Below are positions 1 to 64,000 of a stretch of DNA of 64,000 nt, piece by piece (the stretch's first letter is position 1; each line of letters opens with the position of its first letter). The notes beneath the pieces are model-generated. The model saw only the letters and a list, made by a program, of their open reading frames with translations. It was not told where the DNA came from and did no database searches. The position numbers were made by a program, and so were the translations under genes. Source of the DNA: an uncultured delta proteobacterium (GTDB taxonomy: Bacteria; Desulfobacterota; Deferrimicrobia; Deferrimicrobiales; Deferrimicrobiaceae); contig CAVXEY010000005.1 of the NCBI GenBank assembly GCA_963760885.1, forward strand, positions 8,641-72,640. Reading direction: 5' to 3'.

Positions 1-953
1 GGAACCTCAACGTCTACGTCCCCGAGCGGGAGGTGGAGATCCTCCGGCGCCTGACCTCCGTGAACCAGGGGCCGTTTCCCAACGAGGGGTTGAAGGCGAT
101 CTACCGTGAGATCATCTCCGCGTCCGTCTCCCTCGAAAAGCCGCTCTCCGTGGCGTTCCTGGGCCCCAAGGCCACCTTCACCCACCTCGCGTGCCTGAAG
201 CATTTCGGCGAGAGCGCCGAGTACGTTCCCCAGATCAACCTTTCCGGGGTGTTCGACGCGGTGAATCGGAACGCGGCCGACTTCGGGGTAGTGCCGATCG
301 AGAACAGCAGCGAGGGGATCGTCAGCAACACCCTCGACATGTTCGTCGACCACAACCTGCTCATCTGCGGGGAGATCCTCGTCGAGGTGGCGCACGACCT
401 CCTGAACGTCACGGGCGACATCGACCACGTGAAGAAGGTCTTCTCCCACCCGCATGCCATCGCCCAGTGCCGGGGCTGGCTCGAGCGGAACCTTCGCGAG
501 GTACCCGTCTTCGACGTCGAGAGCACGGCGCGCGCCGCGGAGCTCGCGGCGGACGACCCGGCGGCGGCGGCGATCGCCGGGGAGGCGGCATCCAAGATCT
601 ATGGCCTGAAGGCGATCCGGAAGCGGATCCAGGACAACACGAACAACTTCACCCGGTTCATCATCCTCGGGAAGCAGGCGTCGGCGCCGACGGGGGACGA
701 CAAGACCTCGATCCTCTTTTCCGGGCGGGACGAGGTCGGGGCGCTCTACCTGATGCTGCAGCCGTTCGCGAAGAACAACGTGAACCTGACCAAGATCGAG
801 TCGCGGCCGGTCAAGACGAAGGCGTGGGAGTACCTCTTCTTCCTCGACATGTCGGGCCATCTCACCGACCCGCCCATCGCGCAGGCGCTCGTGGACCTCA
901 AGGAGCGGGCCCAGTTCATCAAGGTCCTCGGCTCCTACCCCCGGGCCATCTGA
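1..953 (+). CDS. pheA: chorismate mutase/prephenate dehydratase (P-protein), 5' end outside window
   Basis: Frame is open from the window edge; the listed ORF 33..953 only starts at an internal GTG. PDT motifs FLGPKATFTH, IENSSEGIV, TRFIILG, then an ACT domain (TSILF...NLTKIESRP). Confidence 0.9.
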   Translation, partial: NLNVYVPEREVEILRRLTSVNQGPFPNEGLKAIYREIISASVSLEKPLSVAFLGPKATFTHLACLKHFGESAEYVPQINLSGVFDAVNRNAADFGVVPIENSSEGIVSNTLDMFVDHNLLICGEILVEVAHDLLNVTGDIDHVKKVFSHPHAIAQCRGWLERNLREVPVFDVESTARAAELAADDPAAAAIAGEAASKIYGLKAIRKRIQDNTNNFTRFIILGKQASAPTGDDKTSILFSGRDEVGALYLMLQPFAKNNVNLTKIESRPVKTKAWEYLFFLDMSGHLTDPPIAQALVDLKERAQFIKVLGSYPRAI

Positions 954-1037
954 CGCTTAGGCGGAGCAGTCGGTAACAATATCGTTCAAGATGCGTGAGC
1001 ACTTGAACGAACACAAGACAGCGAAAGGAACACGCAC

Positions 1038-2051
1038 ATGATCATCGTACTGCGCGCCGGCGCGACCGACGAGGACGTCCGGCATATCGAAGAGGCAATC
1101 AAGGGGAAGGGGCTGACCGCGCACATCTCGCGCGGGGTGGAGCGCACGATCATCGGGGCGATCGGCGACGAGCGGAATCTCGACCCGGACGCGTTCGAGG
1201 GATTGCCGGTCGTCGAGAAGGTGCTGCGGATCCTCGTCCCGTTCAAGCTCGTCAGCCGGGAATTCCGGAAAGAGGACACCGTCATCACGGTGAACGGGAA
1301 GACGGTGGGGGGAAAGACCCTCGCCCTGTTCGCCGGTCCCTGCTCGGTCGAAGGGCGCGACATGATGCTGGGGCTCGGGGAACGCGTCGCCTCCGCGGGG
1401 GCCACGTTCCTCCGCGGCGGCGCGTTCAAGCCGCGCACCTCCCCGTACGCCTTCCAGGGATTGGGGGAGGAGGGGTTGAGATACCTCGCGGAGGCCCGCG
1501 AACGGACCGGCCTGCCCGTGGCCACGGAGCTGATGGACCCGCGGGACATCGAACTCGTCGCGCGGTACGCCGACGTCATCCAGATCGGGGCGCGGAACAT
1601 GCAGAACTTCCGCCTCCTGACGGAGGTCGGGAGGCTCGACAAGCCGGTGATCCTCAAGCGCGGGATGAGCGCGACGATCCAGGAGTGGCTCATGTCGGCG
1701 GAGTACATCGCCTCCGAGGGGAACCAGAAGATCATCCTGTGCGAGCGGGGGATCCGGACGTACGAGACGGCCACCCGGAACACCTTCGACGTCTCCTCGA
1801 TCCCGGTGGTGAAGTCCCTCTCCCACCTTCCCGTGATCGCCGACCCCAGCCACGCCGCCGGGAAGGTGACCCTGGTGGAGCCGCTCGCCGCGGCCGCGAT
1901 CGCCGCGGGGGCGGACGGCCTGATGATCGAGGTCCACCACCAGCCGGAGAAGGCGCTCTCCGACGGTCCCCAGTCGCTTCGGCCGGACGCGTTCCTGCAG
2001 ATGATCGGGCGGCTTCGGAAGGTGGCCGAGGCGGTGGGGAGGTCGTTGTAG
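1038..2051 (+). CDS. aroF: 3-deoxy-7-phosphoheptulonate (DAHP) synthase, type I-beta with N-terminal ferredoxin-like domain
   Basis: 337 aa. Motifs [26 protein letters not shown]. Sits in an aromatic amino-acid operon. Confidence 0.85.
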
Positions 2052-2055
2052 CGTC

Positions 2056-2910
2056 GTGGCGCGGGAACGGGTAGGCATCCTCGGCCTCGGGCTGATCGGC
2101 GGTTCCCTGGCGCTGGCCCTGAGAGGGAAACGCGGCGCTCCCGAGGTGTGGGGGTGCGACCGAAGGAAGGAGACCGTCCGCCAGGCGCTATCCGCAGGCG
2201 CGATCGCGCGCGGCTGCACCGAGGCGCAGCTTTCCGCGTGCGACGTGGTGGTCGTGTGCGTCCCGGTCCGCAGTGAAGCGGAGGCGATCCGGCGTCTCGG
2301 TCCGCGATTGCGGCCGGGGACGGTTCTCACGGACGCGGGAAGCGTGAAGTCCGGGATCGTCCGGGAAGGGGAGCGCGCCGCGGCAAGGGGGGCCTTCTTC
2401 GTCGGCGGCCACCCGATCGCGGGGACGGAAGCTTCGGGATTCTCCGCCGCCGACCCGGACCTTTTCCGGGGGCGCTCGTTCATCGTCACCCCCACCCCCC
2501 GGACCGACGCGGGCGCCGTTCTCCGCGTGGAGCGGATCTGGAAACGCGCCGGCTCCGCGGTCCTGCTCCGGATGGATCCGAAGGTTCACGACCACGTCTT
2601 CGCGTACGTCTCCCATCTTCCGCACGCGGTGGCGTACGCCCTCGTCCACTCCGTCGCGACCCTGCCTTCCAAGGTTCCGCTCGGCTACTCCGCGGGGGGG
2701 TTCCGGGACTTTACCCGGATCGCGTCGAGCAACCCGGAAATGTGGAAGGACATCGTGCTCGAGAACCGGGCCGAGATCCTTCGGGCGCTCTCGCACTATC
2801 GTCGGAATCTCGCCCTCCTCGAGCGCCGGATCGCCTTGGGCGACGCGGACGGACTCCTCGAATATTTCGGGCGCGCGAAGAGGACGCGGGACGGGCTGCT
2901 GTCGTCATGA
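2056..2910 (+). CDS. tyrA: prephenate dehydrogenase
   Basis: GTG start. Rossmann motif GLGLIGGS, motif GGHPIAGTE. Operon context. Confidence 0.85.
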   Translation: MARERVGILGLGLIGGSLALALRGKRGAPEVWGCDRRKETVRQALSAGAIARGCTEAQLSACDVVVVCVPVRSEAEAIRRLGPRLRPGTVLTDAGSVKSGIVREGERAAARGAFFVGGHPIAGTEASGFSAADPDLFRGRSFIVTPTPRTDAGAVLRVERIWKRAGSAVLLRMDPKVHDHVFAYVSHLPHAVAYALVHSVATLPSKVPLGYSAGGFRDFTRIASSNPEMWKDIVLENRAEILRALSHYRRNLALLERRIALGDADGLLEYFGRAKRTRDGLLSS

Positions 2911-4183
2911 GCGGGAAAACGGTCGTCCGCGGAGAGATTTCCGTACCCGGCGACAAGTCGATCAGCCACCGGGCCGTGATGTTTCCCGTCCTCGCGACGG
3001 GGGTGAGCCGAATCAGCGGGTTTCTCCACGCCGCGGATACGCTGTCCACCGCCGGAATGATGCGGGCCCTCGGCGCCCGGATCGAGGTGGTTTCGCCCAA
3101 CGAGCTGCGGATCGAGGGACGGGGGCTCCGCGGCCTTGTCGAACCCACCGACGTGATCGACGCGGGAAACTCGGGCACGACGATCCGGATCGGGTCGGGA
3201 ATCCTGGCCGCCCAGCCGTTCCTGTCGGTGATCACGGGGGATCGGTACCTTCGCCGCCGCCCGATGGGCCGCGTGATCGACCCCCTGACACGGATGGGGG
3301 CGACGATCCTCGGGCGGGACGGGAACCGACTCCCGCCCCTGTGCATCCGCGGCGGGGCGCTCCGCGGGATCCGGTACGAAATGCCGGTGGCTTCCGCGCA
3401 GGTGAAGTCGTCCCTGCTGCTCGCCGGGCTGTACGCCGACTCCCCGGTCACGGTGGTGGAGCCGATGCGGTCGCGCGACCACACCGAGCGGATGCTGGAG
3501 GCGATGGGAGTCCGGGTCGCCCGGGACGGGAACACGGTCACCGTGGTCCCTTGCGAGCGCCTCGATCCGCTGGAGATGACGGTTCCGGGCGACCTCTCCT
3601 CGGCCGCCTTCTTCCTCGTCCTTGCCGCCGTGACCCCGGGATCGTCGCTCCTCGTCCGCGGCGTGGGGGTGAACCCGTTCCGCACGGGAATCCTCGACGT
3701 GCTCCGCGGGATGGGGGCCGACATCCGTCAGATCGGGGAGCGGGTGGAGGGGGGGAGCCGGTGGCGGACCTGCTCGTTCGAGGCGCGGAGCTCGTGGCCG
3801 CGCGCGTGGGTCCGGAAGAGATCCCCGGCCTGATCGACGAAGTTCCGATCCTCTGCGTCGCGGCGGCCTTCGCTGCCGGCCGCACGGAGATCCGCGGCGC
3901 GGAAGAGCTTCGCGTAAAGGAGTCGGATCGGATCGCGTCGATGGTCGACTGCCTCTCTTCGCTCGGAATTTCCTGCGGGGAATACCCGGACGGGTTGTGG
4001 GTGGAAGGACCGGGCGTGGTGTCCCCTTCCGGTCCGTGCGACAGCCGGGGGGACCACCGGATCGCGATGTCGCTGCGGATTCTCGGCGCGGCGGCGCGGG
4101 TTCGGGTCGAGGTGACGGACGCAGGTTGCATCGATACTTCCTTCCCCGGGTTTCAACCGTTGCTTGAAGGATTGGCCCGATGA
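2907..4183 (+). CDS. aroA: 3-phosphoshikimate 1-carboxyvinyltransferase (EPSP synthase), reading frame interrupted at a G7 tract (3749-3755)
   Basis: N-terminal part (VPGDKSISHRA, DAGNSGTTIR) is in the frame of ORF 2742..3833. C-terminal part (ELRVKESDRI, GDHRIAMS) is in the frame of ORF 3341..4183. The ATG at 2907 overlaps the tyrA stop. Confidence 0.85.
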
Positions 4184-4851
4184 GGAGCCGTCCGGTCGTC
4201 ACGATCGACGGGCCCTCCGGGGCGGGGAAAACCTCGGTATCGAAACGGCTCGCGGAAGCCGCCGGGATGATCCGCGTCGACACGGGCGCGATGTACCGGG
4301 CCGTCGCCCTCGCGGCCCGAAGCAAAGGAATCCCCTGGGGCGACCCGGTCCGTCTCGGAGAGGTGGCCCGGGAACTGGACGTTTCGTTCCGGACCGTCGC
4401 GGGGGCGCAGCGTGTCTTCCTGTCGGGAGAGGACGTGAGCATTGCCATCCGCGAGCCGGAGATGAGCATGGGGGCCTCCGCGGTCTCCGCCCACGGCCCG
4501 GTCCGCGAGGCGCTGGTGGCGAAGCAGCGGGAGATGGCGCGGGACGGGGGCGTCGTCCTCGAGGGGCGGGACATCGGCACGGTCGTCTTCCCCGACGCGG
4601 AGGCGAAGTTCTTCCTCGACGCCGCGGCCGCCGTGCGTGCCCGGCGGCGCCAGCTCCAGATTTCCGCCCCCGGCGCCCAGTCGTTCGAGGAGGTCCTGCG
4701 CGACGTCCTCCGGCGCGACGTGCAGGACAGCACTCGGGAGCACTCCCCCCTGCGGGTGGCCGACGACGCGGTGTACATCGACTCGACGACGATGACGGTC
4801 GACGAGGTCGTGGGGGAGATGCTCCGACGCCTCCCCGGGGTCCCGCGGTGA
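4180..4851 (+). CDS. cmk: cytidylate kinase
   Basis: P-loop IDGPSGAGKTS. ATGA overlap with the aroA stop. Confidence 0.9.
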   Translation: MRSRPVVTIDGPSGAGKTSVSKRLAEAAGMIRVDTGAMYRAVALAARSKGIPWGDPVRLGEVARELDVSFRTVAGAQRVFLSGEDVSIAIREPEMSMGASAVSAHGPVREALVAKQREMARDGGVVLEGRDIGTVVFPDAEAKFFLDAAAAVRARRRQLQISAPGAQSFEEVLRDVLRRDVQDSTREHSPLRVADDAVYIDSTTMTVDEVVGEMLRRLPGVPR

Positions 4852-5741
4852 CGAAGAAAGTCCTGATCGCCCGGAGCGCGGGCTTCTGCTTCGGCGTGAA
4901 GCGCGCCATCGCGATCGCCGACGAGACGGCCGGGAAGCGGGCGGCGGGCGGCGGGAAGGAGGCCCCGATCCAGTCGCTCGGCCCGATCATCCACAACCCG
5001 CAGGCGGTGGAGCGGCTGCAGGAGAAGGGCGTGCGCGTCGTCGACACGGTCGACGAGATCACCTGCGGGAAAGTGATCATCCGCTCCCACGGGGTGACCC
5101 GCTCCGACCGGGCGGCGCTGGAGGGGAAAGGGGTCACGATCGTCGACGCCACCTGCCCCTTCGTGACGAAGGCCCAGGAGCACGCCAGGACCTTGAGCCG
5201 GGACGGGTACGCCGTCGTCGTCGTGGGGGACCCGAACCACCCGGAGGTGAAAAGCATCATCAGTTACATCGAGAAGGGCGTTTCCGTCTTCACCTCGATC
5301 GCGGAACTCTCGGCTGCGAAAGGGGTTCGCAAGGCGGGGATCGTCGCCCAGACGACGCAGTCGTTCGACAACCTCATGTCGTTCGTCGCCGCCGCGATGA
5401 AGCGGTTCCCCGAAGTCCGGGTCTTCAACACGATCTGCAACGCCACCGCCCTGCGGCAGCAGGAGTCGACCGGCCTCGCGGGAATGGCCGACGTGATGTT
5501 CATCCTCGGCGGGTACAACAGCGCGAACACGCGCCGCCTGGCGGAGATCTGCAAGGCGATCAACCCACGGACCCACCACATCGAGACGGATGGGGAGTTG
5601 ACGCACTCGATGATCGAGGGAGCGTCGGTGGCCGGGGTGACCGCCGGGGCGTCGACCCCCCAGTGGATCATCTCCGGGTTCCTCGAGCGCCTGAAGGAGC
5701 TGTGGAAGTGCGACGAAATTGAGGTATCCTTTTACCGGTAA
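4848..5741 (+). CDS. ispH: 4-hydroxy-3-methylbut-2-enyl diphosphate reductase
   Basis: GTG at 4848 overlaps the cmk stop. LytB motifs GFCFGVKRAI, IIHNP, DATCPFV, NSANTRRL. The N-terminal part of listed ORF 4164..5741 is out-of-frame cmk. Confidence 0.9.
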   Translation: MTKKVLIARSAGFCFGVKRAIAIADETAGKRAAGGGKEAPIQSLGPIIHNPQAVERLQEKGVRVVDTVDEITCGKVIIRSHGVTRSDRAALEGKGVTIVDATCPFVTKAQEHARTLSRDGYAVVVVGDPNHPEVKSIISYIEKGVSVFTSIAELSAAKGVRKAGIVAQTTQSFDNLMSFVAAAMKRFPEVRVFNTICNATALRQQESTGLAGMADVMFILGGYNSANTRRLAEICKAINPRTHHIETDGELTHSMIEGASVAGVTAGASTPQWIISGFLERLKELWKCDEIEVSFYR

Positions 5742-5792
5742 CGAGTTACGGTGTATAGTATATAATTCGGAAATCAAACACAGGAGCGCGGA

Positions 5793-7556
5793 ATGGACAA
5801 CAACAAACCTGAACCAACGGACCTTCCCGGGGAGAGCGACCCGGAATCTCCCTCCACCGGCGCACCGGCCGGGGAGGAGGATTTCGCGCGGATGTTCGCG
5901 GCCAGTCTCCAGTCCACCGGGGAAGGGCAGGTCATCCACGGCAAGGTCATCAAGGTGCTCAAGGATTTCGTCGCCGTCGACATCAACAAGAAATCCGAGG
6001 GGATGCTTCCACTCGAGGACATCCCGGAGGAGGAGCGCGGAGCGCTGAACCCGGGCGACCCGATCGAGGTTATGACCGAGGGGTACGACGCGTCCCTCGG
6101 ATCCATCCGCCTCTCCCGTTCGAAGGTGATGAAGATCCGGGTGTGGGACGACCTGCAGAAGGCGTTCGACGACGGCACGCCGGTCCAGGGGGCGATCGTC
6201 GCCAAGGTGAAGGGCGGCTACACCGTGGACATCGGGGTGAAGGCGTTCCTCCCCGGCAGCCAGGTGGATCTCCGGCCGGTGCGGGACACCGACCCGGTGA
6301 TCGGCATCTCCGGGAAGTTCAAAATCCTGAAGTTCTCCCGCAAGAAGGCGAACGTGGTCGTCTCCCGCCGCTCGTTCATGGAGGAGGAGCGCGAGGTCCA
6401 GCGTTCCGGGCTCCTCGACAATATCAAGGAGGGGGACGTCGTCGAGGCGCGGGTGAAGAACATCACGGACTACGGCGTTTTCATGGATCTCGGGGGGCTC
6501 GACGGCCTGATGCACGTGACCGACATGAGCTACGGGAAAGTGGGGCACCCCTCCGACCTGTGCCAGGTGGGCGAGCTTTACAAGGTGAGGGTCATCCGCT
6601 TCGACCGGGAGCGCGGCCGAATCTCCCTGGGCCTCAAGCAGACGAAATCGGATCCGTGGCTCGATCTCGACGCGAAGTACCAGCCGGGGATGCGCGTCCA
6701 CGGGAAAGTCACCAACACCACGAAATACGGCGCGTTCATCGAGATCGAAGAGGGAGTCGAGGGGCTGCTCCACATCTCCGAGATGTCGTGGAGCAAGCGG
6801 CTGAAGGACCCGTCCGAGGTGATGAAGGGGGGCGACGCGGTCGAGGTGGTCGTCCTCAAGGTCGACAAGGCGAACAAGAAGATCTCCCTCGGGTACAGGC
6901 AGCTCCTCCCGAACCCGTGGGACGAACTCCGCGTGCGGCACCCCGAAGGCTCGATTCTCGAGGGCGTGGTGAAAAACGTGGCCGACTTCGGCGTCTTCGT
7001 CGACGTCGGTGAGGACATCGACGGCCTGGTCCACGTCTCCGACCTTTCCTGGAACACGCGGGTGAAGAACCCGTCCGAGCTGTTCAAGAAGGGGGACCAC
7101 GTCCGGGCCAAGGTCCTCAAGATCGACCCCGACGCGCAGAAATTCTCCCTCGGCATCAAGCAGCTCGCGGAGGACCCGTGGGCGGGGGTCGAGAAGCGGT
7201 TCAAGAAGGGCGACGTCATCACGGGGAAGGTGACCCGCGTGGCCGACTTCGGGGCGTTCGTCGAGATCGCCGACGGGATCGAGGGGCTGGTCCACGTCTC
7301 CGAGATCTCCCGGGAGAAGATCGAAAGCCCGGCGGCGGTGCTCAAGGTCGGCGACGAGGTCGGCGCGGTCGTCCTCGGCGTGGACCGGTCGAACAAGAAG
7401 GTCTCCCTCAGCATCCGTGGACACGCCGACGAGCTCGACCGGAAGAACATGGAATCGTACCTCGGGAAACAGGCCGACACCCCGAACGAGAACATCGGAG
7501 CCCTGGGCGAGGCGCTCCTGGCCAAGTTCAAGGCCAACGAAGAGAATAATTCCTGA
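5793..7556 (+). CDS. rpsA: 30S ribosomal protein S1
   Basis: 587 aa with six S1/OB repeats (G.V..V.DFG.FV....GL.H.S pattern). Confidence 0.95.
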   Translation: MDNNKPEPTDLPGESDPESPSTGAPAGEEDFARMFAASLQSTGEGQVIHGKVIKVLKDFVAVDINKKSEGMLPLEDIPEEERGALNPGDPIEVMTEGYDASLGSIRLSRSKVMKIRVWDDLQKAFDDGTPVQGAIVAKVKGGYTVDIGVKAFLPGSQVDLRPVRDTDPVIGISGKFKILKFSRKKANVVVSRRSFMEEEREVQRSGLLDNIKEGDVVEARVKNITDYGVFMDLGGLDGLMHVTDMSYGKVGHPSDLCQVGELYKVRVIRFDRERGRISLGLKQTKSDPWLDLDAKYQPGMRVHGKVTNTTKYGAFIEIEEGVEGLLHISEMSWSKRLKDPSEVMKGGDAVEVVVLKVDKANKKISLGYRQLLPNPWDELRVRHPEGSILEGVVKNVADFGVFVDVGEDIDGLVHVSDLSWNTRVKNPSELFKKGDHVRAKVLKIDPDAQKFSLGIKQLAEDPWAGVEKRFKKGDVITGKVTRVADFGAFVEIADGIEGLVHVSEISREKIESPAAVLKVGDEVGAVVLGVDRSNKKVSLSIRGHADELDRKNMESYLGKQADTPNENIGALGEALLAKFKANEENNS

Positions 7557-7562
7557 TCCCCC

Positions 7563-8462
7563 ATGGCTGAAACCTATCTCTCCACACCCGTGCGCCGGAA
7601 ACCGTTCCTGCGCGGGTGTCTCACCGTGCTGCTGGTCCTCGGGGGATTCTTCGTCCTCCTGCTGATCGTCTCGCGTATGGACGACCTTCCCTTTGCCCGG
7701 AGGGAAAAGGTGGGAGTCATCGCGGTCTCCGGCCTGATCTCCGACTCCGAGCCGACGATCGATCAGCTGAAGAAGTTCGTCAAGGACGACTCGGTCAAGG
7801 CGATCGTCCTCCGGATCAACTCCCCCGGAGGCGGGGTGGCCCCGTCGCAGGAGATCTACGAGGAAGTGAAAAAGGCGCGGGCGAAAAAACCGATCCTCGC
7901 CAGCATGGGGGCGCTGGCGGCGTCCGGCGGCTACTACATCGCCTGCGCGACCCAGAAGGTATACGCGAATCCCGGGACGATCACCGGCTCCATCGGCGTC
8001 ATCATGCCGTTCATGAACGTGAAGGACCTGGTGGAGAAGATCGGCATCAAGGGGATGACGGTGAAAAGCGGCGTCTTCAAGGATATGGGCTCCCCCCTGC
8101 GCGACATGACGCCCCGGGAGCGGGAGCTTCTCCAGGGGGTGGTCGACAACGTCCACCTGCAGTTCGTCAACGCCGTGGCGGACGGCCGGAACCTCGACCG
8201 GGAAGATGTCCTCCGGATCGCCGACGGACGGATCTTCACCGGGGAGCAGGCCAAGGGGCTGGGGCTGGTCGACGTCCTCGGGAACCTGGAGGATGCGGTC
8301 TCCGATGCGGGGAAGCTCGGGAAGATCTCCGGAGAGCCGAAGGTCGTGACTTCCCAGCGGAAGAAGTTCTCCATCCTCGAACTGCTCCGGGAGGAGACCC
8401 GCAGCCTGATCGACGAGAAGATCACCGGAAACCATCTGCAACTGGATTTACTCGCCCAATAA
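7563..8462 (+). CDS. sppA: signal peptide peptidase SppA, 36K type
   Basis: N-terminal TM segment. Motifs INSPGG, AASGGYYIA, TGSIGV. Confidence 0.85.
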   Translation: MAETYLSTPVRRKPFLRGCLTVLLVLGGFFVLLLIVSRMDDLPFARREKVGVIAVSGLISDSEPTIDQLKKFVKDDSVKAIVLRINSPGGGVAPSQEIYEEVKKARAKKPILASMGALAASGGYYIACATQKVYANPGTITGSIGVIMPFMNVKDLVEKIGIKGMTVKSGVFKDMGSPLRDMTPRERELLQGVVDNVHLQFVNAVADGRNLDREDVLRIADGRIFTGEQAKGLGLVDVLGNLEDAVSDAGKLGKISGEPKVVTSQRKKFSILELLREETRSLIDEKITGNHLQLDLLAQ

Positions 8463-8483
8463 ATCTCTCGGGGGGAACCTGGA

Positions 8484-8762
8484 ATGACGAAGAGCGACCT
8501 GGTGGAGAAGCTGTCCGAGTCACTTACGAGCCTGACCAAGAAGGAGTGCGAGGTCATCGTCGACACCGTATTCCTCAACATGAAGGACGCCCTCCACCGC
8601 GGCGAAAAGATAGAAATCCGGGGGTTCGGGAGCTTCACCGTACGGACCCGCCGGGCGAAGGAGGGACGCAACCCGAAGACGGGCGAGAAGGTCGCCATTC
8701 CCGAGAAGCGGATCCCCTTCTTCAAGGTCGGCAAGGAACTGCGGGAAATGGTCAACGGCTGA
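8484..8762 (+). CDS. ihfB: integration host factor beta subunit (HU/IHF family)
   Basis: 92 aa. IEIRGFGSF...GRNPKTGEKV. rpsA-ihfB neighbourhood as in E. coli. Confidence 0.85.
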   Translation: MTKSDLVEKLSESLTSLTKKECEVIVDTVFLNMKDALHRGEKIEIRGFGSFTVRTRRAKEGRNPKTGEKVAIPEKRIPFFKVGKELREMVNG

Positions 8763-8777
8763 GACGGAGTGGTCCTT

Positions 8778-8922
8778 TTCGCAAATACGGCGTTGCACCA
8801 AGAGCGTCGATGCGCCGCGCCGGCAAGGCGCGCGACTGAGGCGTACTTTCAAGTACGGCGCAAGGAGCGCAACGCAGCAGGAGCGGATGCAGCGGCGCTC
8901 GAATGCAGCCGTATTTGCGAAA
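8778..8922 (+). repeat. 145-bp intergenic repeat element with ~13-bp terminal inverted repeats (copy 1)
   Basis: Near-identical to the reverse complement of 23608-23752. TIRs TTCGCAAATACGG / CCGTATTTGCGAA. Internal GC hairpins. Confidence 0.85.
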
Positions 8923-8934
8923 TGGGCCACTAGG

Positions 8935-9435
8935 GTGGACCGGATCTTCTCCCCGTGGCGGATGGAATACATCCACCGGGCGGACGAGGGCGGGGGGACG
9001 GCGGCGTGCGTTTTCTGTGTCCCCGATGGCGACCTCGAAGACCCGGAGCGCCTCCTGATCGGGCTGTATCCCGGCACCGTGGCGATCCTCAACCGATACC
9101 CTTACAACAACGGGCATGTGCTGATCGCACCCCGTCGACACGTGGCGAACCTGTGGGACCTCTCGAGCGAAGAGTTGCGCGAACTGTTCTCACTCGTTTC
9201 CATCGGATCACGGGTACTTGCGCAGGAATACCGAACCGAAGGGATGAATATCGGACTGAACCTGGGCAAGGCCGCCGGTGCGGGGATCGTGGACCACCTT
9301 CACGTCCACGTCGTTCCCCGCTGGGCGGGCGACACGAATTTCATGACCCCGGTCCAGGAAACCCGCGTTCTCCCCGAGTCGCTCCTCGAATCCCGTCGCC
9401 GTCTGTCGGCGGTCTTCGGCCCCTTGACGCCGTAG
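8935..9435 (+). CDS. HIT family hydrolase
   Basis: Histidine triad HLHVHVVPRW and conserved N-terminus IFSPWRMEYI. Start moved to GTG 8935 because the upstream part of ORF 8887.. lies in the repeat element. Confidence 0.8.
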   Translation: MDRIFSPWRMEYIHRADEGGGTAACVFCVPDGDLEDPERLLIGLYPGTVAILNRYPYNNGHVLIAPRRHVANLWDLSSEELRELFSLVSIGSRVLAQEYRTEGMNIGLNLGKAAGAGIVDHLHVHVVPRWAGDTNFMTPVQETRVLPESLLESRRRLSAVFGPLTP

Positions 9436-9469
9436 CCGGGCCCCGGGTCCCCCCCGTTCCCCATCCCCG

Positions 9470-12058
9470 ATGACCCTTCCGCTGACCCCTGCGATGCGGC
9501 AGTACGTGGAGATCAAGTCCCGCTACCGGGACTGCATCCTCTTCTTCCGCATGGGCGATTTCTACGAGATGTTCTTCGAGGACGCCCTGCGCGCCTCCCG
9601 CCTTCTCGACATCGCCCTGACCTCGCGCGACAAGGAGTCGAACATCCCGATGTGCGGCGTTCCGCACCACGCGCGGAACGCCTACCTGTCGAAGCTGATC
9701 CGGCAGGGGTGCAAGGTCGCCATCTGCGAGCAGATCGAGGAGCCCGGACAGAAGGGGATCTTCCGGCGGGAGGTGACCGAGGTGGTCACCCCGGGGCTGG
9801 TCTTCAACGAGGAGTGCCTCGATTCCCGGGGGAACAACTTCCTGGCCGCCGTCCGGTTCGTCGCCCCGTTCGCCTGCGCCGCGCTCGACGCCACCACCGG
9901 CGAGTTTTTCCACGAGGCGTGCGACACGGAGGAGGCGCTCGCGGACGCCCTGTTCCGGATCGCGCCCGCGGAATTCGTCGCCCTCGAGGGGGAGGGGAAC
10001 CCGACCACCGCCCGCGGGAAGCGGCTCCTGGAAGGGAAGCTGCTCACGCTCCTCTCCCCGGCGGCCGTCGCGGCGTTCCCGCCCCCGCCCGGGGTCGGGG
10101 GGATCCCCCCCGCGGACCACCCGTCGGGGGGCGTCGTCCGGGCGGCCCTCTACTACCTGTTCCTGCACCAGCCGGCGGCCCTCTCGGAGATCGGACGGGT
10201 GACGGAACGCGAAGGGCGGCGCTACCTGGCGTTGGACGAGACCGCCGTCCGGACGCTGGAGATCTTCTCCACCATGTCGGGGGAGCGAAAGGGAAGCCTT
10301 CTCTGGGCGGTCGACCGCACGCGGACCCCGATGGGGGCCCGCATGCTGCGCGCGTGGCTCGCCGCGCCGCTTCTCGACGTCGAGCGGATCGGGGAGCGGC
10401 ACGACGCGGTGGGGGAGCTTCTCGAGGCGCACGCGACCCGCAAGTCCCTTTCTCCCCCGTTCGACGCGATGGGGGACCTCTCCCGGCTCGCCTCCCGCCT
10501 GGCGCAGGACCGCTCCGGCCCCCGCGACGTGGCGGCGCTGCGCGACAACCTGGCGGCGATCCCCGCGATCGGGGCCGCCCTCGGGGATCCCCGCGCGAAG
10601 CGCCTGCGGTCGGTGAAGGAACTCCTCGGGGACCACGCCGCGGTGGTCGCCCGGATCTCCTCGGCGCTGGCCGATCCGCCGCCTCCCGGGTACAAGGATG
10701 GGGGCGTCTTCCGCCCGGGGTACGACGCCCAGGTCGACGAGCTGACCCATCTCCTGACACACGGCAAGGGGATGCTGGCGGAGATGGAGACGCGGGAGCG
10801 GCAGCGCACGGGGATCGGGGGTCTCAAGGTCGGGTACAACCGCGTCTTCGGCTACTACATCGAGGTGACCCGGACCCACCTCGACAAGGTCCCCCCCGAC
10901 TACATCCGCAAGCAGACCCTGGTCAACGCGGAGCGCTTCATCACGCCGGAGCTCAAGGAGTTCGAAGGGCGGGTGCTGCGCGCGCAGGAGGGCCGGGCAG
11001 CGAGGGAGGAGGAACTCTTTCTCGCCCTGCGGGATTCGTTGAAGGAAAACCTTCCGGCGGTCTACGCGGCAGCGGAAGGGGTGGCCGAGCTCGACGTCCT
11101 CCTCGCGTTTGCGGAACTCGCGGCGGACAATGGCTATGGGCGGCCGCAGGTGAACGGCGGAAGGGAGATCCTCATCGAGAACGGGCGCCACCCGGTCGTG
11201 GAAAGGATCCTCGGGCGTCACGCCTTCGTCCCGAACGACTGCCTCCTCTCGCCCGACGGGACGCGCCTCGCCGTCCTCACCGGCCCGAACATGGCGGGGA
11301 AATCCACGTACATCCGCCAGGCGGCCCTCATCGTGCTGCTGGCGCACGCGGGCTCCTTCGTGCCCGCGGACCGCGCGGAGATCGGTCTCGTGGACCGGAT
11401 CTTCACGCGCATCGGCGCCTCCGACGACCTTTCCCGGGGGGAGAGCACCTTCATGGTGGAGATGCGCGAGACGGCGCGGATCCTCGACGGCGTCAGCGAC
11501 CGGACGCTGGTGGTCCTGGACGAGGTCGGGCGCGGGACCAGCACCTACGACGGGCTGAGCATCGCCTGGGCGGTGGCGGAGCACCTTCACGATTCCCCGT
11601 CCCGCCCGAAGGTTCTCTTCGCCACCCACTTCCACGAGCTGACGGACATCGTGTCGACGTGCGCGAACGCGCGCAACTTCCACGTGGCGGTCCGCGAGTG
11701 GCAGGGGGAGATCATCTTCCTGCGGCGGATCGAAGAGGGGAGCGCGAGCAAGTCGTACGGGATCCAGGTGGCGCGGCTCGCCGGCCTGCCGGCCTCCGTG
11801 GTCGACCGCGCCAGGGATATTTTGAAAAACCTCGAGTCCGCCGAGTATAATGAGTACGGGCTTCCGACGCTGGCGGGACCGCGGGCCGCCACCGATTTCG
11901 CCAACGCCCAGATGGAGCTGTTCTCCCGGCGCGCCCGCGGGGACGAGGGAGCGGTTCTGGACCAGATCCGCCGGTGCGAACCGGAGCGGCTCTCCCCGCT
12001 GGACGCGTTGATGCGGCTCGCGGAATGGAAGGGGAGGCTCGGGAAAGGGGCGACGTGA
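9470..12058 (+). CDS. mutS: DNA mismatch repair protein MutS
   Basis: 862 aa. TPAMRQY, Walker A GPNMAGKST, STFMVEM. Confidence 0.95.
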   Translation: MTLPLTPAMRQYVEIKSRYRDCILFFRMGDFYEMFFEDALRASRLLDIALTSRDKESNIPMCGVPHHARNAYLSKLIRQGCKVAICEQIEEPGQKGIFRREVTEVVTPGLVFNEECLDSRGNNFLAAVRFVAPFACAALDATTGEFFHEACDTEEALADALFRIAPAEFVALEGEGNPTTARGKRLLEGKLLTLLSPAAVAAFPPPPGVGGIPPADHPSGGVVRAALYYLFLHQPAALSEIGRVTEREGRRYLALDETAVRTLEIFSTMSGERKGSLLWAVDRTRTPMGARMLRAWLAAPLLDVERIGERHDAVGELLEAHATRKSLSPPFDAMGDLSRLASRLAQDRSGPRDVAALRDNLAAIPAIGAALGDPRAKRLRSVKELLGDHAAVVARISSALADPPPPGYKDGGVFRPGYDAQVDELTHLLTHGKGMLAEMETRERQRTGIGGLKVGYNRVFGYYIEVTRTHLDKVPPDYIRKQTLVNAERFITPELKEFEGRVLRAQEGRAAREEELFLALRDSLKENLPAVYAAAEGVAELDVLLAFAELAADNGYGRPQVNGGREILIENGRHPVVERILGRHAFVPNDCLLSPDGTRLAVLTGPNMAGKSTYIRQAALIVLLAHAGSFVPADRAEIGLVDRIFTRIGASDDLSRGESTFMVEMRETARILDGVSDRTLVVLDEVGRGTSTYDGLSIAWAVAEHLHDSPSRPKVLFATHFHELTDIVSTCANARNFHVAVREWQGEIIFLRRIEEGSASKSYGIQVARLAGLPASVVDRARDILKNLESAEYNEYGLPTLAGPRAATDFANAQMELFSRRARGDEGAVLDQIRRCEPERLSPLDALMRLAEWKGRLGKGAT

Positions 12059-13344
12059 CACTCTTGCGGCGGCACCTCGGCGCGTTCCTCCTGATTTTCT
12101 GCGCGGCCTGTTCCCTGGTCGCCGCCCCGCCGGCCGCCGCCGCTCCCGGTGCCCCCGACGTCTCCGACATCCGGGCCTGGACGAACGAGATCTACACCCG
12201 CGTCGCGATCTACACGGGCGACGAGGTTACGTGGGAGGCGAACACCGTCCGCGCCGACCCCGCGCGCGGCCTTCCTCCCCGGATCTTCATCGACATCCGC
12301 GGCGCCGGCGTACGGGACGGGATCCTCCGCAAGCCGGTCGACGTTCGCAACGGCCTGCTTCGACAGGTCCGCGCGGGTCGATTCGACCGCGACACGGTGC
12401 GCGTGGTCATCGACCTCGAGCGGGAGAGCACCTACCGCGTCTTCGCGCTCCCGGGCCCGTTCCGGGTCATCGTGGACATCGACGGGGAAGGGGAGATCCC
12501 CGCTCTCCCGGTCTCCCCCGGATCCGTCGCCGCGGATCCGTCGCCAAAGGTTCCGGTTCCAGCCCCGGCGGCCCCTTCCACGCCTCCGGCGATTCCGCCG
12601 TCGGTGGAATCTCCGCGCGTCGCCGCCTCGAACCCTTCCCTCCTCCGGAAGCAACGCGTGCGGGTGATGATCGACCCGGGCCATGGGGGGAAGGATCCGG
12701 GGGCGACCGGTCGGTCCGGGCTGAAAGAAAAGGACGTGGTATTGGAGATCGGCCGGAGGATCCGCGAGAAACTCGAGCGTTCGGGGGAGTTCGACGTGCG
12801 GATGACCCGGGACAAGGACGTCTTCATCCCGCTGGAGGAACGCACGGCGATGGCGAACAAGGGGGGCGCCGACCTCTTCGTCTCCCTCCACATCAACGCG
12901 AGCCGGAACCGGAAGGCGGAGGGTTTCTCCACCTACGTCCTCTCCCGCGGCGCGTCGAATCGGGAGGACCTCGAACTGGCCGCGCGCGAGAACGGTGTGC
13001 CGATCGGCAAGTTCCAGGGGGTCAAGTTCATCATCGACGACATGTTCACAGGGGCGCGCAAGAACGAGTCGTTGCGCCTGGCCAAGACGGTGAACGACGC
13101 CGTCGTCCGCCACGTCTCCACCCGATATCCGGGGGCGCACAGCCTCGGGCTGAAGCAGGCCCCGTTCTACGTCCTCGTGGGCGCCCGGATGACGGCCGTC
13201 CTGGTCGAGGCCTCCTTCATCAGCAACGAACGGGAAGAGGCTCGCCTGCGGGATCCCTCGTGCCTCGACGGGATCGCCGACGGGGTGGTGGAGGCGATCC
13301 GCTACTACGGGCAGAACGGGATCCTCGCCCACTCGGATCTCTGA
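12055..13344 (+). CDS. N-acetylmuramoyl-L-alanine amidase with AMIN domain
   Basis: GTG overlaps the mutS stop. Signal peptide, AMIN-like region, Pro-rich linker, Amidase_3 motifs IDPGHGGKDPGA and SLHINA. Confidence 0.8.
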   Translation: MTLLRRHLGAFLLIFCAACSLVAAPPAAAAPGAPDVSDIRAWTNEIYTRVAIYTGDEVTWEANTVRADPARGLPPRIFIDIRGAGVRDGILRKPVDVRNGLLRQVRAGRFDRDTVRVVIDLERESTYRVFALPGPFRVIVDIDGEGEIPALPVSPGSVAADPSPKVPVPAPAAPSTPPAIPPSVESPRVAASNPSLLRKQRVRVMIDPGHGGKDPGATGRSGLKEKDVVLEIGRRIREKLERSGEFDVRMTRDKDVFIPLEERTAMANKGGADLFVSLHINASRNRKAEGFSTYVLSRGASNREDLELAARENGVPIGKFQGVKFIIDDMFTGARKNESLRLAKTVNDAVVRHVSTRYPGAHSLGLKQAPFYVLVGARMTAVLVEASFISNEREEARLRDPSCLDGIADGVVEAIRYYGQNGILAHSDL

Positions 13345-16020
13345 GTGCCGCTCCCATCCCTATCCCGAGACCTCCTGCGAGCCGACCTTCCCGACCGGGA
13401 CTTCCTCGACAGCCTGAAGGAGTTCCTCGCCGGAACCCACGTCGCGGTGCGCGAGAAGCAGCGGCAATGCCTTTGCGGGGGGGTCGAGGCGTGCCGGATG
13501 CTCTCCGACGCGATGGACGCCGTCCTGTCGGTGCTCCACGACCGCGCCCGCGGGCGATTCCGCGCCTCGGCGCCGGACAAGTCGCACCGGATGTCGGTCA
13601 TCGCGGTGGGCGGCTACGGGCGCCGCGAACTGTGCCCCCACTCCGACGTGGACCTCCTTTTCCTTCACGGGTACAAGGTCGACCGGTTCGTCGAGGCGAT
13701 GACCGAGTGGATGCTCTACCCGCTGTGGGATCTCGGCCTCGAGGTGGGACACAGCGTCCGCAACATCAAGGAGACGATCCGGCTCGCCGGGGCGGACGAC
13801 TCGATCCGCACGTCGCTCCTCGACCACCGGCTCGTCACGGGGGACGACTCCCTGTATCGCGATTCGATGGGGGAGCTGGACAAGTTCCTCTACTTCCAGG
13901 GAGGCGACAAGTTCATCGAGAAGAAGATCGGGGAGATGCGTTCGCGGTACGCCAAGGTCGGTTCGACGGTCTACCTGCTGGAGCCGAACGTCAAGGAGGG
14001 GCGCGGGGGGCTGCGCGACCTGCAGACGGCGGTCTGGTGCGCGCGGATCAAGTACAAGTGCGACGACCTGGTGGAGCTGCGGAAAAAGGGCGTTCTGGGA
14101 GCCCGGACCGTCGAGGCGATCCGGCACGTCCTCGACTACCTTCTCCGGGTGCGAAACGAGCTCCACTACCTGCAGGGGAAAAGAGCCGACGTCCTCGGCT
14201 TCGAAGTGCAGGAGCGGCTGGCGGAGCGGTTCCGCTACCGCCAGATCGGGTCGAACCAGGCCGTGGAACGGTTCATGCGGGCGTACTACCTCCACGCGGC
14301 CTCGGCGGCCCGGCTCTCCGACGAGGTCATCGAGGAAGTGGGGCGGTTTCTGCCGGAGGAGGGGGGACACAAGCCGTTCTTCTTCCTGAAGCGGAAGCAC
14401 GTCGGCGAGGGGGGGATCCTCTACAAGGGGAAGCTGCAGGTCAAGGACCGCGCCTCCTTCGAGAAGGAGCCGATACGGATCCTCGAATTCTTCCGGTCGA
14501 TGCAGAGGACGAAATCGGACCTCTCCCCGCAGGCCCGGCGGAACATCCAGATGGCGTTGCCCGCGGTGGGGACCGCGTTCCGCGAGGATCGGGAAGCCGC
14601 GAAGCTCTTCCTCGAGATCCTCGCCGACCCCGTCCACCTGATGGAGACGCTCCTCGCCATGAACGAGAGCCGCTTTCTCGCCAGGTACATCCCGGAGTTC
14701 GCCCCCCTCTACTGCAAGGTGCAGCGGGACCTCTATCACGTCTACACGGTGGACATCCATTCGATCCGCTGCGCGAGCGTCCTGGCGAGGATCGAGACCT
14801 CCTCTTCCCGCACGCAGGAGGAGGAGGAGTTCCACCGGATCCACGCGTCCGTGCGGAACCCCGGGCTGTTCCACCTCGCGATCCTGTTCCATGACATCGG
14901 GAAGGGGAAGGGGCACGGCCACAGCAGGATCGGCGCGGAGATCGTCGCGCGCATCGGCGCCCGATGGGGTCTCGCGGAGCAGGACGTTTCGGACCTCGTC
15001 TTTCTCGTGGAGCAGCACCTGCTGATGGCCAACGTATCGCAGCGGCGCGACCTGCACGACATCGAGCTGATCCTCTCCTTCGCGGACACCGTGGGGACGG
15101 CCTCCCGGCTGGACATGCTCTACCTGCTCACCTACGCGGACATGAAGGAGGTGGCGCCGGAGGTCTGGACCCAGTGGAAGGCGATGCTCCTGGGCGAGCT
15201 GTACGAGAAGGGGCGCAACGTTCTGGACCAGGGGCCCCTCATGCACCCGTTCGAGGAGCGCGCGTACCGTCGGCGCCAGCAGGTGCGGGAGTTCCTGGGC
15301 GGGGAACCGCGGGAGACGGCGGAGCGGTTCCTCTCCCGCGTGGACGACCGGTATCTCCAGGCGACGCCCGATGGCCGCTTCGTCGAGCATTGCCGGACCC
15401 TCGCGGCGTTCGACGGGAAGACGCCCATCATCGTGGCGACCGACTCGCCGGAATCGGGGACCACGGAGTTCCTCGTCGTCTGCCCCGACGAGCGCGGCCT
15501 CTTCGCGGAGATCGCGGGGACGCTGTCGGCCAACAGCATGAACATCCTCACCGCCTCGATAGCGACCACCGTGGACGCCGTGGCGCTGGACACGTTCCAC
15601 GCGAACTATCTCGGCAAGTCCTTGCTGGGGGACCCGAAGAAGGAGCGCGTCATCGCGGATCTTTCGCGGGTTCTCCGGGGGGAGACCGCCGTGGAGGCGC
15701 TCCTGGCCGACCCGTCGGCGGGGAGGTTCGTCCGGGACCGCGTCCCCCGGTACCGGCCTACCCGCGTCGTCTTCGACAACACGGTCTCCTCGCGCTACAC
15801 CGTGGTGGACATCTTCACCTACGACCGGATCGGGCTCCTCTATGACATCACGAGCGCGCTGACGGCGCTGGGGATCGACATCGCGCTCTCCAAGATCTCC
15901 ACGAAAGCGGACCAGGTGGCCGACGTCTTCTACATCGTGGATCGGGACGGGCGGAAGATCTCGGCCCCCGACCGCCAGGAGGAGATCCGTCAGGCGCTCC
16001 TCGCGTCGATCGGCGCCTAG
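13345..16020 (+). CDS. glnD: [protein-PII] uridylyltransferase/uridylyl-removing enzyme
   Basis: NTase motif GGYGRRELCPHSDVDLL, HD motif LFHDIGKG, two C-terminal ACT-like segments. Confidence 0.9.
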   Translation: MPLPSLSRDLLRADLPDRDFLDSLKEFLAGTHVAVREKQRQCLCGGVEACRMLSDAMDAVLSVLHDRARGRFRASAPDKSHRMSVIAVGGYGRRELCPHSDVDLLFLHGYKVDRFVEAMTEWMLYPLWDLGLEVGHSVRNIKETIRLAGADDSIRTSLLDHRLVTGDDSLYRDSMGELDKFLYFQGGDKFIEKKIGEMRSRYAKVGSTVYLLEPNVKEGRGGLRDLQTAVWCARIKYKCDDLVELRKKGVLGARTVEAIRHVLDYLLRVRNELHYLQGKRADVLGFEVQERLAERFRYRQIGSNQAVERFMRAYYLHAASAARLSDEVIEEVGRFLPEEGGHKPFFFLKRKHVGEGGILYKGKLQVKDRASFEKEPIRILEFFRSMQRTKSDLSPQARRNIQMALPAVGTAFREDREAAKLFLEILADPVHLMETLLAMNESRFLARYIPEFAPLYCKVQRDLYHVYTVDIHSIRCASVLARIETSSSRTQEEEEFHRIHASVRNPGLFHLAILFHDIGKGKGHGHSRIGAEIVARIGARWGLAEQDVSDLVFLVEQHLLMANVSQRRDLHDIELILSFADTVGTASRLDMLYLLTYADMKEVAPEVWTQWKAMLLGELYEKGRNVLDQGPLMHPFEERAYRRRQQVREFLGGEPRETAERFLSRVDDRYLQATPDGRFVEHCRTLAAFDGKTPIIVATDSPESGTTEFLVVCPDERGLFAEIAGTLSANSMNILTASIATTVDAVALDTFHANYLGKSLLGDPKKERVIADLSRVLRGETAVEALLADPSAGRFVRDRVPRYRPTRVVFDNTVSSRYTVVDIFTYDRIGLLYDITSALTALGIDIALSKISTKADQVADVFYIVDRDGRKISAPDRQEEIRQALLASIGA

Positions 16021-16036
16021 TGCGAACGGCGCCCGC

Positions 16037-16537
16037 GTGAAGGTGGGGATCCTTTCAGACTCCCACGACCACCGGGGCGCCGCGGCGGCCGCGCTCCTGC
16101 TCTTTCGCGCCGAGGGGGTGGGCATGGTGCTCCATCTCGGGGATGTGTGCTCGCCGGCCGTCCTCGCGGGGTACGCCGATCCGGCGATCCCGTTCCGGGG
16201 GGTCTTCGGCAACAGCGACACCGACCGCGACGGGCTGCAGGAGGCGACCGGCGGGGCGTTCCGGCAGGGGCCGCACATCGAAACGGTGGACGGGCGGACG
16301 ATCCTGCTCGCCCATTCCTACGACCAGTTGCAGGGGGAGCTCTCCGGACGGGGGCGGTTCGACCTCGTTCTCTTCGGCCACACGCACCGGCCGCTCACGA
16401 TGCGGGTGGGAAAGGCGCTGGTGTTGAACCCGGGGGAGGCGTGCGGCCTCGTGCGTGGGAAGAACACGTGCGCGGTCGTCGACCTTGCCACGATGGAGCC
16501 GTGGATCCTGGATATCCCCCTCCCGGAGGCCGGTTGA
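16037..16537 (+). CDS. metallophosphoesterase, YfcE/MJ0936 family
   Basis: Motifs ILSDSHD, HLGD, FGHTH. Confidence 0.8.
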   Translation: MKVGILSDSHDHRGAAAAALLLFRAEGVGMVLHLGDVCSPAVLAGYADPAIPFRGVFGNSDTDRDGLQEATGGAFRQGPHIETVDGRTILLAHSYDQLQGELSGRGRFDLVLFGHTHRPLTMRVGKALVLNPGEACGLVRGKNTCAVVDLATMEPWILDIPLPEAG

Positions 16538-17427
16538 TGGACAACGACGGCCTCCTCGACGCGTTTCTCCTCCACCTGAAGACGGAGCGGCGTCTCTCGG
16601 AAAACACGCTTTCGGCATACGGCGCGGATGCGCACCGCTTTTCCGCCTTTCTCGCGGAACGCGGACTCGACGCGAGGAGGTTTTCCCGCCCCGACCTCCT
16701 CGACCACCTCACGTCGCTCCGGGACGGCGGCCTCTCTGCCCGTTCCACCGCCCGGCACGTCTCGACGCTGCGCTCCTTCTTCCGGTTCCTCGTCCGCGAG
16801 GGGGTCGTCGCCGCGTCCCCCATCACCGGGGTCAAGGCGCCGCGGCTCGGCCGCCCGCTGCCGAAATACCTCACCCTCACGCAGGTGGATCGGCTGCTGG
16901 ATGCGCCGGACGGGCACACCCCCGAGGGGATCCGCGACCGGGCGATGCTGACGATCATGTACGCATCGGGGCTTCGCGCGTCCGAGCTGGTGACCCTTCG
17001 GCTCCAGAACGTCGACGCGAACGCCGGCTTCCTGTACGTGCTGGGAAAGGGCGGCAAGGAGCGGGTGGTGCCGGTGGCGGACGCCGCCCTGACCGTTCTC
17101 GGGGAGTACACCGCCACCGCGCGGCAGTCGTTCCTGGGGAAGCGGCATTCGAGCGACCTGTTCCTCTCGCGCCGCGGAAAGGCGATCACCCGGCAGACGC
17201 TCTGGAACCGGATCCGGCGATGGGCGCTGGCGGCGGGGATCGAGCAGCGGATCTCCCCGCACACGCTGCGCCACTCGTTCGCCAGCCACCTGCTGGCCGG
17301 GGGCGCGGACCTGCGCGCGGTCCAGGCGATGCTCGGCCACGCCGACATCGCCACCACCCAGATCTACACGCACGTCACACCGGAACGGCTGCGGGACATC
17401 CACCGCAAGCACCACCCCCGCGGGTAG
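16537..17427 (+). CDS. xerD: site-specific tyrosine recombinase XerD
   Basis: ATG 16537 inside listed ORF 16147..17427. C-terminal HTLRHSFASHLL...VQAMLGH...TQIYTH. Housekeeping context. Confidence 0.85.
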   Translation: MDNDGLLDAFLLHLKTERRLSENTLSAYGADAHRFSAFLAERGLDARRFSRPDLLDHLTSLRDGGLSARSTARHVSTLRSFFRFLVREGVVAASPITGVKAPRLGRPLPKYLTLTQVDRLLDAPDGHTPEGIRDRAMLTIMYASGLRASELVTLRLQNVDANAGFLYVLGKGGKERVVPVADAALTVLGEYTATARQSFLGKRHSSDLFLSRRGKAITRQTLWNRIRRWALAAGIEQRISPHTLRHSFASHLLAGGADLRAVQAMLGHADIATTQIYTHVTPERLRDIHRKHHPRG

Positions 17428-17434
17428 CACCGCG

Positions 17435-20086
17435 ATGGACATCATCACCACCCACCTGAACGCCGACTTCGACACCATCGCGTCGATGCTCGCGGCGTGC
17501 AAGCTTTACCCCGAGGCGATCTGCGTCCTGCCCGGGTCGCAGGAGGAGACGGTAAAGGGGTTCCTCGTCCAGTCCGCCTTCTACAACCTGCCGATGCGCA
17601 AGCCCCGTGAGATCGACCTCGACAAGGTGACCCGCCTGATCCTGGTCGACATCCGCACCCGCTCCCGCATCGGGATCTTCGGGGAGCTGATCGGGCGTCC
17701 GGGCGTCCCGGTCCACGTCTACGACCACCATCCCGACGAGGACGCCGACGTCAAGGGCGACCTCGAGGTGATCCGGCGGGTCGGCTCGACCACGACGATC
17801 CTCGTCCAGATCCTCAAGGAGCGAGGGATCCCCATCACGCCGGACGAGGCGACGGTGATGATGCTGGGGATCTACGAGGACACGGGATCGCTCGGCTTCC
17901 CGTCGACCACGGTGGACGACTACCTCGCCGCGGCGCACCTGCTCTCCTGCGGGGCGGTGCTCACCCAGGTGACCGATATCCTCGCCAAGGATCTGACCTC
18001 CGGGCAGATCTCCCTGCTGTACGACCTGCTCCAGGGGACGCGGTCGTACAAGATCCGCGGGGTCGAGGTGGTGATCGCCGAGGCGCGGCGGGAGGAGTAC
18101 GTCGGGGACCTGGCGCACCTCGTGCACAAGTTGCGCGACATGGAGGGGCTGAGCATCCTCTTCGTCATCTGCCAGATGGGGAACCGGGTGGTGCTGGTGG
18201 GCCGCAGCCGGAAGACGGAGGTGGACGCGGCCGCGGTGATGCGGGAGTTCGGCGGCGGCGGGCACGCCTACGCCGCCTCCGCGACGGTGAAGGACATGAC
18301 GACGTTCCAGGTTCGGGAGAGGATCCTTCGCGTGCTCGAGGAGAAGGTGATCCCCAGGCGCTCGGCCGCGGACGTGATGGCGTCCCCGGCGCGCACCGTG
18401 GAGGCGGGAGATACGATCCTCGAAGTGCACCACGCGCTCACCCGGTCCAACATCAACGCCGTGCCGGTGATGCGAAGCGGCAAGGTGGTGGGGATCCTCA
18501 CCCGGCAGGTGGTGGAGAAGGCCGTCTACCACGGCCTGGGAGAGGAGCGGGCGGGGGAGTACATGAACGCCGACTACGAGACGGCGACGCCCGAAACCGG
18601 GATCGAACGGATCGAGGAGATCATCATCGGGAAGAACCAGCGGCTGGTCCCGGTGCTCCGGGGGAAGGAGCTCCTCGGAGTCATCACCCGGACGGGGCTG
18701 CTCCTCTTCCTCTACGACATGCGGGACATTGAGCAGCCCGACTCCGTGGAGGATGTCGACACGGAAGGGGCGATGGGGCCCCGCAAGAACGTGGGGAACC
18801 AGATGCGGGATCGGCTTCCCGCGCGCGTCTTGTCCCTGCTGCGGGCGGCGGGGGAGTGCGCGGAACGGCTGGAGATGAAGGCGTACGCCGTCGGGGGGTT
18901 CGTTCGCGACCTCGTGATGCGGGTCGACAACCTCGACGTGGACATCGTGGTCGAGGGGGACGGGATCCGGTTCGCCGAGGCGTTCGCCGAGGAGCAGGGC
19001 GCCCGCGTCCGGCCGCACCTCAAGTTCGGCACCGCGGTGCTGGTCTTCCGGGACGACTTCAAGATCGACGTCGCCACCGCGCGCGTCGAATATTACCTCA
19101 AGCCGGCGGCCCTCCCCACGGTGGAGTACAGCTCCCTCAAGCAGGACATGTATCGACGGGATTTCGTCATCAACACACTGGCCGTGCGGCTATCCCCCGA
19201 GGGGTTCGGGGAGGTGATCGACTTCTTCGGCGCCCAGCGGGACATCAAGGAGAAGGTCATCCGGGTGCTCCACTCCCTGTCGTTCGTCGAGGACCCGACG
19301 CGGATCCTGCGCGCGATGCGCTTCGAGCGGCGGTTCGGCTTCACCGTCGGCCGGCACACGTTGAACCTCATCCGGAACGCGGTCCGGCTGGACCTGTTGG
19401 CAAGGATTCCAAAGCCAAGGTTATACAGCGAGATGGAATTGATACTTAAAGAAAAGGATCCCGTTTGGATCCTTCGGCGCCTCTCCGATCTCGGCCTCGG
19501 GACATCGATCCATCCCGCCCTGGTACTCGACAAGCCGCACCTGGCGCTCTTTGTCGAGGTGCAGGAGGTGCTCGCCTGGTTCTCCCTCCTCTTCCTCGAG
19601 GAGAAGGTCGAAAAGTGGGCGGTGATGTTCCTCGCGATGCTCGACCCCCTTCCCGCGGACGACGCGAAAAAACTGGCGAAGGATCTCGGCGTGCGCTCCC
19701 GGGTGCGCGACTGGGTCAGGATCTGCAAGGACGAGGGGGAGAGCGTGATCCTGCGCCTGGTCTCGACGCCTTCCGTCTCCCGGAAACTGATTCACGACGT
19801 TCTGTCACCCCTGCCGACCGAGGTGATTCTTTACTTGATGGCGCGGGCAAAACACCCCGATATAAAAAGATATATTTCGCTCTATTACACCCAGCTGAAA
19901 AACGTCCGCCTCCACCTGAACGGGAAGGATCTCCTCGAGCTCGGGTATTCTCCCGGCCCGCGCTTCAAGGAGATCTTCGACCTCCTCCTCGAGCGGAGAC
20001 TGGCCGGCGAACTCCGCAACAAGAAGGAAGAGATTGCCTTCCTCCTCGCCCACTCCCCCCCGACCATCGAACAGGGACGTTCCTGA
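17435..20086 (+). CDS. DHH phosphoesterase - CBS pair - poly(A) polymerase/tRNA nucleotidyltransferase family fusion protein
   Basis: 883 aa. DHH-type motif YDHHPD, CBS-like pair, NTase head AVGGFVRDL...DVDIVVEGD. Confidence 0.75.
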   Translation: MDIITTHLNADFDTIASMLAACKLYPEAICVLPGSQEETVKGFLVQSAFYNLPMRKPREIDLDKVTRLILVDIRTRSRIGIFGELIGRPGVPVHVYDHHPDEDADVKGDLEVIRRVGSTTTILVQILKERGIPITPDEATVMMLGIYEDTGSLGFPSTTVDDYLAAAHLLSCGAVLTQVTDILAKDLTSGQISLLYDLLQGTRSYKIRGVEVVIAEARREEYVGDLAHLVHKLRDMEGLSILFVICQMGNRVVLVGRSRKTEVDAAAVMREFGGGGHAYAASATVKDMTTFQVRERILRVLEEKVIPRRSAADVMASPARTVEAGDTILEVHHALTRSNINAVPVMRSGKVVGILTRQVVEKAVYHGLGEERAGEYMNADYETATPETGIERIEEIIIGKNQRLVPVLRGKELLGVITRTGLLLFLYDMRDIEQPDSVEDVDTEGAMGPRKNVGNQMRDRLPARVLSLLRAAGECAERLEMKAYAVGGFVRDLVMRVDNLDVDIVVEGDGIRFAEAFAEEQGARVRPHLKFGTAVLVFRDDFKIDVATARVEYYLKPAALPTVEYSSLKQDMYRRDFVINTLAVRLSPEGFGEVIDFFGAQRDIKEKVIRVLHSLSFVEDPTRILRAMRFERRFGFTVGRHTLNLIRNAVRLDLLARIPKPRLYSEMELILKEKDPVWILRRLSDLGLGTSIHPALVLDKPHLALFVEVQEVLAWFSLLFLEEKVEKWAVMFLAMLDPLPADDAKKLAKDLGVRSRVRDWVRICKDEGESVILRLVSTPSVSRKLIHDVLSPLPTEVILYLMARAKHPDIKRYISLYYTQLKNVRLHLNGKDLLELGYSPGPRFKEIFDLLLERRLAGELRNKKEEIAFLLAHSPPTIEQGRS

Positions 20087-20145
20087 GAACTCCCGTTGAA
20101 GTGGGACAGATGTCCTTTTTCCCGTCGAGTTCTCAGGAACGTCCC
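20074..20145. repeat. perfect 19-bp inverted repeat (34-nt loop) spanning the stop codon of the preceding gene
   Basis: GGGACGTTCCTGAGAACTC (20074-20092) is the exact reverse complement of 20127-20145. Confidence 0.9.
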
Positions 20146-20200
20146 TCTTCTGCGGTTTCGGTGGTAGAATAGGGCCTTCCCGAACAGAAAGGATGAACGT

Positions 20201-20899
20201 TTGCCCGACATAGCGCAGTTCCTCCACAAGTTGTCCGTATATGCGATCCCGGTGATCATTGCGATCACCTTCCACGAGGCGGCGCACGGATGGGTCGCGT
20301 ACAAGAAAGGGGATCCCACGGCGAAGATGCTGGGGCGGGTGACGCTCAACCCGATTCCCCACATCGACCCGTTCGGGACGATCCTCCTCCCGGCCTTGAT
20401 GCTCCTGCTGGGGACGGGGATCGTGTTCGGGTGGGCCAAGCCGGTCCCCGTCAATTTTCGCCTGCTGCGCGACCAGAAGCGGGACCCGATCTACGTCTCC
20501 GCCGCGGGGGTCGTCACGAACCTCGCCCTGGCCGCATTCTCGGGTATCCTCTTCCGCATCCTCACCGCCATCGACCCGTCCCTCCTGCTCGAGGCGATGA
20601 CGCACGGCGCCGCCCCCCTGGCGCAGACCCCCGCGCGCATAGTTCTCGTCCCCCTGACGCTCATGTGCATCGTCTCGGTGCAGTTCAACGTGCTCCTGGC
20701 CGTCTTCAACATGATCCCGATCCCTCCCCTGGACGGCGGACGGATCGCCGTCGGACTGCTGCCGCCCGGTCCCTCGATGGCGCTGGCGTCGGTGGAGCGG
20801 TACGGCATGCTGATCATTCTTCTGCTTCTCATGGTCGGACCGCTTGGTATAATCTGGCGGTTCGTCGACACACTTTCGACATTCATCCTGGGCGGATAA
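20201..20899 (+). CDS. site-2 protease family (peptidase M50) membrane protein
   Basis: TTG start. HEAAH zinc motif, NPIPHIDPFG, PLDGG. Confidence 0.8.
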   Translation: MPDIAQFLHKLSVYAIPVIIAITFHEAAHGWVAYKKGDPTAKMLGRVTLNPIPHIDPFGTILLPALMLLLGTGIVFGWAKPVPVNFRLLRDQKRDPIYVSAAGVVTNLALAAFSGILFRILTAIDPSLLLEAMTHGAAPLAQTPARIVLVPLTLMCIVSVQFNVLLAVFNMIPIPPLDGGRIAVGLLPPGPSMALASVERYGMLIILLLLMVGPLGIIWRFVDTLSTFILGG

Positions 20900-20923
20900 C
20901 CCATCACCGACGGAGGCGAGGCG

Positions 20924-21904
20924 TTGCGCAAACGGGTCTTGAGCGGCATGCGGCCGAGCGGTCAGCTTCACCTGGGGCACTACCTCGGGGTCCTGGTCAA
21001 CTGGAAGAAGCTCCAGGAGGAGAGCGACTGCTTCTTCTTCGTCGCCGACTGGCACGCGTTGACCACCGAGTACGACCGCACCGCCGTGATCCGCGAGAAC
21101 ATCGACGACATGGTCATCGACTGGCTGGCCTCCGGAATCGACCCGCGGAAGGCGACGATCTTCATCCAGAGCCACGTCCCCGAGCACGCCGAGCTGCACC
21201 TGCTCCTCTCCATGATCACGCCGCTGCCGTGGCTGGAGCGGAACCCGACCTACAAGGAGCAGCTCCGGGAGGTGACCACCCGCGACCTGCAGACATACGG
21301 CTTCCTCGGCTACCCGGTCCTCCAGGCGGCCGACATCCTGATGTACGACGCCACGAGCGTCCCCGTCGGCATCGACCAGGTTCCGCACCTCGAGCTGACC
21401 CGCGAGATCGCCCGGCGGTTCAACTTCCTGTACAGGGAGTGCCTGACCATCCCCGACGCGTTCCTGACCGAAACGTCGAAGATGCTGGGGACCGATAACC
21501 GGAAGATGAGCAAGAGCTACGGCAACGCGATCCTCCTCTCCGACACGGCGGAGGAGGCGTGGGCAAAGGTGAAGCCGATGATCACCGACCCGGCGCGCCA
21601 GCGGCGCACCGATTGCGGGAACCCCGAGATCTGCAACGTCTTCGCCTACCACAAGATCTTTTCCGACGACGCGACGATCGCCAAGGTGGACGTCGGCTGC
21701 CGCACCGCCGGCATCGGGTGCGTCGAATGCAAGAAGTGGATGTTCGAAGGGATGGAGAAGGTCCTCGCCCCCGTCCGGGAGAAGCGCCTGCAGGTCCTCG
21801 AAAGCGGCGTCTCCGTGCGCGACATCCTGGCCGACGGCACGCGCCGCGCGCGGGAGGTGGCGGTCACCAAGATGGCGGAGGTCCGCGACGCTGTCCGGAT
21901 CTGA
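20924..21904 (+). CDS. trpS: tryptophan--tRNA ligase
   Basis: Class I motifs LHLGHY and KMSKS. Confidence 0.9.
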   Translation: MRKRVLSGMRPSGQLHLGHYLGVLVNWKKLQEESDCFFFVADWHALTTEYDRTAVIRENIDDMVIDWLASGIDPRKATIFIQSHVPEHAELHLLLSMITPLPWLERNPTYKEQLREVTTRDLQTYGFLGYPVLQAADILMYDATSVPVGIDQVPHLELTREIARRFNFLYRECLTIPDAFLTETSKMLGTDNRKMSKSYGNAILLSDTAEEAWAKVKPMITDPARQRRTDCGNPEICNVFAYHKIFSDDATIAKVDVGCRTAGIGCVECKKWMFEGMEKVLAPVREKRLQVLESGVSVRDILADGTRRAREVAVTKMAEVRDAVRI

Positions 21905-21968
21905 CGACAAGCCGGATCTCGTCCGGCACGACGGCGACGCCTCGACAAGCCCCGTCGGTGCGGTCCCG

Positions 21969-22718
21969 CTGCGCCTCGACGTCTTCGAGGGGCCCCTCGA
22001 CATCCTGCTGCACCTGGTCCGCGACCAGAAGCTCGACATCAACGACATCCCGATCGCGAAGATCACCGAGCAGTACCTTGCCTACCTCGACCTGATGCAG
22101 GCGCTGAACCTCGAGGTCGCGGGCGAGTTCCTGGTGATGGCCTCCACCCTCGTCCACATCAAGTCGAAATCGCTCCTGCCGCGCCACGGGGACGAGGAGG
22201 AAGAGGAGGACCCCGAGGTGATGCGCCAGGAGCTGTCCCGGCGCCTGATCGAGTACGAGCGGTTCAAGGAGGCGGCGGCGCGCCTGGGCGAACGCCCGGT
22301 GCTGGGGCGGGACGTCTTCGTCCGCGATTTCCTCGGGGAGGAGATCCCGGGCGAGGAGCTCGTCATCACCGAACTGTCGATGGCGGACCTCATCACGGCC
22401 TTCAAGGAGGCACTGGCGCGGATGCCCGCCGACGCCGCCGCGGAGTTCTCCGTCGAGCGGCTTACCATCGCCGACGCCATCGCCTTCCTCCTCGATCGCC
22501 TGAAGGAAGAGGGATCCATCCGCTTCGAGGACATCGTCGCGCATTGCCAGTCGAGGAACGAGATCGTATCCTTTTTTCTGGGCATCCTCGAGCTGGTCCG
22601 ACTCAAGACGATTCGCGTGTACCAGGCGAACCCGCTGGGGCTGATCAGCATCGTGCCCGCCGTACGGGAGACCGAAGATGGAAGAGACGCCGAAACCGAA
22701 TCCGCCGACGGGGAGTGA
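21969..22718 (+). CDS. scpA: segregation and condensation protein A; start codon uncertain (no in-frame ATG/GTG/TTG before 22095)
   Basis: The conserved N-terminus VFEGPLDILLHLV..QKLDINDIPIAKITEQYL is encoded in frame upstream of the listed ORF 22095..22718. Only CTG codons (21891, 21969) are available as starts. Confidence 0.7.
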   Translation: MRLDVFEGPLDILLHLVRDQKLDINDIPIAKITEQYLAYLDLMQALNLEVAGEFLVMASTLVHIKSKSLLPRHGDEEEEEDPEVMRQELSRRLIEYERFKEAAARLGERPVLGRDVFVRDFLGEEIPGEELVITELSMADLITAFKEALARMPADAAAEFSVERLTIADAIAFLLDRLKEEGSIRFEDIVAHCQSRNEIVSFFLGILELVRLKTIRVYQANPLGLISIVPAVRETEDGRDAETESADGE

Positions 22719-23598
22719 GCCGCCGGCCTCCGCCGACCCCCCGGCCGCGCCGCGTGCGGAGGAGGAGGCGATCAGCGTCGACGAGCTGCTGCGCCCCGCC
22801 GCCGAAGAAGCGCCGGAGCCGCCGGAGCCCGACGCCGATCTTCCGCGAGCCGCCTCGATCCTGGAGAGCCTCCTCCTCGTTTCCACCGAGCCGATCCCCG
22901 CCGAAAAGGCCCGCCAGCTGCTGGGCGGCCTCAACCGCGCCCAGGTGCGGGAGGTGCTCGCCCTCCTCAGGGCGAAATACCCCGCGGACGCCTCGGGCAT
23001 CCTCGTGGAGGAGGTGGCCAAGGGGTTCCAGTTCCGCACCAACCCGGCCAACCAGGAGCACGTGCGCCGCCTCTTCGACGTGAAGCCGCCGCGCTTCTCC
23101 CGCGCCGCGCTGGAGACGCTGGCGATCATCGCCTACAAGCAGCCGCTGACCCGGCAGGAGATCGAGCAGATCCGCGGCGTGGATTGCGCCGGGTCGTTGA
23201 AGACCCTCATGGACCGGCGGCTCGTGAAGGTGATGGGGAAGAAGGACGTCCCCGGCAAGCCGTTCCTCTTCGGCACCTCGCGGGAGTTCATGGAGACGTT
23301 CAGCCTCGGCTCCCTCTCCGAGCTGCCTTCGATGCGGGATATCGAGGATTTCCTCGCCACCTCCACCGGGACGCCGCTCGAGGAAGGCCGTCCGACGATG
23401 CACCTGCCGCCGATCCCCGACAGCGGGATCGAGCAGGGCGGGGACGAACTCGCCGCGAGCCTGGCCGAGGCCGGGCCGGCGGCGGAAGCGGAGCCCGTCC
23501 CGGAAGGGAGGATCCCCGCGGACGTGACCGAGGCCGCGCTGTCGGACGCCGCGTCGAAGGCGGCAGGCGAGGGGAGCGAGCCCGAAAATGCCAACTGA
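22678..23598 (+). CDS. scpB: segregation and condensation protein B
   Basis: Motif block ALETLAIIAYKQPLTRQEIEQIRGV...GKPFLFGTS, after an acidic/Pro-rich N-terminal extension. Confidence 0.85.
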   Translation: MEETPKPNPPTGSEPPASADPPAAPRAEEEAISVDELLRPAAEEAPEPPEPDADLPRAASILESLLLVSTEPIPAEKARQLLGGLNRAQVREVLALLRAKYPADASGILVEEVAKGFQFRTNPANQEHVRRLFDVKPPRFSRAALETLAIIAYKQPLTRQEIEQIRGVDCAGSLKTLMDRRLVKVMGKKDVPGKPFLFGTSREFMETFSLGSLSELPSMRDIEDFLATSTGTPLEEGRPTMHLPPIPDSGIEQGGDELAASLAEAGPAAEAEPVPEGRIPADVTEAALSDAASKAAGEGSEPENAN

Positions 23599-23607
23599 GT
23601 GTCCCAA

Positions 23608-23752
23608 TTCACAAATATGGCTGCATTCGACCGCCGCTGCATCCGCTCCGGCTGCGTTGCGCTCCTTGCGCCGTACTTACTCAGTACGCCTCAGTCGCGC
23701 GCCTTGCCGGCGCGACGCATCGACGCTCTCGGTGCTTCGCCCTATTTATGAA
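23608..23752 (-). repeat. 145-bp intergenic repeat element (copy 2, inverted relative to copy 1)
   Basis: Reverse complement aligns with 8778-8922 over its whole length with few mismatches. Confidence 0.85.
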
Positions 23753-24761
23753 TAGGAACACTGAGCGCCTGAACCGGTACCTCTCGCTGGCCGCGAGCGT
23801 CTCCCGCCGCGTGGCCGACGAGATGGTCCGCAACGGGCGGGTCACGGTGGGCGGCGTAACGATCCTGGACCCCGGCACGCTGTGGGACCCGTCCACGCAG
23901 GAAGTGCGCCTCGACGACCGAACGCTCGTTCCCGTCCAGGAAGAGAAGATCTACATCATGCTGTACAAGCCCGACAACGTGGTGACCACGATGAAGGACC
24001 GGGAGGGCCGCAAGACCGCCCCGTCGCTGATCGGCGAGCTCTCCTCCCGCGTCTTCCCCGTCGGCCGACTCGACTTCCACACGACCGGGCTGCTCCTTCT
24101 CACGAACGACGGCGAGTTCGCCTACCGGCTCACCCACCCGCGCTTCGGCGTCGAGAAGACGTACATCGCCAAGCTGCAGAGCGTCCCCCGCCCGGCGGAG
24201 CTGAACGTCCTGCGGCGCGGCGTCGCGATCGAGGGGAAGATGACGACCCCCGCCCAGGTCAACTTCATCGAGAAGAAGGGCGGCAAGGCGTGGGTCATGA
24301 TGCGCATCGCGGAAGGCCGGTACCACCAGGTGCGCAAGATGTTCGACGCCATCGGCCACCGGGTGACCAAGCTGCGCCGCGTCGCGATCGGCCCGCTGGA
24401 GCTCGCCGGCGTCGAGCCGGGGGAGTGGCGCTACCTCACCTCGAAGGAAGTGCGGGAGATGAACGCCTACATGGACCGCCGGGAGGTGGAAGTCGCCGGC
24501 CAGAAGGCCCCCGCCGACGTGCCGCGCCACCCGAAGCGGATCGAGACTCCCGCCGACCGCGGGAAGCGGAAAGTGATCAAGCAGTCGATCAACGAGGCGG
24601 CGCGCAGGAAAGAGATCGAGAAGGAGAAGGCGGCCGCCGCGGCCAGGGACGCCGAACGCAAGGGAACGCGCCAGCCGAAGCCCGCCTGGAAGCGGGGGGC
24701 GAAACACCCCGGGAAGAAGAAATCCCCCCCGAAGCCCCGGGGACCGTTCAAGAAGCGGTAG
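23748..24761 (+). CDS. rluB: 23S rRNA pseudouridine synthase, RluB/RsuA family, with Lys/Arg-rich tail
   Basis: ATG 23748 inside listed ORF 23184..24761. S4 domain (ERLNRYLS...), catalytic PVGRLDFHTTGLLLLTNDG. Confidence 0.85.
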   Translation: MNRNTERLNRYLSLAASVSRRVADEMVRNGRVTVGGVTILDPGTLWDPSTQEVRLDDRTLVPVQEEKIYIMLYKPDNVVTTMKDREGRKTAPSLIGELSSRVFPVGRLDFHTTGLLLLTNDGEFAYRLTHPRFGVEKTYIAKLQSVPRPAELNVLRRGVAIEGKMTTPAQVNFIEKKGGKAWVMMRIAEGRYHQVRKMFDAIGHRVTKLRRVAIGPLELAGVEPGEWRYLTSKEVREMNAYMDRREVEVAGQKAPADVPRHPKRIETPADRGKRKVIKQSINEAARRKEIEKEKAAAAARDAERKGTRQPKPAWKRGAKHPGKKKSPPKPRGPFKKR

Positions 24762-24785
24762 CCGCCTCGACGAAACCGTTCTCGC

Positions 24786-25772
24786 TCACCCCGTCACCCG
24801 CAGGACGATCTTCCCGATATTGGCGTTCGACTCCATGCGCAAGTGGGCGTCGCCGACTTCCGTCCAGTCGAAGACGGAATCGACGATGGGCACGAGCCTC
24901 CCGTCGGCGAACCGGGGGAGGGCGAAACTGGCGAAATGCCCCGTGAGGCGGATCTTCCGGGCGGCGTCCATCGAGCGGAGCCCCGCCCCCGCGATCTGCA
25001 GCCGCTTCGACATGAGCGTCCGCAGGCTGAGCTTCCCGACATCGGCCCCGCCAAGGGTTCCTATGACGACCATCGTGCCGTCGACCGCGAGGGCCTCCAG
25101 GTTCTGCTCGAAATACGGCGCCCCGACGAAATCCAGGACGATGTCGACCCCGCGCCACCCGGTCTGTTCGGCGACCCAGGAGGCGAACGGCCCGTCCTTG
25201 TAATTCCACCCGGCACGCGCGCCCAGCGCGACGCACCGCGCGATCTTTTCCGGGGACCCCGCCGTGACGAGGGAGCTTCCCCCCGACTCGCGAACCAGCT
25301 GGATCGCCGCCGTCCCCACGCCGCTCGCCCCCGCGTGGATCAGGACCGTCTGCCCGGAAGCGAGGCGCGCCACGTTGAACAGGTTCTGGAAAGCCGTGAG
25401 AAACACCTCGGGGATCGCCGCGGCCTGCTCGAAGGAGAGAGGTTCGGGAATCCGCATCGCCAGTCCCGCGGGGATGGACACGAGCTCCGCATACCCGCCA
25501 CCCGGCAGCAGGGCGCACACCCGGTCCCCCTGCGCCCACCCCTCGCACGCGGCGCCGACCTTTGCCACCTCTCCCGCCATCTCGAGCCCGAGGATGTCCG
25601 GCACCCCCTTGGGAGGAGGGTGCTTCCCGCGACGCTGGAGCAGGTCGGCGCGGTTGAGCGCCGTCGCCCGGACCCGGACGAGTAGCTCGTCCTCCTTCAT
25701 GACGGGATCGGGGTGCTCCTCGATGTTGAGGAACTCGATGCCTCCCAACCCGCTCATCAGAATCGCTTTCAT
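24786..25772 (-). CDS. NAD(P)H:quinone oxidoreductase (medium-chain dehydrogenase/reductase family)
   Basis: 328 aa. Nucleotide motif HAGASGVGT. MDR-type N-terminal GroES-like region. Confidence 0.8.
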   Translation of the reverse strand: MKAILMSGLGGIEFLNIEEHPDPVMKEDELLVRVRATALNRADLLQRRGKHPPPKGVPDILGLEMAGEVAKVGAACEGWAQGDRVCALLPGGGYAELVSIPAGLAMRIPEPLSFEQAAAIPEVFLTAFQNLFNVARLASGQTVLIHAGASGVGTAAIQLVRESGGSSLVTAGSPEKIARCVALGARAGWNYKDGPFASWVAEQTGWRGVDIVLDFVGAPYFEQNLEALAVDGTMVVIGTLGGADVGKLSLRTLMSKRLQIAGAGLRSMDAARKIRLTGHFASFALPRFADGRLVPIVDSVFDWTEVGDAHLRMESNANIGKIVLRVTG

Positions 25773-25800
25773 GTGCGCACCTCCTGAATCCGTGTCCGGT

Positions 25801-26724
25801 TCAAAGCGCCAATGGCTTGGTGATATCCACGCCGGGGAGGACGCGGGCCATCACCGACTGGAGCTGCTCCCCCGCGGACGCGATCAGCTGCGCGCCCGGG
25901 TGGCGCACACGGTTGCTCCGGAGGAGTCCCCGCAGCCGGTAGATCTCCTTGCGGATGGCGATTCCCGGCTGCTGCTCGAAGACGATCAGGGGAAGGAAGC
26001 GGCGGTACAGCTCCCACGCATCCTCCATCCGGCCGTCCCGGACCGCCTTCACCATGGCGATCAGCACCTCGGGGAAGGCGAACCCCGTCATGAACCCGTC
26101 GCTGCCGCGTTCCAGGTCGAACATCCCGTAGAGGGCCCCGAGTCCGGTCAGGACGGGCACCCGCCGGTCCTTCATCCCCGAGATCAGGGCGGCGATCCTG
26201 GCGGGGGTCGGGGGCGCTTCCTGCTTGATGCACGCGATCCGCGGGATCTCGTTCACCATCCGCAGGATCAACGGCGCGGACATGTGGACTTCCGTCGAGC
26301 CGGGGTGGTCCTGCAGGACGATGGGGATGTTGATCTCGTTCGCCACCTTCCGGAAATATTCGAAGATCCGCTCCTCGTTGGGAACCGCTTCCTTCGACGG
26401 GGTCATCATGACGGCGGACGCGCCCAGGGATTCCGCCATCATGCTGAGGTAAAGGGTCGCCTGCGTCCCCTTGTGACTGGTCCCGACGACGACGGGGATC
26501 CGCCCGTCCGCCGCCGCCACCGCCGCCATGATCAGTTGCTCCCGCTCGGAATCGACCAACCGGTTCGATTCCCCCAGCACCCCCAGGATCGTCACGCCGT
26601 CCACGCCGATCTCCGCCATGAACCGGATCTCGCGGACGAACGACTCGAGGTCGACGCCCTCCTTCCCGTCGAACGGGGTCACCAGGATCGGAAAGACCCC
26701 CTTGAAACTCACGTCCGTCGCCAT
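25801..26724 (-). CDS. dihydrodipicolinate synthase/N-acetylneuraminate lyase family aldolase
   Basis: Start set to ATG 26724, which has a GGAGGG RBS. Motifs ILVTPFDG, GVTILGVLGE, VVVGTSH. Confidence 0.75.
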   Translation of the reverse strand: MATDVSFKGVFPILVTPFDGKEGVDLESFVREIRFMAEIGVDGVTILGVLGESNRLVDSEREQLIMAAVAAADGRIPVVVGTSHKGTQATLYLSMMAESLGASAVMMTPSKEAVPNEERIFEYFRKVANEINIPIVLQDHPGSTEVHMSAPLILRMVNEIPRIACIKQEAPPTPARIAALISGMKDRRVPVLTGLGALYGMFDLERGSDGFMTGFAFPEVLIAMVKAVRDGRMEDAWELYRRFLPLIVFEQQPGIAIRKEIYRLRGLLRSNRVRHPGAQLIASAGEQLQSVMARVLPGVDITKPLAL

Positions 26725-26761
26725 GGTTTTCCCTCCCCGCGAAACCGCGTTGATGGAACAA

Positions 26762-27787
26762 CTATATCCGATATCCCGCCTCCTTGAGTCCCTCCAGGAA
26801 CCTTCCACCGTCCTTCCGGGATCGGTTCCGGATGTACTTCCCGTAATGCTTGAAGATCATGTCCAGGGAGCCGTGTCCCAGCATGCGTGCCACCCAGAGC
26901 GGATCCTCGCCGTGGCCAAGCATGAGCGACGCGAAGGTGTGCCGCGTCTGGTACATCGTGCGCCGTCGCAACCCTGCCGCGGCGAGCGCGGGATACCAGA
27001 TCCGTTTCCGAAGGTTGTTGACTTCGAGAGGCCTGCCGGTTTTCCCCGGGAAAACGTACGTCGTTCCCGGCCGAGCCTCCTGTCGATGCTTCCGCAACGC
27101 CTCGAAGAGGGGATCGAGCATGTCGATGTCGCGATAGGAAGACGTCGTCTTGGGCGGTCCTTCGATTCCAAGGACGCGGCCTTCCCGAACGGTGATGCAC
27201 CGCATCTCGAAATCCACGTTGGACCATTTGAGCGCGATCATCTCGTTGGGCCGCATCCCCGTCAGGAACGCGGTCGTGAAATACGCCCCGTAATGGGGAG
27301 CAACGTGTTCCAGGAGAAGGTTCATTTCCTGGAAGGAGAAGGGGTCGATGAACGGCTTGATTTCCTTGAGACGGCGGATGTTTTCGGTGGGCGGTTCATC
27401 GATCTCTTCGCGCCGACTTGCGTCGTTGAAAAGACACTTCAGCGGGACCATGATGTTGTTCTTTCGCTTCGCGGAGATGTCCGGGAGGTTGCCGAGGAAC
27501 TCTTCCACGTCGCGCCTTGTCACCCGGCATAGCGGCATGTTCCCGAAGTAGGGGAGGACATATTTCTTCCAGATCGAACGGTAATCGCCATAGGTGGAGC
27601 GGGCAAGGGTCGCCTTCTTCCTCTCCAGCCAGGCCGTTGCGTAAATAGAGAAGGGAGTGGTGTCCCCCTCTGAGATCTTCAGGAACTCCCGCTTGGCGAT
27701 CTTGACCAGCAGATCCTTGATGGAATTCGATTTCCCGCGTCGATCGATACGCACTGCTGGCACCCTCCGGATTTCGAACCAGGTCAA
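26762..27787 (-). CDS. tyrosine-type integrase, paralogue of 45651..46793 with shortened/divergent N-terminus
   Basis: Alignable by eye with the 380-aa integrase over about 320 aa. C-terminal YQTRHTFASLML...ARMLGH...HYGKY. Confidence 0.85.
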   Translation of the reverse strand: MTWFEIRRVPAVRIDRRGKSNSIKDLLVKIAKREFLKISEGDTTPFSIYATAWLERKKATLARSTYGDYRSIWKKYVLPYFGNMPLCRVTRRDVEEFLGNLPDISAKRKNNIMVPLKCLFNDASRREEIDEPPTENIRRLKEIKPFIDPFSFQEMNLLLEHVAPHYGAYFTTAFLTGMRPNEMIALKWSNVDFEMRCITVREGRVLGIEGPPKTTSSYRDIDMLDPLFEALRKHRQEARPGTTYVFPGKTGRPLEVNNLRKRIWYPALAAAGLRRRTMYQTRHTFASLMLGHGEDPLWVARMLGHGSLDMIFKHYGKYIRNRSRKDGGRFLEGLKEAGYRI

Positions 27788-27927
27788 ACCGGGAATAGAT
27801 CAGAATCCGATCCGCCTCACCTGCCTCCGCGCCCTTTCTTTGAGGTCACAAATTGTGATTTCAAACCGTGAATATCCGATTCAATTATTGTGCCCAATTC
27901 GAGAGTCGATGGCGTGCGCGGGGAGGG

Positions 27928-27977
27928 TTGACGAATATGAATATACGTACTACTATTTCGTAAACGTAATACGAAAT
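27928..27977 (+). promoter_or_regulatory. putative sigma-70 promoter with overlapping operator for vapBC
   Basis: TTGACG (27928-33), 17 nt spacer, TACTAT (27951-56). 8-bp inverted repeat ATTTCGTA/TACGAAAT (27955-62 / 27970-77). Confidence 0.45.
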
Positions 27978-27997
27978 GACAGAAAGGTTAAAATACC

Positions 27998-28225
27998 GTG
28001 GGAACCGTCAGGACGCTTTCGAAAGGGCAGATCGTCATCCCCGCCGGCCTCCGGAAGAAATTCCGCATCGAGCCGGGGACCGAAATGCAGATCATGGAGT
28101 ACGGCGGCATCATCTATCTCATCCCCCCGGTGGATGATCCTGTGCGCGCGGCGTGCGGCGCTCTTCCCGCTGAACCCTCCCTCGGGGATCGGCTTCTCGT
28201 GGATCGGAAGAAGGATTCCCGTTGA
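27998..28225 (+). CDS. vapB: AbrB/SpoVT-family antitoxin
   Basis: 75 aa. SKGQIVIPAGLRKKF swapped-hairpin motif. 4-nt overlap with the PIN gene. Confidence 0.75.
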   Translation: MGTVRTLSKGQIVIPAGLRKKFRIEPGTEMQIMEYGGIIYLIPPVDDPVRAACGALPAEPSLGDRLLVDRKKDSR

Positions 28226-28629
28226 AGGAGAAGGTTCCTCTCCTTTTCGACAGCCACGCTCTCCTGAAGTTGTTCCAGAAGGAGGCGGGACACGAGAAGG
28301 TCGCCCGCATGCTTGCACAAGCGATGCGGTCGGGTACGCCGATATACATGAACGCGATCAACCTAGGAGAGATCGTCTACTCTACGAAGCGCGCATTCGG
28401 GGACCAGAAGAAGATCGAGGTCCTCGCGCACGTGGAACGCCTTGGATTCCGCATCCTCCCGGTACCGAACGACCTGGTCTTCCGGGCGGCCGAGTACAAG
28501 GCGTCCTTCAGCATGTCGTTCGCGGACTGTTTCGCCTTGGCATCCGCCGTGGAATACGGGGCGATCCTGGTTACCGGCGATCCCGAGTTCCGGGCAGTCG
28601 AGCACCTCGTCACGATCGCTTGGGTGTAG
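28222..28629 (+). CDS. vapC: PIN-domain toxin
   Basis: 135 aa. LFDSHALL N-terminus, acidic residues in FADCFAL and VTGDPEF. Confidence 0.8.
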   Translation: MKEKVPLLFDSHALLKLFQKEAGHEKVARMLAQAMRSGTPIYMNAINLGEIVYSTKRAFGDQKKIEVLAHVERLGFRILPVPNDLVFRAAEYKASFSMSFADCFALASAVEYGAILVTGDPEFRAVEHLVTIAWV

Positions 28630-28658
28630 GGGGGAAACGATAAGCAGCCCTGCATAAA

Positions 28659-28889
28659 ATGGATGACATGAAAACTTCAACGGTCACATTCCGCATTGAG
28701 CCTGACCTCCAGAAACTGCTCGACAAGGTTTGCAAGCAGTCGGACCGTACGAGAAGCGACATAGTCCGCGACTCGCTCAAGCGCCAGTTGTCGATCATCC
28801 GTTTCAAGCAACTGCGCCGGCGGGTACTGCCCTTTGCGGAAGCACGGGGATATTTCACGGATGAGGATGTGAACAAGGCCCTGTCGTGA
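28659..28889 (+). CDS. ribbon-helix-helix (CopG-like) protein, apparently orphan antitoxin
   Basis: STVTFRIEPDLQKLLDKVCKQSDRTRSDIVRDSLKRQL is an RHH pattern. No intact toxin gene downstream. Confidence 0.6.
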   Translation: MDDMKTSTVTFRIEPDLQKLLDKVCKQSDRTRSDIVRDSLKRQLSIIRFKQLRRRVLPFAEARGYFTDEDVNKALS

Positions 28890-28972
28890 TGGGCTTTCTC
28901 GATATTATCCACGCACGCGAAGTTCGAATATCGGCTGAAGGGTATCCCCTGATCGATTTGTAGGGAGAGCTG

Positions 28973-29161
28973 TTGATGGCGATTAAGACCGAACATGCTG
29001 GCGCAAAGAATGGAGGCGGGTATTGGGGTAAACGGGCCGAGGCAAAGCGTCGCTCCAGGCGACTTCGGCGAAAGGAAGATCGAAAGGCAATTCGCAGGGG
29101 GTTAGGCGAGCGTGGAGGGGAGACGAGAGGAAATATCCATTCGGACTTCAACCGAGGTTGA
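28973..29161 (+). CDS. hypothetical small basic protein
   Basis: 62-aa ORF only. No recognisable domain. Confidence 0.3.
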   Translation: MMAIKTEHAGAKNGGGYWGKRAEAKRRSRRLRRKEDRKAIRRGLGERGGETRGNIHSDFNRG

Positions 29162-29199
29162 CACAATCGCGAGCGAAGGGTATATTTAATAATTCATGA

Positions 29200-29277
<78 letters not shown>

Positions 29278-29284
29278 AAAACAT

Positions 29285-29320
29285 AAGGGAATCGCAGAGA
29301 TGCGGTTCCCTTTTTTATTT
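29285..29320 (+). terminator. rho-independent terminator after tRNA-fMet
   Basis: AAGGGAATCGCA-GAGA-TGCGGTTCCCTT followed by a T6 run. Confidence 0.7.
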
Positions 29321-29341
29321 GTTCTCCTCTGACGGAAGCCG

Positions 29342-29361
29342 CTCATAACGGTACTCATAAC
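29342..29361 (+). repeat. two CTCATAAC boxes spaced 12 bp (anticodon-loop sequence repeated inside island end)
   Basis: gCTCATAACggtaCTCATAACa. The same arrangement occurs at 45354-45373. Confidence 0.8.
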
Positions 29362-29463
29362 ACCCATCCTCGACTTTCCCGCATCCGTCGATCCTGCGCC
29401 ATCCTCGTTCACATGTGGGGTATTCCTGCCGGGGAAGGAGCGCGGTCGAGTGGTGAAGGAGGA

Positions 29464-30105
29464 TTACTCGTCTTCCCGATGTCCGAGGATGTACTGCTCC
29501 ACGTCCTCACGCCGGAACCACCAACGTGGTCCTCTCTTGTGTCCCTTCAGCAATCCTCTACGGGCCATCTCGTTAACTTCGTCCAGACTCATGTCGAGGA
29601 TGATGGCAAGATCGTGCGCCCTGAGTGTGTCCGGCAGGTTCTCGGTATTCAACGGACCCTTCCGTCGACGTTCCATGAGTTTCGAGAATAAGTTGATGTA
29701 ACCTTCAGGAGAGGGATCCGCACCTTGCGCAGGGGCATTTTCTAATAAGGATTTTCTTTTCCCGATCATTTTATTTACAAACTTGTGGTTTCTCGTCTGT
29801 ATCCATCCATCAGGATCGGTATCTATCTCACGCAATATCGCGAGGAGAGATTCTCTCGTAACCTGACTTGGTAGGAAACTAGCGTCAGTCGTTTTTCCAC
29901 GACCGGTCAAGGCGTGGGCGATTGCGTGGTGGTTGGGGCACAATGTCACCAGATTATCTGCTTCAGTCTCACCGCCACGGGACCGATGAACTACGTGGTG
30001 CGCGTTTAGTAATTTAACAGCGATTGAAGGATAAAGTTTTGGAGGGTGCCACCCACAAACTTCACATTGCCCCTTCTTCATATTTTCCATGATCCTCATG
30101 CCCAT
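29464..30105 (-). CDS. HNH endonuclease fused to C-terminal excisionase-type helix-turn-helix
   Basis: Start set to ATG 30105 (AGAGGTG RBS). HNH core CEVCGW...NAHHVV...NLVTLCPNHHAIAH. C-terminus LRAHDLAIILDMSLDEVNEMARRGLL...WWFRREDVEQY. Confidence 0.7.
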   Translation of the reverse strand: MGMRIMENMKKGQCEVCGWHPPKLYPSIAVKLLNAHHVVHRSRGGETEADNLVTLCPNHHAIAHALTGRGKTTDASFLPSQVTRESLLAILREIDTDPDGWIQTRNHKFVNKMIGKRKSLLENAPAQGADPSPEGYINLFSKLMERRRKGPLNTENLPDTLRAHDLAIILDMSLDEVNEMARRGLLKGHKRGPRWWFRREDVEQYILGHREDE

Positions 30106-30135
30106 CAGCAGCACCTCTTTCGGCGATGAAGAATC

Positions 30136-30300
30136 GGATTCACCCCGAGTGTATAACGAGGGGGGTTCTCCTTCAATCGCGCATACGGTCAGGCAAAGTT
30201 TTCCCCGATCATCGACCACGCCGACGGGGATGGAGGGTTATTCCGTTTCCTGAAGTCCGCAGATGTAGCGCCCGAGCAGTTCGCGCTTACGGATGCCCTC
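30136..30300 (-). repeat. cassette-junction repeat, copy A (promoter-like 46-bp box plus remnant of a gene 3' end)
   Basis: Box 30136-30181 and block 30236-30281 match 31826-31871 and 31959-32004. The - strand reads ...IRKRELLGRYICGLQETE-stop. Confidence 0.8.
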
Positions 30301-30681
30301 CTACTTCTTTGGGCAGGGGTACGCTTCCTTGAGCGACCTCAAAACTATTTTATTGGCAGGTTGCCCCCAACTCTCCGGATGCACTTTCAGGTAGTTCCCG
30401 GCAATCGTACACACAGCCTTTATTGATATATTCCCATCTGGTGTGCATATTTTAGAATCATTGGAATCGAAAACTCCGAGAACATAGCCGATGAATATGC
30501 CGTCTTGCATCCAACTAATAGATTTATCTTTATATCCGGTTGGAGACTCCGCTTTCTCGAACTCCTTGTAATCCACCATTAGTTTATTCCCGTCGTAAAA
30601 TCCCGCACGTGCCAGACCGACTATTCCGAAGCCGCCAATGATGAGTACCGCAAGGATCGCCACGCAAGCACGTCGCCGCAT
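30301..30681 (-). CDS. small membrane-anchored/exported protein, possibly Rap1a/Tai4-like immunity protein
   Basis: Start set to ATG 30681 (GGAGGTG RBS). N-terminal TM segment. C-terminus ...YLKVHPESW...ANKIVLRSLKEAYPC resembles the Rap1a family as remembered. Confidence 0.45.
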   Translation of the reverse strand: MRRRACVAILAVLIIGGFGIVGLARAGFYDGNKLMVDYKEFEKAESPTGYKDKSISWMQDGIFIGYVLGVFDSNDSKICTPDGNISIKAVCTIAGNYLKVHPESWGQPANKIVLRSLKEAYPCPKK

Positions 30682-30701
30682 CTGCCACCTCCGGGGGGAT
30701 C

Positions 30702-30738
30702 GGATTCCCCCAGAGTGTATACCGGGGGACACGATCAA
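30702..30738 (-). repeat. degenerate third copy of the promoter-like box
   Basis: GGATTCCCCCAGAGTGTATACCGGGGG versus GGATTCACCCCGAGTGTATAACGAGGGG. Lies directly upstream of the 30681 start. Confidence 0.55.
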
Positions 30739-30884
30739 GGAAGGGAGCAGGAGGCGGGGATAAGTCGCCCCACAGCCGGGGCGCGTTCCTAAACTCCGTC
30801 CGGTAATGTATATTCTTCGGTCATCGGGTTGGTCCGGATCCCAATCCGATCTGGATTTCACCTGTCAAGTTTTGTTAACCAACC

Positions 30885-31244
30885 TCATTCATAAAGAGAC
30901 GTTTGCCAAGAAGAAATTTCGAATAATACGGCACAATCGCCAACTTTGTTCCAAAGTGTGCGTTCTTGTCCCCAATAAATGAAATGATTCTTATAACCTA
31001 GTGAGGTTGGCTCAGATATTTGCTTCCCGGGTCCAGTATAGACGATTACTTCATCTCCATTTTTTACTTGAAAATCAGGGAACCAAAGAATGTTTTTTGG
31101 AATATTAGTAATACGATCGGCAGTTGAATATTCTGAGTTAAACACAATAAAAAAAGACAGGTTGGTGTCTGCTAGTACCTTTAAATGTAACCGTTCTTTA
31201 TTCGCATTACCCCTGTCTGCTATACGAACAATTTGAATTTTCAT
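30885..31244 (-). CDS. hypothetical protein (beta-rich, no TM)
   Basis: 119 aa, low GC. ATGA overlap with the upstream gene implies co-translation. Confidence 0.6.
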   Translation of the reverse strand: MKIQIVRIADRGNANKERLHLKVLADTNLSFFIVFNSEYSTADRITNIPKNILWFPDFQVKNGDEVIVYTGPGKQISEPTSLGYKNHFIYWGQERTLWNKVGDCAVLFEISSWQTSLYE

Positions 31245-31684
31245 TTTTTTACCAACCTAGCAATCGTGCTTCCTATCGTTAATACGATACCGATACCAAG
31301 AGTTATATGCCCTTTTGGTTTGTCGGCCCAGAAGAGAGGGGCTAAACCAATAATTGCACATCCGACACCAATTCCAACAGCAAACAATATTTCAAGTGAG
31401 GCATATGATCTTAATTTCTCGTCTAGAATAGCACTACGCTTATCAGCGACATGGTATCTATCGACGTAACTTCGAAGAAAATCACATTCTTCTTCCGCAT
31501 GTTCTAATTCGTCAAGAATTAATTTTTGAACACCGGGGCTTGTAAGATCATCATCTGTTAGTTGCCTTCGTATATCTCGAAATGCCTGTCGTCGACTGTT
31601 GCTCACTGTCGTGGGTTCTTCAGGCGAAGGGGACGGAGACGGGATTCCTGGTGATTGCCCAGAACTTTCTCTATGTTCATCCAT
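31241..31684 (-). CDS. hypothetical membrane protein with two C-terminal TM helices
   Basis: 147 aa. Disordered Pro/Ser N-terminus, helical middle, hydrophobic segments LEILFAVGIGVGCAIIGLAPLFW and ITLGIGIVLTIGSTIARLV. Confidence 0.6.
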   Translation of the reverse strand: MDEHRESSGQSPGIPSPSPSPEEPTTVSNSRRQAFRDIRRQLTDDDLTSPGVQKLILDELEHAEEECDFLRSYVDRYHVADKRSAILDEKLRSYASLEILFAVGIGVGCAIIGLAPLFWADKPKGHITLGIGIVLTIGSTIARLVKK

Positions 31685-31707
31685 TGCGGTTCCCCTGATA
31701 CGTCTAT

Positions 31708-31806
31708 TTATGCCGAATTCGGTTTATCGCAGTGAGGGCACGTAAGACCAACCGTGATTGATCTCTCTACGACAGCAGAAATGGAGTATTTCTCCTTCGT
31801 CGCCAT
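31708..31806 (-). CDS. 32-aa peptide with CPHC motif
   Basis: GGAGGG RBS then ATG 31806 (MATKEKYSISAVVERSITVGLTCPHCDKPNSA). First gene behind promoter-like box B. Confidence 0.4.
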   Translation of the reverse strand: MATKEKYSISAVVERSITVGLTCPHCDKPNSA

Positions 31807-31825
31807 TATCCCTCCTGCGCAGAAT

Positions 31826-32010
31826 GGATTTACCCCGAGTGTATAACGAGGGGGGGGGCTCTTCAATCGCGATCTGGATCTGGAAGGAGTCCCGCCACAC
31901 GCCGGGAGCGTTCGCGTGCCAGAGGAAGTCTGGTGGAAGTAGACCGCAGGTGAGGGAAGGCTATTCCGTTTCCTGTAGTCCGAAGATGTACCGCCCGAGA
32001 AGTTTCTCCC
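31826..32010 (-). repeat. cassette-junction repeat, copy B
   Basis: See copy A. The - strand remnant reads ...NYIKREKAGGEKLLGRYIFGLQETE-stop. Confidence 0.8.
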
Positions 32011-32072
32011 CACCCGCCTTCTCCCGCTTGATATAGTTCCCGGTAAACGTGATCTCCTCCCCCGGAGGTTTA

Positions 32073-35000
32073 ATGCGTAAAGTCCCGTTCATCGTTCTGG
32101 TCGCAATGGCGATGGTTTTGGGGACCGTGCTGATTGGTTGCGGTGGTGGTGGCGGGGACGGTGGGACTACTGATGAGGGGACATCCAGCACGGTATCTAC
32201 GTCGATCTTCTCCCCACCTCCTGGGACGTACACGACAGCACAGAGCGTGACGTTGTCGACGACGACTTCTGGGGCGACGATCCGGTACACAACGGACGGA
32301 TCGCTACCGACCGAAACCGTGGGCACCGTGTATTCCAGCCCGATTCCCGTCTCCACATCAATGACGATTCGGGCTATGGCATACCTGTCGGGATGGACGA
32401 CCTCATCGGTGTCCAGTGGCACTTATACGATCAACATTCCTGCCAGCACGGTATCTACGCCGATCTTCTCCCCACCTCCCGGGACGTACACGACAGCACA
32501 GAGCGTGACGTTGTCGACGACGACTTCTGGGGCGACGATCCGGTACACGATAGACGGAAGCACGCCGACGGAGAGCTACGGGACGGTGTACAGCGGGATT
32601 TCGTTCCCGGTGAGCTCGACGACGTCGATCAAGGCGATCGCGTATCTATCGGGATGGACGCCGTCGGCGGTGGCGACGGGGACGTACACGATCAACATCC
32701 CCGCCGGGACGGTTTCCTCGCCGACTCTTTCTCCCTTGCCCGGTGTATATACAACGCCGCAGAGCGTGACGTTGTCGACGACGACCTCCGGGGCGAGCAT
32801 CCGGTACACGATAGACGGAAGCACGCCGACCGATACTTACGGGACGGTGTATACCAGCCCGATTCCCGTATCCGCATCAATGACGATCCGGGCAGTGGCG
32901 TACTTGTCGGGATGGACGAGCTCGTTGGTGTCTGATGGCACCTACACGATCACGATCCCTTTCACCTCGACCGCCGTTTCGGCGGGGGATGGTCACACCG
33001 TCGCGCTCAAGGGCGACGGGACCGTCTGGGCGTGGGGATGGAACTTCAAAGGCGAACTCGGCGATGGGACGACGTTCGATCGGTCGACACCGATGCGGGT
33101 GGTTGGGCTGACGGGCGTAGTTGCCGTTTCGGCGGGTTATTATCACACCGTCGCGCTCAAGAGCGATGGGACCGTCTGGACGTGGGGGTACAATGCCACC
33201 GGCCAGCTTGGCGATGGAACGACGACCCAGCGGTGGACACCGATGCAGGTGTCAGGGCTTTCGGGCGTAGTCGCCGTTTCGGCGAATAGTTATCACACCG
33301 CCGCGCTCAAGAGCGATGGGACGGTGTGGGCGTGGGGGTACAACGCCTACGGCCAGCTTGGCGATGGAACGACGACCGATCGGTTGACGCCGGTGCAGGT
33401 AGTTGGGCTGACGGGCGTAGTCGCCGTTTCGGCGGGTTATGGCGAAACCGATGCGGTCAAGAGCGACGGGACCGTATGGGCGTGTGGTAACAACGCCCAC
33501 GGCCAGCTTGGCGACGGGACAACAACGCCTCGGTTGACGCCGGTGCAGGTAGTTGGGCTGACGGGCGTAGTTGCCGTTTCGGCGAATATTGCCCGCACTG
33601 TCGCGCTCAAAGGCGACGGGACCGTGTGGGCGTGGGGGTATAACAACTACGGCCAGCTCGGGGACGGGACGACGACGGATCGGTGGACGCCGGTGCAGGT
33701 AGTTGGGCTGACGGGCGTAGTAGCTGTTTCGGCGGGTAGTTACCACACCGTTACGGTCAAGAGCGACGAGACGGTGTGGGCGTGGGGGTACAACGAGAAC
33801 GGCCAGCTCGGCGATGGGACGACGACGGATCGGTGGACGCCGGTGCGGGTGTCAGGGCTTTCCGGCGTAGTCGCAGTTTCGGCGGCGGGGGGTCACACTG
33901 TCGCGGTCAAGAGCGACGAGACGGTGTGGGCGTGGGGGGACAACTTCAACGGCCAGCTCGGGGACGGGACGACGACTGATCGGTGGACGCCGGTGCTGGT
34001 GTCGGGACTGACGCGTGTTTCCGCCGTTTCTGCAGGTGCTTGGTACACCGTCGCGCTCAAGAGCGACGGGACGGTATGGGCGTGGGGGTCCAACTACTCT
34101 GGCGAACTCGGCGACGGAACGGCGACCGATCGGTTGACGCCGGTGCAGGTGGTTGGGCTTTCGGGCGTAGTCGCTGTTTCTGCAGGTGCTGACCACACCA
34201 TCGCGCTCAAGAGCGACGGGACCGTCTGGGCGTGGGGGCACAACGTCAATGGCCCGCTTGGCGACGGGACGACGTTCGATCGGTCGACACCGGTGCAGGT
34301 GGTTGGGCTTACGGGTGTAGTCGCTGTTTCTGCAGGTGCTGGTTCCACTGTCGCACTCAAGAGCGATGGAACCGTCTGGGCGTGGGGTTACAACGGCTAC
34401 GGCCAACTCGGGGACGGGACGACGACGGATCGGTGGACGCCGGTGCAGGTTGTTGGGCTGACGGGCGTGATCGCCGTTTCGGGGGGGGTAGCCCACACCG
34501 TCGCGCTCAAGGGCGACGGGACGGTGTGGGCGTGGGGGGCCAACATCTACGGCCAGCTCGGCGACGGAACGACGACCGATCGGTTGACGCCGGTACAGGT
34601 GGTTGGGCTTTCGGGCGTAGTCGCCGTTTCTGCAGGTGCTGACCACACCATCGCGCTCAAGAGCGACGGGACTGTCTGGACGTGGGGGTACAACGGCTAC
34701 GGCCAGCTCGGCGACGGGACGATAACGACTCGGTTGACGCCGGTGCAGGTGTGGGCGCTTTCGGGCGCAGACGCTGTCTCGGGGGGTGAATACCACACTG
34801 TCGCGCTCAAGAGCGACGGGATCATCTGGGCGTGGGGACGGAACACCAGTGGTCAGCTCGGCGACGGAACGACGACCGATTTGTTGACGCCGGTGCAGGT
34901 TGTTGGGCTTACGGGTGTAGTCGCCGTTTCGGTTGGTTATACACACAACGTCGCGGTCAAGAGAGACGGGACCGTCTGGGCGTGGGGATGGAACCTCCTT

Positions 35001-35078
35001 GGCCAGCTCGGCGACGGAACGACGACCAGTCGGTTGACGCCGGTGCTGGTAATGAAGGACGGCTTGCCGTTCAAGTGA
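32073..35078 (+). CDS. lipoprotein with three GATIRYT.DGS.PT (chitobiase/hexosaminidase C-terminal-like) domains and 14 RCC1 repeats
   Basis: Start set to ATG 32073 (GGAGG RBS). Lipobox LIGC. 14 counted units of HTVALKSDGTVWAWGYN.YGQLGDGTT.DR.TPV.V.GL. Confidence 0.85.
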   Translation: MRKVPFIVLVAMAMVLGTVLIGCGGGGGDGGTTDEGTSSTVSTSIFSPPPGTYTTAQSVTLSTTTSGATIRYTTDGSLPTETVGTVYSSPIPVSTSMTIRAMAYLSGWTTSSVSSGTYTINIPASTVSTPIFSPPPGTYTTAQSVTLSTTTSGATIRYTIDGSTPTESYGTVYSGISFPVSSTTSIKAIAYLSGWTPSAVATGTYTINIPAGTVSSPTLSPLPGVYTTPQSVTLSTTTSGASIRYTIDGSTPTDTYGTVYTSPIPVSASMTIRAVAYLSGWTSSLVSDGTYTITIPFTSTAVSAGDGHTVALKGDGTVWAWGWNFKGELGDGTTFDRSTPMRVVGLTGVVAVSAGYYHTVALKSDGTVWTWGYNATGQLGDGTTTQRWTPMQVSGLSGVVAVSANSYHTAALKSDGTVWAWGYNAYGQLGDGTTTDRLTPVQVVGLTGVVAVSAGYGETDAVKSDGTVWACGNNAHGQLGDGTTTPRLTPVQVVGLTGVVAVSANIARTVALKGDGTVWAWGYNNYGQLGDGTTTDRWTPVQVVGLTGVVAVSAGSYHTVTVKSDETVWAWGYNENGQLGDGTTTDRWTPVRVSGLSGVVAVSAAGGHTVAVKSDETVWAWGDNFNGQLGDGTTTDRWTPVLVSGLTRVSAVSAGAWYTVALKSDGTVWAWGSNYSGELGDGTATDRLTPVQVVGLSGVVAVSAGADHTIALKSDGTVWAWGHNVNGPLGDGTTFDRSTPVQVVGLTGVVAVSAGAGSTVALKSDGTVWAWGYNGYGQLGDGTTTDRWTPVQVVGLTGVIAVSGGVAHTVALKGDGTVWAWGANIYGQLGDGTTTDRLTPVQVVGLSGVVAVSAGADHTIALKSDGTVWTWGYNGYGQLGDGTITTRLTPVQVWALSGADAVSGGEYHTVALKSDGIIWAWGRNTSGQLGDGTTTDLLTPVQVVGLTGVVAVSVGYTHNVAVKRDGTVWAWGWNLLGQLGDGTTTSRLTPVLVMKDGLPFK
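32985..35040 (+). repeat. ~150-bp tandem coding repeats (RCC1 blades), highly similar at DNA level
   Basis: Recurrent strings such as cgcgctcaagagcgacgggaccgt.tgggcgtggggg. Confidence 0.85.
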
Positions 35079-35264
35079 GGGAGGATATTCTCCCGCCTTC
35101 TCTGTTCCCGCTGTCGCGAGCGTTTGTTAAAGACCGTAACAAAAACGAGTCCGCTTAATATCGCCAACTATTTGAGACGTCTCGCAAACCGTCACCCCTT
35201 AGCATTGACCACATCCAACGCTTGATCCTCACCCTACCCCCCACCGCCTGTTACACTTCTCCAT

Positions 35265-35808
35265 ATGATGGTACTCGGTCCTCGTGTCTTGGACGGATTA
35301 ATCGTCCTTCTCTGTCTTGTCTACTTGTCTCTCGCGACACCCGTCTCCGCAGCCAGCATCCTTGAAGGCTCCGTAGTCAAGATTGCCGACGACGACACGA
35401 TCACCGTCCTCGACTCCGACTAGGTGAAGCACAGAGTTCGCATAGCAGGGATCGACGCTCCAGAGAAGAAACAGCCATTCGGCAACGCTTCCAGGAAGGG
35501 GATGAGCGAGTTGGTGGCAGGTAAACAGTGCAAGTCGAGTTCACGAAGTACGACCGCTACGGGCGCATCGTTGGCAAGGTGCTGGTTAGGCCGCCCGACT
35601 GTCCCACATGCGGAAAGACGCTGGACGTTGGCCTTGCGCAGATCACAATGGGCATGGCGTGGTGGTACCGGAAGTACGCACACGAGCAATCGCCCGAGGA
35701 CCAGGGACGATATGAGATCGCGGAGCAGGAAGCGAAGGCGAAGAGGGCGGGTTGTGGCAGGACAAGAACCCGCAGCAACCGTGGGAGTTCAGGAAGGGAA
35801 CACGATGA
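35265..35808 (+). pseudogene. staphylococcal-nuclease-like (thermonuclease) gene, decayed
   Basis: Signal peptide plus ...VVKIADDDTITVLDSD, then an in-frame TAG (35420-22). VRIAGIDAPEKKQPFG..., ...VEFTKYDRYGRIVGKV..., and the C-terminus LWQDKNPQQPWEFRKG lie in three different frames. Confidence 0.8.
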
Positions 35809-36058
35809 ACATAAAAGTCGGGATCATCGAGGATGTGTATCCGGATTAGCAATTGATCCCTCTACCGACGCCTGGGCCTTCAAGGGTTAAATTCTGTGCC
35901 GTCTTTTCATGTTCCATCCGGTTGAGAAAACCCGGGAGGGGGAGCCGAAGCCCCCATTCCCTTTGACGGGAGTGCTTCACACTGTCAAACAACATTTGCC
36001 TTCATTAAATCTATTCGATATGGTTGGTGCATAGCATCCCGCTGCGAACCTCCTGCCG

Positions 36059-36507
36059 ATGGAGGTCCCTCCCGTGAAAAGACTTTCTTTCCTTCTCCTC
36101 GCCGGATTACTCATCGGTTGCGCTGGGAGGGGCGGGGGGGGTGGAAGCGAGAGTGGTGGAGGGGGGGGGTCTCAGACATCACCCCACCTGCTATTTCCTC
36201 CACTAGCCCCACTAACGGTGCGACCGGGATTGCGGTCAATGCCGCCATCTCGGTGACCTTCAGAGAGCCGATGACCGCCGCGACGATTACGCGGGCGACC
36301 TTTTCGGTCAAGACCGGTTCCACTGATGTCCCGGGAACCGTCGACTACAGTGGCACCACGGCAACCTTCACCCCGACCGGCAACTTGGTGTACTCAACGA
36401 CCTACACCGCGACGGTTACCACGGCAGCGAAGGATCTGGCGGGAAACGCCCTCGCGAGTAACTACGTCTGGAACTTCACCACCGGAACCGCACCGGAGGA
36501 ACCATGA
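36059..36507 (+). CDS. lipoprotein with bacterial Ig-like domain, frame broken in poly-G tract
   Basis: Signal/lipobox (LLAGLLIGC) is in the frame of ORF 36059..36256. The Ig-like domain (ISSTSPTNGATGIAVNAAISVTF...) is in the frame of ORF 36118..36507. G8 tract at 36134-41 and G9 tract at 36161-69. Confidence 0.7.
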
Positions 36508-38318
36508 GAAGGGTTGCTTTCTTCCAATTACTTTCATTATTTCTCATATCCCTTCTTTCAGCTTGTGGTGGTGGAAGCGAGAGTATTGGAGGGCGAGGCG
36601 GGACCGCACCGGTCGCGAAAACACCTGACAGCCACATAATATCTTTCATGCTTCCTCAAGATATAAAAAAGGAAGACATTCGGTACGCTGATGAAGCGCT
36701 CAAAGATCGTTTACATAAAATGGTAATAAGAAAGTTAGAGTCAAAAGTGAAGTTGCCAGAGGAGTCTGAAGAGGATAGACATGTCGATTATATTATTGTG
36801 TTTACCGATCAATCAGGCAATCCTATTCTACCAGACTTGGAGAAAGCAAGAAGCCGCGTTGGAGTCAGAGACCTCGCTCCCCTTGCTGCCAATGAATTAT
36901 CATTCTCCTTCAATTCCCCTGTTTACCCTTGGAGTAGCGAAGAACTGGTTGTTTTGAATACGGTCTTGAGTGATTTTTATACCACCGCAAAGGCGATATA
37001 TGGTAATCCCGCTTTTAATATTAACGTCAACGTAAGGAAAGATCCAAATATTGGGTATGCAGGAATATATTATCCAAGTATTAACGAGATGGTTGTATCT
37101 GATTTTAGTATCGATCATACTGATCCACTTTGCCATGAAATGATTCATGCTTTTCGAGATGACGATATTATATATCTTAATAGTTTTGAAGAAGGAATGA
37201 CCCGGGCTGCTGAGATTGAAGTCTTTAATCGTCTACCAAATTATGAATATTCGGGGGAGAGAAATCACAGTTATACATATGATGTTTTTTATGAAGGTCT
37301 TAACAAAATTACTATTGGATCTAAGAATGGGAACTTTTCTAATGGTTACCAAACTCCCTTATTGTTACGCTATCAATTAACAGGTTATGCATGGGCTAAG
37401 GCCTTACTTGAAAACTCTAACTTTATGATAAATTTCAATAATGAGCTATATGCAAGAATTATTTCCGATCCGTCTACGAATTATACGGAATCTAAGTTAC
37501 TAACAATAGCAGAAACTGTAATGCCCAGTGTGGAGGGAGAACCATTTTTGGCATGGTATAGCAAACAAGGAGTACTTAATACAAACCCACCATATGGGTA
37601 TTTCATATATCAGAGAATAAACCAATTTGATATAGACTTTTTTTATAGAGACACCTACGGAAACGAGACAGCGCAAACCAATGCAACAATCAATTGGTCT
37701 GTCTATGACTATAAAGATGAACTTCTCGATAGCGGTACTGGTATAACTACATCTTATGGATGGGTTTCTTCCTCACCTAATCTACCCATCGGTTACACAG
37801 GTCGCATTAAAATAGTTGCTTCTGCATCTACGCCAGATGGCATCATTACAGATACATCATTTAGAACTGCGGAAGGTGGGCTATGGGGAGATGAACTGGG
37901 GGTATTTGGAGTTGTATCCAATTCTACATCAGGAACATTAACCCTAGCCCCTTTAGATCCCATTAGCACCCCCATAATTGTTCCTGTTATAAATGGGGGA
38001 TTCTCTGCGCCTTCGCTCGAAAATATCAAGGGGAGGATACGTGCTTCCTTTGTGGAACCCTCTGGAGCTGTTATTTCAAGGATCTTCACAAAAGATGCCA
38101 GCAATTATTTTCTCTCCCTCGAGGCGACATCGGTTTCCCTTCCCGCAGCCCCCGCTAACCTGTCGGCTGCTGCGGCCTCGTCCTCCCAGATCAACCTGAC
38201 GTGGACGGATCAGTCCAGCAACGAAACCGGCTTCCAGATCGAGCGGAAGACCGGGGCAGGCGGAACATACGCGCAGATCGGGACAGTAGCCGCCAACGCA
38301 ACGTGCCTACAGCGATAG
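36504..38318 (+). CDS. lipoprotein with HExxH metallopeptidase-like motif and C-terminal FN3 repeat; probably truncated by frameshift
   Basis: Lipobox LSAC. LCHEMIHAF. Low-GC core (~36.6-38.1 kb) between GC-rich ends. Ends inside an FN3 unit. Confidence 0.7.
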   Translation: MRRVAFFQLLSLFLISLLSACGGGSESIGGRGGTAPVAKTPDSHIISFMLPQDIKKEDIRYADEALKDRLHKMVIRKLESKVKLPEESEEDRHVDYIIVFTDQSGNPILPDLEKARSRVGVRDLAPLAANELSFSFNSPVYPWSSEELVVLNTVLSDFYTTAKAIYGNPAFNINVNVRKDPNIGYAGIYYPSINEMVVSDFSIDHTDPLCHEMIHAFRDDDIIYLNSFEEGMTRAAEIEVFNRLPNYEYSGERNHSYTYDVFYEGLNKITIGSKNGNFSNGYQTPLLLRYQLTGYAWAKALLENSNFMINFNNELYARIISDPSTNYTESKLLTIAETVMPSVEGEPFLAWYSKQGVLNTNPPYGYFIYQRINQFDIDFFYRDTYGNETAQTNATINWSVYDYKDELLDSGTGITTSYGWVSSSPNLPIGYTGRIKIVASASTPDGIITDTSFRTAEGGLWGDELGVFGVVSNSTSGTLTLAPLDPISTPIIVPVINGGFSAPSLENIKGRIRASFVEPSGAVISRIFTKDASNYFLSLEATSVSLPAAPANLSAAAASSSQINLTWTDQSSNETGFQIERKTGAGGTYAQIGTVAANATCLQR

Positions 38319-39446
38319 CGGGCGGGTGGAAGGGACGGCGTACTTCTACCGGGTGAGGGCGGTCAACGGCGCCGGGAACTCGGCGTACTCCAACGAGGCG
38401 AGCGCGACGACATCGGCTTGCTCTTCCCGCAGCCCCCGCTAATCTATCCGCCACAGCGGTCTCGGTCGTCGCAGATCAACCTGACTTGGACGGATCAGTC
38501 CAGCCAACGAAACGGGCTTCCAGATCGAGCGGAAGACCGGGGCGGGCGGGACGTACGCCCTGATCGTGACGGCAGCCGCCAACGCAACGGCCTACAGCGA
38601 TACCGGGCGTGCGGAAGGGACGACGTACTTCTATCGGGTGCGGGCGGTCAACGGTGCCGGGAACTCGGCGTACTCCAACGAAGCGAGCGCGACGACGACA
38701 TCTCGGTTTCTCCTCCCGCGGCCCCCGCCATCCTGTCCGCCGCAGCGGTCTCGTCCTCCCAGATCAATCTCACCTGGACGGATCAATCTGATAACGAGGA
38801 CGGGTTCCGGGTCTATCGCGGGACGGACTCCTCGACCGTTACAACCCTCATGGCCACCCTTGGTGTGGGGATCACGAGTTACTCGAATACCGACCTCGCT
38901 GCCTCGACGACCTACTACTACAAGGTAACGACGTTCAACACCGCAGGAGAGTCCGCTGCATCGAACGTTGCCAACGCGACGACCGAACCTCCTCCTGTGA
39001 CCATACCTTTCGCACCCACGAACCTCCAAGCGACCGCCGCATCAAGTTCCGTCATCAACTTGACCTGGAACGATGCCTCCGCCAACGAGACGGGCTTCCA
39101 GATCGAGCGGAAGACCGGTGCGGGCGGGACGTACGCCCTGATCGTCACGACAGCCGCCAACGCAACGGCGTACAGCGACAGCGGGCTTGCGGAAGGGACG
39201 GCGTACTTCTACCGGGTGAGGGCGGTCAACGGGGCCGGGAACTCGGCGTACTCCAACGAGGCGAGCGCGACGACGCCATCCTCCGGAACAGGTGGCGGAA
39301 GCAGCGGTGGTGGCGGTGGCGGCGGATGTTCAATCTCACCTGAAGGGAAATCAAAAGGTGAATCGCCATTGGGAACAATGTTGACCCTATTTTTACCTGG
39401 GATCATTTTGGTTGTGCGAAAGGCAATATACAGGAAGCAAATCTAA
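38305..39446 (+). pseudogene. frameshifted continuation: FN3 repeats plus C-terminal Gly-rich/Cys/TM/basic sorting-like tail
   Basis: The FN3 reading passes through frames 1,2,0,1,0 between 38305 and ~38700. From there an intact ORF runs to 39446, ending GGGGGGGCS...LFLPGIILVVRKAIYRKQI. Confidence 0.65.
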
Positions 39447-39475
39447 CTGTAGGCGATGGGGGAATCGGCATTATG

Positions 39476-39510
39476 AAGGGCGGGGCCGCAAACCCCGCCC
39501 TTTCTGTTTC
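39476..39510 (+). terminator. rho-independent terminator
   Basis: GGGCGGGG-CCGCAAA-CCCCGCCC then TTTCTGTTT. Confidence 0.65.
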
Positions 39511-39595
39511 GATCGTCTTGAGCGTGACCTGCATCCGTTTCGCGAGATCGTAGGGCCGCAAGCATTATCGTCGGTGGACTAAAACGTCGCCCTTT

Positions 39596-40396
39596 TCATC
39601 TGCTGCCTGCCGGCTTCGGTATCGCCGGTTTCGATAGGAAGTCCTTCGCCTTCTTATGCACTCTGTCGAGCAAGGTTTGCTCGTATTCATCGCTGCCGGC
39701 CCCCCCGAATCGCGGGCGAATCATCGGAAGGTCCTTCGGGAACGGCCTTTCGCCCCTAATTTCAGAATAAGAATTGATGTCAGGGATGCCGGCCTTCATC
39801 TGTTCGATCTTTTCCCCGTCCAGGCTCGGATCAAGTTTCATTCGTTCCAGTTCCTTGATCGCGTCCATGCAATACCGCAAAGCGGCGTTGACCGCGTCGT
39901 AATTGCTTTCCACTTTCGTCTTTATTTTTTCGGTAAAAATATTTTTTTCGGCGCCCCGACGATTTATAGAAGTTCGGCCTGGCGCCCGAAGCCAGGTCAA
40001 TTTTTCCGTGAAAAACAGAATCGCTTCATTCAGCGCGGGATCGGCGCTTTTAAGCAAAGTTTCTTCCTGCCCGCTGATTGCATGGTCGAAAGATTGGCTT
40101 CTACTCGACAGCGTGAACCTTGCCGCATTATATTCGCCTCCGGCGGCGTCCAGCGCGGCCTTCGCCATTTTGAAATTTTCTTCCTTCGCGTCCCGGTCCG
40201 CCAGCAGTTCCGGGAGGACTTCTTCCCGTTCCTTCTTCAAGGCCCCGATCTTTTCGGCGGCTTCCGTCCGCGTTGCCAGGACCGCGGCAGCCTTTTCCGC
40301 GCGGAGTTGCTTCACGATTGGAGAATCCTCGGCCTCTTTCAACAGCGCCTCCAATTTTTCTTCCTTTTTCGCGGTCGCTTCTTTCATGCTCGCCAT
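39596..40396 (-). CDS. hypothetical coiled-coil protein (island module)
   Basis: Start set to ATG 40396 (AGGAGG RBS). Last gene of a long - strand gene string. Confidence 0.55.
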   Translation of the reverse strand: MASMKEATAKKEEKLEALLKEAEDSPIVKQLRAEKAAAVLATRTEAAEKIGALKKEREEVLPELLADRDAKEENFKMAKAALDAAGGEYNAARFTLSSRSQSFDHAISGQEETLLKSADPALNEAILFFTEKLTWLRAPGRTSINRRGAEKNIFTEKIKTKVESNYDAVNAALRYCMDAIKELERMKLDPSLDGEKIEQMKAGIPDINSYSEIRGERPFPKDLPMIRPRFGGAGSDEYEQTLLDRVHKKAKDFLSKPAIPKPAGSR

Positions 40397-40427
40397 AATT
40401 CCTCCTTTATGTTTTTCGTCTTGCCGC

Positions 40428-40943
40428 TCAACGAAGCATTTCTGGCTCGTACGCATACGGCGGGAGCGCCTTCCGCTCCGCAGCCGAAAGGAGTCCGTGA
40501 CGGTCGAGGTACGATGCCTCGGACTCGAACCGGGGCAGGTCCTCGGGGTCGATCCCCTCCAGCGAGTCCGGGAGTCCGAGGGTGTAGTACGGCAGGATCG
40601 CCGGGTACTCCTCCCACGGCGGAGCGCCAGTCCCGCCGATCTGCTTCCTGGGCTCCACCATCTCGGGGAGGTGCCACTCCGGGATCCCGGGGACCTTCGC
40701 CTTCGGTGCGTCGTGCTTCCACCATCCCCAGGGCCTCGTTCCGGGATGTTCCTCTACCCACGCGGGGAGGAGCTCATCCCGAAGGCTCTCCCAGGCGGAG
40801 CGGACGGTTTCCTTCTCGCAGGTGAGGGCGAAGATTTCCCACCAGGAGTCCTCCTCCTTCGGCTGCTCGCCCGTGAGGAGGTATTCGCTCACCACCGCGG
40901 AGTACACTGCACGCATCCCCAATCTTTTCTTCACGGTCGGCAT
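40428..40943 (-). CDS. hypothetical protein (island module)
   Basis: 171-aa ORF overlapping the terS stop by 13 nt. Confidence 0.55.
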   Translation of the reverse strand: MPTVKKRLGMRAVYSAVVSEYLLTGEQPKEEDSWWEIFALTCEKETVRSAWESLRDELLPAWVEEHPGTRPWGWWKHDAPKAKVPGIPEWHLPEMVEPRKQIGGTGAPPWEEYPAILPYYTLGLPDSLEGIDPEDLPRFESEASYLDRHGLLSAAERKALPPYAYEPEMLR

Positions 40944-41281
40944 TGTTTGCCTCCATATCCGAGGCGGGGAGGACGAACATCGTCCGGCGTCTCGCTCAAA
41001 TTCAATTCACGGATCAGGCGGGCGAAGATCACCTTGTTCTTCTCTTCCACCGCCACCTCGGGGCGAAGTTTCGGCCCGAACCGCCCCTCGCACGTCAGCC
41101 CGTTTTTCTTAATCAGCGCCCGGGCTTCTTCCGCACGATCCCAGGAGGTCGCGGCCATCTCCAAGAGCTTCAGGTGGTGCGCCTCCATCTCGTACCGGTC
41201 CACCACGGCCGCGTACCACCTCTTCGTCGACGTCCGGAGGTGCGCAGGAGCGTGGAGCTTGCCGTTACCGTTGTTCGTCAT
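40931..41281 (-). CDS. phage terminase small subunit, P27 family
   Basis: 116 aa. Pattern W..VV..YE......LL...A..WDR.EEAR..I...G......RFG.K..PEV... Confidence 0.7.
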   Translation of the reverse strand: MTNNGNGKLHAPAHLRTSTKRWYAAVVDRYEMEAHHLKLLEMAATSWDRAEEARALIKKNGLTCEGRFGPKLRPEVAVEEKNKVIFARLIRELNLSETPDDVRPPRLGYGGKQCRP

Positions 41282-41411
41282 CTATAACCCCCTGTACTGC
41301 ATTGACGGGATACGACGCCAGACAGAGATGAGAGCCCGGTCGGTGAACAGGCCTCATTGGTAGAGGCTGAGGCCGCCCCCCGTATCTCCTTCCATAGCAA
41401 GGGCTTACAGT

Positions 41412-41792
41412 TCATCCTCTCCCCCAACGTTCGCCCTTGTGGTGCTCCTCATGGTGCGCGGTGCATAAACTTTCATGGTTCACGTCCAGGTTATTCAACT
41501 CATTCCCATCCTTGTGGTGCACGAGCACAGCCGCAACCGTCTTCCCTTGCGCCAAGCACCGCTCGCACAACGGATCGGCGACCAGCTTCATCTGACGCAC
41601 CGCCCGCCACGTCCGAGTATGCAAGAGCCGCCGACCTGCATCCTTGTCACGCTCACCGTCGTATGCTCTGGTCTGCTGCTTCATGTACGGCAGGCACTCG
41701 GGACAGCATCGCTCGCCGCGTGCTATAAGGCCCGGGCATCTTCCGGCACGCGGTCCCTTGCCAGGGCATGGATGACGCGGCGCTACCGGCAT
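41412..41792 (-). CDS. phage-type HNH endonuclease
   Basis: Start set to ATG 41792 (AAGGAGAA RBS). C..C...C..C and VHHKDGNELNN...SLCTAHHEEHH. Confidence 0.75.
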   Translation of the reverse strand: MPVAPRHPCPGKGPRAGRCPGLIARGERCCPECLPYMKQQTRAYDGERDKDAGRRLLHTRTWRAVRQMKLVADPLCERCLAQGKTVAAVLVHHKDGNELNNLDVNHESLCTAHHEEHHKGERWGRG

Positions 41793-41956
41793 ACGTTCTC
41801 CTTCGCCTTTGCGTCCTTCTTCTGAATTTCGATGGCATTTCCCTCGCGTAATCTCGCGTAAGAAAATTGGCATCGCGCCTTCTCACACTCGGCGAGGGTT
41901 GCGAGGTCGAGGTAAATACATTCCAACTCACAGCAGGCTATGTATTCGTCGGTCAA
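41783..41956 (-). CDS. small Cys-rich protein conserved between the two islands
   Basis: TTG start, 57 aa. CIYLDLATLAECEKARCQFSYARL aligns with AIYLEVNSLKECEKARCPWTYARR encoded at 48115..48294. Confidence 0.5.
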   Translation of the reverse strand: MTDEYIACCELECIYLDLATLAECEKARCQFSYARLREGNAIEIQKKDAKAKENVCR

Positions 41957-42150
41957 TGGGTCGCCTCGCTTTCGAAGGAATGGAAGAGTGCTTCGTCTTC
42001 GGCCCAAGGGTAGATTTCGGGGAGATTGTTGCGTCGAATTGAGGTCGCCGCATCTTTGAACCTTGAATTTAGGGTCCGAACCTTTTTTTTTTCCCCTTCT
42101 TCGATCCACACCCCATGACAGAATCTATAGATATGGACTTTTCTGACCAT
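41953..42150 (-). CDS. hypothetical small protein
   Basis: 65-aa ORF. Its stop overlaps the next start by 4 nt, but it overlaps the 3' end of 42069..42773 by 82 nt. Confidence 0.3.
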   Translation of the reverse strand: MVRKVHIYRFCHGVWIEEGEKKKVRTLNSRFKDAATSIRRNNLPEIYPWAEDEALFHSFESEATH

Positions 42151-42773
42151 TGAAGGTGTGAGGAATCGGGCGCTTCCCGTGGACTTATCTGTCCACTATT
42201 GAGTGCATCGGCGAGTGCATAGTGGACATCCCTGACCATTGGTAGTGGACATTTTTGACCACCCTTTTTGATCTTCTGATTTCGCTGTTTCTCTTGGAAA
42301 GTTTTGGAGGCGAACCCCTCCTCGTAGGACTCCGGGAAAGGGGTCTCCTTCCAGTCGGGGGTGTCGTAAAGCTGCCATCGGTCTGATAAGGCGTACTTTG
42401 TAAACTCACCTCTCCTTCCGCGTCCCTGCTGGGCTATGTCGATGAACCCGAGTCGATGTAGCTTCCTCACGACTCGGTGGAATGTTCGGGGAAGCACTCC
42501 CCGCCACTCCGCCTGCTGGAACGTAAAACTGATTTCCCCGTTGTTTGTTATTTTGTCGATTCTGCCGATGGGAGAGTCTGTTCCGGGTTTCCGCTTCTTC
42601 TTTTCGTACTTCGCTTCCTCCCAGAACCAGGCGAGGCACTTCACCTCCGCGCCGGTTGTCAGCATCGCAAACGGTTTGCTATCGAGCATCCGATTCGGCA
42701 AGCCGGTGAACCCGTTGCTCGCCTGAAGTCGGAATTGCAGCCATTCCTTCTTCTTTGCGTCCCGATCTTTCAC
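42069..42773 (-). CDS. putative replication initiator-like DNA-binding protein
   Basis: 234 aa. Position between excisionase and packaging genes. Iteron array lies within/next to its 3' end. No motif recognised with certainty. Confidence 0.4.
   Translation of the reverse strand: MKDRDAKKKEWLQFRLQASNGFTGLPNRMLDSKPFAMLTTGAEVKCLAWFWEEAKYEKKKRKPGTDSPIGRIDKITNNGEISFTFQQAEWRGVLPRTFHRVVRKLHRLGFIDIAQQGRGRRGEFTKYALSDRWQLYDTPDWKETPFPESYEEGFASKTFQEKQRNQKIKKGGQKCPLPMVRDVHYALADALNSGQISPREAPDSSHLQWSEKSISIDSVMGCGSKKGKKKRFGP
42133..42262 (+). repeat. four ~18-bp iteron-like direct repeats
   Basis: ATGGACTTTTCTGACCAT (42133), GTGGACTTATCTGTCCAC (42179), GTGGACATCCCTGACCAT (42222), GTGGACATTTTTGACCAC (42245). 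Confidence 0.75.
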
Positions 42774-43147
42774 GCCCCGCCCCCTTGTACTCCGGAGGTG
42801 GTGATCGTCGATCCTGCGGCCTCGGATGGTGAGTTTTGACCCGTGCCGAACCTATATTTTCGACCGGCCTCGGCCAGCTTCGCCTTGCGTTCGGGTGAGA
42901 GGGTCCGTTTCTTCGCCAGGGGATTGATCCCGAGGCGGAAGGGGTGAATGTGGCAGACGGTCCCGTCGAGGAGTTTCCCGGAGCACTCGCGGGGGTGATC
43001 GTCCCCGTTGCACTCGCGACAATGGGATTTAATCTTCAGAAGAGGACGCCCCGCGAGATTCAGGGAGCACGCCTTCGACTCGCAGCGGAAGACCTGGCCG
43101 CCTTTGCATCGGCGACACTCGGCCTTGACCGCCTGTGCGGTTGTCAT
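42770..43147 (-). CDS. Cys-rich (zinc-binding-like) hypothetical protein
   Basis: Start set to ATG 43147. CRRCKGG...C.SKAC...CRECNG...C...C..H. Confidence 0.5.
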   Translation of the reverse strand: MTTAQAVKAECRRCKGGQVFRCESKACSLNLAGRPLLKIKSHCRECNGDDHPRECSGKLLDGTVCHIHPFRLGINPLAKKRTLSPERKAKLAEAGRKYRFGTGQNSPSEAAGSTITTSGVQGGGA

Positions 43148-43350
43148 CCTGCCCGCCGTGCCGGGTCCGTGATATGCGAATTGATGAAGTCGCGGAGCTG
43201 GTCTGCCGGGTAGAAAACGCGGCCGCCAAGTTTGCATATCGGTGGCCCCTCGCCGCGGGATCGTTCGTTAGCGAGGTGATTGACTGTCACCCTCCGGATT
43301 GCTGCCGCCTCTCGCGGTTTCAGTAATTCGGGAAACTTGCTATCCGCCAT
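43144..43350 (-). CDS. excisionase/AlpA-type helix-turn-helix protein
   Basis: Start set to ATG 43350 (GGAGGG RBS). LLKPREAAAIRRVTVNHLANERSRGEGPPICKLGGRVFY. Confidence 0.7.
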   Translation of the reverse strand: MADSKFPELLKPREAAAIRRVTVNHLANERSRGEGPPICKLGGRVFYPADQLRDFINSHITDPARRAG

Positions 43351-43490
43351 CTGCACCCTCCTTGCGTCATTGTCTGAGCATAAGGGTAGCAGAAAATAAG
43401 CGTAAGTCATTGTTTTTGTTGATGTAATCAGGTATCAGGCGGGCTTTGGCAACCCGTGTTTACGCGGTTTCCGACCTTTGGCAACCTATT

Positions 43491-44096
43491 TCATTTCGAG
43501 CGGTCTTCCCCCTTCCTTATGGTGTCGTAAATGAGGGCTCCGGCTTTTGCGTCCGAGATCAATTCACGTTCGTCGATATGGGACGACAGGTGTTTTCCTA
43601 TCGCTTCGCGGATCGTGAGTTGTCTCCGCGTCGTCGCCGCCTGGTACTCCTCGCGATAGTTCTCCGTGTAGATTTCCCATATCCGCTTCCGCACTATGTC
43701 CTTTCCCTTTCCCTTCTGCTTCCCCTTCCGATTGAAGGACACCTTTCCCGTCTTGGGACTTACCCGGCAGCCGAGGGCTGACACCTTCTTTTCGATCTGC
43801 CCCGCTCCTACCGCGAGCCGGAGGATGTAACCGCCGAGTTCATTCAAGGTCGCAGCGAATCGCTTTCGGTCCTCCTCGTCCATCGGAAGGTCACGATTGA
43901 CGATCGCAGCGGCCCTTATGATTTCACCCTTCGCCACTAATTGGTCATATGTTCCGTAAACTGTCAGCGCGGGGATGCACTCCCACAATAAATTTTCCGG
44001 ATCGCCTTTCCATTCCAATCCTGCAAGCATCATCGCCAGGAATGCGTGTTGTCTTCGAGGATGATCGGTGAAGGAAACCTTGTCTTTCGCCATCAT
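43491..44096 (-). CDS. hypothetical protein co-transcribed with integrase
   Basis: 201 aa. ATGA overlap with the integrase stop. Confidence 0.55.
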   Translation of the reverse strand: MMAKDKVSFTDHPRRQHAFLAMMLAGLEWKGDPENLLWECIPALTVYGTYDQLVAKGEIIRAAAIVNRDLPMDEEDRKRFAATLNELGGYILRLAVGAGQIEKKVSALGCRVSPKTGKVSFNRKGKQKGKGKDIVRKRIWEIYTENYREEYQAATTRRQLTIREAIGKHLSSHIDERELISDAKAGALIYDTIRKGEDRSK

Positions 44097-45319
44097 GCAC
44101 CTCCCGCCGTTTCTTTCGCCTCCTTCACTATCCGGCTCATTACATCCGATCCGCGTTTCAGCGCCGCATCGGTCAAGTGCGCGTACCGTTGCGTCATCGT
44201 CGGGCTTTTGTGCGTCAGGAGTCGCTGCAAAGTGTAGAGGTCCACTTCACCGGATGATGCGAGCATGGACGCGAAGACGTGCCGGAGCCCGTGCATCGGC
44301 CGGAAATCTTTCGGGAGCTTCGCTGCCTCGCGGATCGCGCGAAGATTCTTCGATGCGTCGGCTTTCGGGCGGTACTCCTTCGAACCGTCCTTCTTCCGGA
44401 TGACTCGGCCCGGAAAGATATAGGGGCAATCCTTCCGGCGGGGACGATGCTCCAGGAGTTCGCGTGCTTCTTCGGGAAGCGGAATCGTTTGATCCGTCCC
44501 GCCTTTCGGTTCGCGCAGCGTGATAAAGCCGCGCCGGAAGTCCACGTCCTCCCATGTCAGCCGGAAGATTTCCCCGCGGCGCATCCCGGTATAGATCGCC
44601 ATGAGCATGATTTCCCGCGCGTCGGGGTCGAGTGTCGTTTTCGTTCCGTCCTTCTCCGTTACGGTTCCGTCGTGTAGGATCCCCAGGAGCCGCGCCATTT
44701 GCCCCGCGTTTAAGTCCTCCGTTTTTAAGTTGTTCACCTTCGGCATGGTCACGCGGAAGGGGAGGGGATCGCACAGTCGCTTGTTCGCCGCGAAGTTCGA
44801 CAGCCGCCGGAGGAGTTCGAGGACGTTTTTCACCGTCCCCGCTTTCAGTTTCTTCGACAGTTTCATCCGGAGCCGGTCCACGTCGAGGGGGACTATCTCA
44901 CGCGGTTCCTTGTCGCCGAAGGTAGGGGAGAGGTGTTTCGTGAAGTTCGTTTCATCGGTCGCACTTCGCTTCGCCTCCGGCTTCCCCGCCTGGTATTCAT
45001 TCCACAACTTGTCGAAGGTCCACCGCTCCGCGATGGCCTTTTTCTCGGCCCGCTCCGCTTCGCGCCGCTCGCGGTTCGGGAGTACCCGTCCTTTGATTTT
45101 GTCGGAGCGTATGCCCGCGGCGACGGCCTCCGTGATCTTATCCCCGTCCTCCGTCCTGTCGCCCTCGCGCCCGATCTTCTCGAAGTGTTGTTTCCCTGCC
45201 CGGCGATACGAGACATAGAAGATCCGTTGCGGATCGCCCAGGGGATCGGTTCCGAGGATGACGTAGACGCCGGGGTACTTCGTCCGGATCGGGGAGAAGC
45301 TGCGTTTCCGCTCTACCAT
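44093..45319 (-). CDS. tyrosine integrase (family distinct from the other two)
   Basis: 408 aa. AIYTGMRRGE, HGLRHVFASML, LLTHKSPTMTQRYAH. 190 bp from attR. Confidence 0.9.
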   Translation of the reverse strand: MVERKRSFSPIRTKYPGVYVILGTDPLGDPQRIFYVSYRRAGKQHFEKIGREGDRTEDGDKITEAVAAGIRSDKIKGRVLPNRERREAERAEKKAIAERWTFDKLWNEYQAGKPEAKRSATDETNFTKHLSPTFGDKEPREIVPLDVDRLRMKLSKKLKAGTVKNVLELLRRLSNFAANKRLCDPLPFRVTMPKVNNLKTEDLNAGQMARLLGILHDGTVTEKDGTKTTLDPDAREIMLMAIYTGMRRGEIFRLTWEDVDFRRGFITLREPKGGTDQTIPLPEEARELLEHRPRRKDCPYIFPGRVIRKKDGSKEYRPKADASKNLRAIREAAKLPKDFRPMHGLRHVFASMLASSGEVDLYTLQRLLTHKSPTMTQRYAHLTDAALKRGSDVMSRIVKEAKETAGGA

Positions 45320-45353
45320 CTCGCCCTCCTTCGGGCTTTAACCCGAAAATCCA

Positions 45354-45373
45354 CTCATAACAGCACTCATAAC
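45354..45373 (+). repeat. two CTCATAAC boxes spaced 12 bp (right island end)
   Basis: aCTCATAACagcaCTCATAACa. Confidence 0.8.
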
Positions 45374-45508
45374 AGCGACGGGATAATTATAACCGATGAT
45401 ACCCCGTTACCGTCAAACGTTATTTCACGTTATTATTTAGTATATTCGGGAGGGTACTACTTCAAGGAGACGTTATGTCTGATGATGGGAAAAGGGCCTG
45501 TTTTCATT

Positions 45509-45554
45509 CTCATAACCCGAAGGTCCCAGGTTCAAATCCTGGCCCCGCTACCAA
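45509..45554 (+). repeat. attR-type copy: displaced 3' half of tRNA-fMet
   Basis: 46/46 identical to 29232-29277. No 5' half is present. Confidence 0.9.
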
Positions 45555-45562
45555 TACAATCA

Positions 45563-45597
45563 AGGGGTTACGGAGAAATCCGTGACCCCTTTCTTAC
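45563..45597 (+). terminator. hairpin terminator following the tRNA fragment
   Basis: AGGGGTTACGG-AGAAAT-CCGTGACCCCT then TTCTT. Confidence 0.55.
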
Positions 45598-45650
45598 ATA
45601 ATGCGGCGTTTGTGACCAGATTGTGACCAAACGAAAACTTTCCCTCGCGT

Positions 45651-46793
45651 TTATCCGGCATTACCAACGCCCATTTTCTGAGGCGGTGGGTTTCCACCCC
45701 CCGAAATCGCCGGCGGAGTGGGGAACGGGAGTACACCACCCGCTTCCTCGAACCCTTTCAGGAACCGCGTGCCGTCGCGCCGCATCCGGTTCCGGATGAA
45801 CTTCCCGTAGTGCCGGAAGATCATGTCGAGCGTGGTGTGCCCGAGCATCCGGGCCACCCACAAAGGGTCCTCGCCGTGGGAGAGCATCAGGGACGCGAAG
45901 GTGTGGCGCGTCTGGTACATCGTGCGCTTGCGGAGTTTCGCGCTCTGCATCGCCGGGTACCAGACCTTGTTCCGCAGGTTGTTGACCTCCATCGGGTTGC
46001 CTTTCCTGCCCGTGAAGACGTGGGTTGCGTCTTCCGGTGAAGCGAGTCGGTGCTGACGCAGTACCTCGTAGAGGGGATCGAGCATGTCGATGTCCCGGTA
46101 CGAGGAGAGGGTCTTGGGCGGCCCCTCGAACCCCTGCACGCGTCCCTCCCGGATCGTGATGCAACGCATCTCGAAGTCGACGTGGAGCCACTTCAGCGCC
46201 AGCATCTCGTTGGGCCGCATCCCGGTCAAGAACGCCGTGGTGAAGTAAGGGACGTGGTGCGGGTCGACGTGCGCCAGGAACGCCTTCATCTCCGGGAAGG
46301 AGAAGGGGTCGATGAACGGCCTGTCCTCCTTGAACCGGCGGATGAGCTCGGTCGGGTTGTTCTTGATGTCTCCCCGGCGCTTGGCGTCGTTGAACAGGCA
46401 CTTCACCGGGACCATGATGTTGTTCTTGCGCTTGGCGGAGAGCGGTCCCAGGGTTTCCAGGAAATCCTCCATATCCCGGTGGGTGACCTGGCACAGCGGG
46501 GTTTTCCCGAAGTGGGGCAGGGCGTACACCTTCATGATCGAGGCGTAGTCCCCGTATGTCGACCTCGAAACGGTCACCTTCTTCCTCTCCAGCCAGCTGG
46601 CCGCGTACTCGGAGAAGGGGGTCTTGGCGGCCTCGAAGATCCCGAGGTACTCCTGCCGCTCGATCTTGACCAGCAGGTCCCTCTCCACCATGAGAGCGGT
46701 TTTCTTGGAGCGGCCAACGCGCCTGCGGACACGCCGGCCTCTTGCGTCCCGAACGTCTACGTAGTACGTGTTTCCTCGTGTGTAGATGCTCAC
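45651..46793 (-). CDS. tyrosine integrase (full-length paralogue of 26762..27787)
   Basis: 380 aa. N-terminal arm-type domain IYTRGNTYYVDV..., C-terminal YQTRHTFASLML...ARMLGH...HYGKF. Confidence 0.9.
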   Translation of the reverse strand: MSIYTRGNTYYVDVRDARGRRVRRRVGRSKKTALMVERDLLVKIERQEYLGIFEAAKTPFSEYAASWLERKKVTVSRSTYGDYASIMKVYALPHFGKTPLCQVTHRDMEDFLETLGPLSAKRKNNIMVPVKCLFNDAKRRGDIKNNPTELIRRFKEDRPFIDPFSFPEMKAFLAHVDPHHVPYFTTAFLTGMRPNEMLALKWLHVDFEMRCITIREGRVQGFEGPPKTLSSYRDIDMLDPLYEVLRQHRLASPEDATHVFTGRKGNPMEVNNLRNKVWYPAMQSAKLRKRTMYQTRHTFASLMLSHGEDPLWVARMLGHTTLDMIFRHYGKFIRNRMRRDGTRFLKGFEEAGGVLPFPTPPAISGGGNPPPQKMGVGNAG

Positions 46794-46923
46794 GTTTGGC
46801 CTCCTCAGGGCCTCGTGGGCACGCTTTGGACACAGGTTGAGGGGGAGTGGTACCTCCTTGGAATGAGGTTGTGAAGGACTACCCCCATTATGGCGTCTTC
46901 CCCCGCACCTATGTCAACGAGGA

Positions 46924-47241
46924 TCAACGTCTCTCCCGCAGAATCCGGCTGGCAAACTCCGATGGGGTGGTCTGGCACGTCGCCACACAGCGGTCCACCC
47001 ACGCGGCGATGTCGGACTCCCGGAACCGGACGGCCCCGCGGAACTTGATGTGCGGGATGTACCCGATGTGGGTCCAATAGCGGATCGTAGATTCCTTAAC
47101 ATTCAGGTGACGGGCCACCTCGTTGGAATTCCATAACGAACAACTCAATGTGGCACCCCCTTGCCCGGAAGATGATTCCGTCGGTGCCGTCGCGGCGGAA
47201 TATTGTTGAAGGAGCGACCGCGGTACGTTGGGTCCTCTCAT
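46924..47241 (-). CDS. excisionase-family helix-turn-helix protein
   Basis: NEVARHLNVKESTIRYWTHIGYIPHIKFRGAVRFRESDIAAWV. ATGA overlap with the upstream gene. Confidence 0.7.
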   Translation of the reverse strand: MRGPNVPRSLLQQYSAATAPTESSSGQGGATLSCSLWNSNEVARHLNVKESTIRYWTHIGYIPHIKFRGAVRFRESDIAAWVDRCVATCQTTPSEFASRILRERR

Positions 47242-47678
47242 GCAGGAGTTCCTCCTTTCGATTCGTCCAAAGCGTTGAGTACGGCCCGGATTAGCCGCGT
47301 CGGTAATGTCTCCGGGGTCGGATCGGAAATGATCGTTGCAGGAAGATTGAGTAACTTGCGTTCCAGATCAAGCCGTGCGCAGATGGCCGCCTTGATGAGC
47401 CCCGGTTCGCCTTGCGCGTCCTTCGGCATCTCGTTCGCCATTCGGATTCTCCGTTTGAGGTCGAGCTGCCGCTGAGCGAGGTTTTCTAAAAGATCCGGAA
47501 AGTCGTGAAATGCGGGATCGTTCCCGGCCCCTGCCTGCGCGAGGTCGCGGCGAGCGCGCCATCCCGCCACAAGAGCGGGATCGCCTCCTTTATTAGTGAT
47601 AGGAGCGCCCCGCCGCTGCCAATCGTTTATCGTCGGACGGGAAACATCGAAGTATTCAGCTATTTGGCACTTATTCAT
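47238..47678 (-). CDS. Nu1-like phage small terminase / DNA-packaging HTH protein
   Basis: N-terminus MNKCQIAEYFDVSRPTINDWQRRGAPI resembles lambda Nu1 as remembered. Confidence 0.55.
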   Translation of the reverse strand: MNKCQIAEYFDVSRPTINDWQRRGAPITNKGGDPALVAGWRARRDLAQAGAGNDPAFHDFPDLLENLAQRQLDLKRRIRMANEMPKDAQGEPGLIKAAICARLDLERKLLNLPATIISDPTPETLPTRLIRAVLNALDESKGGTPA

Positions 47679-47819
47679 CTTTTGCTCCTCCGTTTCCCTT
47701 GTAATAACAGGGAGTTCGAAAAACAGTGTCTCTGGCTGAATATCGGGGTCCGAAGGGTACCCGCGGAGATCTCGTCAGGAAGGACCCGATAATTTCGTTA
47801 GTCCAGGTTGCACAGCACA

Positions 47820-48065
47820 TTATGGCCTTGGGGGCAGCTTCGCCTGAGCGTCCTCAAATTTCTGCCTCCAATGTTCCCGCTGCCGCTTGGTTAGGTGTTC
47901 TCTGTTCGCGCTCCGCTCGTAATACCGGACGACCAGGGCGTGACGGTCCCATTCCCTCCGGGCGAATTCCAAACTTCGCCGGCAGGAAACGGAACAATGC
48001 AACCGGTTCGGGCGGCCCTCGAAAGACTTGCCGCAGTTCCCACAGATCAAGGTTACGTTGGGCAT
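47820..48065 (-). CDS. zinc-ribbon hypothetical protein
   Basis: 81 aa. CGNCGKSF...HCSVSC. Confidence 0.5.
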   Translation of the reverse strand: MPNVTLICGNCGKSFEGRPNRLHCSVSCRRSLEFARREWDRHALVVRYYERSANREHLTKRQREHWRQKFEDAQAKLPPRP

Positions 48066-48114
48066 GGAACCTCCACAGATCTAGAATTCTTGAATTGCGG
48101 AAACGCGCATGTCA

Positions 48115-48294
48115 CTAGCCACACGGTTTTATGTCTTGAAGTTGGTAAGATTTGATTCCCCCCCCATTTGCTTCCTTCTCAACCCTTGCCGCCTGGTCTT
48201 CCTCCAACCTGCGGGCGTACGTCCACGGACAGCGTGCCTTCTCGCACTCCTTGAGACTATTAACCTCGAGGTAAATGGCATCCAAACTTCGCAC
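48115..48294 (-). CDS. small Cys-rich protein, homologue of 41783..41956 (below the ORF-track size cut-off)
   Basis: GTG start, 59 aa, translated by hand: VRSLDAIYLEVNSLKECEKARCPWTYARRLEEDQ... Confidence 0.5.
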   Translation of the reverse strand: MRSLDAIYLEVNSLKECEKARCPWTYARRLEEDQAARVEKEANGGGIKSYQLQDIKPCG

Positions 48295-48541
48295 TGGCGA
48301 AAGGATCGGGGGTCATAGGGTAGTCTCCCTCGGGGGAATGTACGGAATACGTTCCCCCCGTAGGGGGAAGGTGTCGGACACTCGGACATGATCGATTTCA
48401 TTGATCTTTTATCCGTCCGATATGGTAAACGGACAATACCGGGCCGGACATATCGCAAGTAAGCGTTATTTAAGGACAACGATGTGTACGTCCGGAGCTT
48501 ATGTCCGAGAGCGGACACTTCGGACGGAGTATGGTCCGCAA

Positions 48542-49714
48542 TCATTCCTGATTCCCTTTCAAGAAGTAGATGTTTCTCTTGCTGCCAGGTAATGTCGCAT
48601 GCCTAATCCTGCCGTCCCGCTCCGCCTTGAGAATGGCTTCCTTCGGTGTGGAGGAGGTGACGGAGCAGCCTGTACGCCGGGCAAGCGCCTCAATCATGGC
48701 CGTCCTACCCTCGACCCTGCCCCCGGCGTCGTCCAGAACCGCGACAACATCGTCAGAGGTGACGATCCGCTTCCCCACGTCGGTCATGGTGAATAGCGGG
48801 CCTTCCTTCGCCAGCTCCATGTCTTCGACGGGATCGTCGTGCCGAAGGTCGAATTTCAGAATAAACCGGTCAAGCGATTCGGCCTTCTTCCGCTGGAGGA
48901 CGAGAGCGGAGTCGGTGAATGCACCCCAGCCAGCGCCTCGGATCTCCGCGATCCCGCCGTCGACCGGCCCGGCCTTGCGGGTATGGTGGACGACGACCAC
49001 CGTCTTCCCGGCGGCCTTCAGCCTGTCGATAAAATCCTGTACCTCCCGGGCATCGGAGTGACTGTTCTCGTCGCCCCTGCTCTGGAAACGGAACGCGGGG
49101 TCGAAGATGACGATGTCCGCCGGCTCTGCCCACCTTGCTATCGCCTCCTGCGCCGCCGGCGTGTCGTACTTCACTCGGCCCAGGGTCGACAGGATTAAGA
49201 GGTTGTCCAGGTCCGCGTCTTCGACCCCGGGGAAGAAGGCGAGCGCCGTCTGGAATCTCTTCCGCAAAGTAGGGTCGCTTCCTTCGCCCCCCAGGTAGAG
49301 GACCTTCTTCCGCTCAACCACCGCAAAACCGAGGAAGGGCTTTCCGGTGACGATGCAGAGAGCCAGGAGGAGCGCGAGCCAGGTCTTCCCGACCTTCGGA
49401 GCCCCGGCAATCAGGAGAAGGGTCCCGGCGATGAGGATTCTTTCGACAATTGAAACAGGCGGAGGGGTCGCGTCGAGAAGGAGGTCGGTCGTGGTCCGGG
49501 GGCGCATCGTGTCCAGCGCGAGGATTTCCGCCGCTATTTGTGTTACCGAACGCTGTCCGCCGTTTCCGCCCGACCTTCTGACGGGAAGGGGGGATCCGGC
49601 CGCGTCGAGAGCTTCGATGAAATCCTCGTCGATCTCGTCGTCCCGGAGCTGCCGATCAGGAGGGTCGGGAAGCACGGCATCGGCGAAGATGGGATCGTCC
49701 ATCATCTCGGCCAC
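48542..49714 (-). CDS. RecA-fold ATPase of RepA/AAA_25 type (plasmid/phage replication helicase-like)
   Basis: Walker A GAPKVGKTW, Walker B DIVIFDP, VVVHHTRKAG. Confidence 0.75.
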   Translation of the reverse strand: MAEMMDDPIFADAVLPDPPDRQLRDDEIDEDFIEALDAAGSPLPVRRSGGNGGQRSVTQIAAEILALDTMRPRTTTDLLLDATPPPVSIVERILIAGTLLLIAGAPKVGKTWLALLLALCIVTGKPFLGFAVVERKKVLYLGGEGSDPTLRKRFQTALAFFPGVEDADLDNLLILSTLGRVKYDTPAAQEAIARWAEPADIVIFDPAFRFQSRGDENSHSDAREVQDFIDRLKAAGKTVVVVHHTRKAGPVDGGIAEIRGAGWGAFTDSALVLQRKKAESLDRFILKFDLRHDDPVEDMELAKEGPLFTMTDVGKRIVTSDDVVAVLDDAGGRVEGRTAMIEALARRTGCSVTSSTPKEAILKAERDGRIRHATLPGSKRNIYFLKGNQE

Positions 49715-49941
49715 TTCGGATTGCCCTTGTCGTCAAACGGAACAAAACAAGGAAGGTTGTCCAATTTATTGGTATACGCCGTGAACGAAATTATCTTGCT
49801 ATGAGGTCCGGGCGGCTCCTCCTGCTCGAGCGGTAACGGTGGTCGCGGTTGTATCTTCGTCCCCACCTCGATAACGGCCTCCATGAAATCGTCGTCAACC
49901 TGGTCCACCTTGGGGACGAGATGTAGACGGAGTCCGGTCAT
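49702..49941 (-). CDS. hypothetical protein
   Basis: 79-aa ORF. Overlapping stops and starts with both neighbours. Confidence 0.4.
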   Translation of the reverse strand: MTGLRLHLVPKVDQVDDDFMEAVIEVGTKIQPRPPLPLEQEEPPGPHSKIISFTAYTNKLDNLPCFVPFDDKGNPKWPR

Positions 49942-50135
49942 CTCGTTGTCCGCTTTCCCCGCTGCTCTTCGATGAAGGCGGCAAGATCCTCGGGATTAAT
50001 ACGAACGCTCGACCCGATGCGGACCATCTGGATCAGACAATCGCGGACGGCCTTGTATCCCATCGGAAGGGAATGTCCGAGCGTATCGACGAACGCTTGC
50101 CGAACCGTCAGGAGCTTTGGGAGGGGAGGGGTCAC
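49938..50135 (-). CDS. small helix-turn-helix (AlpA/excisionase-like) protein
   Basis: 65 aa. LLTVRQAF...VRINPEDLAAFIEE. 4-nt overlaps on both sides. Confidence 0.45.
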   Translation of the reverse strand: MTPPLPKLLTVRQAFVDTLGHSLPMGYKAVRDCLIQMVRIGSSVRINPEDLAAFIEEQRGKRTTR

Positions 50136-50374
50136 TTCGCCCGTGCCATCGCCTTGAGGGATTCCCGCCGCCCGCGTTCGAGCGGGGCGGTGACGGGATC
50201 GCGGGGGACTCTCGTTTCAGAGAGCGCGACCTCCGCTGCAAGCCGGACAAGGGCCGGATCACGTGACACCGCGACGAGGCGTGCCTCGTTCAATGTCTTC
50301 CCGGAATACAGGACTACGAAATCCATTTGGCCTCCCGATGGACCGTGCTGATACATATCCACGCGGGAAGGCAA
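50132..50374 (-). CDS. hypothetical protein
   Basis: 80-aa ORF, translationally coupled. Confidence 0.4.
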   Translation of the reverse strand: MPSRVDMYQHGPSGGQMDFVVLYSGKTLNEARLVAVSRDPALVRLAAEVALSETRVPRDPVTAPLERGRRESLKAMARAK

Positions 50375-50415
50375 TTTTGTGACCGACTATTTTTTTAGGG
50401 TTAAACGATGAGAGA

Positions 50416-51633
50416 TTACGGTGGCTTACAACGCCGGAGGGGCGCCTTCTTCATCTTGGATAGTCGTTGCCTTAACGCCACTTCGGTGATTTTCAGCGCC
50501 TTCGCTGTTTTTCGGTAGTCTTGTCCGTTCTCGAATAGGACTTGAATCGTCTTCTTGTTCTCGGGGGATAGCCGCTCGAAACGCTTCCATACATCGAGCC
50601 GGTCCGCGAGTGCCGCCTGATGGAGTTCCACTCCGGTCGCAGTGAGTTCCTCGTCTTCTACAGGGTCGAACTCTTCCGCGTCCTCCGGATCATCAGATAG
50701 TCTTTCCATCTTCAAGTAAGAGAAAGCATCCGTCTTCTTCGGGATACGGAGGTCGGTTTCCGCCTCACTCCTATATGCGGCCTTGAACTTCAGGGTCAGT
50801 TCTTCCTCAGTCGTGAACATCCCGGTTTTCCTTCGTGCCGTGACAGCCCCGACCGCGAGAGAGCGGAGAAGCCGTTCCTTCATAACCTCCTCAAGCGATT
50901 TCCCTTCCGATTTTGCGTCGTCGACCAAGTTGCGCATTACATACCCTTCGACCTTCTTCCAACGACCGTAGTGTATGGGTTTCGGGTGCCTATCGAGCAA
51001 CCGATCCAGGGCGTCCGCCTGCTCCGTCTCCGGAACGGATGGAACTGTTCCGAGGAGATGGTCGCGGGCCTCCGTTCCGTGGCGATATTTTTCCGCGTAC
51101 TTCTTCTTGAACACATTGGTGGGGTTATTGCCAAAATTGGGGAAGAGCATAGGGAATCGCTCAACAGTTGCAGCAAAATCAGGAAATTGATTTTTTAACC
51201 AGGAGGGAGCAACCACCCGATCCTTCCCATGATCGGGTTTAGGACCAAGTCCGTTTATATACAACGCTTCTCTGTAAATCCGATACTTGGCGTCGGAGTG
51301 ACCGGCCCCGAGCTTCCCTGCCTCCTCGTCTGAGTACACTCGGTTCCCATCTTCGTCAACGATGGCCCGAGCCAAAAGCAGGCCTTCTATCCGACCTGGT
51401 ATCCACTTATAGAAGAAGTTTCCGTTCTCGTCGCGGGATTCGATAATGGCGGCCTCGAACGTGTCCCGCTCCTCCTTCCCTATACGACGGACAAAAACAT
51501 CCATGCCCAATTCGGGAATGGGGATGCGCTTTATCTTTGTGGGTTTTTCTTTCTTCGTCACGTTCCACCCCCCAAGGTGGTCCTCGAAGGTGATCCCGGG
51601 GAACGCGGTGAGTATACCCCGCGTTTGCCCCAT
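50416..51633 (-). CDS. hypothetical protein with C-terminal sigma-70 region-4-like HTH
   Basis: 405 aa. C-terminus ENKKTIQVLFENGQDYRKTAKALKITEVALRQRLSKMKK. Confidence 0.55.
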   Translation of the reverse strand: MGQTRGILTAFPGITFEDHLGGWNVTKKEKPTKIKRIPIPELGMDVFVRRIGKEERDTFEAAIIESRDENGNFFYKWIPGRIEGLLLARAIVDEDGNRVYSDEEAGKLGAGHSDAKYRIYREALYINGLGPKPDHGKDRVVAPSWLKNQFPDFAATVERFPMLFPNFGNNPTNVFKKKYAEKYRHGTEARDHLLGTVPSVPETEQADALDRLLDRHPKPIHYGRWKKVEGYVMRNLVDDAKSEGKSLEEVMKERLLRSLAVGAVTARRKTGMFTTEEELTLKFKAAYRSEAETDLRIPKKTDAFSYLKMERLSDDPEDAEEFDPVEDEELTATGVELHQAALADRLDVWKRFERLSPENKKTIQVLFENGQDYRKTAKALKITEVALRQRLSKMKKAPLRRCKPP

Positions 51634-51900
51634 TAGCTGATTGCCAGAAATTAAATATAGGCATCAAGACCCAACGGGGTCAACCGGTGAAGAGTTTGAC
51701 CGACGGGTAACCATCCCGAAGGTCATTTTATAAATTCTGTTAAATATGCCATGTATGGCCGGATGAAGATTTTGCTGTTGCAGAATATTTAGTGTTCTTG
51801 TGGCCAAGTTGTGCCCACGCGAATTAATAAATTGCACTTCGACAAGCGCGAAAGAAGGATGTGAGAAGGGCCGCGCACTCCTCCGCGAGGACTCCGGACG

Positions 51901-51963
51901 TTACGGCGGCGCGGTGATTGAGGCGCTGATCGATTCACGGATGTCGCGGCAGCTCATCGTCAT
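51901..51963 (-). pseudogene. truncated anti-sigma factor (zf-HC2 type N-terminus only)
   Basis: GGAGG RBS, MTMSCRDIRESISA..., then a stop after 20 codons. Lies 43 nt downstream of the ECF sigma gene. Confidence 0.5.
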
Positions 51964-52006
51964 CCTCCGTCCTGTTCCTGTAAACCCGGGGGAGGGGAAA
52001 AAGGTT

Positions 52007-52585
52007 TCACGCGGTAAGGTCTTTCGACAGGCGCGACAGGAGCACCTCGCGGGCCCGGAAGATGCGCGTCTTCACCGCCTGCACCGTGACCCCGAGGACA
52101 TGCGCCACCTCCTCGTAGGAGAGCCCGTCCCCCCGGTTGAGGACGAACGCGGCGCGCTGCCCCTCCGGGAGCTCCCCGAGGGCGGTCCGGAACCGTTCCG
52201 TGAGTTGCCCCTCCCAGACGACCTGCTCCGGGTTCCGATCGTCCGGCCCCGGCAGTTGCACCGGATAGACGCCGTCCCCCCCCTCCCCTTCCAGAAGGAT
52301 CGGGATTCTCTCCCCGTCCTCTTTCGTGTCCCGCAGGTAATTGAGGGTGGTCCGGCGTGCAACGGTGTACATCCAGGTGGTGAATTTCGCCGTTGGGAGG
52401 TACGTGGGCGCGGCGCGGGCGATCCGCAGGAAGATCTCCTGGGCAGCCTCTTCGGCGGAGGAGGGGTCCCCCGTCATCCGCCAGGCGAACCGGACCACGG
52501 CGCGATGATGGCGGGAAAACAGCTCCTCGAACGCCTCCCGGCTCCCCTCCCGGAAGAGGAGCATCAACTCCTCGTCGGTCCGCAT
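52007..52585 (-). CDS. ECF-type RNA polymerase sigma-70 factor
   Basis: 192 aa. Region 2 (FEELFSRHHRAVVRFAWRM...) and region 4 (LSYEEVAHVLGVTVQAVKTRIFRAR). Confidence 0.85.
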   Translation of the reverse strand: MRTDEELMLLFREGSREAFEELFSRHHRAVVRFAWRMTGDPSSAEEAAQEIFLRIARAAPTYLPTAKFTTWMYTVARRTTLNYLRDTKEDGERIPILLEGEGGDGVYPVQLPGPDDRNPEQVVWEGQLTERFRTALGELPEGQRAAFVLNRGDGLSYEEVAHVLGVTVQAVKTRIFRAREVLLSRLSKDLTA

Positions 52586-52586
52586 G

Positions 52587-53120
52587 TCAGAACGGCCAGA
52601 AGCGCGCCTCTTCCCAGTACATCTCCCGCAACTGGTCGTATTGCCGCGTCAAGACGTCCAGGTGGTCCTGTTCCCAGGCGACGAGGTCGGAGAAGACCTT
52701 TTCCGCGCGTGCGTCCCCGGCGACCGTTTTCAGCAAGGAGGAGAACTGGGCGATCGCGCGTCTCTCCAGCGTCATCCCGATGGAGAGCGCCGCCACCTCC
52801 CCCTCCGCCTGCCGGCCCTCCTTCACGAGGTCGTCGGTGAGCAGGGGGCTTTTGAACTTCGCGAGCGCCTTCCTCGCCGACGCGCTCCGCTCGAATTTCA
52901 TCCCTTTTCCCTCGGCCAGCCGCTGCATCTGGTTCACGATCGCCTCGCGGTGGCGCTCCTCCTCCTCCATCAGGAACCTGAACATCTGGCGGACCGCGTC
53001 ACGGCGGGCGCTTCCCGCGGCCATCCGGTAGAACTCCGCACCGTCGATCTCGTTGCGCAGCGCCTGCTTCAGCCCCTTCATGACGGTGCTGTCCTTCGCC
53101 CGCGGCGGACCCTTTATCAT
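52587..53120 (-). CDS. ferritin-like/rubrerythrin-type di-iron domain protein
   Basis: 177 aa. EIDGAEFYR...EEEERHREAI pattern. Stop lies 1 nt from the sigma start. Confidence 0.65.
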   Translation of the reverse strand: MIKGPPRAKDSTVMKGLKQALRNEIDGAEFYRMAAGSARRDAVRQMFRFLMEEEERHREAIVNQMQRLAEGKGMKFERSASARKALAKFKSPLLTDDLVKEGRQAEGEVAALSIGMTLERRAIAQFSSLLKTVAGDARAEKVFSDLVAWEQDHLDVLTRQYDQLREMYWEEARFWPF

Positions 53121-53597
53121 ATGGGAACACCTCCTTCTGGACTATAATGATGCCAGCATGAATGATGATATCTGCTATCTACTCCATAAGGTAGGGGCGA
53201 AACATGGCCGCTAAGGATTGTGGAGCGCCAATGCGAAGATCCCCGTTATAACAAATTTCTTGCGATGCAATGAGGACAGGTACGAAGGTCCAGATGGGTT
53301 TTTCGCTGACACGACAGCGATTGTCGCCTGTGTCATGTTATAAGTTTCCATGTGATTGTCCGCTGCAGTTGGTGTCTTTATATAATGTTTGGTAAAGAAT
53401 AGCCAGTGATCGGGCTTCCGGCAACCGGCCGAAATCCCGGAGTATTCCATTAGGGGAATAACCACTTTTCAAACTTGTATGTGGGAGAATGAGACTGATG
53501 ATTTTTATCACATCACAACTTAAAAATTCATCCAGATGCCTCCAAAGTTTTCCTCTCAGTATTATTATCCAATTAACGGGTAAAATTGAAAGAATCA

Positions 53598-55814
53598 ATG
53601 CGCAATTCTAAATTTAAGGCAATATCATTTTTTTCCGGTGGCGGTGGGATGTCAATTGGGTTTCAGGAAGCTGGATTTGAAATATTATTGTTTAATGATG
53701 TGGAACTAGACTCAGCTGAAACACATGCGATAAATTTTCATAAAGTTCCTTTTATTTTAAAAGATATATCAACAATTAAAGAAAATGATCTGCGTTCCAT
53801 TATTGGAGATAATGAAATTGATGTTATGATTGGGGGCCCGCCGTGCCAAGGATTTAGTAATATGGGTGACAAGGCCGCTTGCGATCCAAGGAATCAATTG
53901 TTCGACTCATATATAAGAATTGTAAAATGGATAAAACCAAAATGTGTATTGATAGAGAATGTTGTTGGAATAAAAACTTTATATGGGGGAGTATTTTTTA
54001 ATAAAATTTGCGATTCACTTTCACTAATTGGTTATGATGTATATGCTAAAATTTTAGATTCTAGCGAATATGGGGTTCCACAAATTAGAAAAAGAATGTT
54101 CATATTTTGCACAAGAATTGACGGGTATTTCTGTTTCCCTTCTCCCAGATTTACGCGTATTGGAAATCTTATCCCCGCCTTGACAGTTGGCGACGCAATT
54201 ATGGACCTTGTGGGGAAAGATGAGGGATTTCAGAATCATGCGCCTTTGAATCATAGCGAGAAGGTCATTGCAAGGTATAAGTTAATACCAGAAGGAGGAA
54301 AACTCCCTCCTAAGGATAAGCTTCCTCCTGATATTCGACGCGAAAATTTTGGAAATACGTATGTACGGCTCGATCGCAGCAAACCATCTTCTACAATGGT
54401 ACCGGGTAATAACGCTTTTCCTGTGCATCCAACTCTTAACCGAAGTTTGACGCCACGAGAAGCGGCCCGTTTGCAATCGTTCCCCGATGATCATATATTT
54501 TTTGGAACCAGGGCAAAACAATGCCATTTAGTCGGCAATGCAGTTCCACCGCTTCTTGCCGCCCACTTGGGCGTGACGATCAAGGATTATCTGCATGGGA
54601 TATTGAAAGCCCCTTCAATAAATGATTTGTCATATTTGATGTGCAAAAAAGGTGAAGGGTTTAAGCATAAATCTATCATGTCAAAAAATCGCAAAGAAAC
54701 ATTGACGTTCGTAGATTTATTTTCAGGAGTAGGAGGTTTTTGCCAAGGATTCAAGCAAGCCGGCTTAATACCATTGTTGTCTGTAGATAATAATTATTTT
54801 GCTGCAGAATCCCATAATTTGAATCATCCGGATGTTCCTTTTATAATGGGAGATCTTTCTGAAAATACCGTACAGAATAAAATAATGAAAATATTGAACG
54901 GGAAAAAAGTTGATATTTTAGTGGGAGGTCCTCCCTGCCAAGGGTTTTCAATTTTCGGGTCAAGGAGATTTGTGAATTCAAAGAATTATAACCCATTATC
55001 CGATAACCGTAATGACCTTATAAAAATATTTTGGAAGTATGTTGACTTGTTAAAACCAGACTGGGTTGTAATGGAAAACGTGCCTGGTTTTGTTAGCTTG
55101 CTTGACGGGTATTACTACAGAGAGGCTGTTAACATGGCACGTGGGCTCGGGTATAGGATTGAAGATAATGTGCTGAATGCTGCTGATTACGGTGTACCGC
55201 AACTGCGTAAGCGATTTTTGATGATAGCTACACGGACAAAGTATGTAATTCCTTGGCCAAAAGCGAAATATTATGAGTATCCAAGGGATTGGCAGAAGCC
55301 TTATAGGACTATTGGTGAGGTCCTTACAGATCTTTCGGACAAAGCCACATACGATAAATATCCAAATCATTGCCCTCCAAAACACAATAAAATTGTTGCC
55401 GAACGGTTTTCTTATATAAAAGAAGGTAAAAGATTGGATCCAAATGATTTGCCACCCCGTTTGTCAAATGGAGTTAAGACAGGGCGAGCGGTAAAGAATT
55501 TCAGTCACATATTCCGAAGGCTTGATAGAAATAAACCTGCAAGAACAATGGTTCCAGGACATAACGCTTTTCCTGTTCATCCGTGGTTGAATCGTACACT
55601 TACAATTCGGGAGGTTGCACGGATCCAAACTTTCCCAGACCAATATGTTTTTGTTGGGCCAATAATTGAGCAAGGTCTACAGGTTGGAAATGCATTTCCA
55701 TGCCTTCTTGCACAACACCTTGCTGAGAGGCTACTAAGGGTTGTTCGGAATAAATGGACGCGTGATTCAATTACTGATTTGGCTGCATACAGCATGATAG
55801 CCAAGGAAAAGTGA
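53598..55814 (+). CDS. fused tandem DNA (cytosine-5)-methyltransferase (two complete C5-MTase domains)
   Basis: Domain 1: FFSGGGGMSIGF, GGPPCQGFS, ENVVGI, QIRKRMFIF, GNAVPP. Domain 2: LFSGVGGFCQGF, GGPPCQGFS, ENVPGF, QLRKRFLMIA, GNAFP. Alternative TTG start at 53586. Confidence 0.9.
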   Translation: MRNSKFKAISFFSGGGGMSIGFQEAGFEILLFNDVELDSAETHAINFHKVPFILKDISTIKENDLRSIIGDNEIDVMIGGPPCQGFSNMGDKAACDPRNQLFDSYIRIVKWIKPKCVLIENVVGIKTLYGGVFFNKICDSLSLIGYDVYAKILDSSEYGVPQIRKRMFIFCTRIDGYFCFPSPRFTRIGNLIPALTVGDAIMDLVGKDEGFQNHAPLNHSEKVIARYKLIPEGGKLPPKDKLPPDIRRENFGNTYVRLDRSKPSSTMVPGNNAFPVHPTLNRSLTPREAARLQSFPDDHIFFGTRAKQCHLVGNAVPPLLAAHLGVTIKDYLHGILKAPSINDLSYLMCKKGEGFKHKSIMSKNRKETLTFVDLFSGVGGFCQGFKQAGLIPLLSVDNNYFAAESHNLNHPDVPFIMGDLSENTVQNKIMKILNGKKVDILVGGPPCQGFSIFGSRRFVNSKNYNPLSDNRNDLIKIFWKYVDLLKPDWVVMENVPGFVSLLDGYYYREAVNMARGLGYRIEDNVLNAADYGVPQLRKRFLMIATRTKYVIPWPKAKYYEYPRDWQKPYRTIGEVLTDLSDKATYDKYPNHCPPKHNKIVAERFSYIKEGKRLDPNDLPPRLSNGVKTGRAVKNFSHIFRRLDRNKPARTMVPGHNAFPVHPWLNRTLTIREVARIQTFPDQYVFVGPIIEQGLQVGNAFPCLLAQHLAERLLRVVRNKWTRDSITDLAAYSMIAKEK

Positions 55815-55815
55815 T

Positions 55816-57057
55816 TTGATTTACCATCATGAATTGGCAAAAAATTCCACTGACAAGGTTCTTTTCAATTGGAAGAACGGAGTATGGTCAAATAATTTTA
55901 TATCAACAAACACATATCAAACAATTGCATCACAGGTTTTTCCATCCCCGGATTCGATGTTTTTTGACCCAGATAATAAACGATCTATTGCATTTGAATT
56001 TAAGCCACCTACTGAAACTAAAAGGGGCATCCTTACTGGTGTTGGGCAATCAATTGCTTACCTTTCAGAGGCGAGTGTTTCATTCCTAATCGCGCCTAGT
56101 CATGTGGAAGGTTATAATATTGCTGTGGACCTAGAAAAACTTTATAAAAGTAAGATATATGACAAATTGCCAACTGGCTTGATAGTCTATGATGATGATT
56201 ATGCAAAATCATTGACACTTGCTGTAGATATAGGGGAGCGAGCGATTATAAGTGAAAGTAAAATTCGAGGTATCGCGAATAGATATTGGGCGAAACATCA
56301 GGATCTGCCATTACACTTAATATGGTTAATTCTTGATGAGGCATACAATTTGCCTGATATACCAAATAGAAGGGCTACTATATGGAAAAATTGCTGGAAT
56401 AAATATTTGTACCCAACTGAACACAGAAATACACTCACTGTATATCCTACGATTATTCTAAAACATGATGGCAATCCATTATATGTATTTGATAGAATAA
56501 AGACAGCTTTAAAAGAAAAAATCGATGATAGGAAGATCACGATGGAAGAAGCTTTAGAGGTATTAAAAAAGGAATCAGATACTGAATATGTTGGCGATAA
56601 TCTATTTAATGCCTATGGTAAAAACTACATTACATTTATTAAACATTTGCAATTATGGGATGATAATGGAAACCTTACAGAAGACGGTCTTCATTTGCAT
56701 AGAATTGGAAAACTGCATAAACCACAGAGTCTTACTTTTAGGGATCACTTTGCAAAAATATTGTTGTTCAACGGGAAACATTTAGATCTTATTCTTGATG
56801 TAGAAAACAAAACAAGAAACAAAATATTTAATAATGTGAATGAAGTAACATCATATATTAGAGATGATTTTATTGAAAATGGGTATTATAAAAGGAATCC
56901 TGGAAGAGGGACTGGTGAAACGCAACAATTTTTGAAATATGAAAGAATAATATGGGGACATATTGGAATATTAACAAAGATAAATAATAAACAATATATG
57001 CCAGGAAAAGGCTTCAATTTTGATTGGAAACAGATAACAAGGTTGTGCTCCTTGTGA
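55816..57057 (+). CDS. candidate type II restriction endonuclease (PD-ExK)
   Basis: TTG start 1 nt after the MTase stop. FFDPDNKRSIAFEFKPP fits PD...ExK. Low GC like the MTase. Confidence 0.55.
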   Translation: MIYHHELAKNSTDKVLFNWKNGVWSNNFISTNTYQTIASQVFPSPDSMFFDPDNKRSIAFEFKPPTETKRGILTGVGQSIAYLSEASVSFLIAPSHVEGYNIAVDLEKLYKSKIYDKLPTGLIVYDDDYAKSLTLAVDIGERAIISESKIRGIANRYWAKHQDLPLHLIWLILDEAYNLPDIPNRRATIWKNCWNKYLYPTEHRNTLTVYPTIILKHDGNPLYVFDRIKTALKEKIDDRKITMEEALEVLKKESDTEYVGDNLFNAYGKNYITFIKHLQLWDDNGNLTEDGLHLHRIGKLHKPQSLTFRDHFAKILLFNGKHLDLILDVENKTRNKIFNNVNEVTSYIRDDFIENGYYKRNPGRGTGETQQFLKYERIIWGHIGILTKINNKQYMPGKGFNFDWKQITRLCSL

Positions 57058-57115
57058 AATTACGGATGGAAAGGATAAAAAAATAGACATATGGTCTAAA
57101 AAGAAGAGAAGTGAA

Positions 57116-57502
57116 GTGATGGCTAAAATTCGCTCGAAAAATACAAAACCAGAGCGAATAGTAAGATCAACTCTTCACATAATGGGATTACGCTTTAGAC
57201 TCCATAGGAAAGATTTTCCTGGTTCACCAGATTTATTACTACCAAAATATAAATTGGCCATATTCGTCAATGGTTGTTTCTGGCATTTTCATAAAGCTTG
57301 CAGAAATGGAAAAATACCTGACAGCAATAGCAAAATGTGGGAAAAGAAATTAAATGACAATATTGAAAGGGATAAAAATAATATTAAAGAATTAAGAAAA
57401 ATAGGATGGAATACTGTTGTCTTTTGGGAGTGTGAAATAAAAAAAGATATCAATATTATAAAAAGGAAATTGTTGAAAATTGTTAAAGATTTTAAAGAGT
57501 AA
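57116..57502 (+). CDS. vsr: very short patch repair endonuclease
   Basis: IRSKNTKPE, GSPDLLL, FVNGCFWHFH. The conserved N-terminal residues continue upstream of GTG 57116 without a canonical start. Confidence 0.85.
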   Translation: MMAKIRSKNTKPERIVRSTLHIMGLRFRLHRKDFPGSPDLLLPKYKLAIFVNGCFWHFHKACRNGKIPDSNSKMWEKKLNDNIERDKNNIKELRKIGWNTVVFWECEIKKDINIIKRKLLKIVKDFKE

Positions 57503-57804
57503 GAGAACAAAATAATTTATTTTGAAATAGTGACGACATGTTTGCTGCTGGCGATTTGGAATAAATGCTTTTTTTGGCTTGATCGCAAAGTGACTGTGGA
57601 CTTGGCAATCTACCCCTCAGCAACTTTAGCAACCGACCCGAAGGTACACTCCCCGCTGAAGATCTGTAACCCCTTAACCGATAAAGGAATCAAGGGCCTC
57701 ACGAAGGTCCGAATTTTCTTTCTGTGACCAGAATGTGTCCTTCGACTTGAGGGCAGATCTGACAGGCACTTCAGCGATTCATATCCGCAGGGCGGGAGAG
57801 AGGA

Positions 57805-58941
57805 ATGTTGATCAAGGAACGCGATAACCACGACTCCGACGTCGAAAGTTTACGGAGTCTGTTGAAGTGCCAGATATCGGCCAAGCAGCGGTTTCTCATT
57901 GAGCGAGAGATAAAGTGCGTCGGCTCCGGAGCAAGGGGAGAGGACAGCTCTGCGTACTATATCGATTTTCGGTCCAGAGACAGCAAGAACACCGCGATCA
58001 TTCACGACTTGAGGTTGGAATATCGGGGATTTGTCGCCCAGATCGACCACTTGTTGATCAATCGCTTACTCGAAATTTATGTTCTGGAGTCTAAAAACTA
58101 CTACTACGGGGTCAAGATAACCCCTGAGGGTGAGTTCCTTGTATGGAATGGGAAAACATACCTTCCCATTGAGTCTCCCATCGAGCAAAACAAACGCCAT
58201 ATCGACCTTCTGCGGAGAGTGATCGAGCAACCGGGGTTCTTGCCAACGAGACTCGGTGTATCCATTCCCCCATCGTTTCTCAGCTATGTCATGGTGGCGC
58301 CCAATAGTCGTGTCGATCGACCTGCGCAGGGGAAGTTCGATACCAGCATGGTGATCAAAGCGGATGGACTCGATGCCGTTATTGAAAAGAGAATTGTCAA
58401 GGCATCCCCAGTGGATGTTTTTTCCTCCCTGGCAAAGGTAGTCTCGCAGGAGACACTGGAAACATTCGCTCGAAGATTGGTTCGACTTCACCGTCCCTCG
58501 AAAATCGATTATGCGGCTAAGTTCGGTGTCACGGTTACAGCTCCACCTGCCACAAAACCGCAGTCGTCAGCTGTCATACCAACAAATAACGGGAATGGGG
58601 GCGTCACTAAGAGAGAGCCCATCTGCGAGGCCTGCGGTGGGGCAGTGGATGCAAAGGTTGTGTATTACTGCCGTGTCAACAGAGAGAATTTTAGAGGGAA
58701 AATTCTCTGCCGATCCTGTCAGCAACCACCGGTTATCAACCCCGTGGGTCAACCGGTGTCGATCAAGATAAATAAAAATGCGACCTCTACTGGAAATTCG
58801 ACAACGCAGAAAGGGGTGTGTGAGAAATGCGGTGTCGCAGTGGATGGGAAGGTGGTGTTCTTCTGTCGCATGAACAAGGGAAAGTTTGATGGGAAGATTC
58901 TTTGTCGATCTTGTCAGTGGACAGCGTTAACTCAGGCCTGA
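57805..58941 (+). CDS. NERD-domain nuclease-like protein with two C-terminal zinc-ribbon repeats
   Basis: NERD pattern (GEDSSAYYID...QIDHLLINRLLEIYVLESKNY...IEQNKRH). Two repeats of C.(A/K)CG..VD.KVV.(Y/F)CR.N...F.GKILCRSCQ. Confidence 0.75.
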   Translation: MLIKERDNHDSDVESLRSLLKCQISAKQRFLIEREIKCVGSGARGEDSSAYYIDFRSRDSKNTAIIHDLRLEYRGFVAQIDHLLINRLLEIYVLESKNYYYGVKITPEGEFLVWNGKTYLPIESPIEQNKRHIDLLRRVIEQPGFLPTRLGVSIPPSFLSYVMVAPNSRVDRPAQGKFDTSMVIKADGLDAVIEKRIVKASPVDVFSSLAKVVSQETLETFARRLVRLHRPSKIDYAAKFGVTVTAPPATKPQSSAVIPTNNGNGGVTKREPICEACGGAVDAKVVYYCRVNRENFRGKILCRSCQQPPVINPVGQPVSIKINKNATSTGNSTTQKGVCEKCGVAVDGKVVFFCRMNKGKFDGKILCRSCQWTALTQA

Positions 58942-59023
58942 GGGTGTCTACAAAATTAAGGGAAGTCCACTCATCGATCTGTTGGTGGTTTGTTAATTTA
59001 GTTTTTATTTGGTGATCATAAAT

Positions 59024-61504
59024 ATGGGAAAAAGTAATCGAAAGAAATTTAGATCAGATAGGCTAGCAAAAGATAAGAAGAGGCGGATGCCGGATGATTA
59101 TTTTCGTCATGGTACGTTCGAGATGGCTCGTTTTGGTAAATTGATTTATGCGAAAAATAATATGCCGAAAGAGCATTTTGAAAATATGCATGTTGAGTTA
59201 GCGAAACGATTTCCAGAGGTATGCCAAGAAATTGATTCTAAGGTTGGTAGAATAGTCGATATAGTTAAATTCCTTCCTACGACAGAAGTTCTTAAGCGAG
59301 CATATTGGGAGATGGCATTACTTCATGCAAATAAGGAATCAGAATTTGAGTTCGGGCATGAAGAAGGAATATCGCTGCGGATGCTGGATTATATACAAAG
59401 CATCATCGTCTCGGTCAAACCAGGTGAAGTGGTGGAGGAAGGGGTATCGGAAAAACGGTGGCAGGAACTAAAAACCTGTGTGATGGATTTGTTTACCCAG
59501 TTGAACTTAGAGTTTCAGATTTGTCTTACTGCATTTAATCGTCAAAAACCTGATTTTAACATGGATGTTGCGGAATATTATTTTAAGGCACAAATGTATT
59601 GGTGTAACGTTAGGGGAAAACGATACTCATATTATAACATGAAATATTACGTAGATGTATTAAAGGTGCATGAGAATATAATTAATGAATTGTATGGTAT
59701 AGGAATTGAAGAAATTATTAAGGCTTTGGACAATATACAAAAAGCACTTATATATGGAATAGGTGATTTGGTCGTAGATATGCGGCGTATCAATGAAATT
59801 GTAACTAATAAGCTTAAGGTGATGCAAGATCAAGGGAAGATTGAAGACGTAAAGACGTTGTATACGGCATGCGAGGCTATATTGAAAGATGAGGGGATGG
59901 CGGAATTACCTAATAGTATTGCGGGTAGGCTTGGGCTTGATTTGTTTGACTTAAAGAAGTTAACAGCATTGCCGGTATCACTATTGGATGATCTTTCATG
60001 GGAACCCGGACAGGATACAGAATTTTTTAGTGAGGGCGAATACAGGGGGTGGCCGTTAAGAATATGGCCAATATGGAAACGCCCATTTCTTAAGGTGGAT
60101 GGAAATTACTATTGTTTTGAGATGTACAGCTTATTTGATAATTTCTATCGAATCATGGAACGTCTAATAATTAAGAAGAGGAAAGAGTATCGAGAGATAT
60201 GGAATAAATATCAAAAGGAGCTGTCGGAGCAATTGCCACTTGATCTAATGAGCAAGATTCTTCCGAATGCAAGGATATATAAATCAGTATATTATAGAAC
60301 AAAAACTACCCCGGATGGGAGTAGTGAATGGTTTGAAGTTGATTCAATAATTATCTATGAGGATCATTTGTTTATATTCGAAATAAAAGCGGGGGCTTTT
60401 ACATATACATCTCCTGCAACAGATTTCATGGCTTATATCGAGTCCTTGAAGAATCTTGTGTTTAATCCTGCCAAGCAAGGGAATAGGTTTAAAAAATATA
60501 TAAATAGCTCCGATACGGTAAGCTTGTATGATTCCAAACATCAAGAAATATGCGCTATTTCTGCTAAGGATTTCGCCCATGTTACAATATGTGCGGTAAC
60601 GCTTGATCCATTTACTGAATTGGCATCGCAGGTTCAACATCTAAAGAAAATAGGTGTTGATGTTGGTGAAGAACCAGTATTAGCTATATCAATTGATGAT
60701 CTTAGAGTTTATGCAGATGTCTTCGAAAACCAATTAGTATTTCTTCATTACATAGAAGAAAGAATGAGGGCATTTAGGAGTAATATGATTGAGGTGGATG
60801 ACGAATTGGATCATCTTGGCCTATACATTAAGCACAATATATATACTCAGTATGTAAAAAATCTTGATCCTAATGGGCGGATTCGTTGGAATGGCTACCG
60901 TGTAGAGATAGATCGGTTTTATACTGAAAAACTAAGAGATCCGGAATGTAAATGTTTGATAAAACAAAAAATGCCTTCGAGATTTTTAGAAATAATTGAA
61001 AGGTTGGCTCAAAGTAACAAACCGAATCGAAGGAAAATTTCTAGTACATTGCTTGATTTGGATGGCCAAAACAGAAATGATATTTCTTCGGGGATTGACG
61101 ACAACTTAATCCGACAGTCAAAATTATTTAGAGCAAGGCCGCTGTCAATCCATGGATTAAATAGAATTACAATGTTTTGCTGGCAACTTGGGATTGTTGA
61201 GAGAAATTATGGAATGGCATTAAGACATACTCGGGCAGTTATGGCGATTAACAACGAGAAAGAAAGATTCCTGGTCGAGCTTATATATGATTCAAAAGGA
61301 ATATTGAAAGATGTGCTGTACGAAGCTGTAAAATTTGAAGATATACCAGAATCTATTTGTTCAGAAATAATGCACGAGGCTGAAAATATTAGAAAGAGGC
61401 GAATTGCGGAAGCAAGAAGTCAGAGGGGTAAAATTGGTCCTAACGCTGATTGTCCGTGCGGGAGTGGGAAAAAGTACAAAAAATGCTGCATGCGTCGCGT
61501 GTAA
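59024..61504 (+). CDS. uncharacterised 826-aa protein with central PD-(D/E)xK-like motif and C-terminal SEC-C metal-binding motif
   Basis: Start set to ATG 59024. EVDSIIIYEDHLFIFEIKAG. C-terminus CPCGSGKKYKKCC. Low GC. Confidence 0.7.
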   Translation: MGKSNRKKFRSDRLAKDKKRRMPDDYFRHGTFEMARFGKLIYAKNNMPKEHFENMHVELAKRFPEVCQEIDSKVGRIVDIVKFLPTTEVLKRAYWEMALLHANKESEFEFGHEEGISLRMLDYIQSIIVSVKPGEVVEEGVSEKRWQELKTCVMDLFTQLNLEFQICLTAFNRQKPDFNMDVAEYYFKAQMYWCNVRGKRYSYYNMKYYVDVLKVHENIINELYGIGIEEIIKALDNIQKALIYGIGDLVVDMRRINEIVTNKLKVMQDQGKIEDVKTLYTACEAILKDEGMAELPNSIAGRLGLDLFDLKKLTALPVSLLDDLSWEPGQDTEFFSEGEYRGWPLRIWPIWKRPFLKVDGNYYCFEMYSLFDNFYRIMERLIIKKRKEYREIWNKYQKELSEQLPLDLMSKILPNARIYKSVYYRTKTTPDGSSEWFEVDSIIIYEDHLFIFEIKAGAFTYTSPATDFMAYIESLKNLVFNPAKQGNRFKKYINSSDTVSLYDSKHQEICAISAKDFAHVTICAVTLDPFTELASQVQHLKKIGVDVGEEPVLAISIDDLRVYADVFENQLVFLHYIEERMRAFRSNMIEVDDELDHLGLYIKHNIYTQYVKNLDPNGRIRWNGYRVEIDRFYTEKLRDPECKCLIKQKMPSRFLEIIERLAQSNKPNRRKISSTLLDLDGQNRNDISSGIDDNLIRQSKLFRARPLSIHGLNRITMFCWQLGIVERNYGMALRHTRAVMAINNEKERFLVELIYDSKGILKDVLYEAVKFEDIPESICSEIMHEAENIRKRRIAEARSQRGKIGPNADCPCGSGKKYKKCCMRRV

Positions 61505-61596
61505 AATAAAGGATTATACTCAATTTAATTTCTCCATAAATCTTTGAACCAATGACTAACCCCCCCCGTGATCACTCCACCAGTGTCTTAGGCCAG

Positions 61597-61635
61597 CCAA
61601 CCCGAAGGTAACCTCCTTCCTGCGGGATATATTTC
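61597..61635 (+). repeat. 39-bp direct repeat, left copy
   Basis: CCAACCCGAAGGTAACCTCCTTCCTGCGGGATATATTTC versus 63250-63288 (one indel, one mismatch). Confidence 0.85.
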
Positions 61636-61825
61636 TAAGCTTGCCCCTGTTTTGACCGGACACTCCGATTGCTGATAATAAGTGATAGGAGTACGACTGG
61701 TCGTATGACTACCCCTAAGGACAGACCCGACATGAACCCCATCGAGGTCATCATTACCGAAAATTCTGGCGCCGCAAGTAGGCGTTACTCCATCCCTCCC
61801 CACCCCGATCGGTCCGACGTTCAAT

Positions 61826-62221
61826 GTGCCTCCCCAGGAACTTCCGCAGAATGGCTTTATCGCGCGGTACCACAACCAACCTGCGGTCGCCCCGCTGACG
61901 ATCACTGTGGCGCCCGGGTCCCACTATCTGGTCAAGATCGAGGATGCTGGAAGCGGGGTACCCGTCCTTACAGTATTTATTCATTCTGGACAAACCATCC
62001 AAACCAAGGTTCCGATAGGTTCATACCGGATGAAGTACGCCATGGGAACGACTTGGTACGGGGAGCAGCACCTGTTTGGGCCAAGTACGAACTATCACAA
62101 GGCGGATCGAATCTTAGGGTTTGCCCAGACGTCGACCGGTTATTCCGGACATACCATCCAGTTGATCAGACAGGTGAGTGGAAACCTTCCCACCACGCAG
62201 ATTGGATCCCGAGACTGGTGA
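61826..62221 (+). CDS. hypothetical protein
   Basis: 131-aa ORF with protein-like composition. The overlapping 61669..62262 frame looks non-coding. Confidence 0.45.
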   Translation: MPPQELPQNGFIARYHNQPAVAPLTITVAPGSHYLVKIEDAGSGVPVLTVFIHSGQTIQTKVPIGSYRMKYAMGTTWYGEQHLFGPSTNYHKADRILGFAQTSTGYSGHTIQLIRQVSGNLPTTQIGSRDW

Positions 62222-62373
62222 CAATACTCACTGGCGGGATCGGCAGAAGATCTTTTGAATAAGTTGCTCCAAGGACCATCAGGACCTTCGGGTATATTGC
62301 GGCCAAGTTCTAGTCATGCAGTTTATTTTACCCTCCTGTTGACATGTGTCACGTGACAGATTACACTTAGTCC

Positions 62374-62655
62374 ATGATTAAGTCGTTTGCGGATAAAGAA
62401 ACGCTGGAGTTGTATGAAACGGGGAAGTCGAAACGGCTTCCGCCGGATATCCGAAGACGAGCAATACGGAGGCTGGAATATCTCGATTTGGCGACCGGGC
62501 TGGAGGATTTGAAGGTGCCTCCAAGTAATCGACTTCACGAACTGCAACGGGAGCGAAAGGGGCAATACTCTATTTCCGTCAACGATCAATGGCGCATATG
62601 TTTCCGATTCGAAGATGGTGACGCCTACGATGTCGAACTCACGGATTACCACTGA
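62374..62655 (+). CDS. higB: HigB-type (RelE/ParE superfamily) toxin
   Basis: 93 aa. MIKSF..K....LYETG......P.......L..L......DL......LH.L...RKGQYSISVNDQWRICFRFEDGDAYDVELTDYH. Confidence 0.85.
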   Translation: MIKSFADKETLELYETGKSKRLPPDIRRRAIRRLEYLDLATGLEDLKVPPSNRLHELQRERKGQYSISVNDQWRICFRFEDGDAYDVELTDYH

Positions 62656-62668
62656 GGCGAGGTGCGAT

Positions 62669-62983
62669 ATGAGCATTCCGAACACAAGAGAGCGAAAGGT
62701 TCGTCCGACGCATCCTGGCGAGATGCTTCGGGAAGATTATTTGCCCGATTACGGCCTTACTGTGTCGGTTTTTGCGAAGGCGTTGGGGGTGTCTCGCCAG
62801 ACGGTAAACGAGCTGCTCCGTGAGCGGCGCTCGGTGAGCCCGGAGATGGCGATTCGGCTCTCCCGGTTGTTCGGCAACACGGCCGAGTTCTGGCTTAACG
62901 CACAGCGGGCTGTGGATCTATGGGAGGCATCTCGAACCATAAAGGAGAAGATCAAGCAGATAACTCCACTGAGCGCTGCATAA
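62669..62983 (+). CDS. higA: HigA-type XRE-family antitoxin
   Basis: Start set to ATG 62669 (GAGGTG RBS). HPGEMLREDYL...LGVSRQTVNELLRERRSVSPEMAIRLSRLFGNTAEFWLNAQ. Confidence 0.85.
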   Translation: MSIPNTRERKVRPTHPGEMLREDYLPDYGLTVSVFAKALGVSRQTVNELLRERRSVSPEMAIRLSRLFGNTAEFWLNAQRAVDLWEASRTIKEKIKQITPLSAA

Positions 62984-63078
62984 AAAGTCTCAAGCTGGCG
63001 ACCAATGGGGCTGTCCTTCCCGAGGCTGTCCATAAGGCCCAGCTGCCCGGGAATTCGAATTAGTGACGAGAGGATCAG

Positions 63079-63237
63079 ATGAACAAGGCGAAGCGGAAGA
63101 TTTTGGAGAAAAAAGGATGGAAGGTGGGTACGGCCGAGGAATTCCTTGGGTTGTCTCCGGCAGAATCCAGGTGTATCGATGAGAGGTTAGCGAAGAGTAA
63201 AACAGGTTCTGGGCACACTTTGGGCACAGTCGAATGA
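63079..63237 (+). pseudogene. truncated HTH antitoxin-like gene fragment
   Basis: MNKAKRKILEKKGWKVGTAEEFLGLSPAESRCIDERLAKS... stops after 52 codons, just before the right 39-bp repeat. Confidence 0.45.
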
Positions 63238-63249
63238 GACCTTCGGGTG

Positions 63250-63288
63250 CCAAACCCGAAGGAACCTCCTTCCTGCGGGATATATTTC
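63250..63288 (+). repeat. 39-bp direct repeat, right copy (preceded by 9-bp-stem hairpin 63240-63262)
   Basis: CCAAACCCGAAGGAACCTCCTTCCTGCGGGATATATTTC. CCTTCGGGT/ACCCGAAGG forms the stem. Confidence 0.85.
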
Positions 63289-63474
63289 CGCGAAAGTTCT
63301 TCGAGTCATAGCCCACCATAATTTCCAGGTTGAGCTGCTGTGGCTAGGTTGCATCCCGCCCGAAGGTCAATTTGGCCTCCGTAATCGTCTTCTCTATCCG
63401 CTTCTTCCTCGAAACGAGGACCGCGAATCATGTAAATTAGAACCCTCAGGGTGGATCGAAAAACAGCAACGGGG

Positions 63475-63894
63475 TCACGGTTCTTCCTCGGGTCTTTCGG
63501 CGGCGCGCTCCACGATCAGCGTCAGACCCTCGATGGCGCTGACCCGTACCGGTTCCCCTCGGTCGATCGGCATGCTGCCTTCCAGGACAAGTGCCTTCCA
63601 GCGCTCCCCTCCGACCCGCACGAATCCGGAGGGCGAAAGCCTGTTCTCGACCACACCCAGGGCGCCGATTATCGGGTTTTCACCCCCCTGCGGTTCGTAA
63701 GACTTCCGGACGAAGGGAAACAGGACCACGTCCATGCCCACCCACAACACAATCAGACCCCAGAAAAGCCATTCGGGCAGGTCTACCCAGCGGCGCATCA
63801 GGATCAGTGCGATGACGAATAACGCTACACCCGGCAACTGGAGGATCAGATATTTCATTGCCGTCTGGGATGTCAATCGCTTGTTCTTCATCAT
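63475..63894 (-). CDS. NfeD-family membrane protein
   Basis: Start set to ATG 63894. Two TM segments, then OB-like GVVENRLSPSGFVRVGGERWKALV...GEPVRVSAIEGLTLIVE. Confidence 0.7.
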   Translation of the reverse strand: MMKNKRLTSQTAMKYLILQLPGVALFVIALILMRRWVDLPEWLFWGLIVLWVGMDVVLFPFVRKSYEPQGGENPIIGALGVVENRLSPSGFVRVGGERWKALVLEGSMPIDRGEPVRVSAIEGLTLIVERAAERPEEEP

Positions 63895-64000
63895 CGTTTT
63901 CCTGGTCTTTCCCTTTCCCCGTCCCATAGGCCATCCTGAACCGAGAGGGGGGGGATCCACAAGTAGCCCGGTTCTCGAGGGGCAGGGGCTGGGACCGGCG

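Follow-up and report, generated by a model that had tools for sequence, protein, structure and literature searches.

A candidate PICI-like phage satellite at a tRNA-Met gene of an uncultured Desulfobacterota bacterium, carrying a P27-type small terminase and a free-standing TerL N-terminal domain homologue

The window analysed here is a contiguous stretch of 64,000 nt, and its host is an uncultured, sulfate-reducer-like bacterium with a Deferrimicrobiaceae-like Desulfobacterota genome. A repeat search of the window identified a perfect 46-nt repeat at 29232–29277 and 45509–45554, which confirms the att repeats reported in an earlier note on this DNA. The same note described a module at 39596–45319; the att-bounded mobile unit is larger, 29277–45554 (16.3 kb). 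The features of the locus are as follows.

29200–29276, + strand: tRNA-Met (CAT), the integration target (ARAGORN; Rfam RF00005, 63.8 bits)
29232–29277, + strand: attL core, 46 nt, including the 3' 45 nt of tRNA-Met (repeat search)
29278–39595, mixed strands: cargo part of the att-bounded element, 10 kb, left side (ORF content)
29342–29361, + strand: CTCATAAC-N4-CTCATAAC pair inside the left end, candidate integrase-binding (arm/core-type) site (motif search)
29464–30219, − strand: HNH+HTH_17 protein, cargo (family search)
32049–35078, + strand: RCC1-repeat lipoprotein, cargo (family search)
38418–39446, + strand: FN3-repeat protein, cargo (family search)
39596–40396, − strand: p266, 266 aa, conserved island protein (36 homologues)
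40428–40943, − strand: p171, 171 aa (HMM and hhalign homology to the TerL N-terminal domain)
40931–41281, − strand: TerS, P27 family, 116 aa (PF05119, TIGR01558 and phrog_83, all sub-threshold alone)
41282–41411, − strand: HNH–TerS intergenic spacer, 130 nt, candidate cos location (position only)
41412–41792, − strand: HNH endonuclease of phage-packaging-associated type, 126 aa (phrog_144, 8e-16, and eight other HNH PHROGs)
41783–41926, − strand: small conserved Cys-containing ORF (...ECEKARC.F.YAR...; codon-wise conservation with 48115–48294 and L094:8727–8873)
42069–42773, − strand: Rep234, 234-aa winged-helix protein, putative initiator (weak winged-helix, Cdc6_C and DnaD_N, and lambda-O-like matches, 1e-3)
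42134–42260, − strand: four iterons GGWCA-N5-GTCCA, spacing 46, 43 and 23 nt (motif search)
42770–43147, − strand: Cys-rich 125-aa protein (no family match)
43144–43350, − strand: HTH_17 protein, 68 aa, Xis/AlpA-like regulator or excisionase (PF12728, 26.4 bits, cut-off 27; phrog_66, 4e-6)
43491–44093/44096, − strand: p200, 200/201 aa, after the integrase (no family match)
44093–45319, − strand: tyrosine integrase, 408 aa (PF00589, 3e-26; phrog_1, 2e-51)
45354–45373, + strand: second CTCATAAC-N4-CTCATAAC pair, near the right end between the int start and attR (motif search)
45509–45554, + strand: attR, displaced 46-nt copy of the tRNA-Met 3' end, identical to 29232–29277

The motif CTCATAAC occurs six times in the window, compared with 0.9 copies expected by chance, and every copy lies within one of the two att cores or the two pairs listed. 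The GC content of the module is 0.55–0.60 and that of the flanking core is about 0.68. Among relatives no empty site was recovered, their contigs breaking at the tRNA-Met integration site. The locus is a hot spot, and a methyltransferase/Vsr defence region adjoins it.

All of the genes described previously for 39596–45319 are present there as a co-directional string on the − strand, but the 'many 4-nt overlaps' attributed to them are somewhat overstated. Overlaps of exactly 4 nt join the Cys-rich gene to its HTH_17 and Rep234 neighbours, and it is translationally coupled to both; the int/p200 overlap is 1 or 4 nt depending on the choice between two adjacent ATGs, and that of TerS and p171 is 13 nt. 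The stop of the small Cys-containing ORF overlaps the HNH start. The integrase is 48–52% identical to those of the sister islands L090, L092 and L094, p200 is 39% identical to p197 of L094 and is kept in some sister islands, and the HTH_17 protein, which matches an excisionase/regulator family (phrog_66), is 60% identical to the HTH_17 gene of L090.

Rep234 has 593 relatives, and a homologue lies between HTH_17 and TerS in L110/L111; its slot in sibling islands holds PrimPol/AAA_25 or a D5 primase. The iterons are real: GGWCANNNNNGTCCA is found four times in the 64-kb window, always on the − strand within 42134–42260, against an expectation of 0.33. It is the gene position and these iterons, not family membership, that underlie the description 'rep-like' given earlier. 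The cluster occupies the 3' part of the gene and is a putative replication origin. The element encodes no primase or helicase; most sister islands have one, as does the PICI definition.

The packaging-related genes follow. The HNH gene occupies the same position in L026, L037, L066 and L099. As single sequences TerS, HTH_17 and Rep234 each fall under curated thresholds, TerS scoring 23.0 bits with PF05119 (cut-off 24.7), 18.3 with TIGR01558 (cut-off 45.6) and 3e-4 with phrog_83, but a P27-type TerS is the sole match for the 116-aa protein in all three libraries. Failure of this call in profile searches had been set beforehand as a refutation test. The call holds through the homologues, 23 of 45 of which carry PF05119 and for several of which the source gives the name P27 terminase small subunit, although the single protein is sub-threshold in every library. 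A cos site may lie in the HNH–TerS spacer, a positional guess made because the HNH–cos–TerS order of HK97-type phages puts cos there (Kala et al., 2014, as cited in PMC10085698). A search of 50,697 GenBank phage records found no match to TerS, p171 or p266.

A TerS score under all curated cut-offs, the resemblance of Rep234 and its iterons to plasmid or theta-replicon initiators and the absence of structural genes would also suit a non-phage integrative element, either an integrative mobilisable element or an integrated plasmid-like replicon, whose 'TerS' and 'HNH' are DNA-binding and nuclease proteins with other roles. We consider this very improbable. Family searches found no relaxase, oriT-like feature, T4SS or partition gene, the TerS homologues are P27 terminases by annotation and by score, and those of sister islands adjoin HK97-fold capsid, neck and tape-measure genes; furthermore, p171 derives from TerL.

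The 171-aa protein had been listed as an unknown. A p171 HMM (34 homologues) matches the 740-aa TerL of L104 at 7.3e-14, and hhalign places p171 on residues 14–159 of that protein (98.5%, E 3.8e-15). The L104 protein has Pfam ATPase and nuclease domains at 260–726, and its contig also encodes a portal, a protease/scaffold gene and an MCP. We call it a genuine phage TerL; p171 matches its N-terminal domain and is thus identified as a free-standing homologue of that domain. The AF2 model of p171 (pLDDT 91.7) gave no PDB or BFVD match. In P22, TerS is bound by the N-terminus of TerL. Immediately 3' of TerS, a p171-like ORF is found in several phyla, in at least 25 of 80 genomes. Members of the family are discrete ORFs of 110–280 aa that share a conserved C-terminal end and two motifs, likewise conserved (34 aligned metagenomic homologues), and the 13-nt overlap with TerS is kept in the window, L007, L091 and L110. 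The discrete ORF across phyla and the conserved overlap indicate an old, selected domain fission and not a recent break. Since p171 is derived from TerL, it likely arose by truncation of a prophage TerL, even if an ancient one.

This origin bears on a second explanation, a cryptic HK97-like prophage remnant in which a deletion past the first ~170 TerL codons left int, xis, rep, HNH, TerS and a TerL stump to decay slowly, immobile. That p171 is a TerL N-terminal domain exactly in the TerL position after HNH and TerS is what such a remnant would look like, and MCP, portal, TMP or neck genes are kept near TerS in some relatives. The explanation is nevertheless unlikely in our view. It fits poorly with a p171 family that is discrete, conserved at its C-terminal end and locked to TerS by the same overlap; the nine ORFs of the island are without exception intact and coupled, the two att copies agree at all 46 nt, and p266, which comes after p171, is itself a conserved island-specific family. 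TerL is also missing from nearly all TerS relatives: among 80 species-representative genomes with a TerS relative, a TerL core adjoins TerS in one and is absent in 79, and a portal lies near TerS in three, in a survey built on a few seed sequences that divergent TerL families could escape. The TerS subfamily appears almost confined to TerL-less islands. A PrimPol/AAA_25-type replicase lies within 10 kb of TerS in 28 of these genomes and a recombinase near it in 25.

Islands in many phyla share a plan of int, a protein of ~200–290 aa, HTH_17, a variable replicase, TerS and p171, then MCP, p266 or Neck1+TMP. The order is int, HTH_17, D5 primase, TerS, p162, p255, ..., tRNA in L090/91; int, ~195 aa, HTH_17, PrimPol/AAA_25, (TerS), p219/p258 in L092–95; and int, 289 aa, HTH_17, Rep234 homologue, TerS, p161, MCP in L110/111. 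The int/HTH_17/replicase/TerS/p171 order recurs in distant lineages with ORFs intact and overlapping. Structural genes stand next to TerS in some relatives (MCP in L007 and L110, Neck1+TMP in L094), and these single genes would also be compatible with stages of prophage decay, but a full morphogenesis set is present in none of the relatives. The satellite reading of the earlier note thus survives the comparison with relatives, in which structural genes adjacent to the module would have pointed to an eroded prophage. Within the element itself, family searches of all ORFs between the att copies turned up neither capsid nor portal genes, no TerL ATPase/nuclease and no tail or lysis gene; the note had likewise reported no capsid, portal, large terminase or tail gene.

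The p266 family always follows TerS/p171 in islands. The protein consists of a long helical region and then a small α/β domain; none of the 36 homologues carries a Pfam domain, and its AF2 model (pLDDT 84.7) has no fold match in the PDB. It was compared with the MCP of sister islands and showed no similarity. We infer that p266 probably serves as another accessory of packaging or of the capsid.

In our view, 29277–45554 is probably a PICI-like phage satellite that is integrated at the tRNA-Met 3' end and depends on a helper; the gene content supports the satellite reading proposed earlier, and its best reading is one in which the satellite would redirect a cos-type helper. The element has the DNA-recognition parts of packaging and lacks motor, capsid and tail, which it would have to take from a helper phage; no such phage is present in the window. 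In the proposed scheme a helper would trigger the HTH_17/AlpA-like protein and Int would excise the element, after which Rep234 may bind the iterons and recruit host replication enzymes. TerS would recognise a cos site, probably in the 130-nt spacer, with HNH helping to cleave cos, as it does in HK97-type phages. Produced in step with TerS, p171 may mimic the TerS-docking end of TerL and either couple satellite TerS to the helper TerL motor or titrate helper TerS; motor, capsid and tail would be supplied by the helper. SaPI Ppi, PICI Rpp and PLE Gpi/GpsAB favour satellite DNA via the helper terminase. Their likeness to p171 is one of concept, a small satellite protein engaging helper TerS or TerL. 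If p171 does engage a helper terminase, it would be the first such satellite protein that is itself a terminase domain.

The titrating role leads to a third explanation, an integrative island whose TerS, HNH, p171 and p266 are mainly anti-phage and jam packaging of infecting cos phages, the island being neither packaged nor transferred. A mimic of the TerL docking domain is a natural inhibitor of TerS–TerL assembly, and interference with packaging by PICI proteins directed at phage TerS is well established. PLE proteins acting on TerL offer a precedent (10.1101/2024.04.22.590561). The hot-spot location beside a defence region and the far-end HNH protein, with its weak type IV restriction match, fit as well. 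We nonetheless think it improbable, as an integrase, a regulator, an iteron-bearing initiator-like protein and a DNA-recognising TerS are superfluous for a pure defence cassette, and PADLOC models match none of p171, p266, TerS and Rep234.

The closest known systems to the proposed satellite are the Gram-negative PICIs (EcCICFT073 type; Fillol-Salom et al., 2018, PMC6092414) and the SatelliteFinder 'PICI Type B' (de Sousa et al., 2023, PMC10085698). The published sequence-level PICI criteria, namely int, a regulator and a replication module without structural/lytic genes in about 12–15 kb (PMC6092414; PMC10085698), apply to the element. Shared with PICIs are int, a co-directional AlpA-like HTH regulator, a replication module with adjacent or embedded origin, packaging genes including terS, accessory genes, a tRNA-type att site, a size of about 12–16 kb, the lack of structural/lysis genes and a presumed cos-type helper. 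The element differs in having a 234-aa winged-helix protein with iterons in the primase/helicase slot and in carrying p266 and a stand-alone TerL N-terminal domain, which have not been described for PICIs; its proteins are without close relatives in the phage records that were searched. It also carries HNH, usually a cfPICI or phage gene. The note's statement that PICIs carry 'exactly this minimal set' needs refining for HNH, which is no standard PICI part: SatelliteFinder treats it as cfPICI core and only occasional in PICIs (PMC10085698). The host is likewise unusual, belonging to an uncultured Desulfobacterota lineage; Proteobacteria and Firmicutes account for more than 99.9% of SatelliteFinder PICIs (PMC10085698).

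What defines cfPICIs is a set of TerL, portal, protease/MCP and head–tail adaptor/connector genes (10.1101/2022.09.08.507074; PMC10085698). The island resembles them in its integrase, regulator and replicase on the left and in HNH and TerS opening an HK97-like packaging block, but lacks all of these defining genes, with only the N-terminal domain of TerL; sister islands L007, L110 and L002 have an MCP, still without TerL or portal, and are not cfPICIs either. As in the HK97-type cos module (HNH–cos–TerS(P27)–TerL), HNH is directly upstream of a P27 TerS and the next ORF is TerL-derived. Unlike that module, the island has no TerL ATPase or nuclease domain and so cannot cut or translocate DNA alone, and its TerS subfamily adjoins a TerL in one of 80 genomes. 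The phiRv1/phiRv2-like prophage-like elements of Mycobacterium are small and integrative; they combine a recombinase and a primase-type replicase with a small terminase-like gene and a capsid gene, short of a complete virion set. They resemble sister islands such as L002 (AAA_25, TerS, MCP, serine recombinase); the window island differs in having a tyrosine integrase and no capsid or protease gene. They are called PICI-like in PMC10085698.

The cargo also encodes a 604-aa protein. The HNH protein at the far end of the island weakly matches a type IV restriction enzyme model. The only 'tail' PHROG matches in the element were traced to generic FN3/RCC1 repeats in lipoprotein-like cargo genes on the opposite strand. 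Small cargo ORFs are flanked by a repeated element of ~35–60 nt, and the GC content of the cargo is mosaic (0.37–0.65).

The 46 nt that end the tRNA-Met region (29232-29277) are perfectly duplicated at 45509-45554, where zero such matches are expected by chance, and 16.3 kb separate the two att copies. The sequence CTCATAAC occurs six times in the 64 kb: two copies open the att repeats, where they correspond to the anticodon loop, and the other four form two tandem pairs of the arrangement CTCATAAC-N4-CTCATAAC, one just inside the left end of the element (29342-29361) and one just inside the right end (45354-45373). Since the same arrangement is present at both ends, the ends match and we treat 29277-45554 as a single mobile unit. 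The earlier note had described a 5.7-kb module (39596-45319); the genes reported there are present and make up a core module of 5.9 kb, but the full extent of the island is the att-bounded 16.3 kb. A division of this interval into two elements was rejected, as a search near 39.5 kb that allowed up to 3 mismatches in 25 nt found no third att repeat. From 1 to 27000 the window holds core genes at a GC content of about 0.68, and the GC content is lower and variable from the tRNA-Met (29200-29276) onward. Proteins of this core share at least 90% identity with MAG proteins assigned to Candidatus Deferrimicrobium, Deferrimicrobiaceae or Thermodesulfobacteriota; the element is itself known from a MAG, on a source contig of 74,272 bp.

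The core genes lie on the minus strand and are listed here from attR inward.
44093-45319, minus: tyrosine integrase, 408 aa (PF00589, 3e-26)
43491-44093, minus: p200, 200 aa, no family
43144-43350, minus: HTH_17 protein, 68 aa (26.4 bits against a cut-off of 27; phrog_66 excisionase/regulator, 4e-6)
42770-43147, minus: Cys-rich protein, 125 aa, no family
42069-42773, minus: Rep234, 234 aa (Cdc6_C winged helix and a lambda-O-like PHROG, both ~1e-3)
41783-41926, minus: conserved small ORF, ~47 aa
41412-41792, minus: HNH protein, 126 aa (phrog_144, 8e-16)
40931-41281, minus: TerS, 116 aa (sub-threshold P27-type matches)
40428-40943, minus: p171, 171 aa, no family
39596-40396, minus: p266, 266 aa, no family

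Neighbouring genes overlap by 4 nt (HTH_17 and Cys-rich; Cys-rich and Rep234), by 13 nt (TerS and p171) and by 1 or 4 nt (integrase and p200). Family searches between the att copies returned no capsid, portal, terminase motor, tail or lysis protein, which bears out the earlier statement that the interval contains no structural genes; the RCC1 and FN3 proteins of the plus strand match 'tail' PHROGs through repeat domains only, in lipoprotein-like genes. PADLOC gave no match for p171, p266, p200, the Cys-rich protein or Rep234, and a reading of these as known defence proteins was rejected. The small ORF, with the motif (L/V)..L.ECEKARC.(F/W).YAR, recurs at 48115-48294 in a second island of the window and at 8727-8873 of the sister-island locus L094; it is conserved codon-wise, with third-position changes, and stands upstream of the packaging genes.

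Four GGWCA-N5-GTCCA iterons are found in the whole window (chance expectation 0.33), all on the minus strand within 42134-42260, in the 3' third of the Rep234 gene and with spacings of 46, 43 and 23 nt. Family searches detected no primase/helicase domain in Rep234 and gave weak winged-helix matches, and the signals from its family of 593 relatives are likewise weak and of the winged-helix type. Sequence and profile searches of the PDB, run for Rep234, its family and the TerS family, gave no significant match. Because it occupies the slot of the primase-helicase of its siblings and carries the iterons, we describe Rep234 as a putative replication initiator.

For the 116-aa protein, P27-type TerS is the sole match in Pfam, PHROGs and NCBIfam and falls below the curated cut-off in each (PF05119, 23.0 versus 24.7 bits; TIGR01558, 18.3 versus 45.6 bits; phrog_83, 3e-4). 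The P27 assignment made previously does not stand on the single protein but is supported through its homologues (41-88% identity), as PF05119 is present in 23 of the 45, and the source annotation of several reads P27 small terminase; by transitivity we accept the protein as a divergent P27-family TerS. Its C-terminal tail ends in RPPRLGYGGKQCRP, and it has zero matches in 50,697 GenBank phage records.

The plan of the island recurs, with intact genes, in relatives from other genomes and metagenomes (sister islands, here given locus numbers), the integrases of which are 48-52% identical to that of the window.
L090/L091 (TerS 87% identical): integrase, ORF6N, 242 aa, HTH_17, D5-type primase, TerS, p162, p255, further unknowns, AbiV-like and RNase T-like cargo, tRNA genes at the far end
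L094/L095: integrase, p197, HTH_17, PrimPol/AAA_25, TerS, 77 aa, 127 aa, p258, Neck1 (gp10-like), tape measure
L092/L093: integrase, 192 aa, HTH_17, PrimPol/AAA_25, p219
L007-L009 (TerS 84%): TerS, p161, 88 aa, 80 aa, HK97-fold MCP
L110/L111: integrase, 289 aa, HTH_17, 306-aa Rep234 homologue, TerS, p161, 83 aa, MCP
The elements of L092-L094 adjoin sequence resembling the tRNA-Met att of the window.

The p171 family was unexpectedly gathered by the first iterative TerL profile. The link is a 740-aa ORF of the IMG/VR contig L104/L105, which contains TerL_ATPase (PF03354, residues 260-433) and TerL_nuclease (PF20441, residues 440-726), is followed 3' by genes for a portal, a protease/scaffold protein and an MCP, and is a genuine TerL. 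p171 aligns with residues 14-159 of this protein (phmmer, 34.9 bits; hhalign, 98.5%, E 3.8e-15), an HMM built from 34 p171 homologues matches it at 7.3e-14 in a search of 7,498 ORFs, and the motifs HPGTRPWxWW..DAP and FESE..YL.R.GL both fall within the aligned region. On this alignment we identify p171 as a free-standing TerL N-terminal domain; the ATPase (PF03354) and nuclease (PF20441) domains are absent from it. The AF2 model of p171 (pLDDT 91.7, pTM 0.84) found no fold match with E < 0.1 in the PDB or BFVD, and p171 is encoded by none of the GenBank phages. In P22 the minimal TerS-binding domain lies within the first 58 residues of TerL, and in both lambda and P22 it is the C-terminal region of TerS that binds TerL (PMC9611059). 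By analogy, we infer that p171 may bind a TerS. In the literature searched we found no description of a terminase-domain protein of this kind.

Members of the p171 family are discrete ORFs of 110-280 aa with a C-terminal end conserved across phyla, and the 13-nt overlap between TerS and p171 is kept in the window, L007, L091 and L110. The discrete ORF and the conserved overlap argue that p171 is a maintained gene and not a stump. They also speak against the element being an old prophage remnant instead of a satellite, which we regard as unlikely, and the survey described below points the same way. When one genome per GTDB species was scanned, a TerS relative at 40-59% identity turned up at 80 loci; these are spread over Desulfobacterota, Planctomycetota, Gemmatimonadota, Acidobacteriota, Actinomycetota, Chloroflexota and numerous Alphaproteobacteria. 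Genes within ~10 kb were counted over all locus ORFs using Pfam-annotated seed proteins and iterated HMMs, with true TerLs counted by a profile of the ATPase-nuclease core only. This core was found at a single locus of the 80 (L075), which is the further point against a prophage remnant, and a portal at three, both counts resting on few seeds such that divergent families could be missed. An MCP was present at 16 loci, a tape measure at 19, a PrimPol/AAA_25-type replicase at 28, a recombinase at 25 and a p171-like ORF directly after TerS also at 25. A further 38 large ORFs 3' of TerS that had stayed unclassified were scanned with Pfam, and the 25 families listed, of 31, include neither a terminase nor a portal family. 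By these counts, the TerS clade of the window lives almost entirely in small TerL-less elements. In the Rhizobiales loci L018, L026, L030, L034, L070, L074, L078 and others, a tape-measure gene (PF20155) follows within 1-2 kb of the TerS relative, and no TerL, portal or capsid gene stands between the two; this 'TerS plus tail-length' arrangement is recurrent among genomes of Mesorhizobium, Bradyrhizobium and Ensifer, many of which have it.

When set beside the published sequence-level criteria for phage-inducible chromosomal islands (PICIs; PMC6092414; PMC10085698), the element has a terminal integrase adjoining its specific att site, the 46-nt tRNA-Met repeat, and a TerS (sub-threshold alone, with PF05119 in its homologues); it has no structural or lysis genes (tail, holin, portal and connectors being 'forbidden' in a PICI), and its size of 16.3 kb is counted as fitting the ~12-15 kb of PICIs. 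Where a PICI has a regulator of the alpA, merR or stl type after the integrase, the element has a candidate in the 68-aa HTH_17 protein, which corresponds in position and size, scores just under the HTH_17 cut-off and gave no match to an AlpA-specific model; where a PICI has a primase-replicase and adjacent origin, it has the putative initiator Rep234 with its iterons and no primase/helicase domain. HNH is a core gene of capsid-forming PICIs (cfPICIs) and only occasional in PICIs (PMC10085698). In contrast to cfPICIs, the element has no TerL, portal, MCP/protease, head-tail adaptor or connector of its own, but only the TerL N-terminal domain. It differs from P4-like satellites in the absence of the psu-delta-sid operon, epsilon and the alpha primase-helicase (no PHROG or Pfam match), and from a complete prophage in the absence of capsid, portal, terminase motor, tail and lysis modules. 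The element appears PICI-like, with differing replication and packaging parts and a terminase-domain protein, and on balance we favour the view that 29277-45554 is an integrated PICI-like satellite.

As a satellite, the element would be set in motion by a helper phage that triggers the HTH_17/AlpA-like protein, upon which Int would excise it at the 46-nt core and Rep234 would fire the iteron origin via host enzymes. TerS would recognise a cos site, probably in the 130-nt spacer between HNH and TerS (41282-41411), and p171 would either dock TerS onto the helper motor or titrate the helper TerS; HNH would support cos cutting, as in HK97-type phages, and TerL, capsid and tail would come from the helper. 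Interference with packaging might instead be the role of a defence island that is not itself transferred, a reading which we consider improbable.

Phage satellites shape gene transfer and phage resistance, but to our knowledge a small number of cultured Proteobacteria and Firmicutes are the source of nearly all those characterised. The island and its relatives suggest that the PICI lifestyle is common in uncultured phyla of soil, sediment and groundwater, and the TerS subfamily and the p171 domain could serve as simple markers for finding such elements. p171 offers a concrete idea of how a TerS-only satellite could engage a foreign packaging motor and is a possible probe of the TerS-TerL contact in HK97-type terminases, which is poorly understood. 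More tentatively, and with some doubt, we propose that p171 represents an undescribed satellite strategy, in which a TerS-docking TerL N-domain, co-translated with a satellite P27 TerS, acts as adaptor or decoy to the helper motor or as uncoupler of the helper TerS, and that p171 and the TerS subfamily are jointly the signature of a large class of TerL-less hijacker islands that spans several phyla. If this were true, members of the class would variously carry an MCP, a tape measure or p266 in addition, and current satellite finders, which are geared to Proteobacteria and Firmicutes, would be mostly blind to them.

The 36 homologues of p266 carry no Pfam domain and are found only in such islands, after TerS/p171. 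The model (pLDDT 84.7) has a long helical part that leads into a small alpha/beta domain; its fold search of the PDB gave no match with E < 0.1, and p266 has no match in GenBank phage records. The position of p266 is taken in sister islands by an MCP, to which it is unrelated: comparison by hhalign with the MCP of the sister island L110 gave a probability of 0.4%, and a diverged capsid/delta domain was rejected. From its position alone, our guess would be a capsid or packaging accessory.

The left 10 kb of the element we infer to be cargo.
29464-30219, minus: fusion of HNH and C-terminal HTH_17, 251 aa, beside attL (PF01844, 7e-8; weak PADLOC type IV restriction enzyme match, 2e-7), possibly a defence or homing gene
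32049-35078, plus: RCC1-repeat lipoprotein-like protein, 1009 aa, with thirteen 150-nt DNA repeats (32971-35092)
36504-38318, plus: 604-aa protein of low GC (0.37), grouped with large surface-type proteins
38418-39446, plus: FN3-repeat protein with a Gly-rich stretch and C-terminal hydrophobic anchor
Several small cargo ORFs are flanked by a repeated element of ~35-60 nt with the core GGATTCACCCCGAGTGTATAACGNGGGGG and a short CCCC/GGGG hairpin (29447-29507, 30136-30281, 30702-30747 and 31826-32004), which also occurs near sister islands of other metagenomes (L007, 4786-4854; L094, 3187-3247). It has no Rfam match, and an integron attC was rejected, the motif lying outside the R''/R' consensus.

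Directly after attR lies a second satellite-like island (45651-51633, minus), for which a repeat search found no att repeat. Its genes include the following, all on the minus strand.
45651-46793, minus: integrase
46924-47241, minus: HTH_17 (45 bits)
47238-47678, minus: protein of 146 aa, its N-terminal HTH resembling Nu1/TerS (phrog_57 terminase small subunit, 1.6e-6)
48542-49714, minus: AAA_25 replicative-type ATPase
Also present are an 81-aa protein and a 405-aa protein, the N-terminus of which matches a tail-assembly-chaperone PHROG (5.8e-9). A paralogue of this integrase is located on the opposite side of the tRNA-Met (26762-27787, minus; 70-77% nucleotide identity over two aligned stretches), and is followed at 27998-28889 by small toxin-antitoxin-like genes (an AbrB/PIN-like pair and an RHH protein). 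The tRNA-Met locus is a break point in relatives, as a 1.88-Mb contig of a 98%-identical genome terminates there and a Logan contig stops inside the tRNA; together with the integrase paralogue, these breaks suggest a variable hot spot.

Farther along the window, a block of GC 0.33-0.49 (53586-61504) resembles, by eye, a restriction-modification/defence island. In it we note, also by eye, a 742-aa protein with two apparent C5 DNA methyltransferase modules, a Vsr-like 128-aa endonuclease (57116-57502), proteins of 413 and 378 aa, and an 831-aa protein with a terminal SEC-C-like CPCGSGKKYKKCC motif. At 62374-62983 a toxin resembling HigB/RelE (93 aa) is paired with a HigA-like HTH antitoxin (122 aa), as judged from their sequences alone.

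Follow-up and report, generated by a model that had tools for sequence, protein, structure and literature searches.

A candidate immune nuclease with a NERD-like core and a C-terminal SecA-type knuckle

The window analyzed here, a 64,000-nucleotide stretch of DNA from an uncultured delta proteobacterium, holds at 59024..61504 (+ strand, stop codon included) a gene for a 97-kDa protein of 826 residues. What does this protein do, and does it act alone? The initial annotation proposed it as a candidate novel defense effector. We find it to be a credible candidate for an immune nuclease, and the reading that we favor, by a modest degree of belief, is that of a stand-alone, auto-inhibited enzyme.

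The gene and its surroundings in the window

The gene is real; it appears in the list of open reading frames, has full-length homologues, and the probability of 826 stop-free codons at its base composition is ~8.5e-31. Its reading frame on the + strand ends at 61504 and can start at TTG 59009 or at ATG 59024, the latter giving 826 residues. ATG 59024 is the likelier start, since a Shine-Dalgarno-like GGTGA (59011..59015, + strand, by direct reading of the sequence) lies 8 nt 5' of it and homologues align from its Met. With a GC content of 37.0%, compared with 67.0% for positions 1-27000 of the window, this is indeed the large low-GC ORF that had been described.

Pfam, PADLOC, and NCBIfam identify the neighbors in this low-GC islet as a fused double Dcm methylase, Vsr, a NERD protein, HigB, and HigA, the same set (R-M, Vsr, NERD, and HigBA) for which a defense islet had been claimed. 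All genes between 53.5 and 63.2 kb have the same orientation, with repeats between them. The upstream neighbor encodes a NERD protein of 378 aa whose C terminus carries two zinc ribbons (57805..58941, + strand; Pfam NERD E 7.3e-16), and it shares a repeat-bracketed unit with the 826-aa gene. The upstream direct repeat, CAACCGACCCGAAGGTACACTCC (57630..57652, + strand), is located in the gap from vsr to the NERD gene; a 9-nt tRNA-fMet-like core, ACCCGAAGG, lies within it. The downstream copy (61594..61635, + strand) begins 90 nt past the stop codon of the 826-aa gene; it extends to a 40-nt repeat, which recurs at 63249-63288 after higBA. A 24-nt exact repeat was also found.

The gene had also been described as bounded by tRNA-core-like motifs, which proved partly right. 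Such motifs exist: AACCCGAAGGT, with copies at 57636 and 61600, is a 9-11-nt match to the anticodon-stem/variable-loop part of tRNA-fMet, and the tRNA-fMet-like motif occurs 7 times compared with 1.05 expected. However, they bracket the NERD gene plus the 826-aa gene, not the latter alone, and they are not tRNA genes; ARAGORN and Rfam detected no tRNA near the 826-aa gene, the sole tRNA being tRNA-fMet at 29200-29276. True tRNA genes or fragments at the boundaries were rejected, as only 9-11 nt are in common with that tRNA at 29.2 kb, and the motifs are probably integration scars. The 826-aa gene forms part of an array of elements that lies downstream of tRNA-fMet and has att-like repeats and two tyrosine integrases; a related metagenome contig carries the junction sequence at 97.5% identity with different cargo. 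An integron cassette array was dismissed, since no attC-type R''/R' sites (RYYYAAC/GTTRRRY) were seen by eye in the intergenic sequences read.

Domain make-up and the nuclease core

The whole protein was modeled with AlphaFold2 (pLDDT 85.7, pTM 0.84). It begins with a disordered, strongly basic tail (aa 1-23, 59024..59092, + strand; pI 11.9; pLDDT <50 over aa 1-20). In aa 24-325 (59093..59998, + strand), a small three-stranded sheet (aa 24-45) is followed by an all-helical domain that fills aa 49-325 of the model. Both the basic N terminus and the long helical regions of the initial annotation are thereby borne out. Residues 24-325 gave no Pfam, PDB, or Foldseek match and are family-specific, the hhalign match with a paralogous family of 715-aa proteins (see below) beginning only at ~aa 303. 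We propose that they may form a sensor or regulatory domain.

Residues 326-650 (59999..60973, + strand) make up a putative extended NERD-type PD-(D/E)xK nuclease module, as indicated by Pfam NERD, hhalign, and invariant residues. The module holds a conserved GWPLRIWP hairpin region, an alpha-beta-beta-beta-alpha-beta core, and a DDELDHLGLYxKHN helix. In the model, the core runs through helix 389-412, strands 417-427, 434-445 (beta2), and 448-455 (beta3), helix 468-493, and strand 499-526. The PD-(D/E)xK signature is predicted to lie where expected, with E402 on helix 1, D440 on strand 2, and E453-I-K455 on strand 3. The segment EVDSIIIYEDHLFIFEIKAG (aa 438-457, 60335..60394, + strand) spans beta2-beta3 and carries the ExD...ExK motif, E438-x-D440 being on beta2 and E453-x-K455 on beta3. 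When 57 relatives of 43-56% identity were aligned, E402, E438, D440, E453, G457, and Q485 were invariant in all of them. Position 455 is Lys in 32/57 and Arg in 25/57; the window protein has the canonical Lys. Arg is an unusual residue here for a PD-(D/E)xK enzyme, and may point to catalysis that is altered or weak.

Pfam NERD matches aa 415-495 with E 3.4e-4 and 21.5 bits, below the gathering cut-off of 22.1, and only nine of the 57 family members match NERD (PF08378) at E<=0.01; we therefore call the protein NERD-like and not a curated NERD member. NERD is recognized in 38/41 members of the 715-aa paralog family, the best with E 1.5e-7. Foldseek returned nothing at E<=1e-3, either for the full model against the PDB and BFVD or for the C-terminal domain against the PDB (best E 8.8e-3); those weak matches of the full model whose fold could be recognized are without exception PD-(D/E)xK enzymes (Upx, Can2, Shedu SduA, Cas4, lambda exonuclease). 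Judged by motif and predicted fold, the core is a divergent NERD-type PD-(D/E)xK domain, a more precise placement than the PD-(D/E)xK-like core first proposed, and the conserved site suggests a nuclease acting on DNA or RNA.

The nuclease module is followed by a basic (pI 9.3) alpha/beta C-terminal domain (aa 651-800, 60974..61423, + strand) that ends in a long helix (aa 776-801). A separate model of aa 645-826 reached pLDDT 93.8. Foldseek searches of the PDB with this domain gave weak matches only (E >= 0.022), all to endonuclease-like folds, and it may be a second, degenerate fold of that kind; hhalign finds it also in the 715-aa family.

The last segment (aa 801-826, 61424..61501, + strand) is a SecA-type metal-binding knuckle, as the initial annotation had it: PF02810 (SEC-C) matches with E 1e-7 and 32.1 bits versus a cut-off of 20.4, and does so in 57/57 relatives. 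Its center, CPCGSGKKYKKCC (aa 810-822, nt 61451-61489), shows the ligand pattern CxCxSG-x6-C(C/H). Across the 57 relatives, C810, C812, and C821 are invariant, position 822 is Cys in 52 and His in 5, and S814 is conserved in at least 90%. Sequence and profile searches of the PDB match the knuckle to those of SecA and YchJ, and CPCGSGKKYKKCC is essentially identical to the CxCxSG...C(H/C) of SecA, including the Ser linked to iron preference. By this likeness, the knuckle would bind iron or zinc. The E. coli proteins with SecA-like knuckles (SecA, YecA, YchJ) are non-immune, and the ligands known for these knuckles are iron or zinc, SecB, and ribosomes (bioRxiv 10.1101/613315); YchJ has been described as a ROS-sensing transcription factor (PMC13377102).

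A widespread family and its known counterparts

The protein has many relatives. Searches at E<=1e-30 returned no fewer than 878 clusters (50% identity) of ~820-aa sequences, patchily distributed over many bacterial phyla, at least 10 in number. Full-length homologues are 43-56% identical to the window protein, and length and all domains are very uniform. In databases, relatives are named only as SEC-C metal-binding domain-containing protein (e.g., WP_012525587.1) or, wrongly, as SecA. SecA identity was rejected: Pfam, NCBIfam, and PDB matches cover only the last ~20-45 residues, and the DEAD-like motor, cross-linking, and scaffold domains of SecA are absent. Because the motor domain is missing, the "preprotein translocase subunit SecA" labels are mis-annotations and should be corrected. 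Our literature search retrieved no paper on the 826-aa family; what is new is its characterization, the sequences being already in databases.

Base composition marks the gene as foreign at most loci: its GC is >3 points below that of its flanks in 56/73 loci (median -6.2). It is carried on Photobacterium plasmids, and remoter, partly aligning relatives are found on further plasmids, Lactococcus included, where the copy is interrupted by IS30. A phage origin was rejected, as tblastn gave no match in 50,697 phage records.

The paralogous 715-aa NERD + SEC-C family (Pseudomonas P0311; Aliivibrio fischeri WP_065621622.1) has the C-terminal ~520 residues in common with the 826-aa family, that is, pre-core region, NERD core, post-core region, C-terminal domain, and SEC-C knuckle (hhalign 99.7%, E 1.1e-26, 489 columns, at only ~15% identity). 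It differs in its unrelated N-terminal ~220-300 residues, in being ~100 residues shorter, and in its D...QxK motif, compared with D...Ex(K/R) here; the active-site positions are E302, E334, D336, and Q349-x-K351, with the Lys invariant. Catalytic and metal-binding residues are therefore conserved in two deeply diverged families. The Pseudomonas paralog sits between a type I R-M system, a CAP12-PCTIR TIR protein, and an integrase, in one element seen on several contigs, where defense and mobile-element genes surround it as they often do members of the 826-aa family; TraG-like, ParA, and ParB/KorB-like genes close by make the carrier look like a conjugative element. Different N termini on a common C-terminal module are what one would expect if a conserved effector were joined to a variable sensor.

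No named defense system could be assigned, as had been stated before, and Foldseek, PADLOC, Pfam, NCBIfam, and PDB searches gave no confident match to a characterized family over the whole protein. In PADLOC-DB v2.0.0 (Shedu, Abi, and PDC candidates included) only E1-E2, E2, and PDC-S12 match, all through a 20-30-residue tail within aa 791-825. A known system was rejected because the only matches from PADLOC, PHROGs, NCBIfam, and Pfam are to the SEC-C tail and, below threshold, to NERD. A relative of solved structure was likewise sought by sequence, and single-sequence and profile searches of the PDB gave SEC-C peptides only.

Several known systems bear comparison. NERD proteins (PF08378) have in common with the 826-aa protein the PD-(D/E)xK core, the published (D/E/Q)xK signature (bioRxiv 10.1101/2024.01.29.577857), and, though not at every locus of the 826-aa family, an association with defense islands; the local motif xEVDSIII...LFIFEIK resembles AQIDHLLI...IYVLESK of the NERD neighbor in the window. 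Typical NERD proteins, however, are small or fused to helicase or zinc-ribbon modules, whereas the 826-aa protein carries its NERD-like domain within 97 kDa of polypeptide and has no conserved partner. Defense by the NERD protein HEC-02B of HEC-02 was shown experimentally and requires an ABC ATPase partner (bioRxiv 10.1101/2024.01.29.577857). ZwsA (Zowangsin) of Pseudomonas aeruginosa is a stand-alone NERD RNA endonuclease that acts alone against phages (bioRxiv 10.64898/2026.04.06.716636). Like the 826-aa protein, it combines several domains in one polypeptide and has a NERD E...D...ExK site with a D-to-E spacing of 13 residues. In ZwsA (82.4 kDa), however, the site (residues 535-582) lies near the C terminus and is followed by an S4 domain, whereas ~370 residues and the SEC-C knuckle follow it here. 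Identity with ZwsA is disfavored by published sizes and residue numbers, the two being compared by description only.

The best Foldseek match (E 8.8e-3, probability 0.95) is Upx (cryo-EM 9wuf), a single-gene system of Gao et al. 2020. Upx is a single large PD-(D/E)xK polypeptide that is reported to be auto-inhibited, the inhibition being relieved by a phage protein (PMC13099982, PMC13601566). It has two nuclease-like domains, an arrangement that the 826-aa protein would echo if its C-terminal domain is a degenerate endonuclease-like fold. Upx is nevertheless ~1,270 aa long, lacks a SEC-C knuckle, and superimposes with a TM-score of only 0.21. Membership was rejected, as PADLOC gave no Upx match and hhalign gave 1% against an Upx homologue from one of the relatives' loci (L065:6170-9943, PADLOC Upx 1.9e-125). 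Shedu SduA (DUF4263) is also a stand-alone PD-(D/E)xK defense nuclease with variable N-terminal domains (weak Foldseek match 8ps5_A, E 5.7e-2), but it belongs to a different family with a different domain order, and no PADLOC SduA model matches. Rugutis, a lactococcal protein validated as a single-gene antiphage system, carries a SEC-C motif and has an otherwise unmatched fold (PMC11381338); by its description, on which this comparison rests, it is 359 aa long with the motif N-terminal and no nuclease domain reported. SecA has only its last ~20 residues in common with the 826-aa protein.

Neighborhoods, competing explanations, and a proposed mechanism

All-against-all clustering of ORFs within 10 kb at 85 loci found no conserved neighbor, the best cluster being HsdR-like (7 loci), and no synteny with a housekeeping operon; on this basis, and on inspection of 12 gene tables, a conserved partner gene within that range was rejected. 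Family genes often, though not everywhere, adjoin R-M, Abi, toxin-antitoxin, Upx, Mokosh, ApeA, or Thoeris-like genes or integrases. The Anaeromyxobacter homologue adjoins a type I R-M system; another locus has ApeA, TIR/Thoeris-like genes, and type I R-M; a third has Abi_2, AbiEi, and HipA; one family gene is flanked by Upx and Mokosh MkoA; and some adjoin integrases or transposases. Known defense genes lie within 10 kb at ~6 of 13 Pfam-annotated loci. Adjacent ORFs (143, 47,908 aa) matched 155 PADLOC models and ORFs ~8 kb off (96, 30,668 aa) matched 31, ~3-fold more per residue near the gene; the comparison is crude because models, not genes, are counted. Guilt by association, of moderate degree only, is what speaks for a role in defense. 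This much of the proposed novel defense effector stands; its novelty is qualified by a large family already in databases, and its defense role by two of the 13 loci that are essentially without defense genes.

Those two loci, L091 and L095, have metabolic, efflux, or regulatory neighbors only (at L091, a HicB-like antitoxin and an HTH gene are ~9 kb off). L094 has metabolic genes only, plus an adjoining weak MqsA match and a dUTPase-family gene, and L003 and L085 have toxin-antitoxin genes only, with an IS21 IstB-type gene also at L003. Loci with only metabolic or housekeeping neighbors would suit a non-immune accessory enzyme, active in repair, recombination, RNA or ribosome quality control, or stress response, whose knuckle would bind ribosomes or act as an iron/redox module, as in YecA and YchJ. 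So would the very uniform length and domains, as for a fixed cellular job, and the non-immune E. coli proteins with SecA-like knuckles (bioRxiv 10.1101/613315), ROS-sensing YchJ (PMC13377102) among them. We nevertheless hold such an enzyme to be unlikely, given the patchy occurrence across phyla, the foreign GC in 56/73 loci, the copies on plasmids and beside integrases or transposases, the repeated adjacency to defense genes, and the lack of synteny with any housekeeping operon.

It is improbable, too, that the upstream 378-aa NERD/zinc-ribbon protein and the 826-aa protein act and move together as a two-gene cassette. The two genes share a strand, only 82 nt separate them, no + strand terminator is predicted in this gap, and the direct repeats CCRACCCGAAGGTAMMCTCC at 57630 and 61594 enclose precisely this pair; in Colwellia, a 263-aa NERD + Zn_ribbon_Top1 gene ends at the base that immediately precedes the start codon of the homologue. 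But that locus (L069, of which L087 and L088 are further copies) is the only one outside the window at which a NERD neighbor was seen, and NERD is absent from the recurrent neighbor families of 77 loci. Searches by phmmer with the window and Colwellia NERD proteins found only these proteins themselves, and the two are just 25% identical over 60 residues. The GC contents of the paired genes in the window also differ sharply (50.3% versus 37.0%). Because NERD genes are common in defense islands, the two adjacencies can be coincidental.

We give equally little credence to the idea that the gene is selfish or maintains its element, encoding a toxin-like nuclease that would stabilize, or compete for, its carrier elements and plasmids with no phage protection for the host. 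The array downstream of tRNA-fMet with its integrases and att-like repeats, the metagenome junction preserved around other cargo, the frequent toxin-antitoxin neighbors, and the IS30-broken Lactococcus copy are all compatible with it. On the other side, neighbor clustering and gene tables reveal no cognate antitoxin or immunity gene conserved alongside, and the family also occurs at loci where no mobile-element genes were seen within 10 kb; such a gene moreover overlaps with abortive-infection defense, from which it is hard to tell apart by sequence alone. Least of all do we expect a catalytically dead fold serving as a nucleic-acid-binding scaffold or regulator, as the Arg in 25/57 relatives and the sub-threshold Pfam NERD score might hint, since acidic metal ligands are usually the first to be lost in dead enzymes and here none of the four acidic positions (E402, E438, D440, E453) varies, the protein in the window keeps its Lys, and the paralog family retains D...QxK with an invariant Lys.

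The stand-alone immune nuclease that we favor would be a horizontally mobile anti-phage or anti-mobile-element enzyme that needs no partner. Upx and ZwsA provide precedents for defense by a single PD-(D/E)xK or NERD protein. In the uninfected cell, the N-terminal domain would restrain the nuclease; a cue derived from the invader, a protein or an unusual form of nucleic acid, would be bound by this variable domain and release it. The freed NERD site would then cut nucleic acid in a metal-dependent manner, be it that of the invader or, in abortive infection, that of the cell itself. By analogy with the SecA motif, which binds SecB and ribosomes, the invariant knuckle could be a docking or regulatory module that places or restrains the enzyme. 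That the N-terminal domain is a sensor, and that the knuckle plays a part at all, is what we infer and nothing firmer; nuclease activity, substrate (DNA or RNA), trigger, and defense phenotype likewise belong to the proposal. More speculative still, and in our view a long shot, both NERD + C-terminal domain + SEC-C families could represent a new class of single-protein immune sensors. In these, the knuckle would dock the nuclease on the ribosome (or SecB/translocon), translation of invader messages or an infection-induced change in iron or redox state would license cleavage, quite possibly of RNA, and a swappable N terminus would set which invader is recognized.

Should the defense role prove true, bacterial immunity would gain a sizeable single-gene system, comprising no fewer than 878 clusters (50% identity) and, in addition, a paralogous family. 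Many of the environmental phyla in which it occurs are poorly covered by catalogues built mostly from Enterobacteria, Bacillus, and Pseudomonas. It would also provide the first functional setting of a SecA-type knuckle beyond protein secretion and stress regulation; the SEC-C motif also tails the PADLOC models E1-E2, E2, and PDC-S12 and occurs in Rugutis. Two families with one effector module and differing N termini would offer a natural experiment on invader recognition.

Domain architecture and conservation

The reading frame singled out by the initial annotation was recovered exactly, on the forward strand, running from 59024 (ATG) or 59009 (TTG) to 61504. We take the ATG at 59024 as the start because a GGTGA lies 8 nt before it and the alignments of all homologues begin at the same Met. 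The gene is indeed of low GC content (37.0%, against 67.0% in the first 27 kb of the window), and at this composition the probability of 826 stop-free codons arising by chance is ~8.5e-31. An AlphaFold2 model of the 97-kDa product, built from 57 homologues, was confident (pLDDT 85.7, pTM 0.84). It comprises a disordered tail (aa 1–20), a small three-stranded sheet (aa 24–45), an all-helical domain (aa 49–325), a conserved loop and hairpin containing GWPLRIWP (aa 326–365), a core of a helix, three strands, a helix, and more strands (aa 389–526), helices with a strongly conserved DDELDHLGLYxKHN segment (aa 537–650), a separate alpha/beta domain (aa 652–800; nt 60974–61423 for aa 651–800), and, after aa 800, a terminal SEC-C knuckle. 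The basic N terminus and long helical regions described earlier are thus both present, the tail being very basic (pI 11.9).

The two motifs on which the initial annotation was built also stood up to analysis. The PD-(D/E)xK motif EVDSIIIYEDHLFIFEIKAG, read from the forward-strand translation at aa 438–457, has conserved acidic residues at the expected positions within a NERD-like core; the SEC-C motif CPCGSGKKYKKCC, read likewise at aa 810–822, is a bona fide Pfam match (32.1 bits, cut-off 20.4). Of the predicted catalytic residues, E402 sits in the helix that opens the core, strand 2 bears E438 and D440, and strand 3 bears E453 and K455. Among 57 sequences, each 43–56% identical to the query, E402, E438, D440, and E453 are invariant, as are Q485, G486, and R488. 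While the acidic residues do not vary, position 455 (nt 60386–60388) is Lys in 32/57 and Arg in 25/57 of these aligned relatives. Arginine at the Lys position of the ExK motif is unusual among PD-(D/E)xK enzymes. The knuckle ligands C810, C812, and C821 do not vary, residue 822 can be either Cys or His, and S814 is conserved; the equivalent Ser has been tied to iron preference in SecA (bioRxiv 10.1101/613315).

A separate model of aa 645–826 (pLDDT 93.8) gave weak Foldseek matches only (E 0.02–0.06), to splicing endonuclease, Cas4, ACE1, MGME1, and lambda exonuclease. Since these matches are endonuclease-like, the C-terminal domain may, tentatively, be a second nuclease-like fold, degenerate or inactive and lacking a conserved acidic triad.

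Relatives and known systems

A word-indexed search with the 826-aa protein returned 565 matches, the best 120 of which are nearly all ~800–830 aa long. When 1.84 billion cluster representatives were searched exhaustively with a profile, 878 clusters passed E ≤ 1e-30 and 2,270 passed E ≤ 1e-10; the protein is hence no orphan but a member of a large family. Ninety-nine family loci were present in a scan of one genome per species, in taxa labelled as Planctomycetota, Desulfobacterota/Geobacter, Nitrospirota, Chloroflexota, Verrucomicrobiota, Acidobacteriota, Latescibacterota, Spirochaetales, Caldisericales, and Alpha-, Beta-, and Gammaproteobacteria. Members such as WP_012525587.1 (Anaeromyxobacter sp. 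K) and WP_243372633.1 (Geotalea) belong to a family that appears in source databases as "SEC-C metal-binding domain-containing protein," "YecA family protein," or "preprotein translocase subunit SecA," the last of which is wrong.

In Colwellia, the family gene lies tail-to-tail with a gene for a 709-aa protein that likewise ends in SEC-C. This protein belongs to a separate, ~715-aa paralog family with members in Pseudomonas, Aliivibrio, Psychrobacter, Adhaeribacter, and Halodesulfovibrio. When the profiles of the two families were aligned, the match had a probability of 99.7% (E 1.1e-26) and spanned 489 columns, starting near aa 303 of the query and continuing to its C terminus; therefore, the C-terminal ~520 residues are common to both, while the N-terminal ~300 differ. 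The paralog site, E334-x-D336 ... Q349-x-K351, is invariant at its four named residues and agrees with the published NERD signature, (D/E/Q)xK (bioRxiv 10.1101/2024.01.29.577857). Pfam NERD matches 38/41 paralogs (best E 1.5e-7) and the 826-aa protein at aa 415–495 with a sub-threshold 21.5 bits (cut-off 22.1). Taken together, the homology to the paralogs, their NERD matches, and the signature place the 826-aa protein in the NERD superfamily, an assignment from sequence that is firm by transitivity even though the protein falls below the Pfam cut-off. Retention of the predicted catalytic residues across the distance between the two families argues for an active enzyme.

When the protein was compared with known systems, PADLOC v2 models matched only its last ~30 residues (E1-E2, E2, and PDC-S12 models), and NCBIfam and PHROGs likewise matched only the C-terminal tail. 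Sequence and profile searches of the PDB returned SecA and YchJ knuckle peptides only. Foldseek found no match to the full model at E ≤ 1e-3, and likewise nothing strong in a viral library. [quoted passage not shown] As a sequence relative Upx was rejected: hhalign gave 1% against a genuine Upx homologue adjoining one family member. Foldseek and PADLOC, both proposed in the initial annotation, thus yielded no confident match to a characterised family over the 826-aa protein. The annotation's view that the protein could not be placed in any named defence system holds in that PADLOC recognises the tail alone, but the family itself was already in the databases. The protein is known in kind, as a single-protein PD-(D/E)xK/NERD nuclease in defence islands; its architecture, in which a NERD core is joined to a putative second endonuclease-like domain and to a SecA knuckle while the N terminus is exchanged between the two families, is undescribed in PADLOC v2, Pfam, NCBIfam, the PDB, and the literature searched.

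Genomic setting of the gene and its family

The gene lies, as first described, in a defence islet, adjoined by R-M, Vsr, NERD, and HigBA genes, all on the forward strand; GC content at 53.1–61.6 kb is 39%. Two complete C5-cytosine methylase domains are fused in a 742-aa protein (53586–55814), whose gene is followed after 1 nt by a 413-aa ORF on the same strand. This ORF matches no family, a faint PADLOC REase_II hit apart (E 0.0046), and could encode the restriction partner of the fusion. With Vsr (57116–57502), the stretch 53586–57502 is probably a type II R-M system with an endonuclease of an unrecognised family. The NERD protein (57805–58941), matched by no PADLOC model, carries at its C terminus two tandem CxxC...CxxC zinc ribbons encoded by a 99-nt repeat (58624–58722 and 58819–58917; 72% identity), and its gene, at 50% GC, is unlike either flanking gene. 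Downstream of the 826-aa gene, a 131-aa ORF (61826–62221) without a match in Pfam, PADLOC, NCBIfam, or PHROGs precedes HigB and then HigA. This ORF is flanked by one direct and one inverted copy of the 9-nt motif ACCCGAAGG.

That motif corresponds to a stretch of the anticodon stem and variable loop in tRNA-fMet, the sole tRNA gene (29200–29276), and occurs seven times in the window (1.05 expected). An exact 45-nt copy of the 3′ part of tRNA-fMet is present 16.3 kb downstream, at ~45505–45552, with reverse-strand tyrosine integrase genes on both sides (44096–45319 and 45654–46793), so the region past the tRNA seems to hold a stack of two or more integrative elements. GC content over 29–63 kb is 39–59%, against 67% in the first 27 kb. 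The first element past the tRNA encodes a 1009-aa protein (32049–35078) that combines 14 RCC1 repeats with chitobiase/Fn3-associated domains, and also a fibronectin-III protein of 342 aa (38418–39446), which is odd cargo for an integrative element.

Besides tRNA-fMet and its 45-nt copy, ACCCGAAGG occurs at five intergenic islet sites: 57636, 61600, 62285 (reverse strand), 63240 (reverse strand), and 63254. Direct repeats at 57630–57652 and 61594–61616 (~17/20 identical in the core) bracket the NERD and 826-aa genes. A 40-nt version of this repeat follows the 826-aa gene (61596–61635) and higBA (63249–63288), its last 24 nt being identical, and two copies of the motif form a perfect hairpin at 63240–63262. 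Tracts of tRNA-core-like sequence were originally seen as borders of the 826-aa gene; the motifs at 57636 and 61600 are real, but they are not tRNA genes and enclose the NERD gene as well. The related metagenome contig Ga0075518_1000079 carries (8197–8398) a 202-nt junction 97.5% identical to that upstream of the NERD gene, including its first 26 nt, followed by other low-GC cargo, a 258-aa ORF of no assigned family. The contig also has a partial tRNA-fMet copy (5972–6003), a second CTCATAACCCGAAGG site, and a 130-nt match (1432–1561) to window positions 63240–63368. We therefore infer that the boundary motifs are probably worn att-type scars of elements targeting the tRNA-fMet anticodon arm, and that the NERD-gene junction would be a variable-cargo hotspot among related genomes.

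Across the family, all-against-all clustering of ORFs within 10 kb of 85 loci revealed no conserved partner gene; the commonest neighbour cluster, HsdR-like, occurs at 7/85. The gene is >3 GC points below its flanks in 56/73 loci (median −6.2). Plasmids of Photobacterium damselae carry a full-length homologue (44% identity; for example NZ_CP035462.1, 13266–15686), and distant partial relatives (~25–29% identity) are found on plasmids of Aliarcobacter, Bradyrhizobium, Rhizobium, Exiguobacterium, and Lactococcus; 50,697 phage records contained no family member. The distant relative on Lactococcus plasmid pUCCL637D (NZ_PP589724.1, 5358–8718; 29% identity over aa 119–691) is split by an IS30 insertion and annotated as two genes, a 640-aa "NERD domain-containing protein" and a 146-aa "SEC-C metal-binding domain-containing protein." The plasmid's name fits the pUCCL scheme of a lactococcal plasmidome study, although the plasmid is absent from that paper's main text (PMC11381338).

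We surveyed the neighbourhoods of 13 Pfam-annotated loci, including the window. The Anaeromyxobacter gene has a type I R-M system directly downstream, with a recombinase and a transposase; locus L089 has ApeA, TIR/Thoeris-like genes, and type I R-M; and the Geotalea locus has Abi_2, AbiEi, HipA, and Tn7-like genes. In Colwellia sp. (L087, 9209–16741), the family member is one of four genes in a row, the others being a NERD + Zn_ribbon_Top1 gene that abuts it, the 709-aa paralog, and a SNF2/ResIII helicase; none of the four is recognised by PADLOC as a system, and the row is possibly a composite one. An integrase occurs with NikA-like, NACHT-like, and ThiF genes at L096, and with a transposase fragment and HipA in Labrenzia; L003 has IstB, PIN, and HepT/MNT genes, and L085, between dnaE and gyrA, two VapBC/PIN pairs. 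In a Sphingomonadaceae bacterium (L065, 6170–16120), scanned with PADLOC, the family member lies directly between homologues of Upx (E 1.9e-125) and Mokosh MkoA (E 1e-252). Other settings are plainer: metabolic genes with a weak MqsA antitoxin match and a dUTPase-family gene upstream (L094), efflux and metabolic genes, save for a HicB-like antitoxin and an HTH gene ~9 kb off (L091), and metabolic, transport, and regulatory genes only (L095).

At other PADLOC-scanned loci, the adjacent ORF encodes a type IIG R-M protein, a UvrD/GajB-like helicase, or an Avs4-like STAND protein. Adjoining ORFs (n = 143, 77 loci, 47,908 aa) matched 155 PADLOC models, several two or three times, and ORFs ~8 kb off at the same loci (n = 96, 30,668 aa) matched 31, none twice, a roughly threefold difference per residue that is crude in that models rather than genes were counted. 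Neighbourhood enrichment, a check named in the initial annotation, is suggested by this comparison; some loci hold only metabolic, transport, or regulatory genes. Overall, the association of the family with defence genes and mobile DNA appears real but is not universal. On Pseudomonas contigs (L097–L101), the 715-aa paralog closes a fixed block, after type I R-M with DUF1016/YhcG embedded, a CAP12-PCTIR TIR protein, and an integrase; on one of these contigs an AAA_13 ATPase comes after it. Because TraG-like, ParA, and ParB/KorB-like genes are close by, a conjugative element seems to carry the block as cargo.

A possible mechanism and its alternatives

The architecture and conservation of the 826-aa protein, the lack of a partner gene, and the mobility and context of the family are observed; from them we infer activity, substrate, trigger, and phenotype, and lean modestly towards a stand-alone immune nuclease. 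In such a protein, the effector would be the conserved C-terminal module, in which a second, buttressing domain and the metal knuckle accompany the NERD active site, and it would act on DNA or RNA. The N-terminal helical domain, being the part that differs between the two families, is the candidate sensor of the invader and would also keep the enzyme inactive until an invader is recognised. The logic resembles that of Upx, a single-protein PD-(D/E)xK nuclease reported to be auto-inhibited, to be released by a phage protein, and to recognise terminase (PMC13099982, PMC13601566), and that of ZwsA, a stand-alone NERD RNA endonuclease (bioRxiv 10.64898/2026.04.06.716636). Defence by NERD proteins has been demonstrated for the HEC-02 system (bioRxiv 10.1101/2024.01.29.577857).

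The knuckle presumably matters, since it is invariant in both families, and may dock the protein to the translation machinery, sense metal or redox state, or simply bind nucleic acid or a partner. In SecA, the knuckle binds SecB and the ribosome and coordinates zinc or iron (bioRxiv 10.1101/613315); YchJ, with SEC-C-type motifs, is described as a redox-sensing regulator (PMC13377102). A non-immune accessory enzyme, with the knuckle as its ribosome or redox module, is a minority reading to which we allow some weight. It is improbable that the upstream NERD/zinc-ribbon gene forms a two-gene system with the 826-aa gene: the 82-nt gap without a predicted terminator, the direct repeats around the pair, and the similar gene abutting the Colwellia homologue speak for such a system, but among 77 loci Colwellia is the only other one with such a neighbour, there is little similarity between the two NERD proteins, and the paired genes differ in GC content (50% and 37%). 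A selfish or element-maintenance nuclease is likewise a slim prospect. That the protein is a dead enzyme serving as a scaffold, as K/R variation at position 455 might suggest, is contradicted by the invariant acidic residues and very improbable.

Specialists already expect many uncharacterised nuclease families of similar type. As a candidate stand-alone immune nuclease, the 826-aa family is solid and open to test; it comes from under-sampled phyla and carries a knuckle whose conservation is intriguing.
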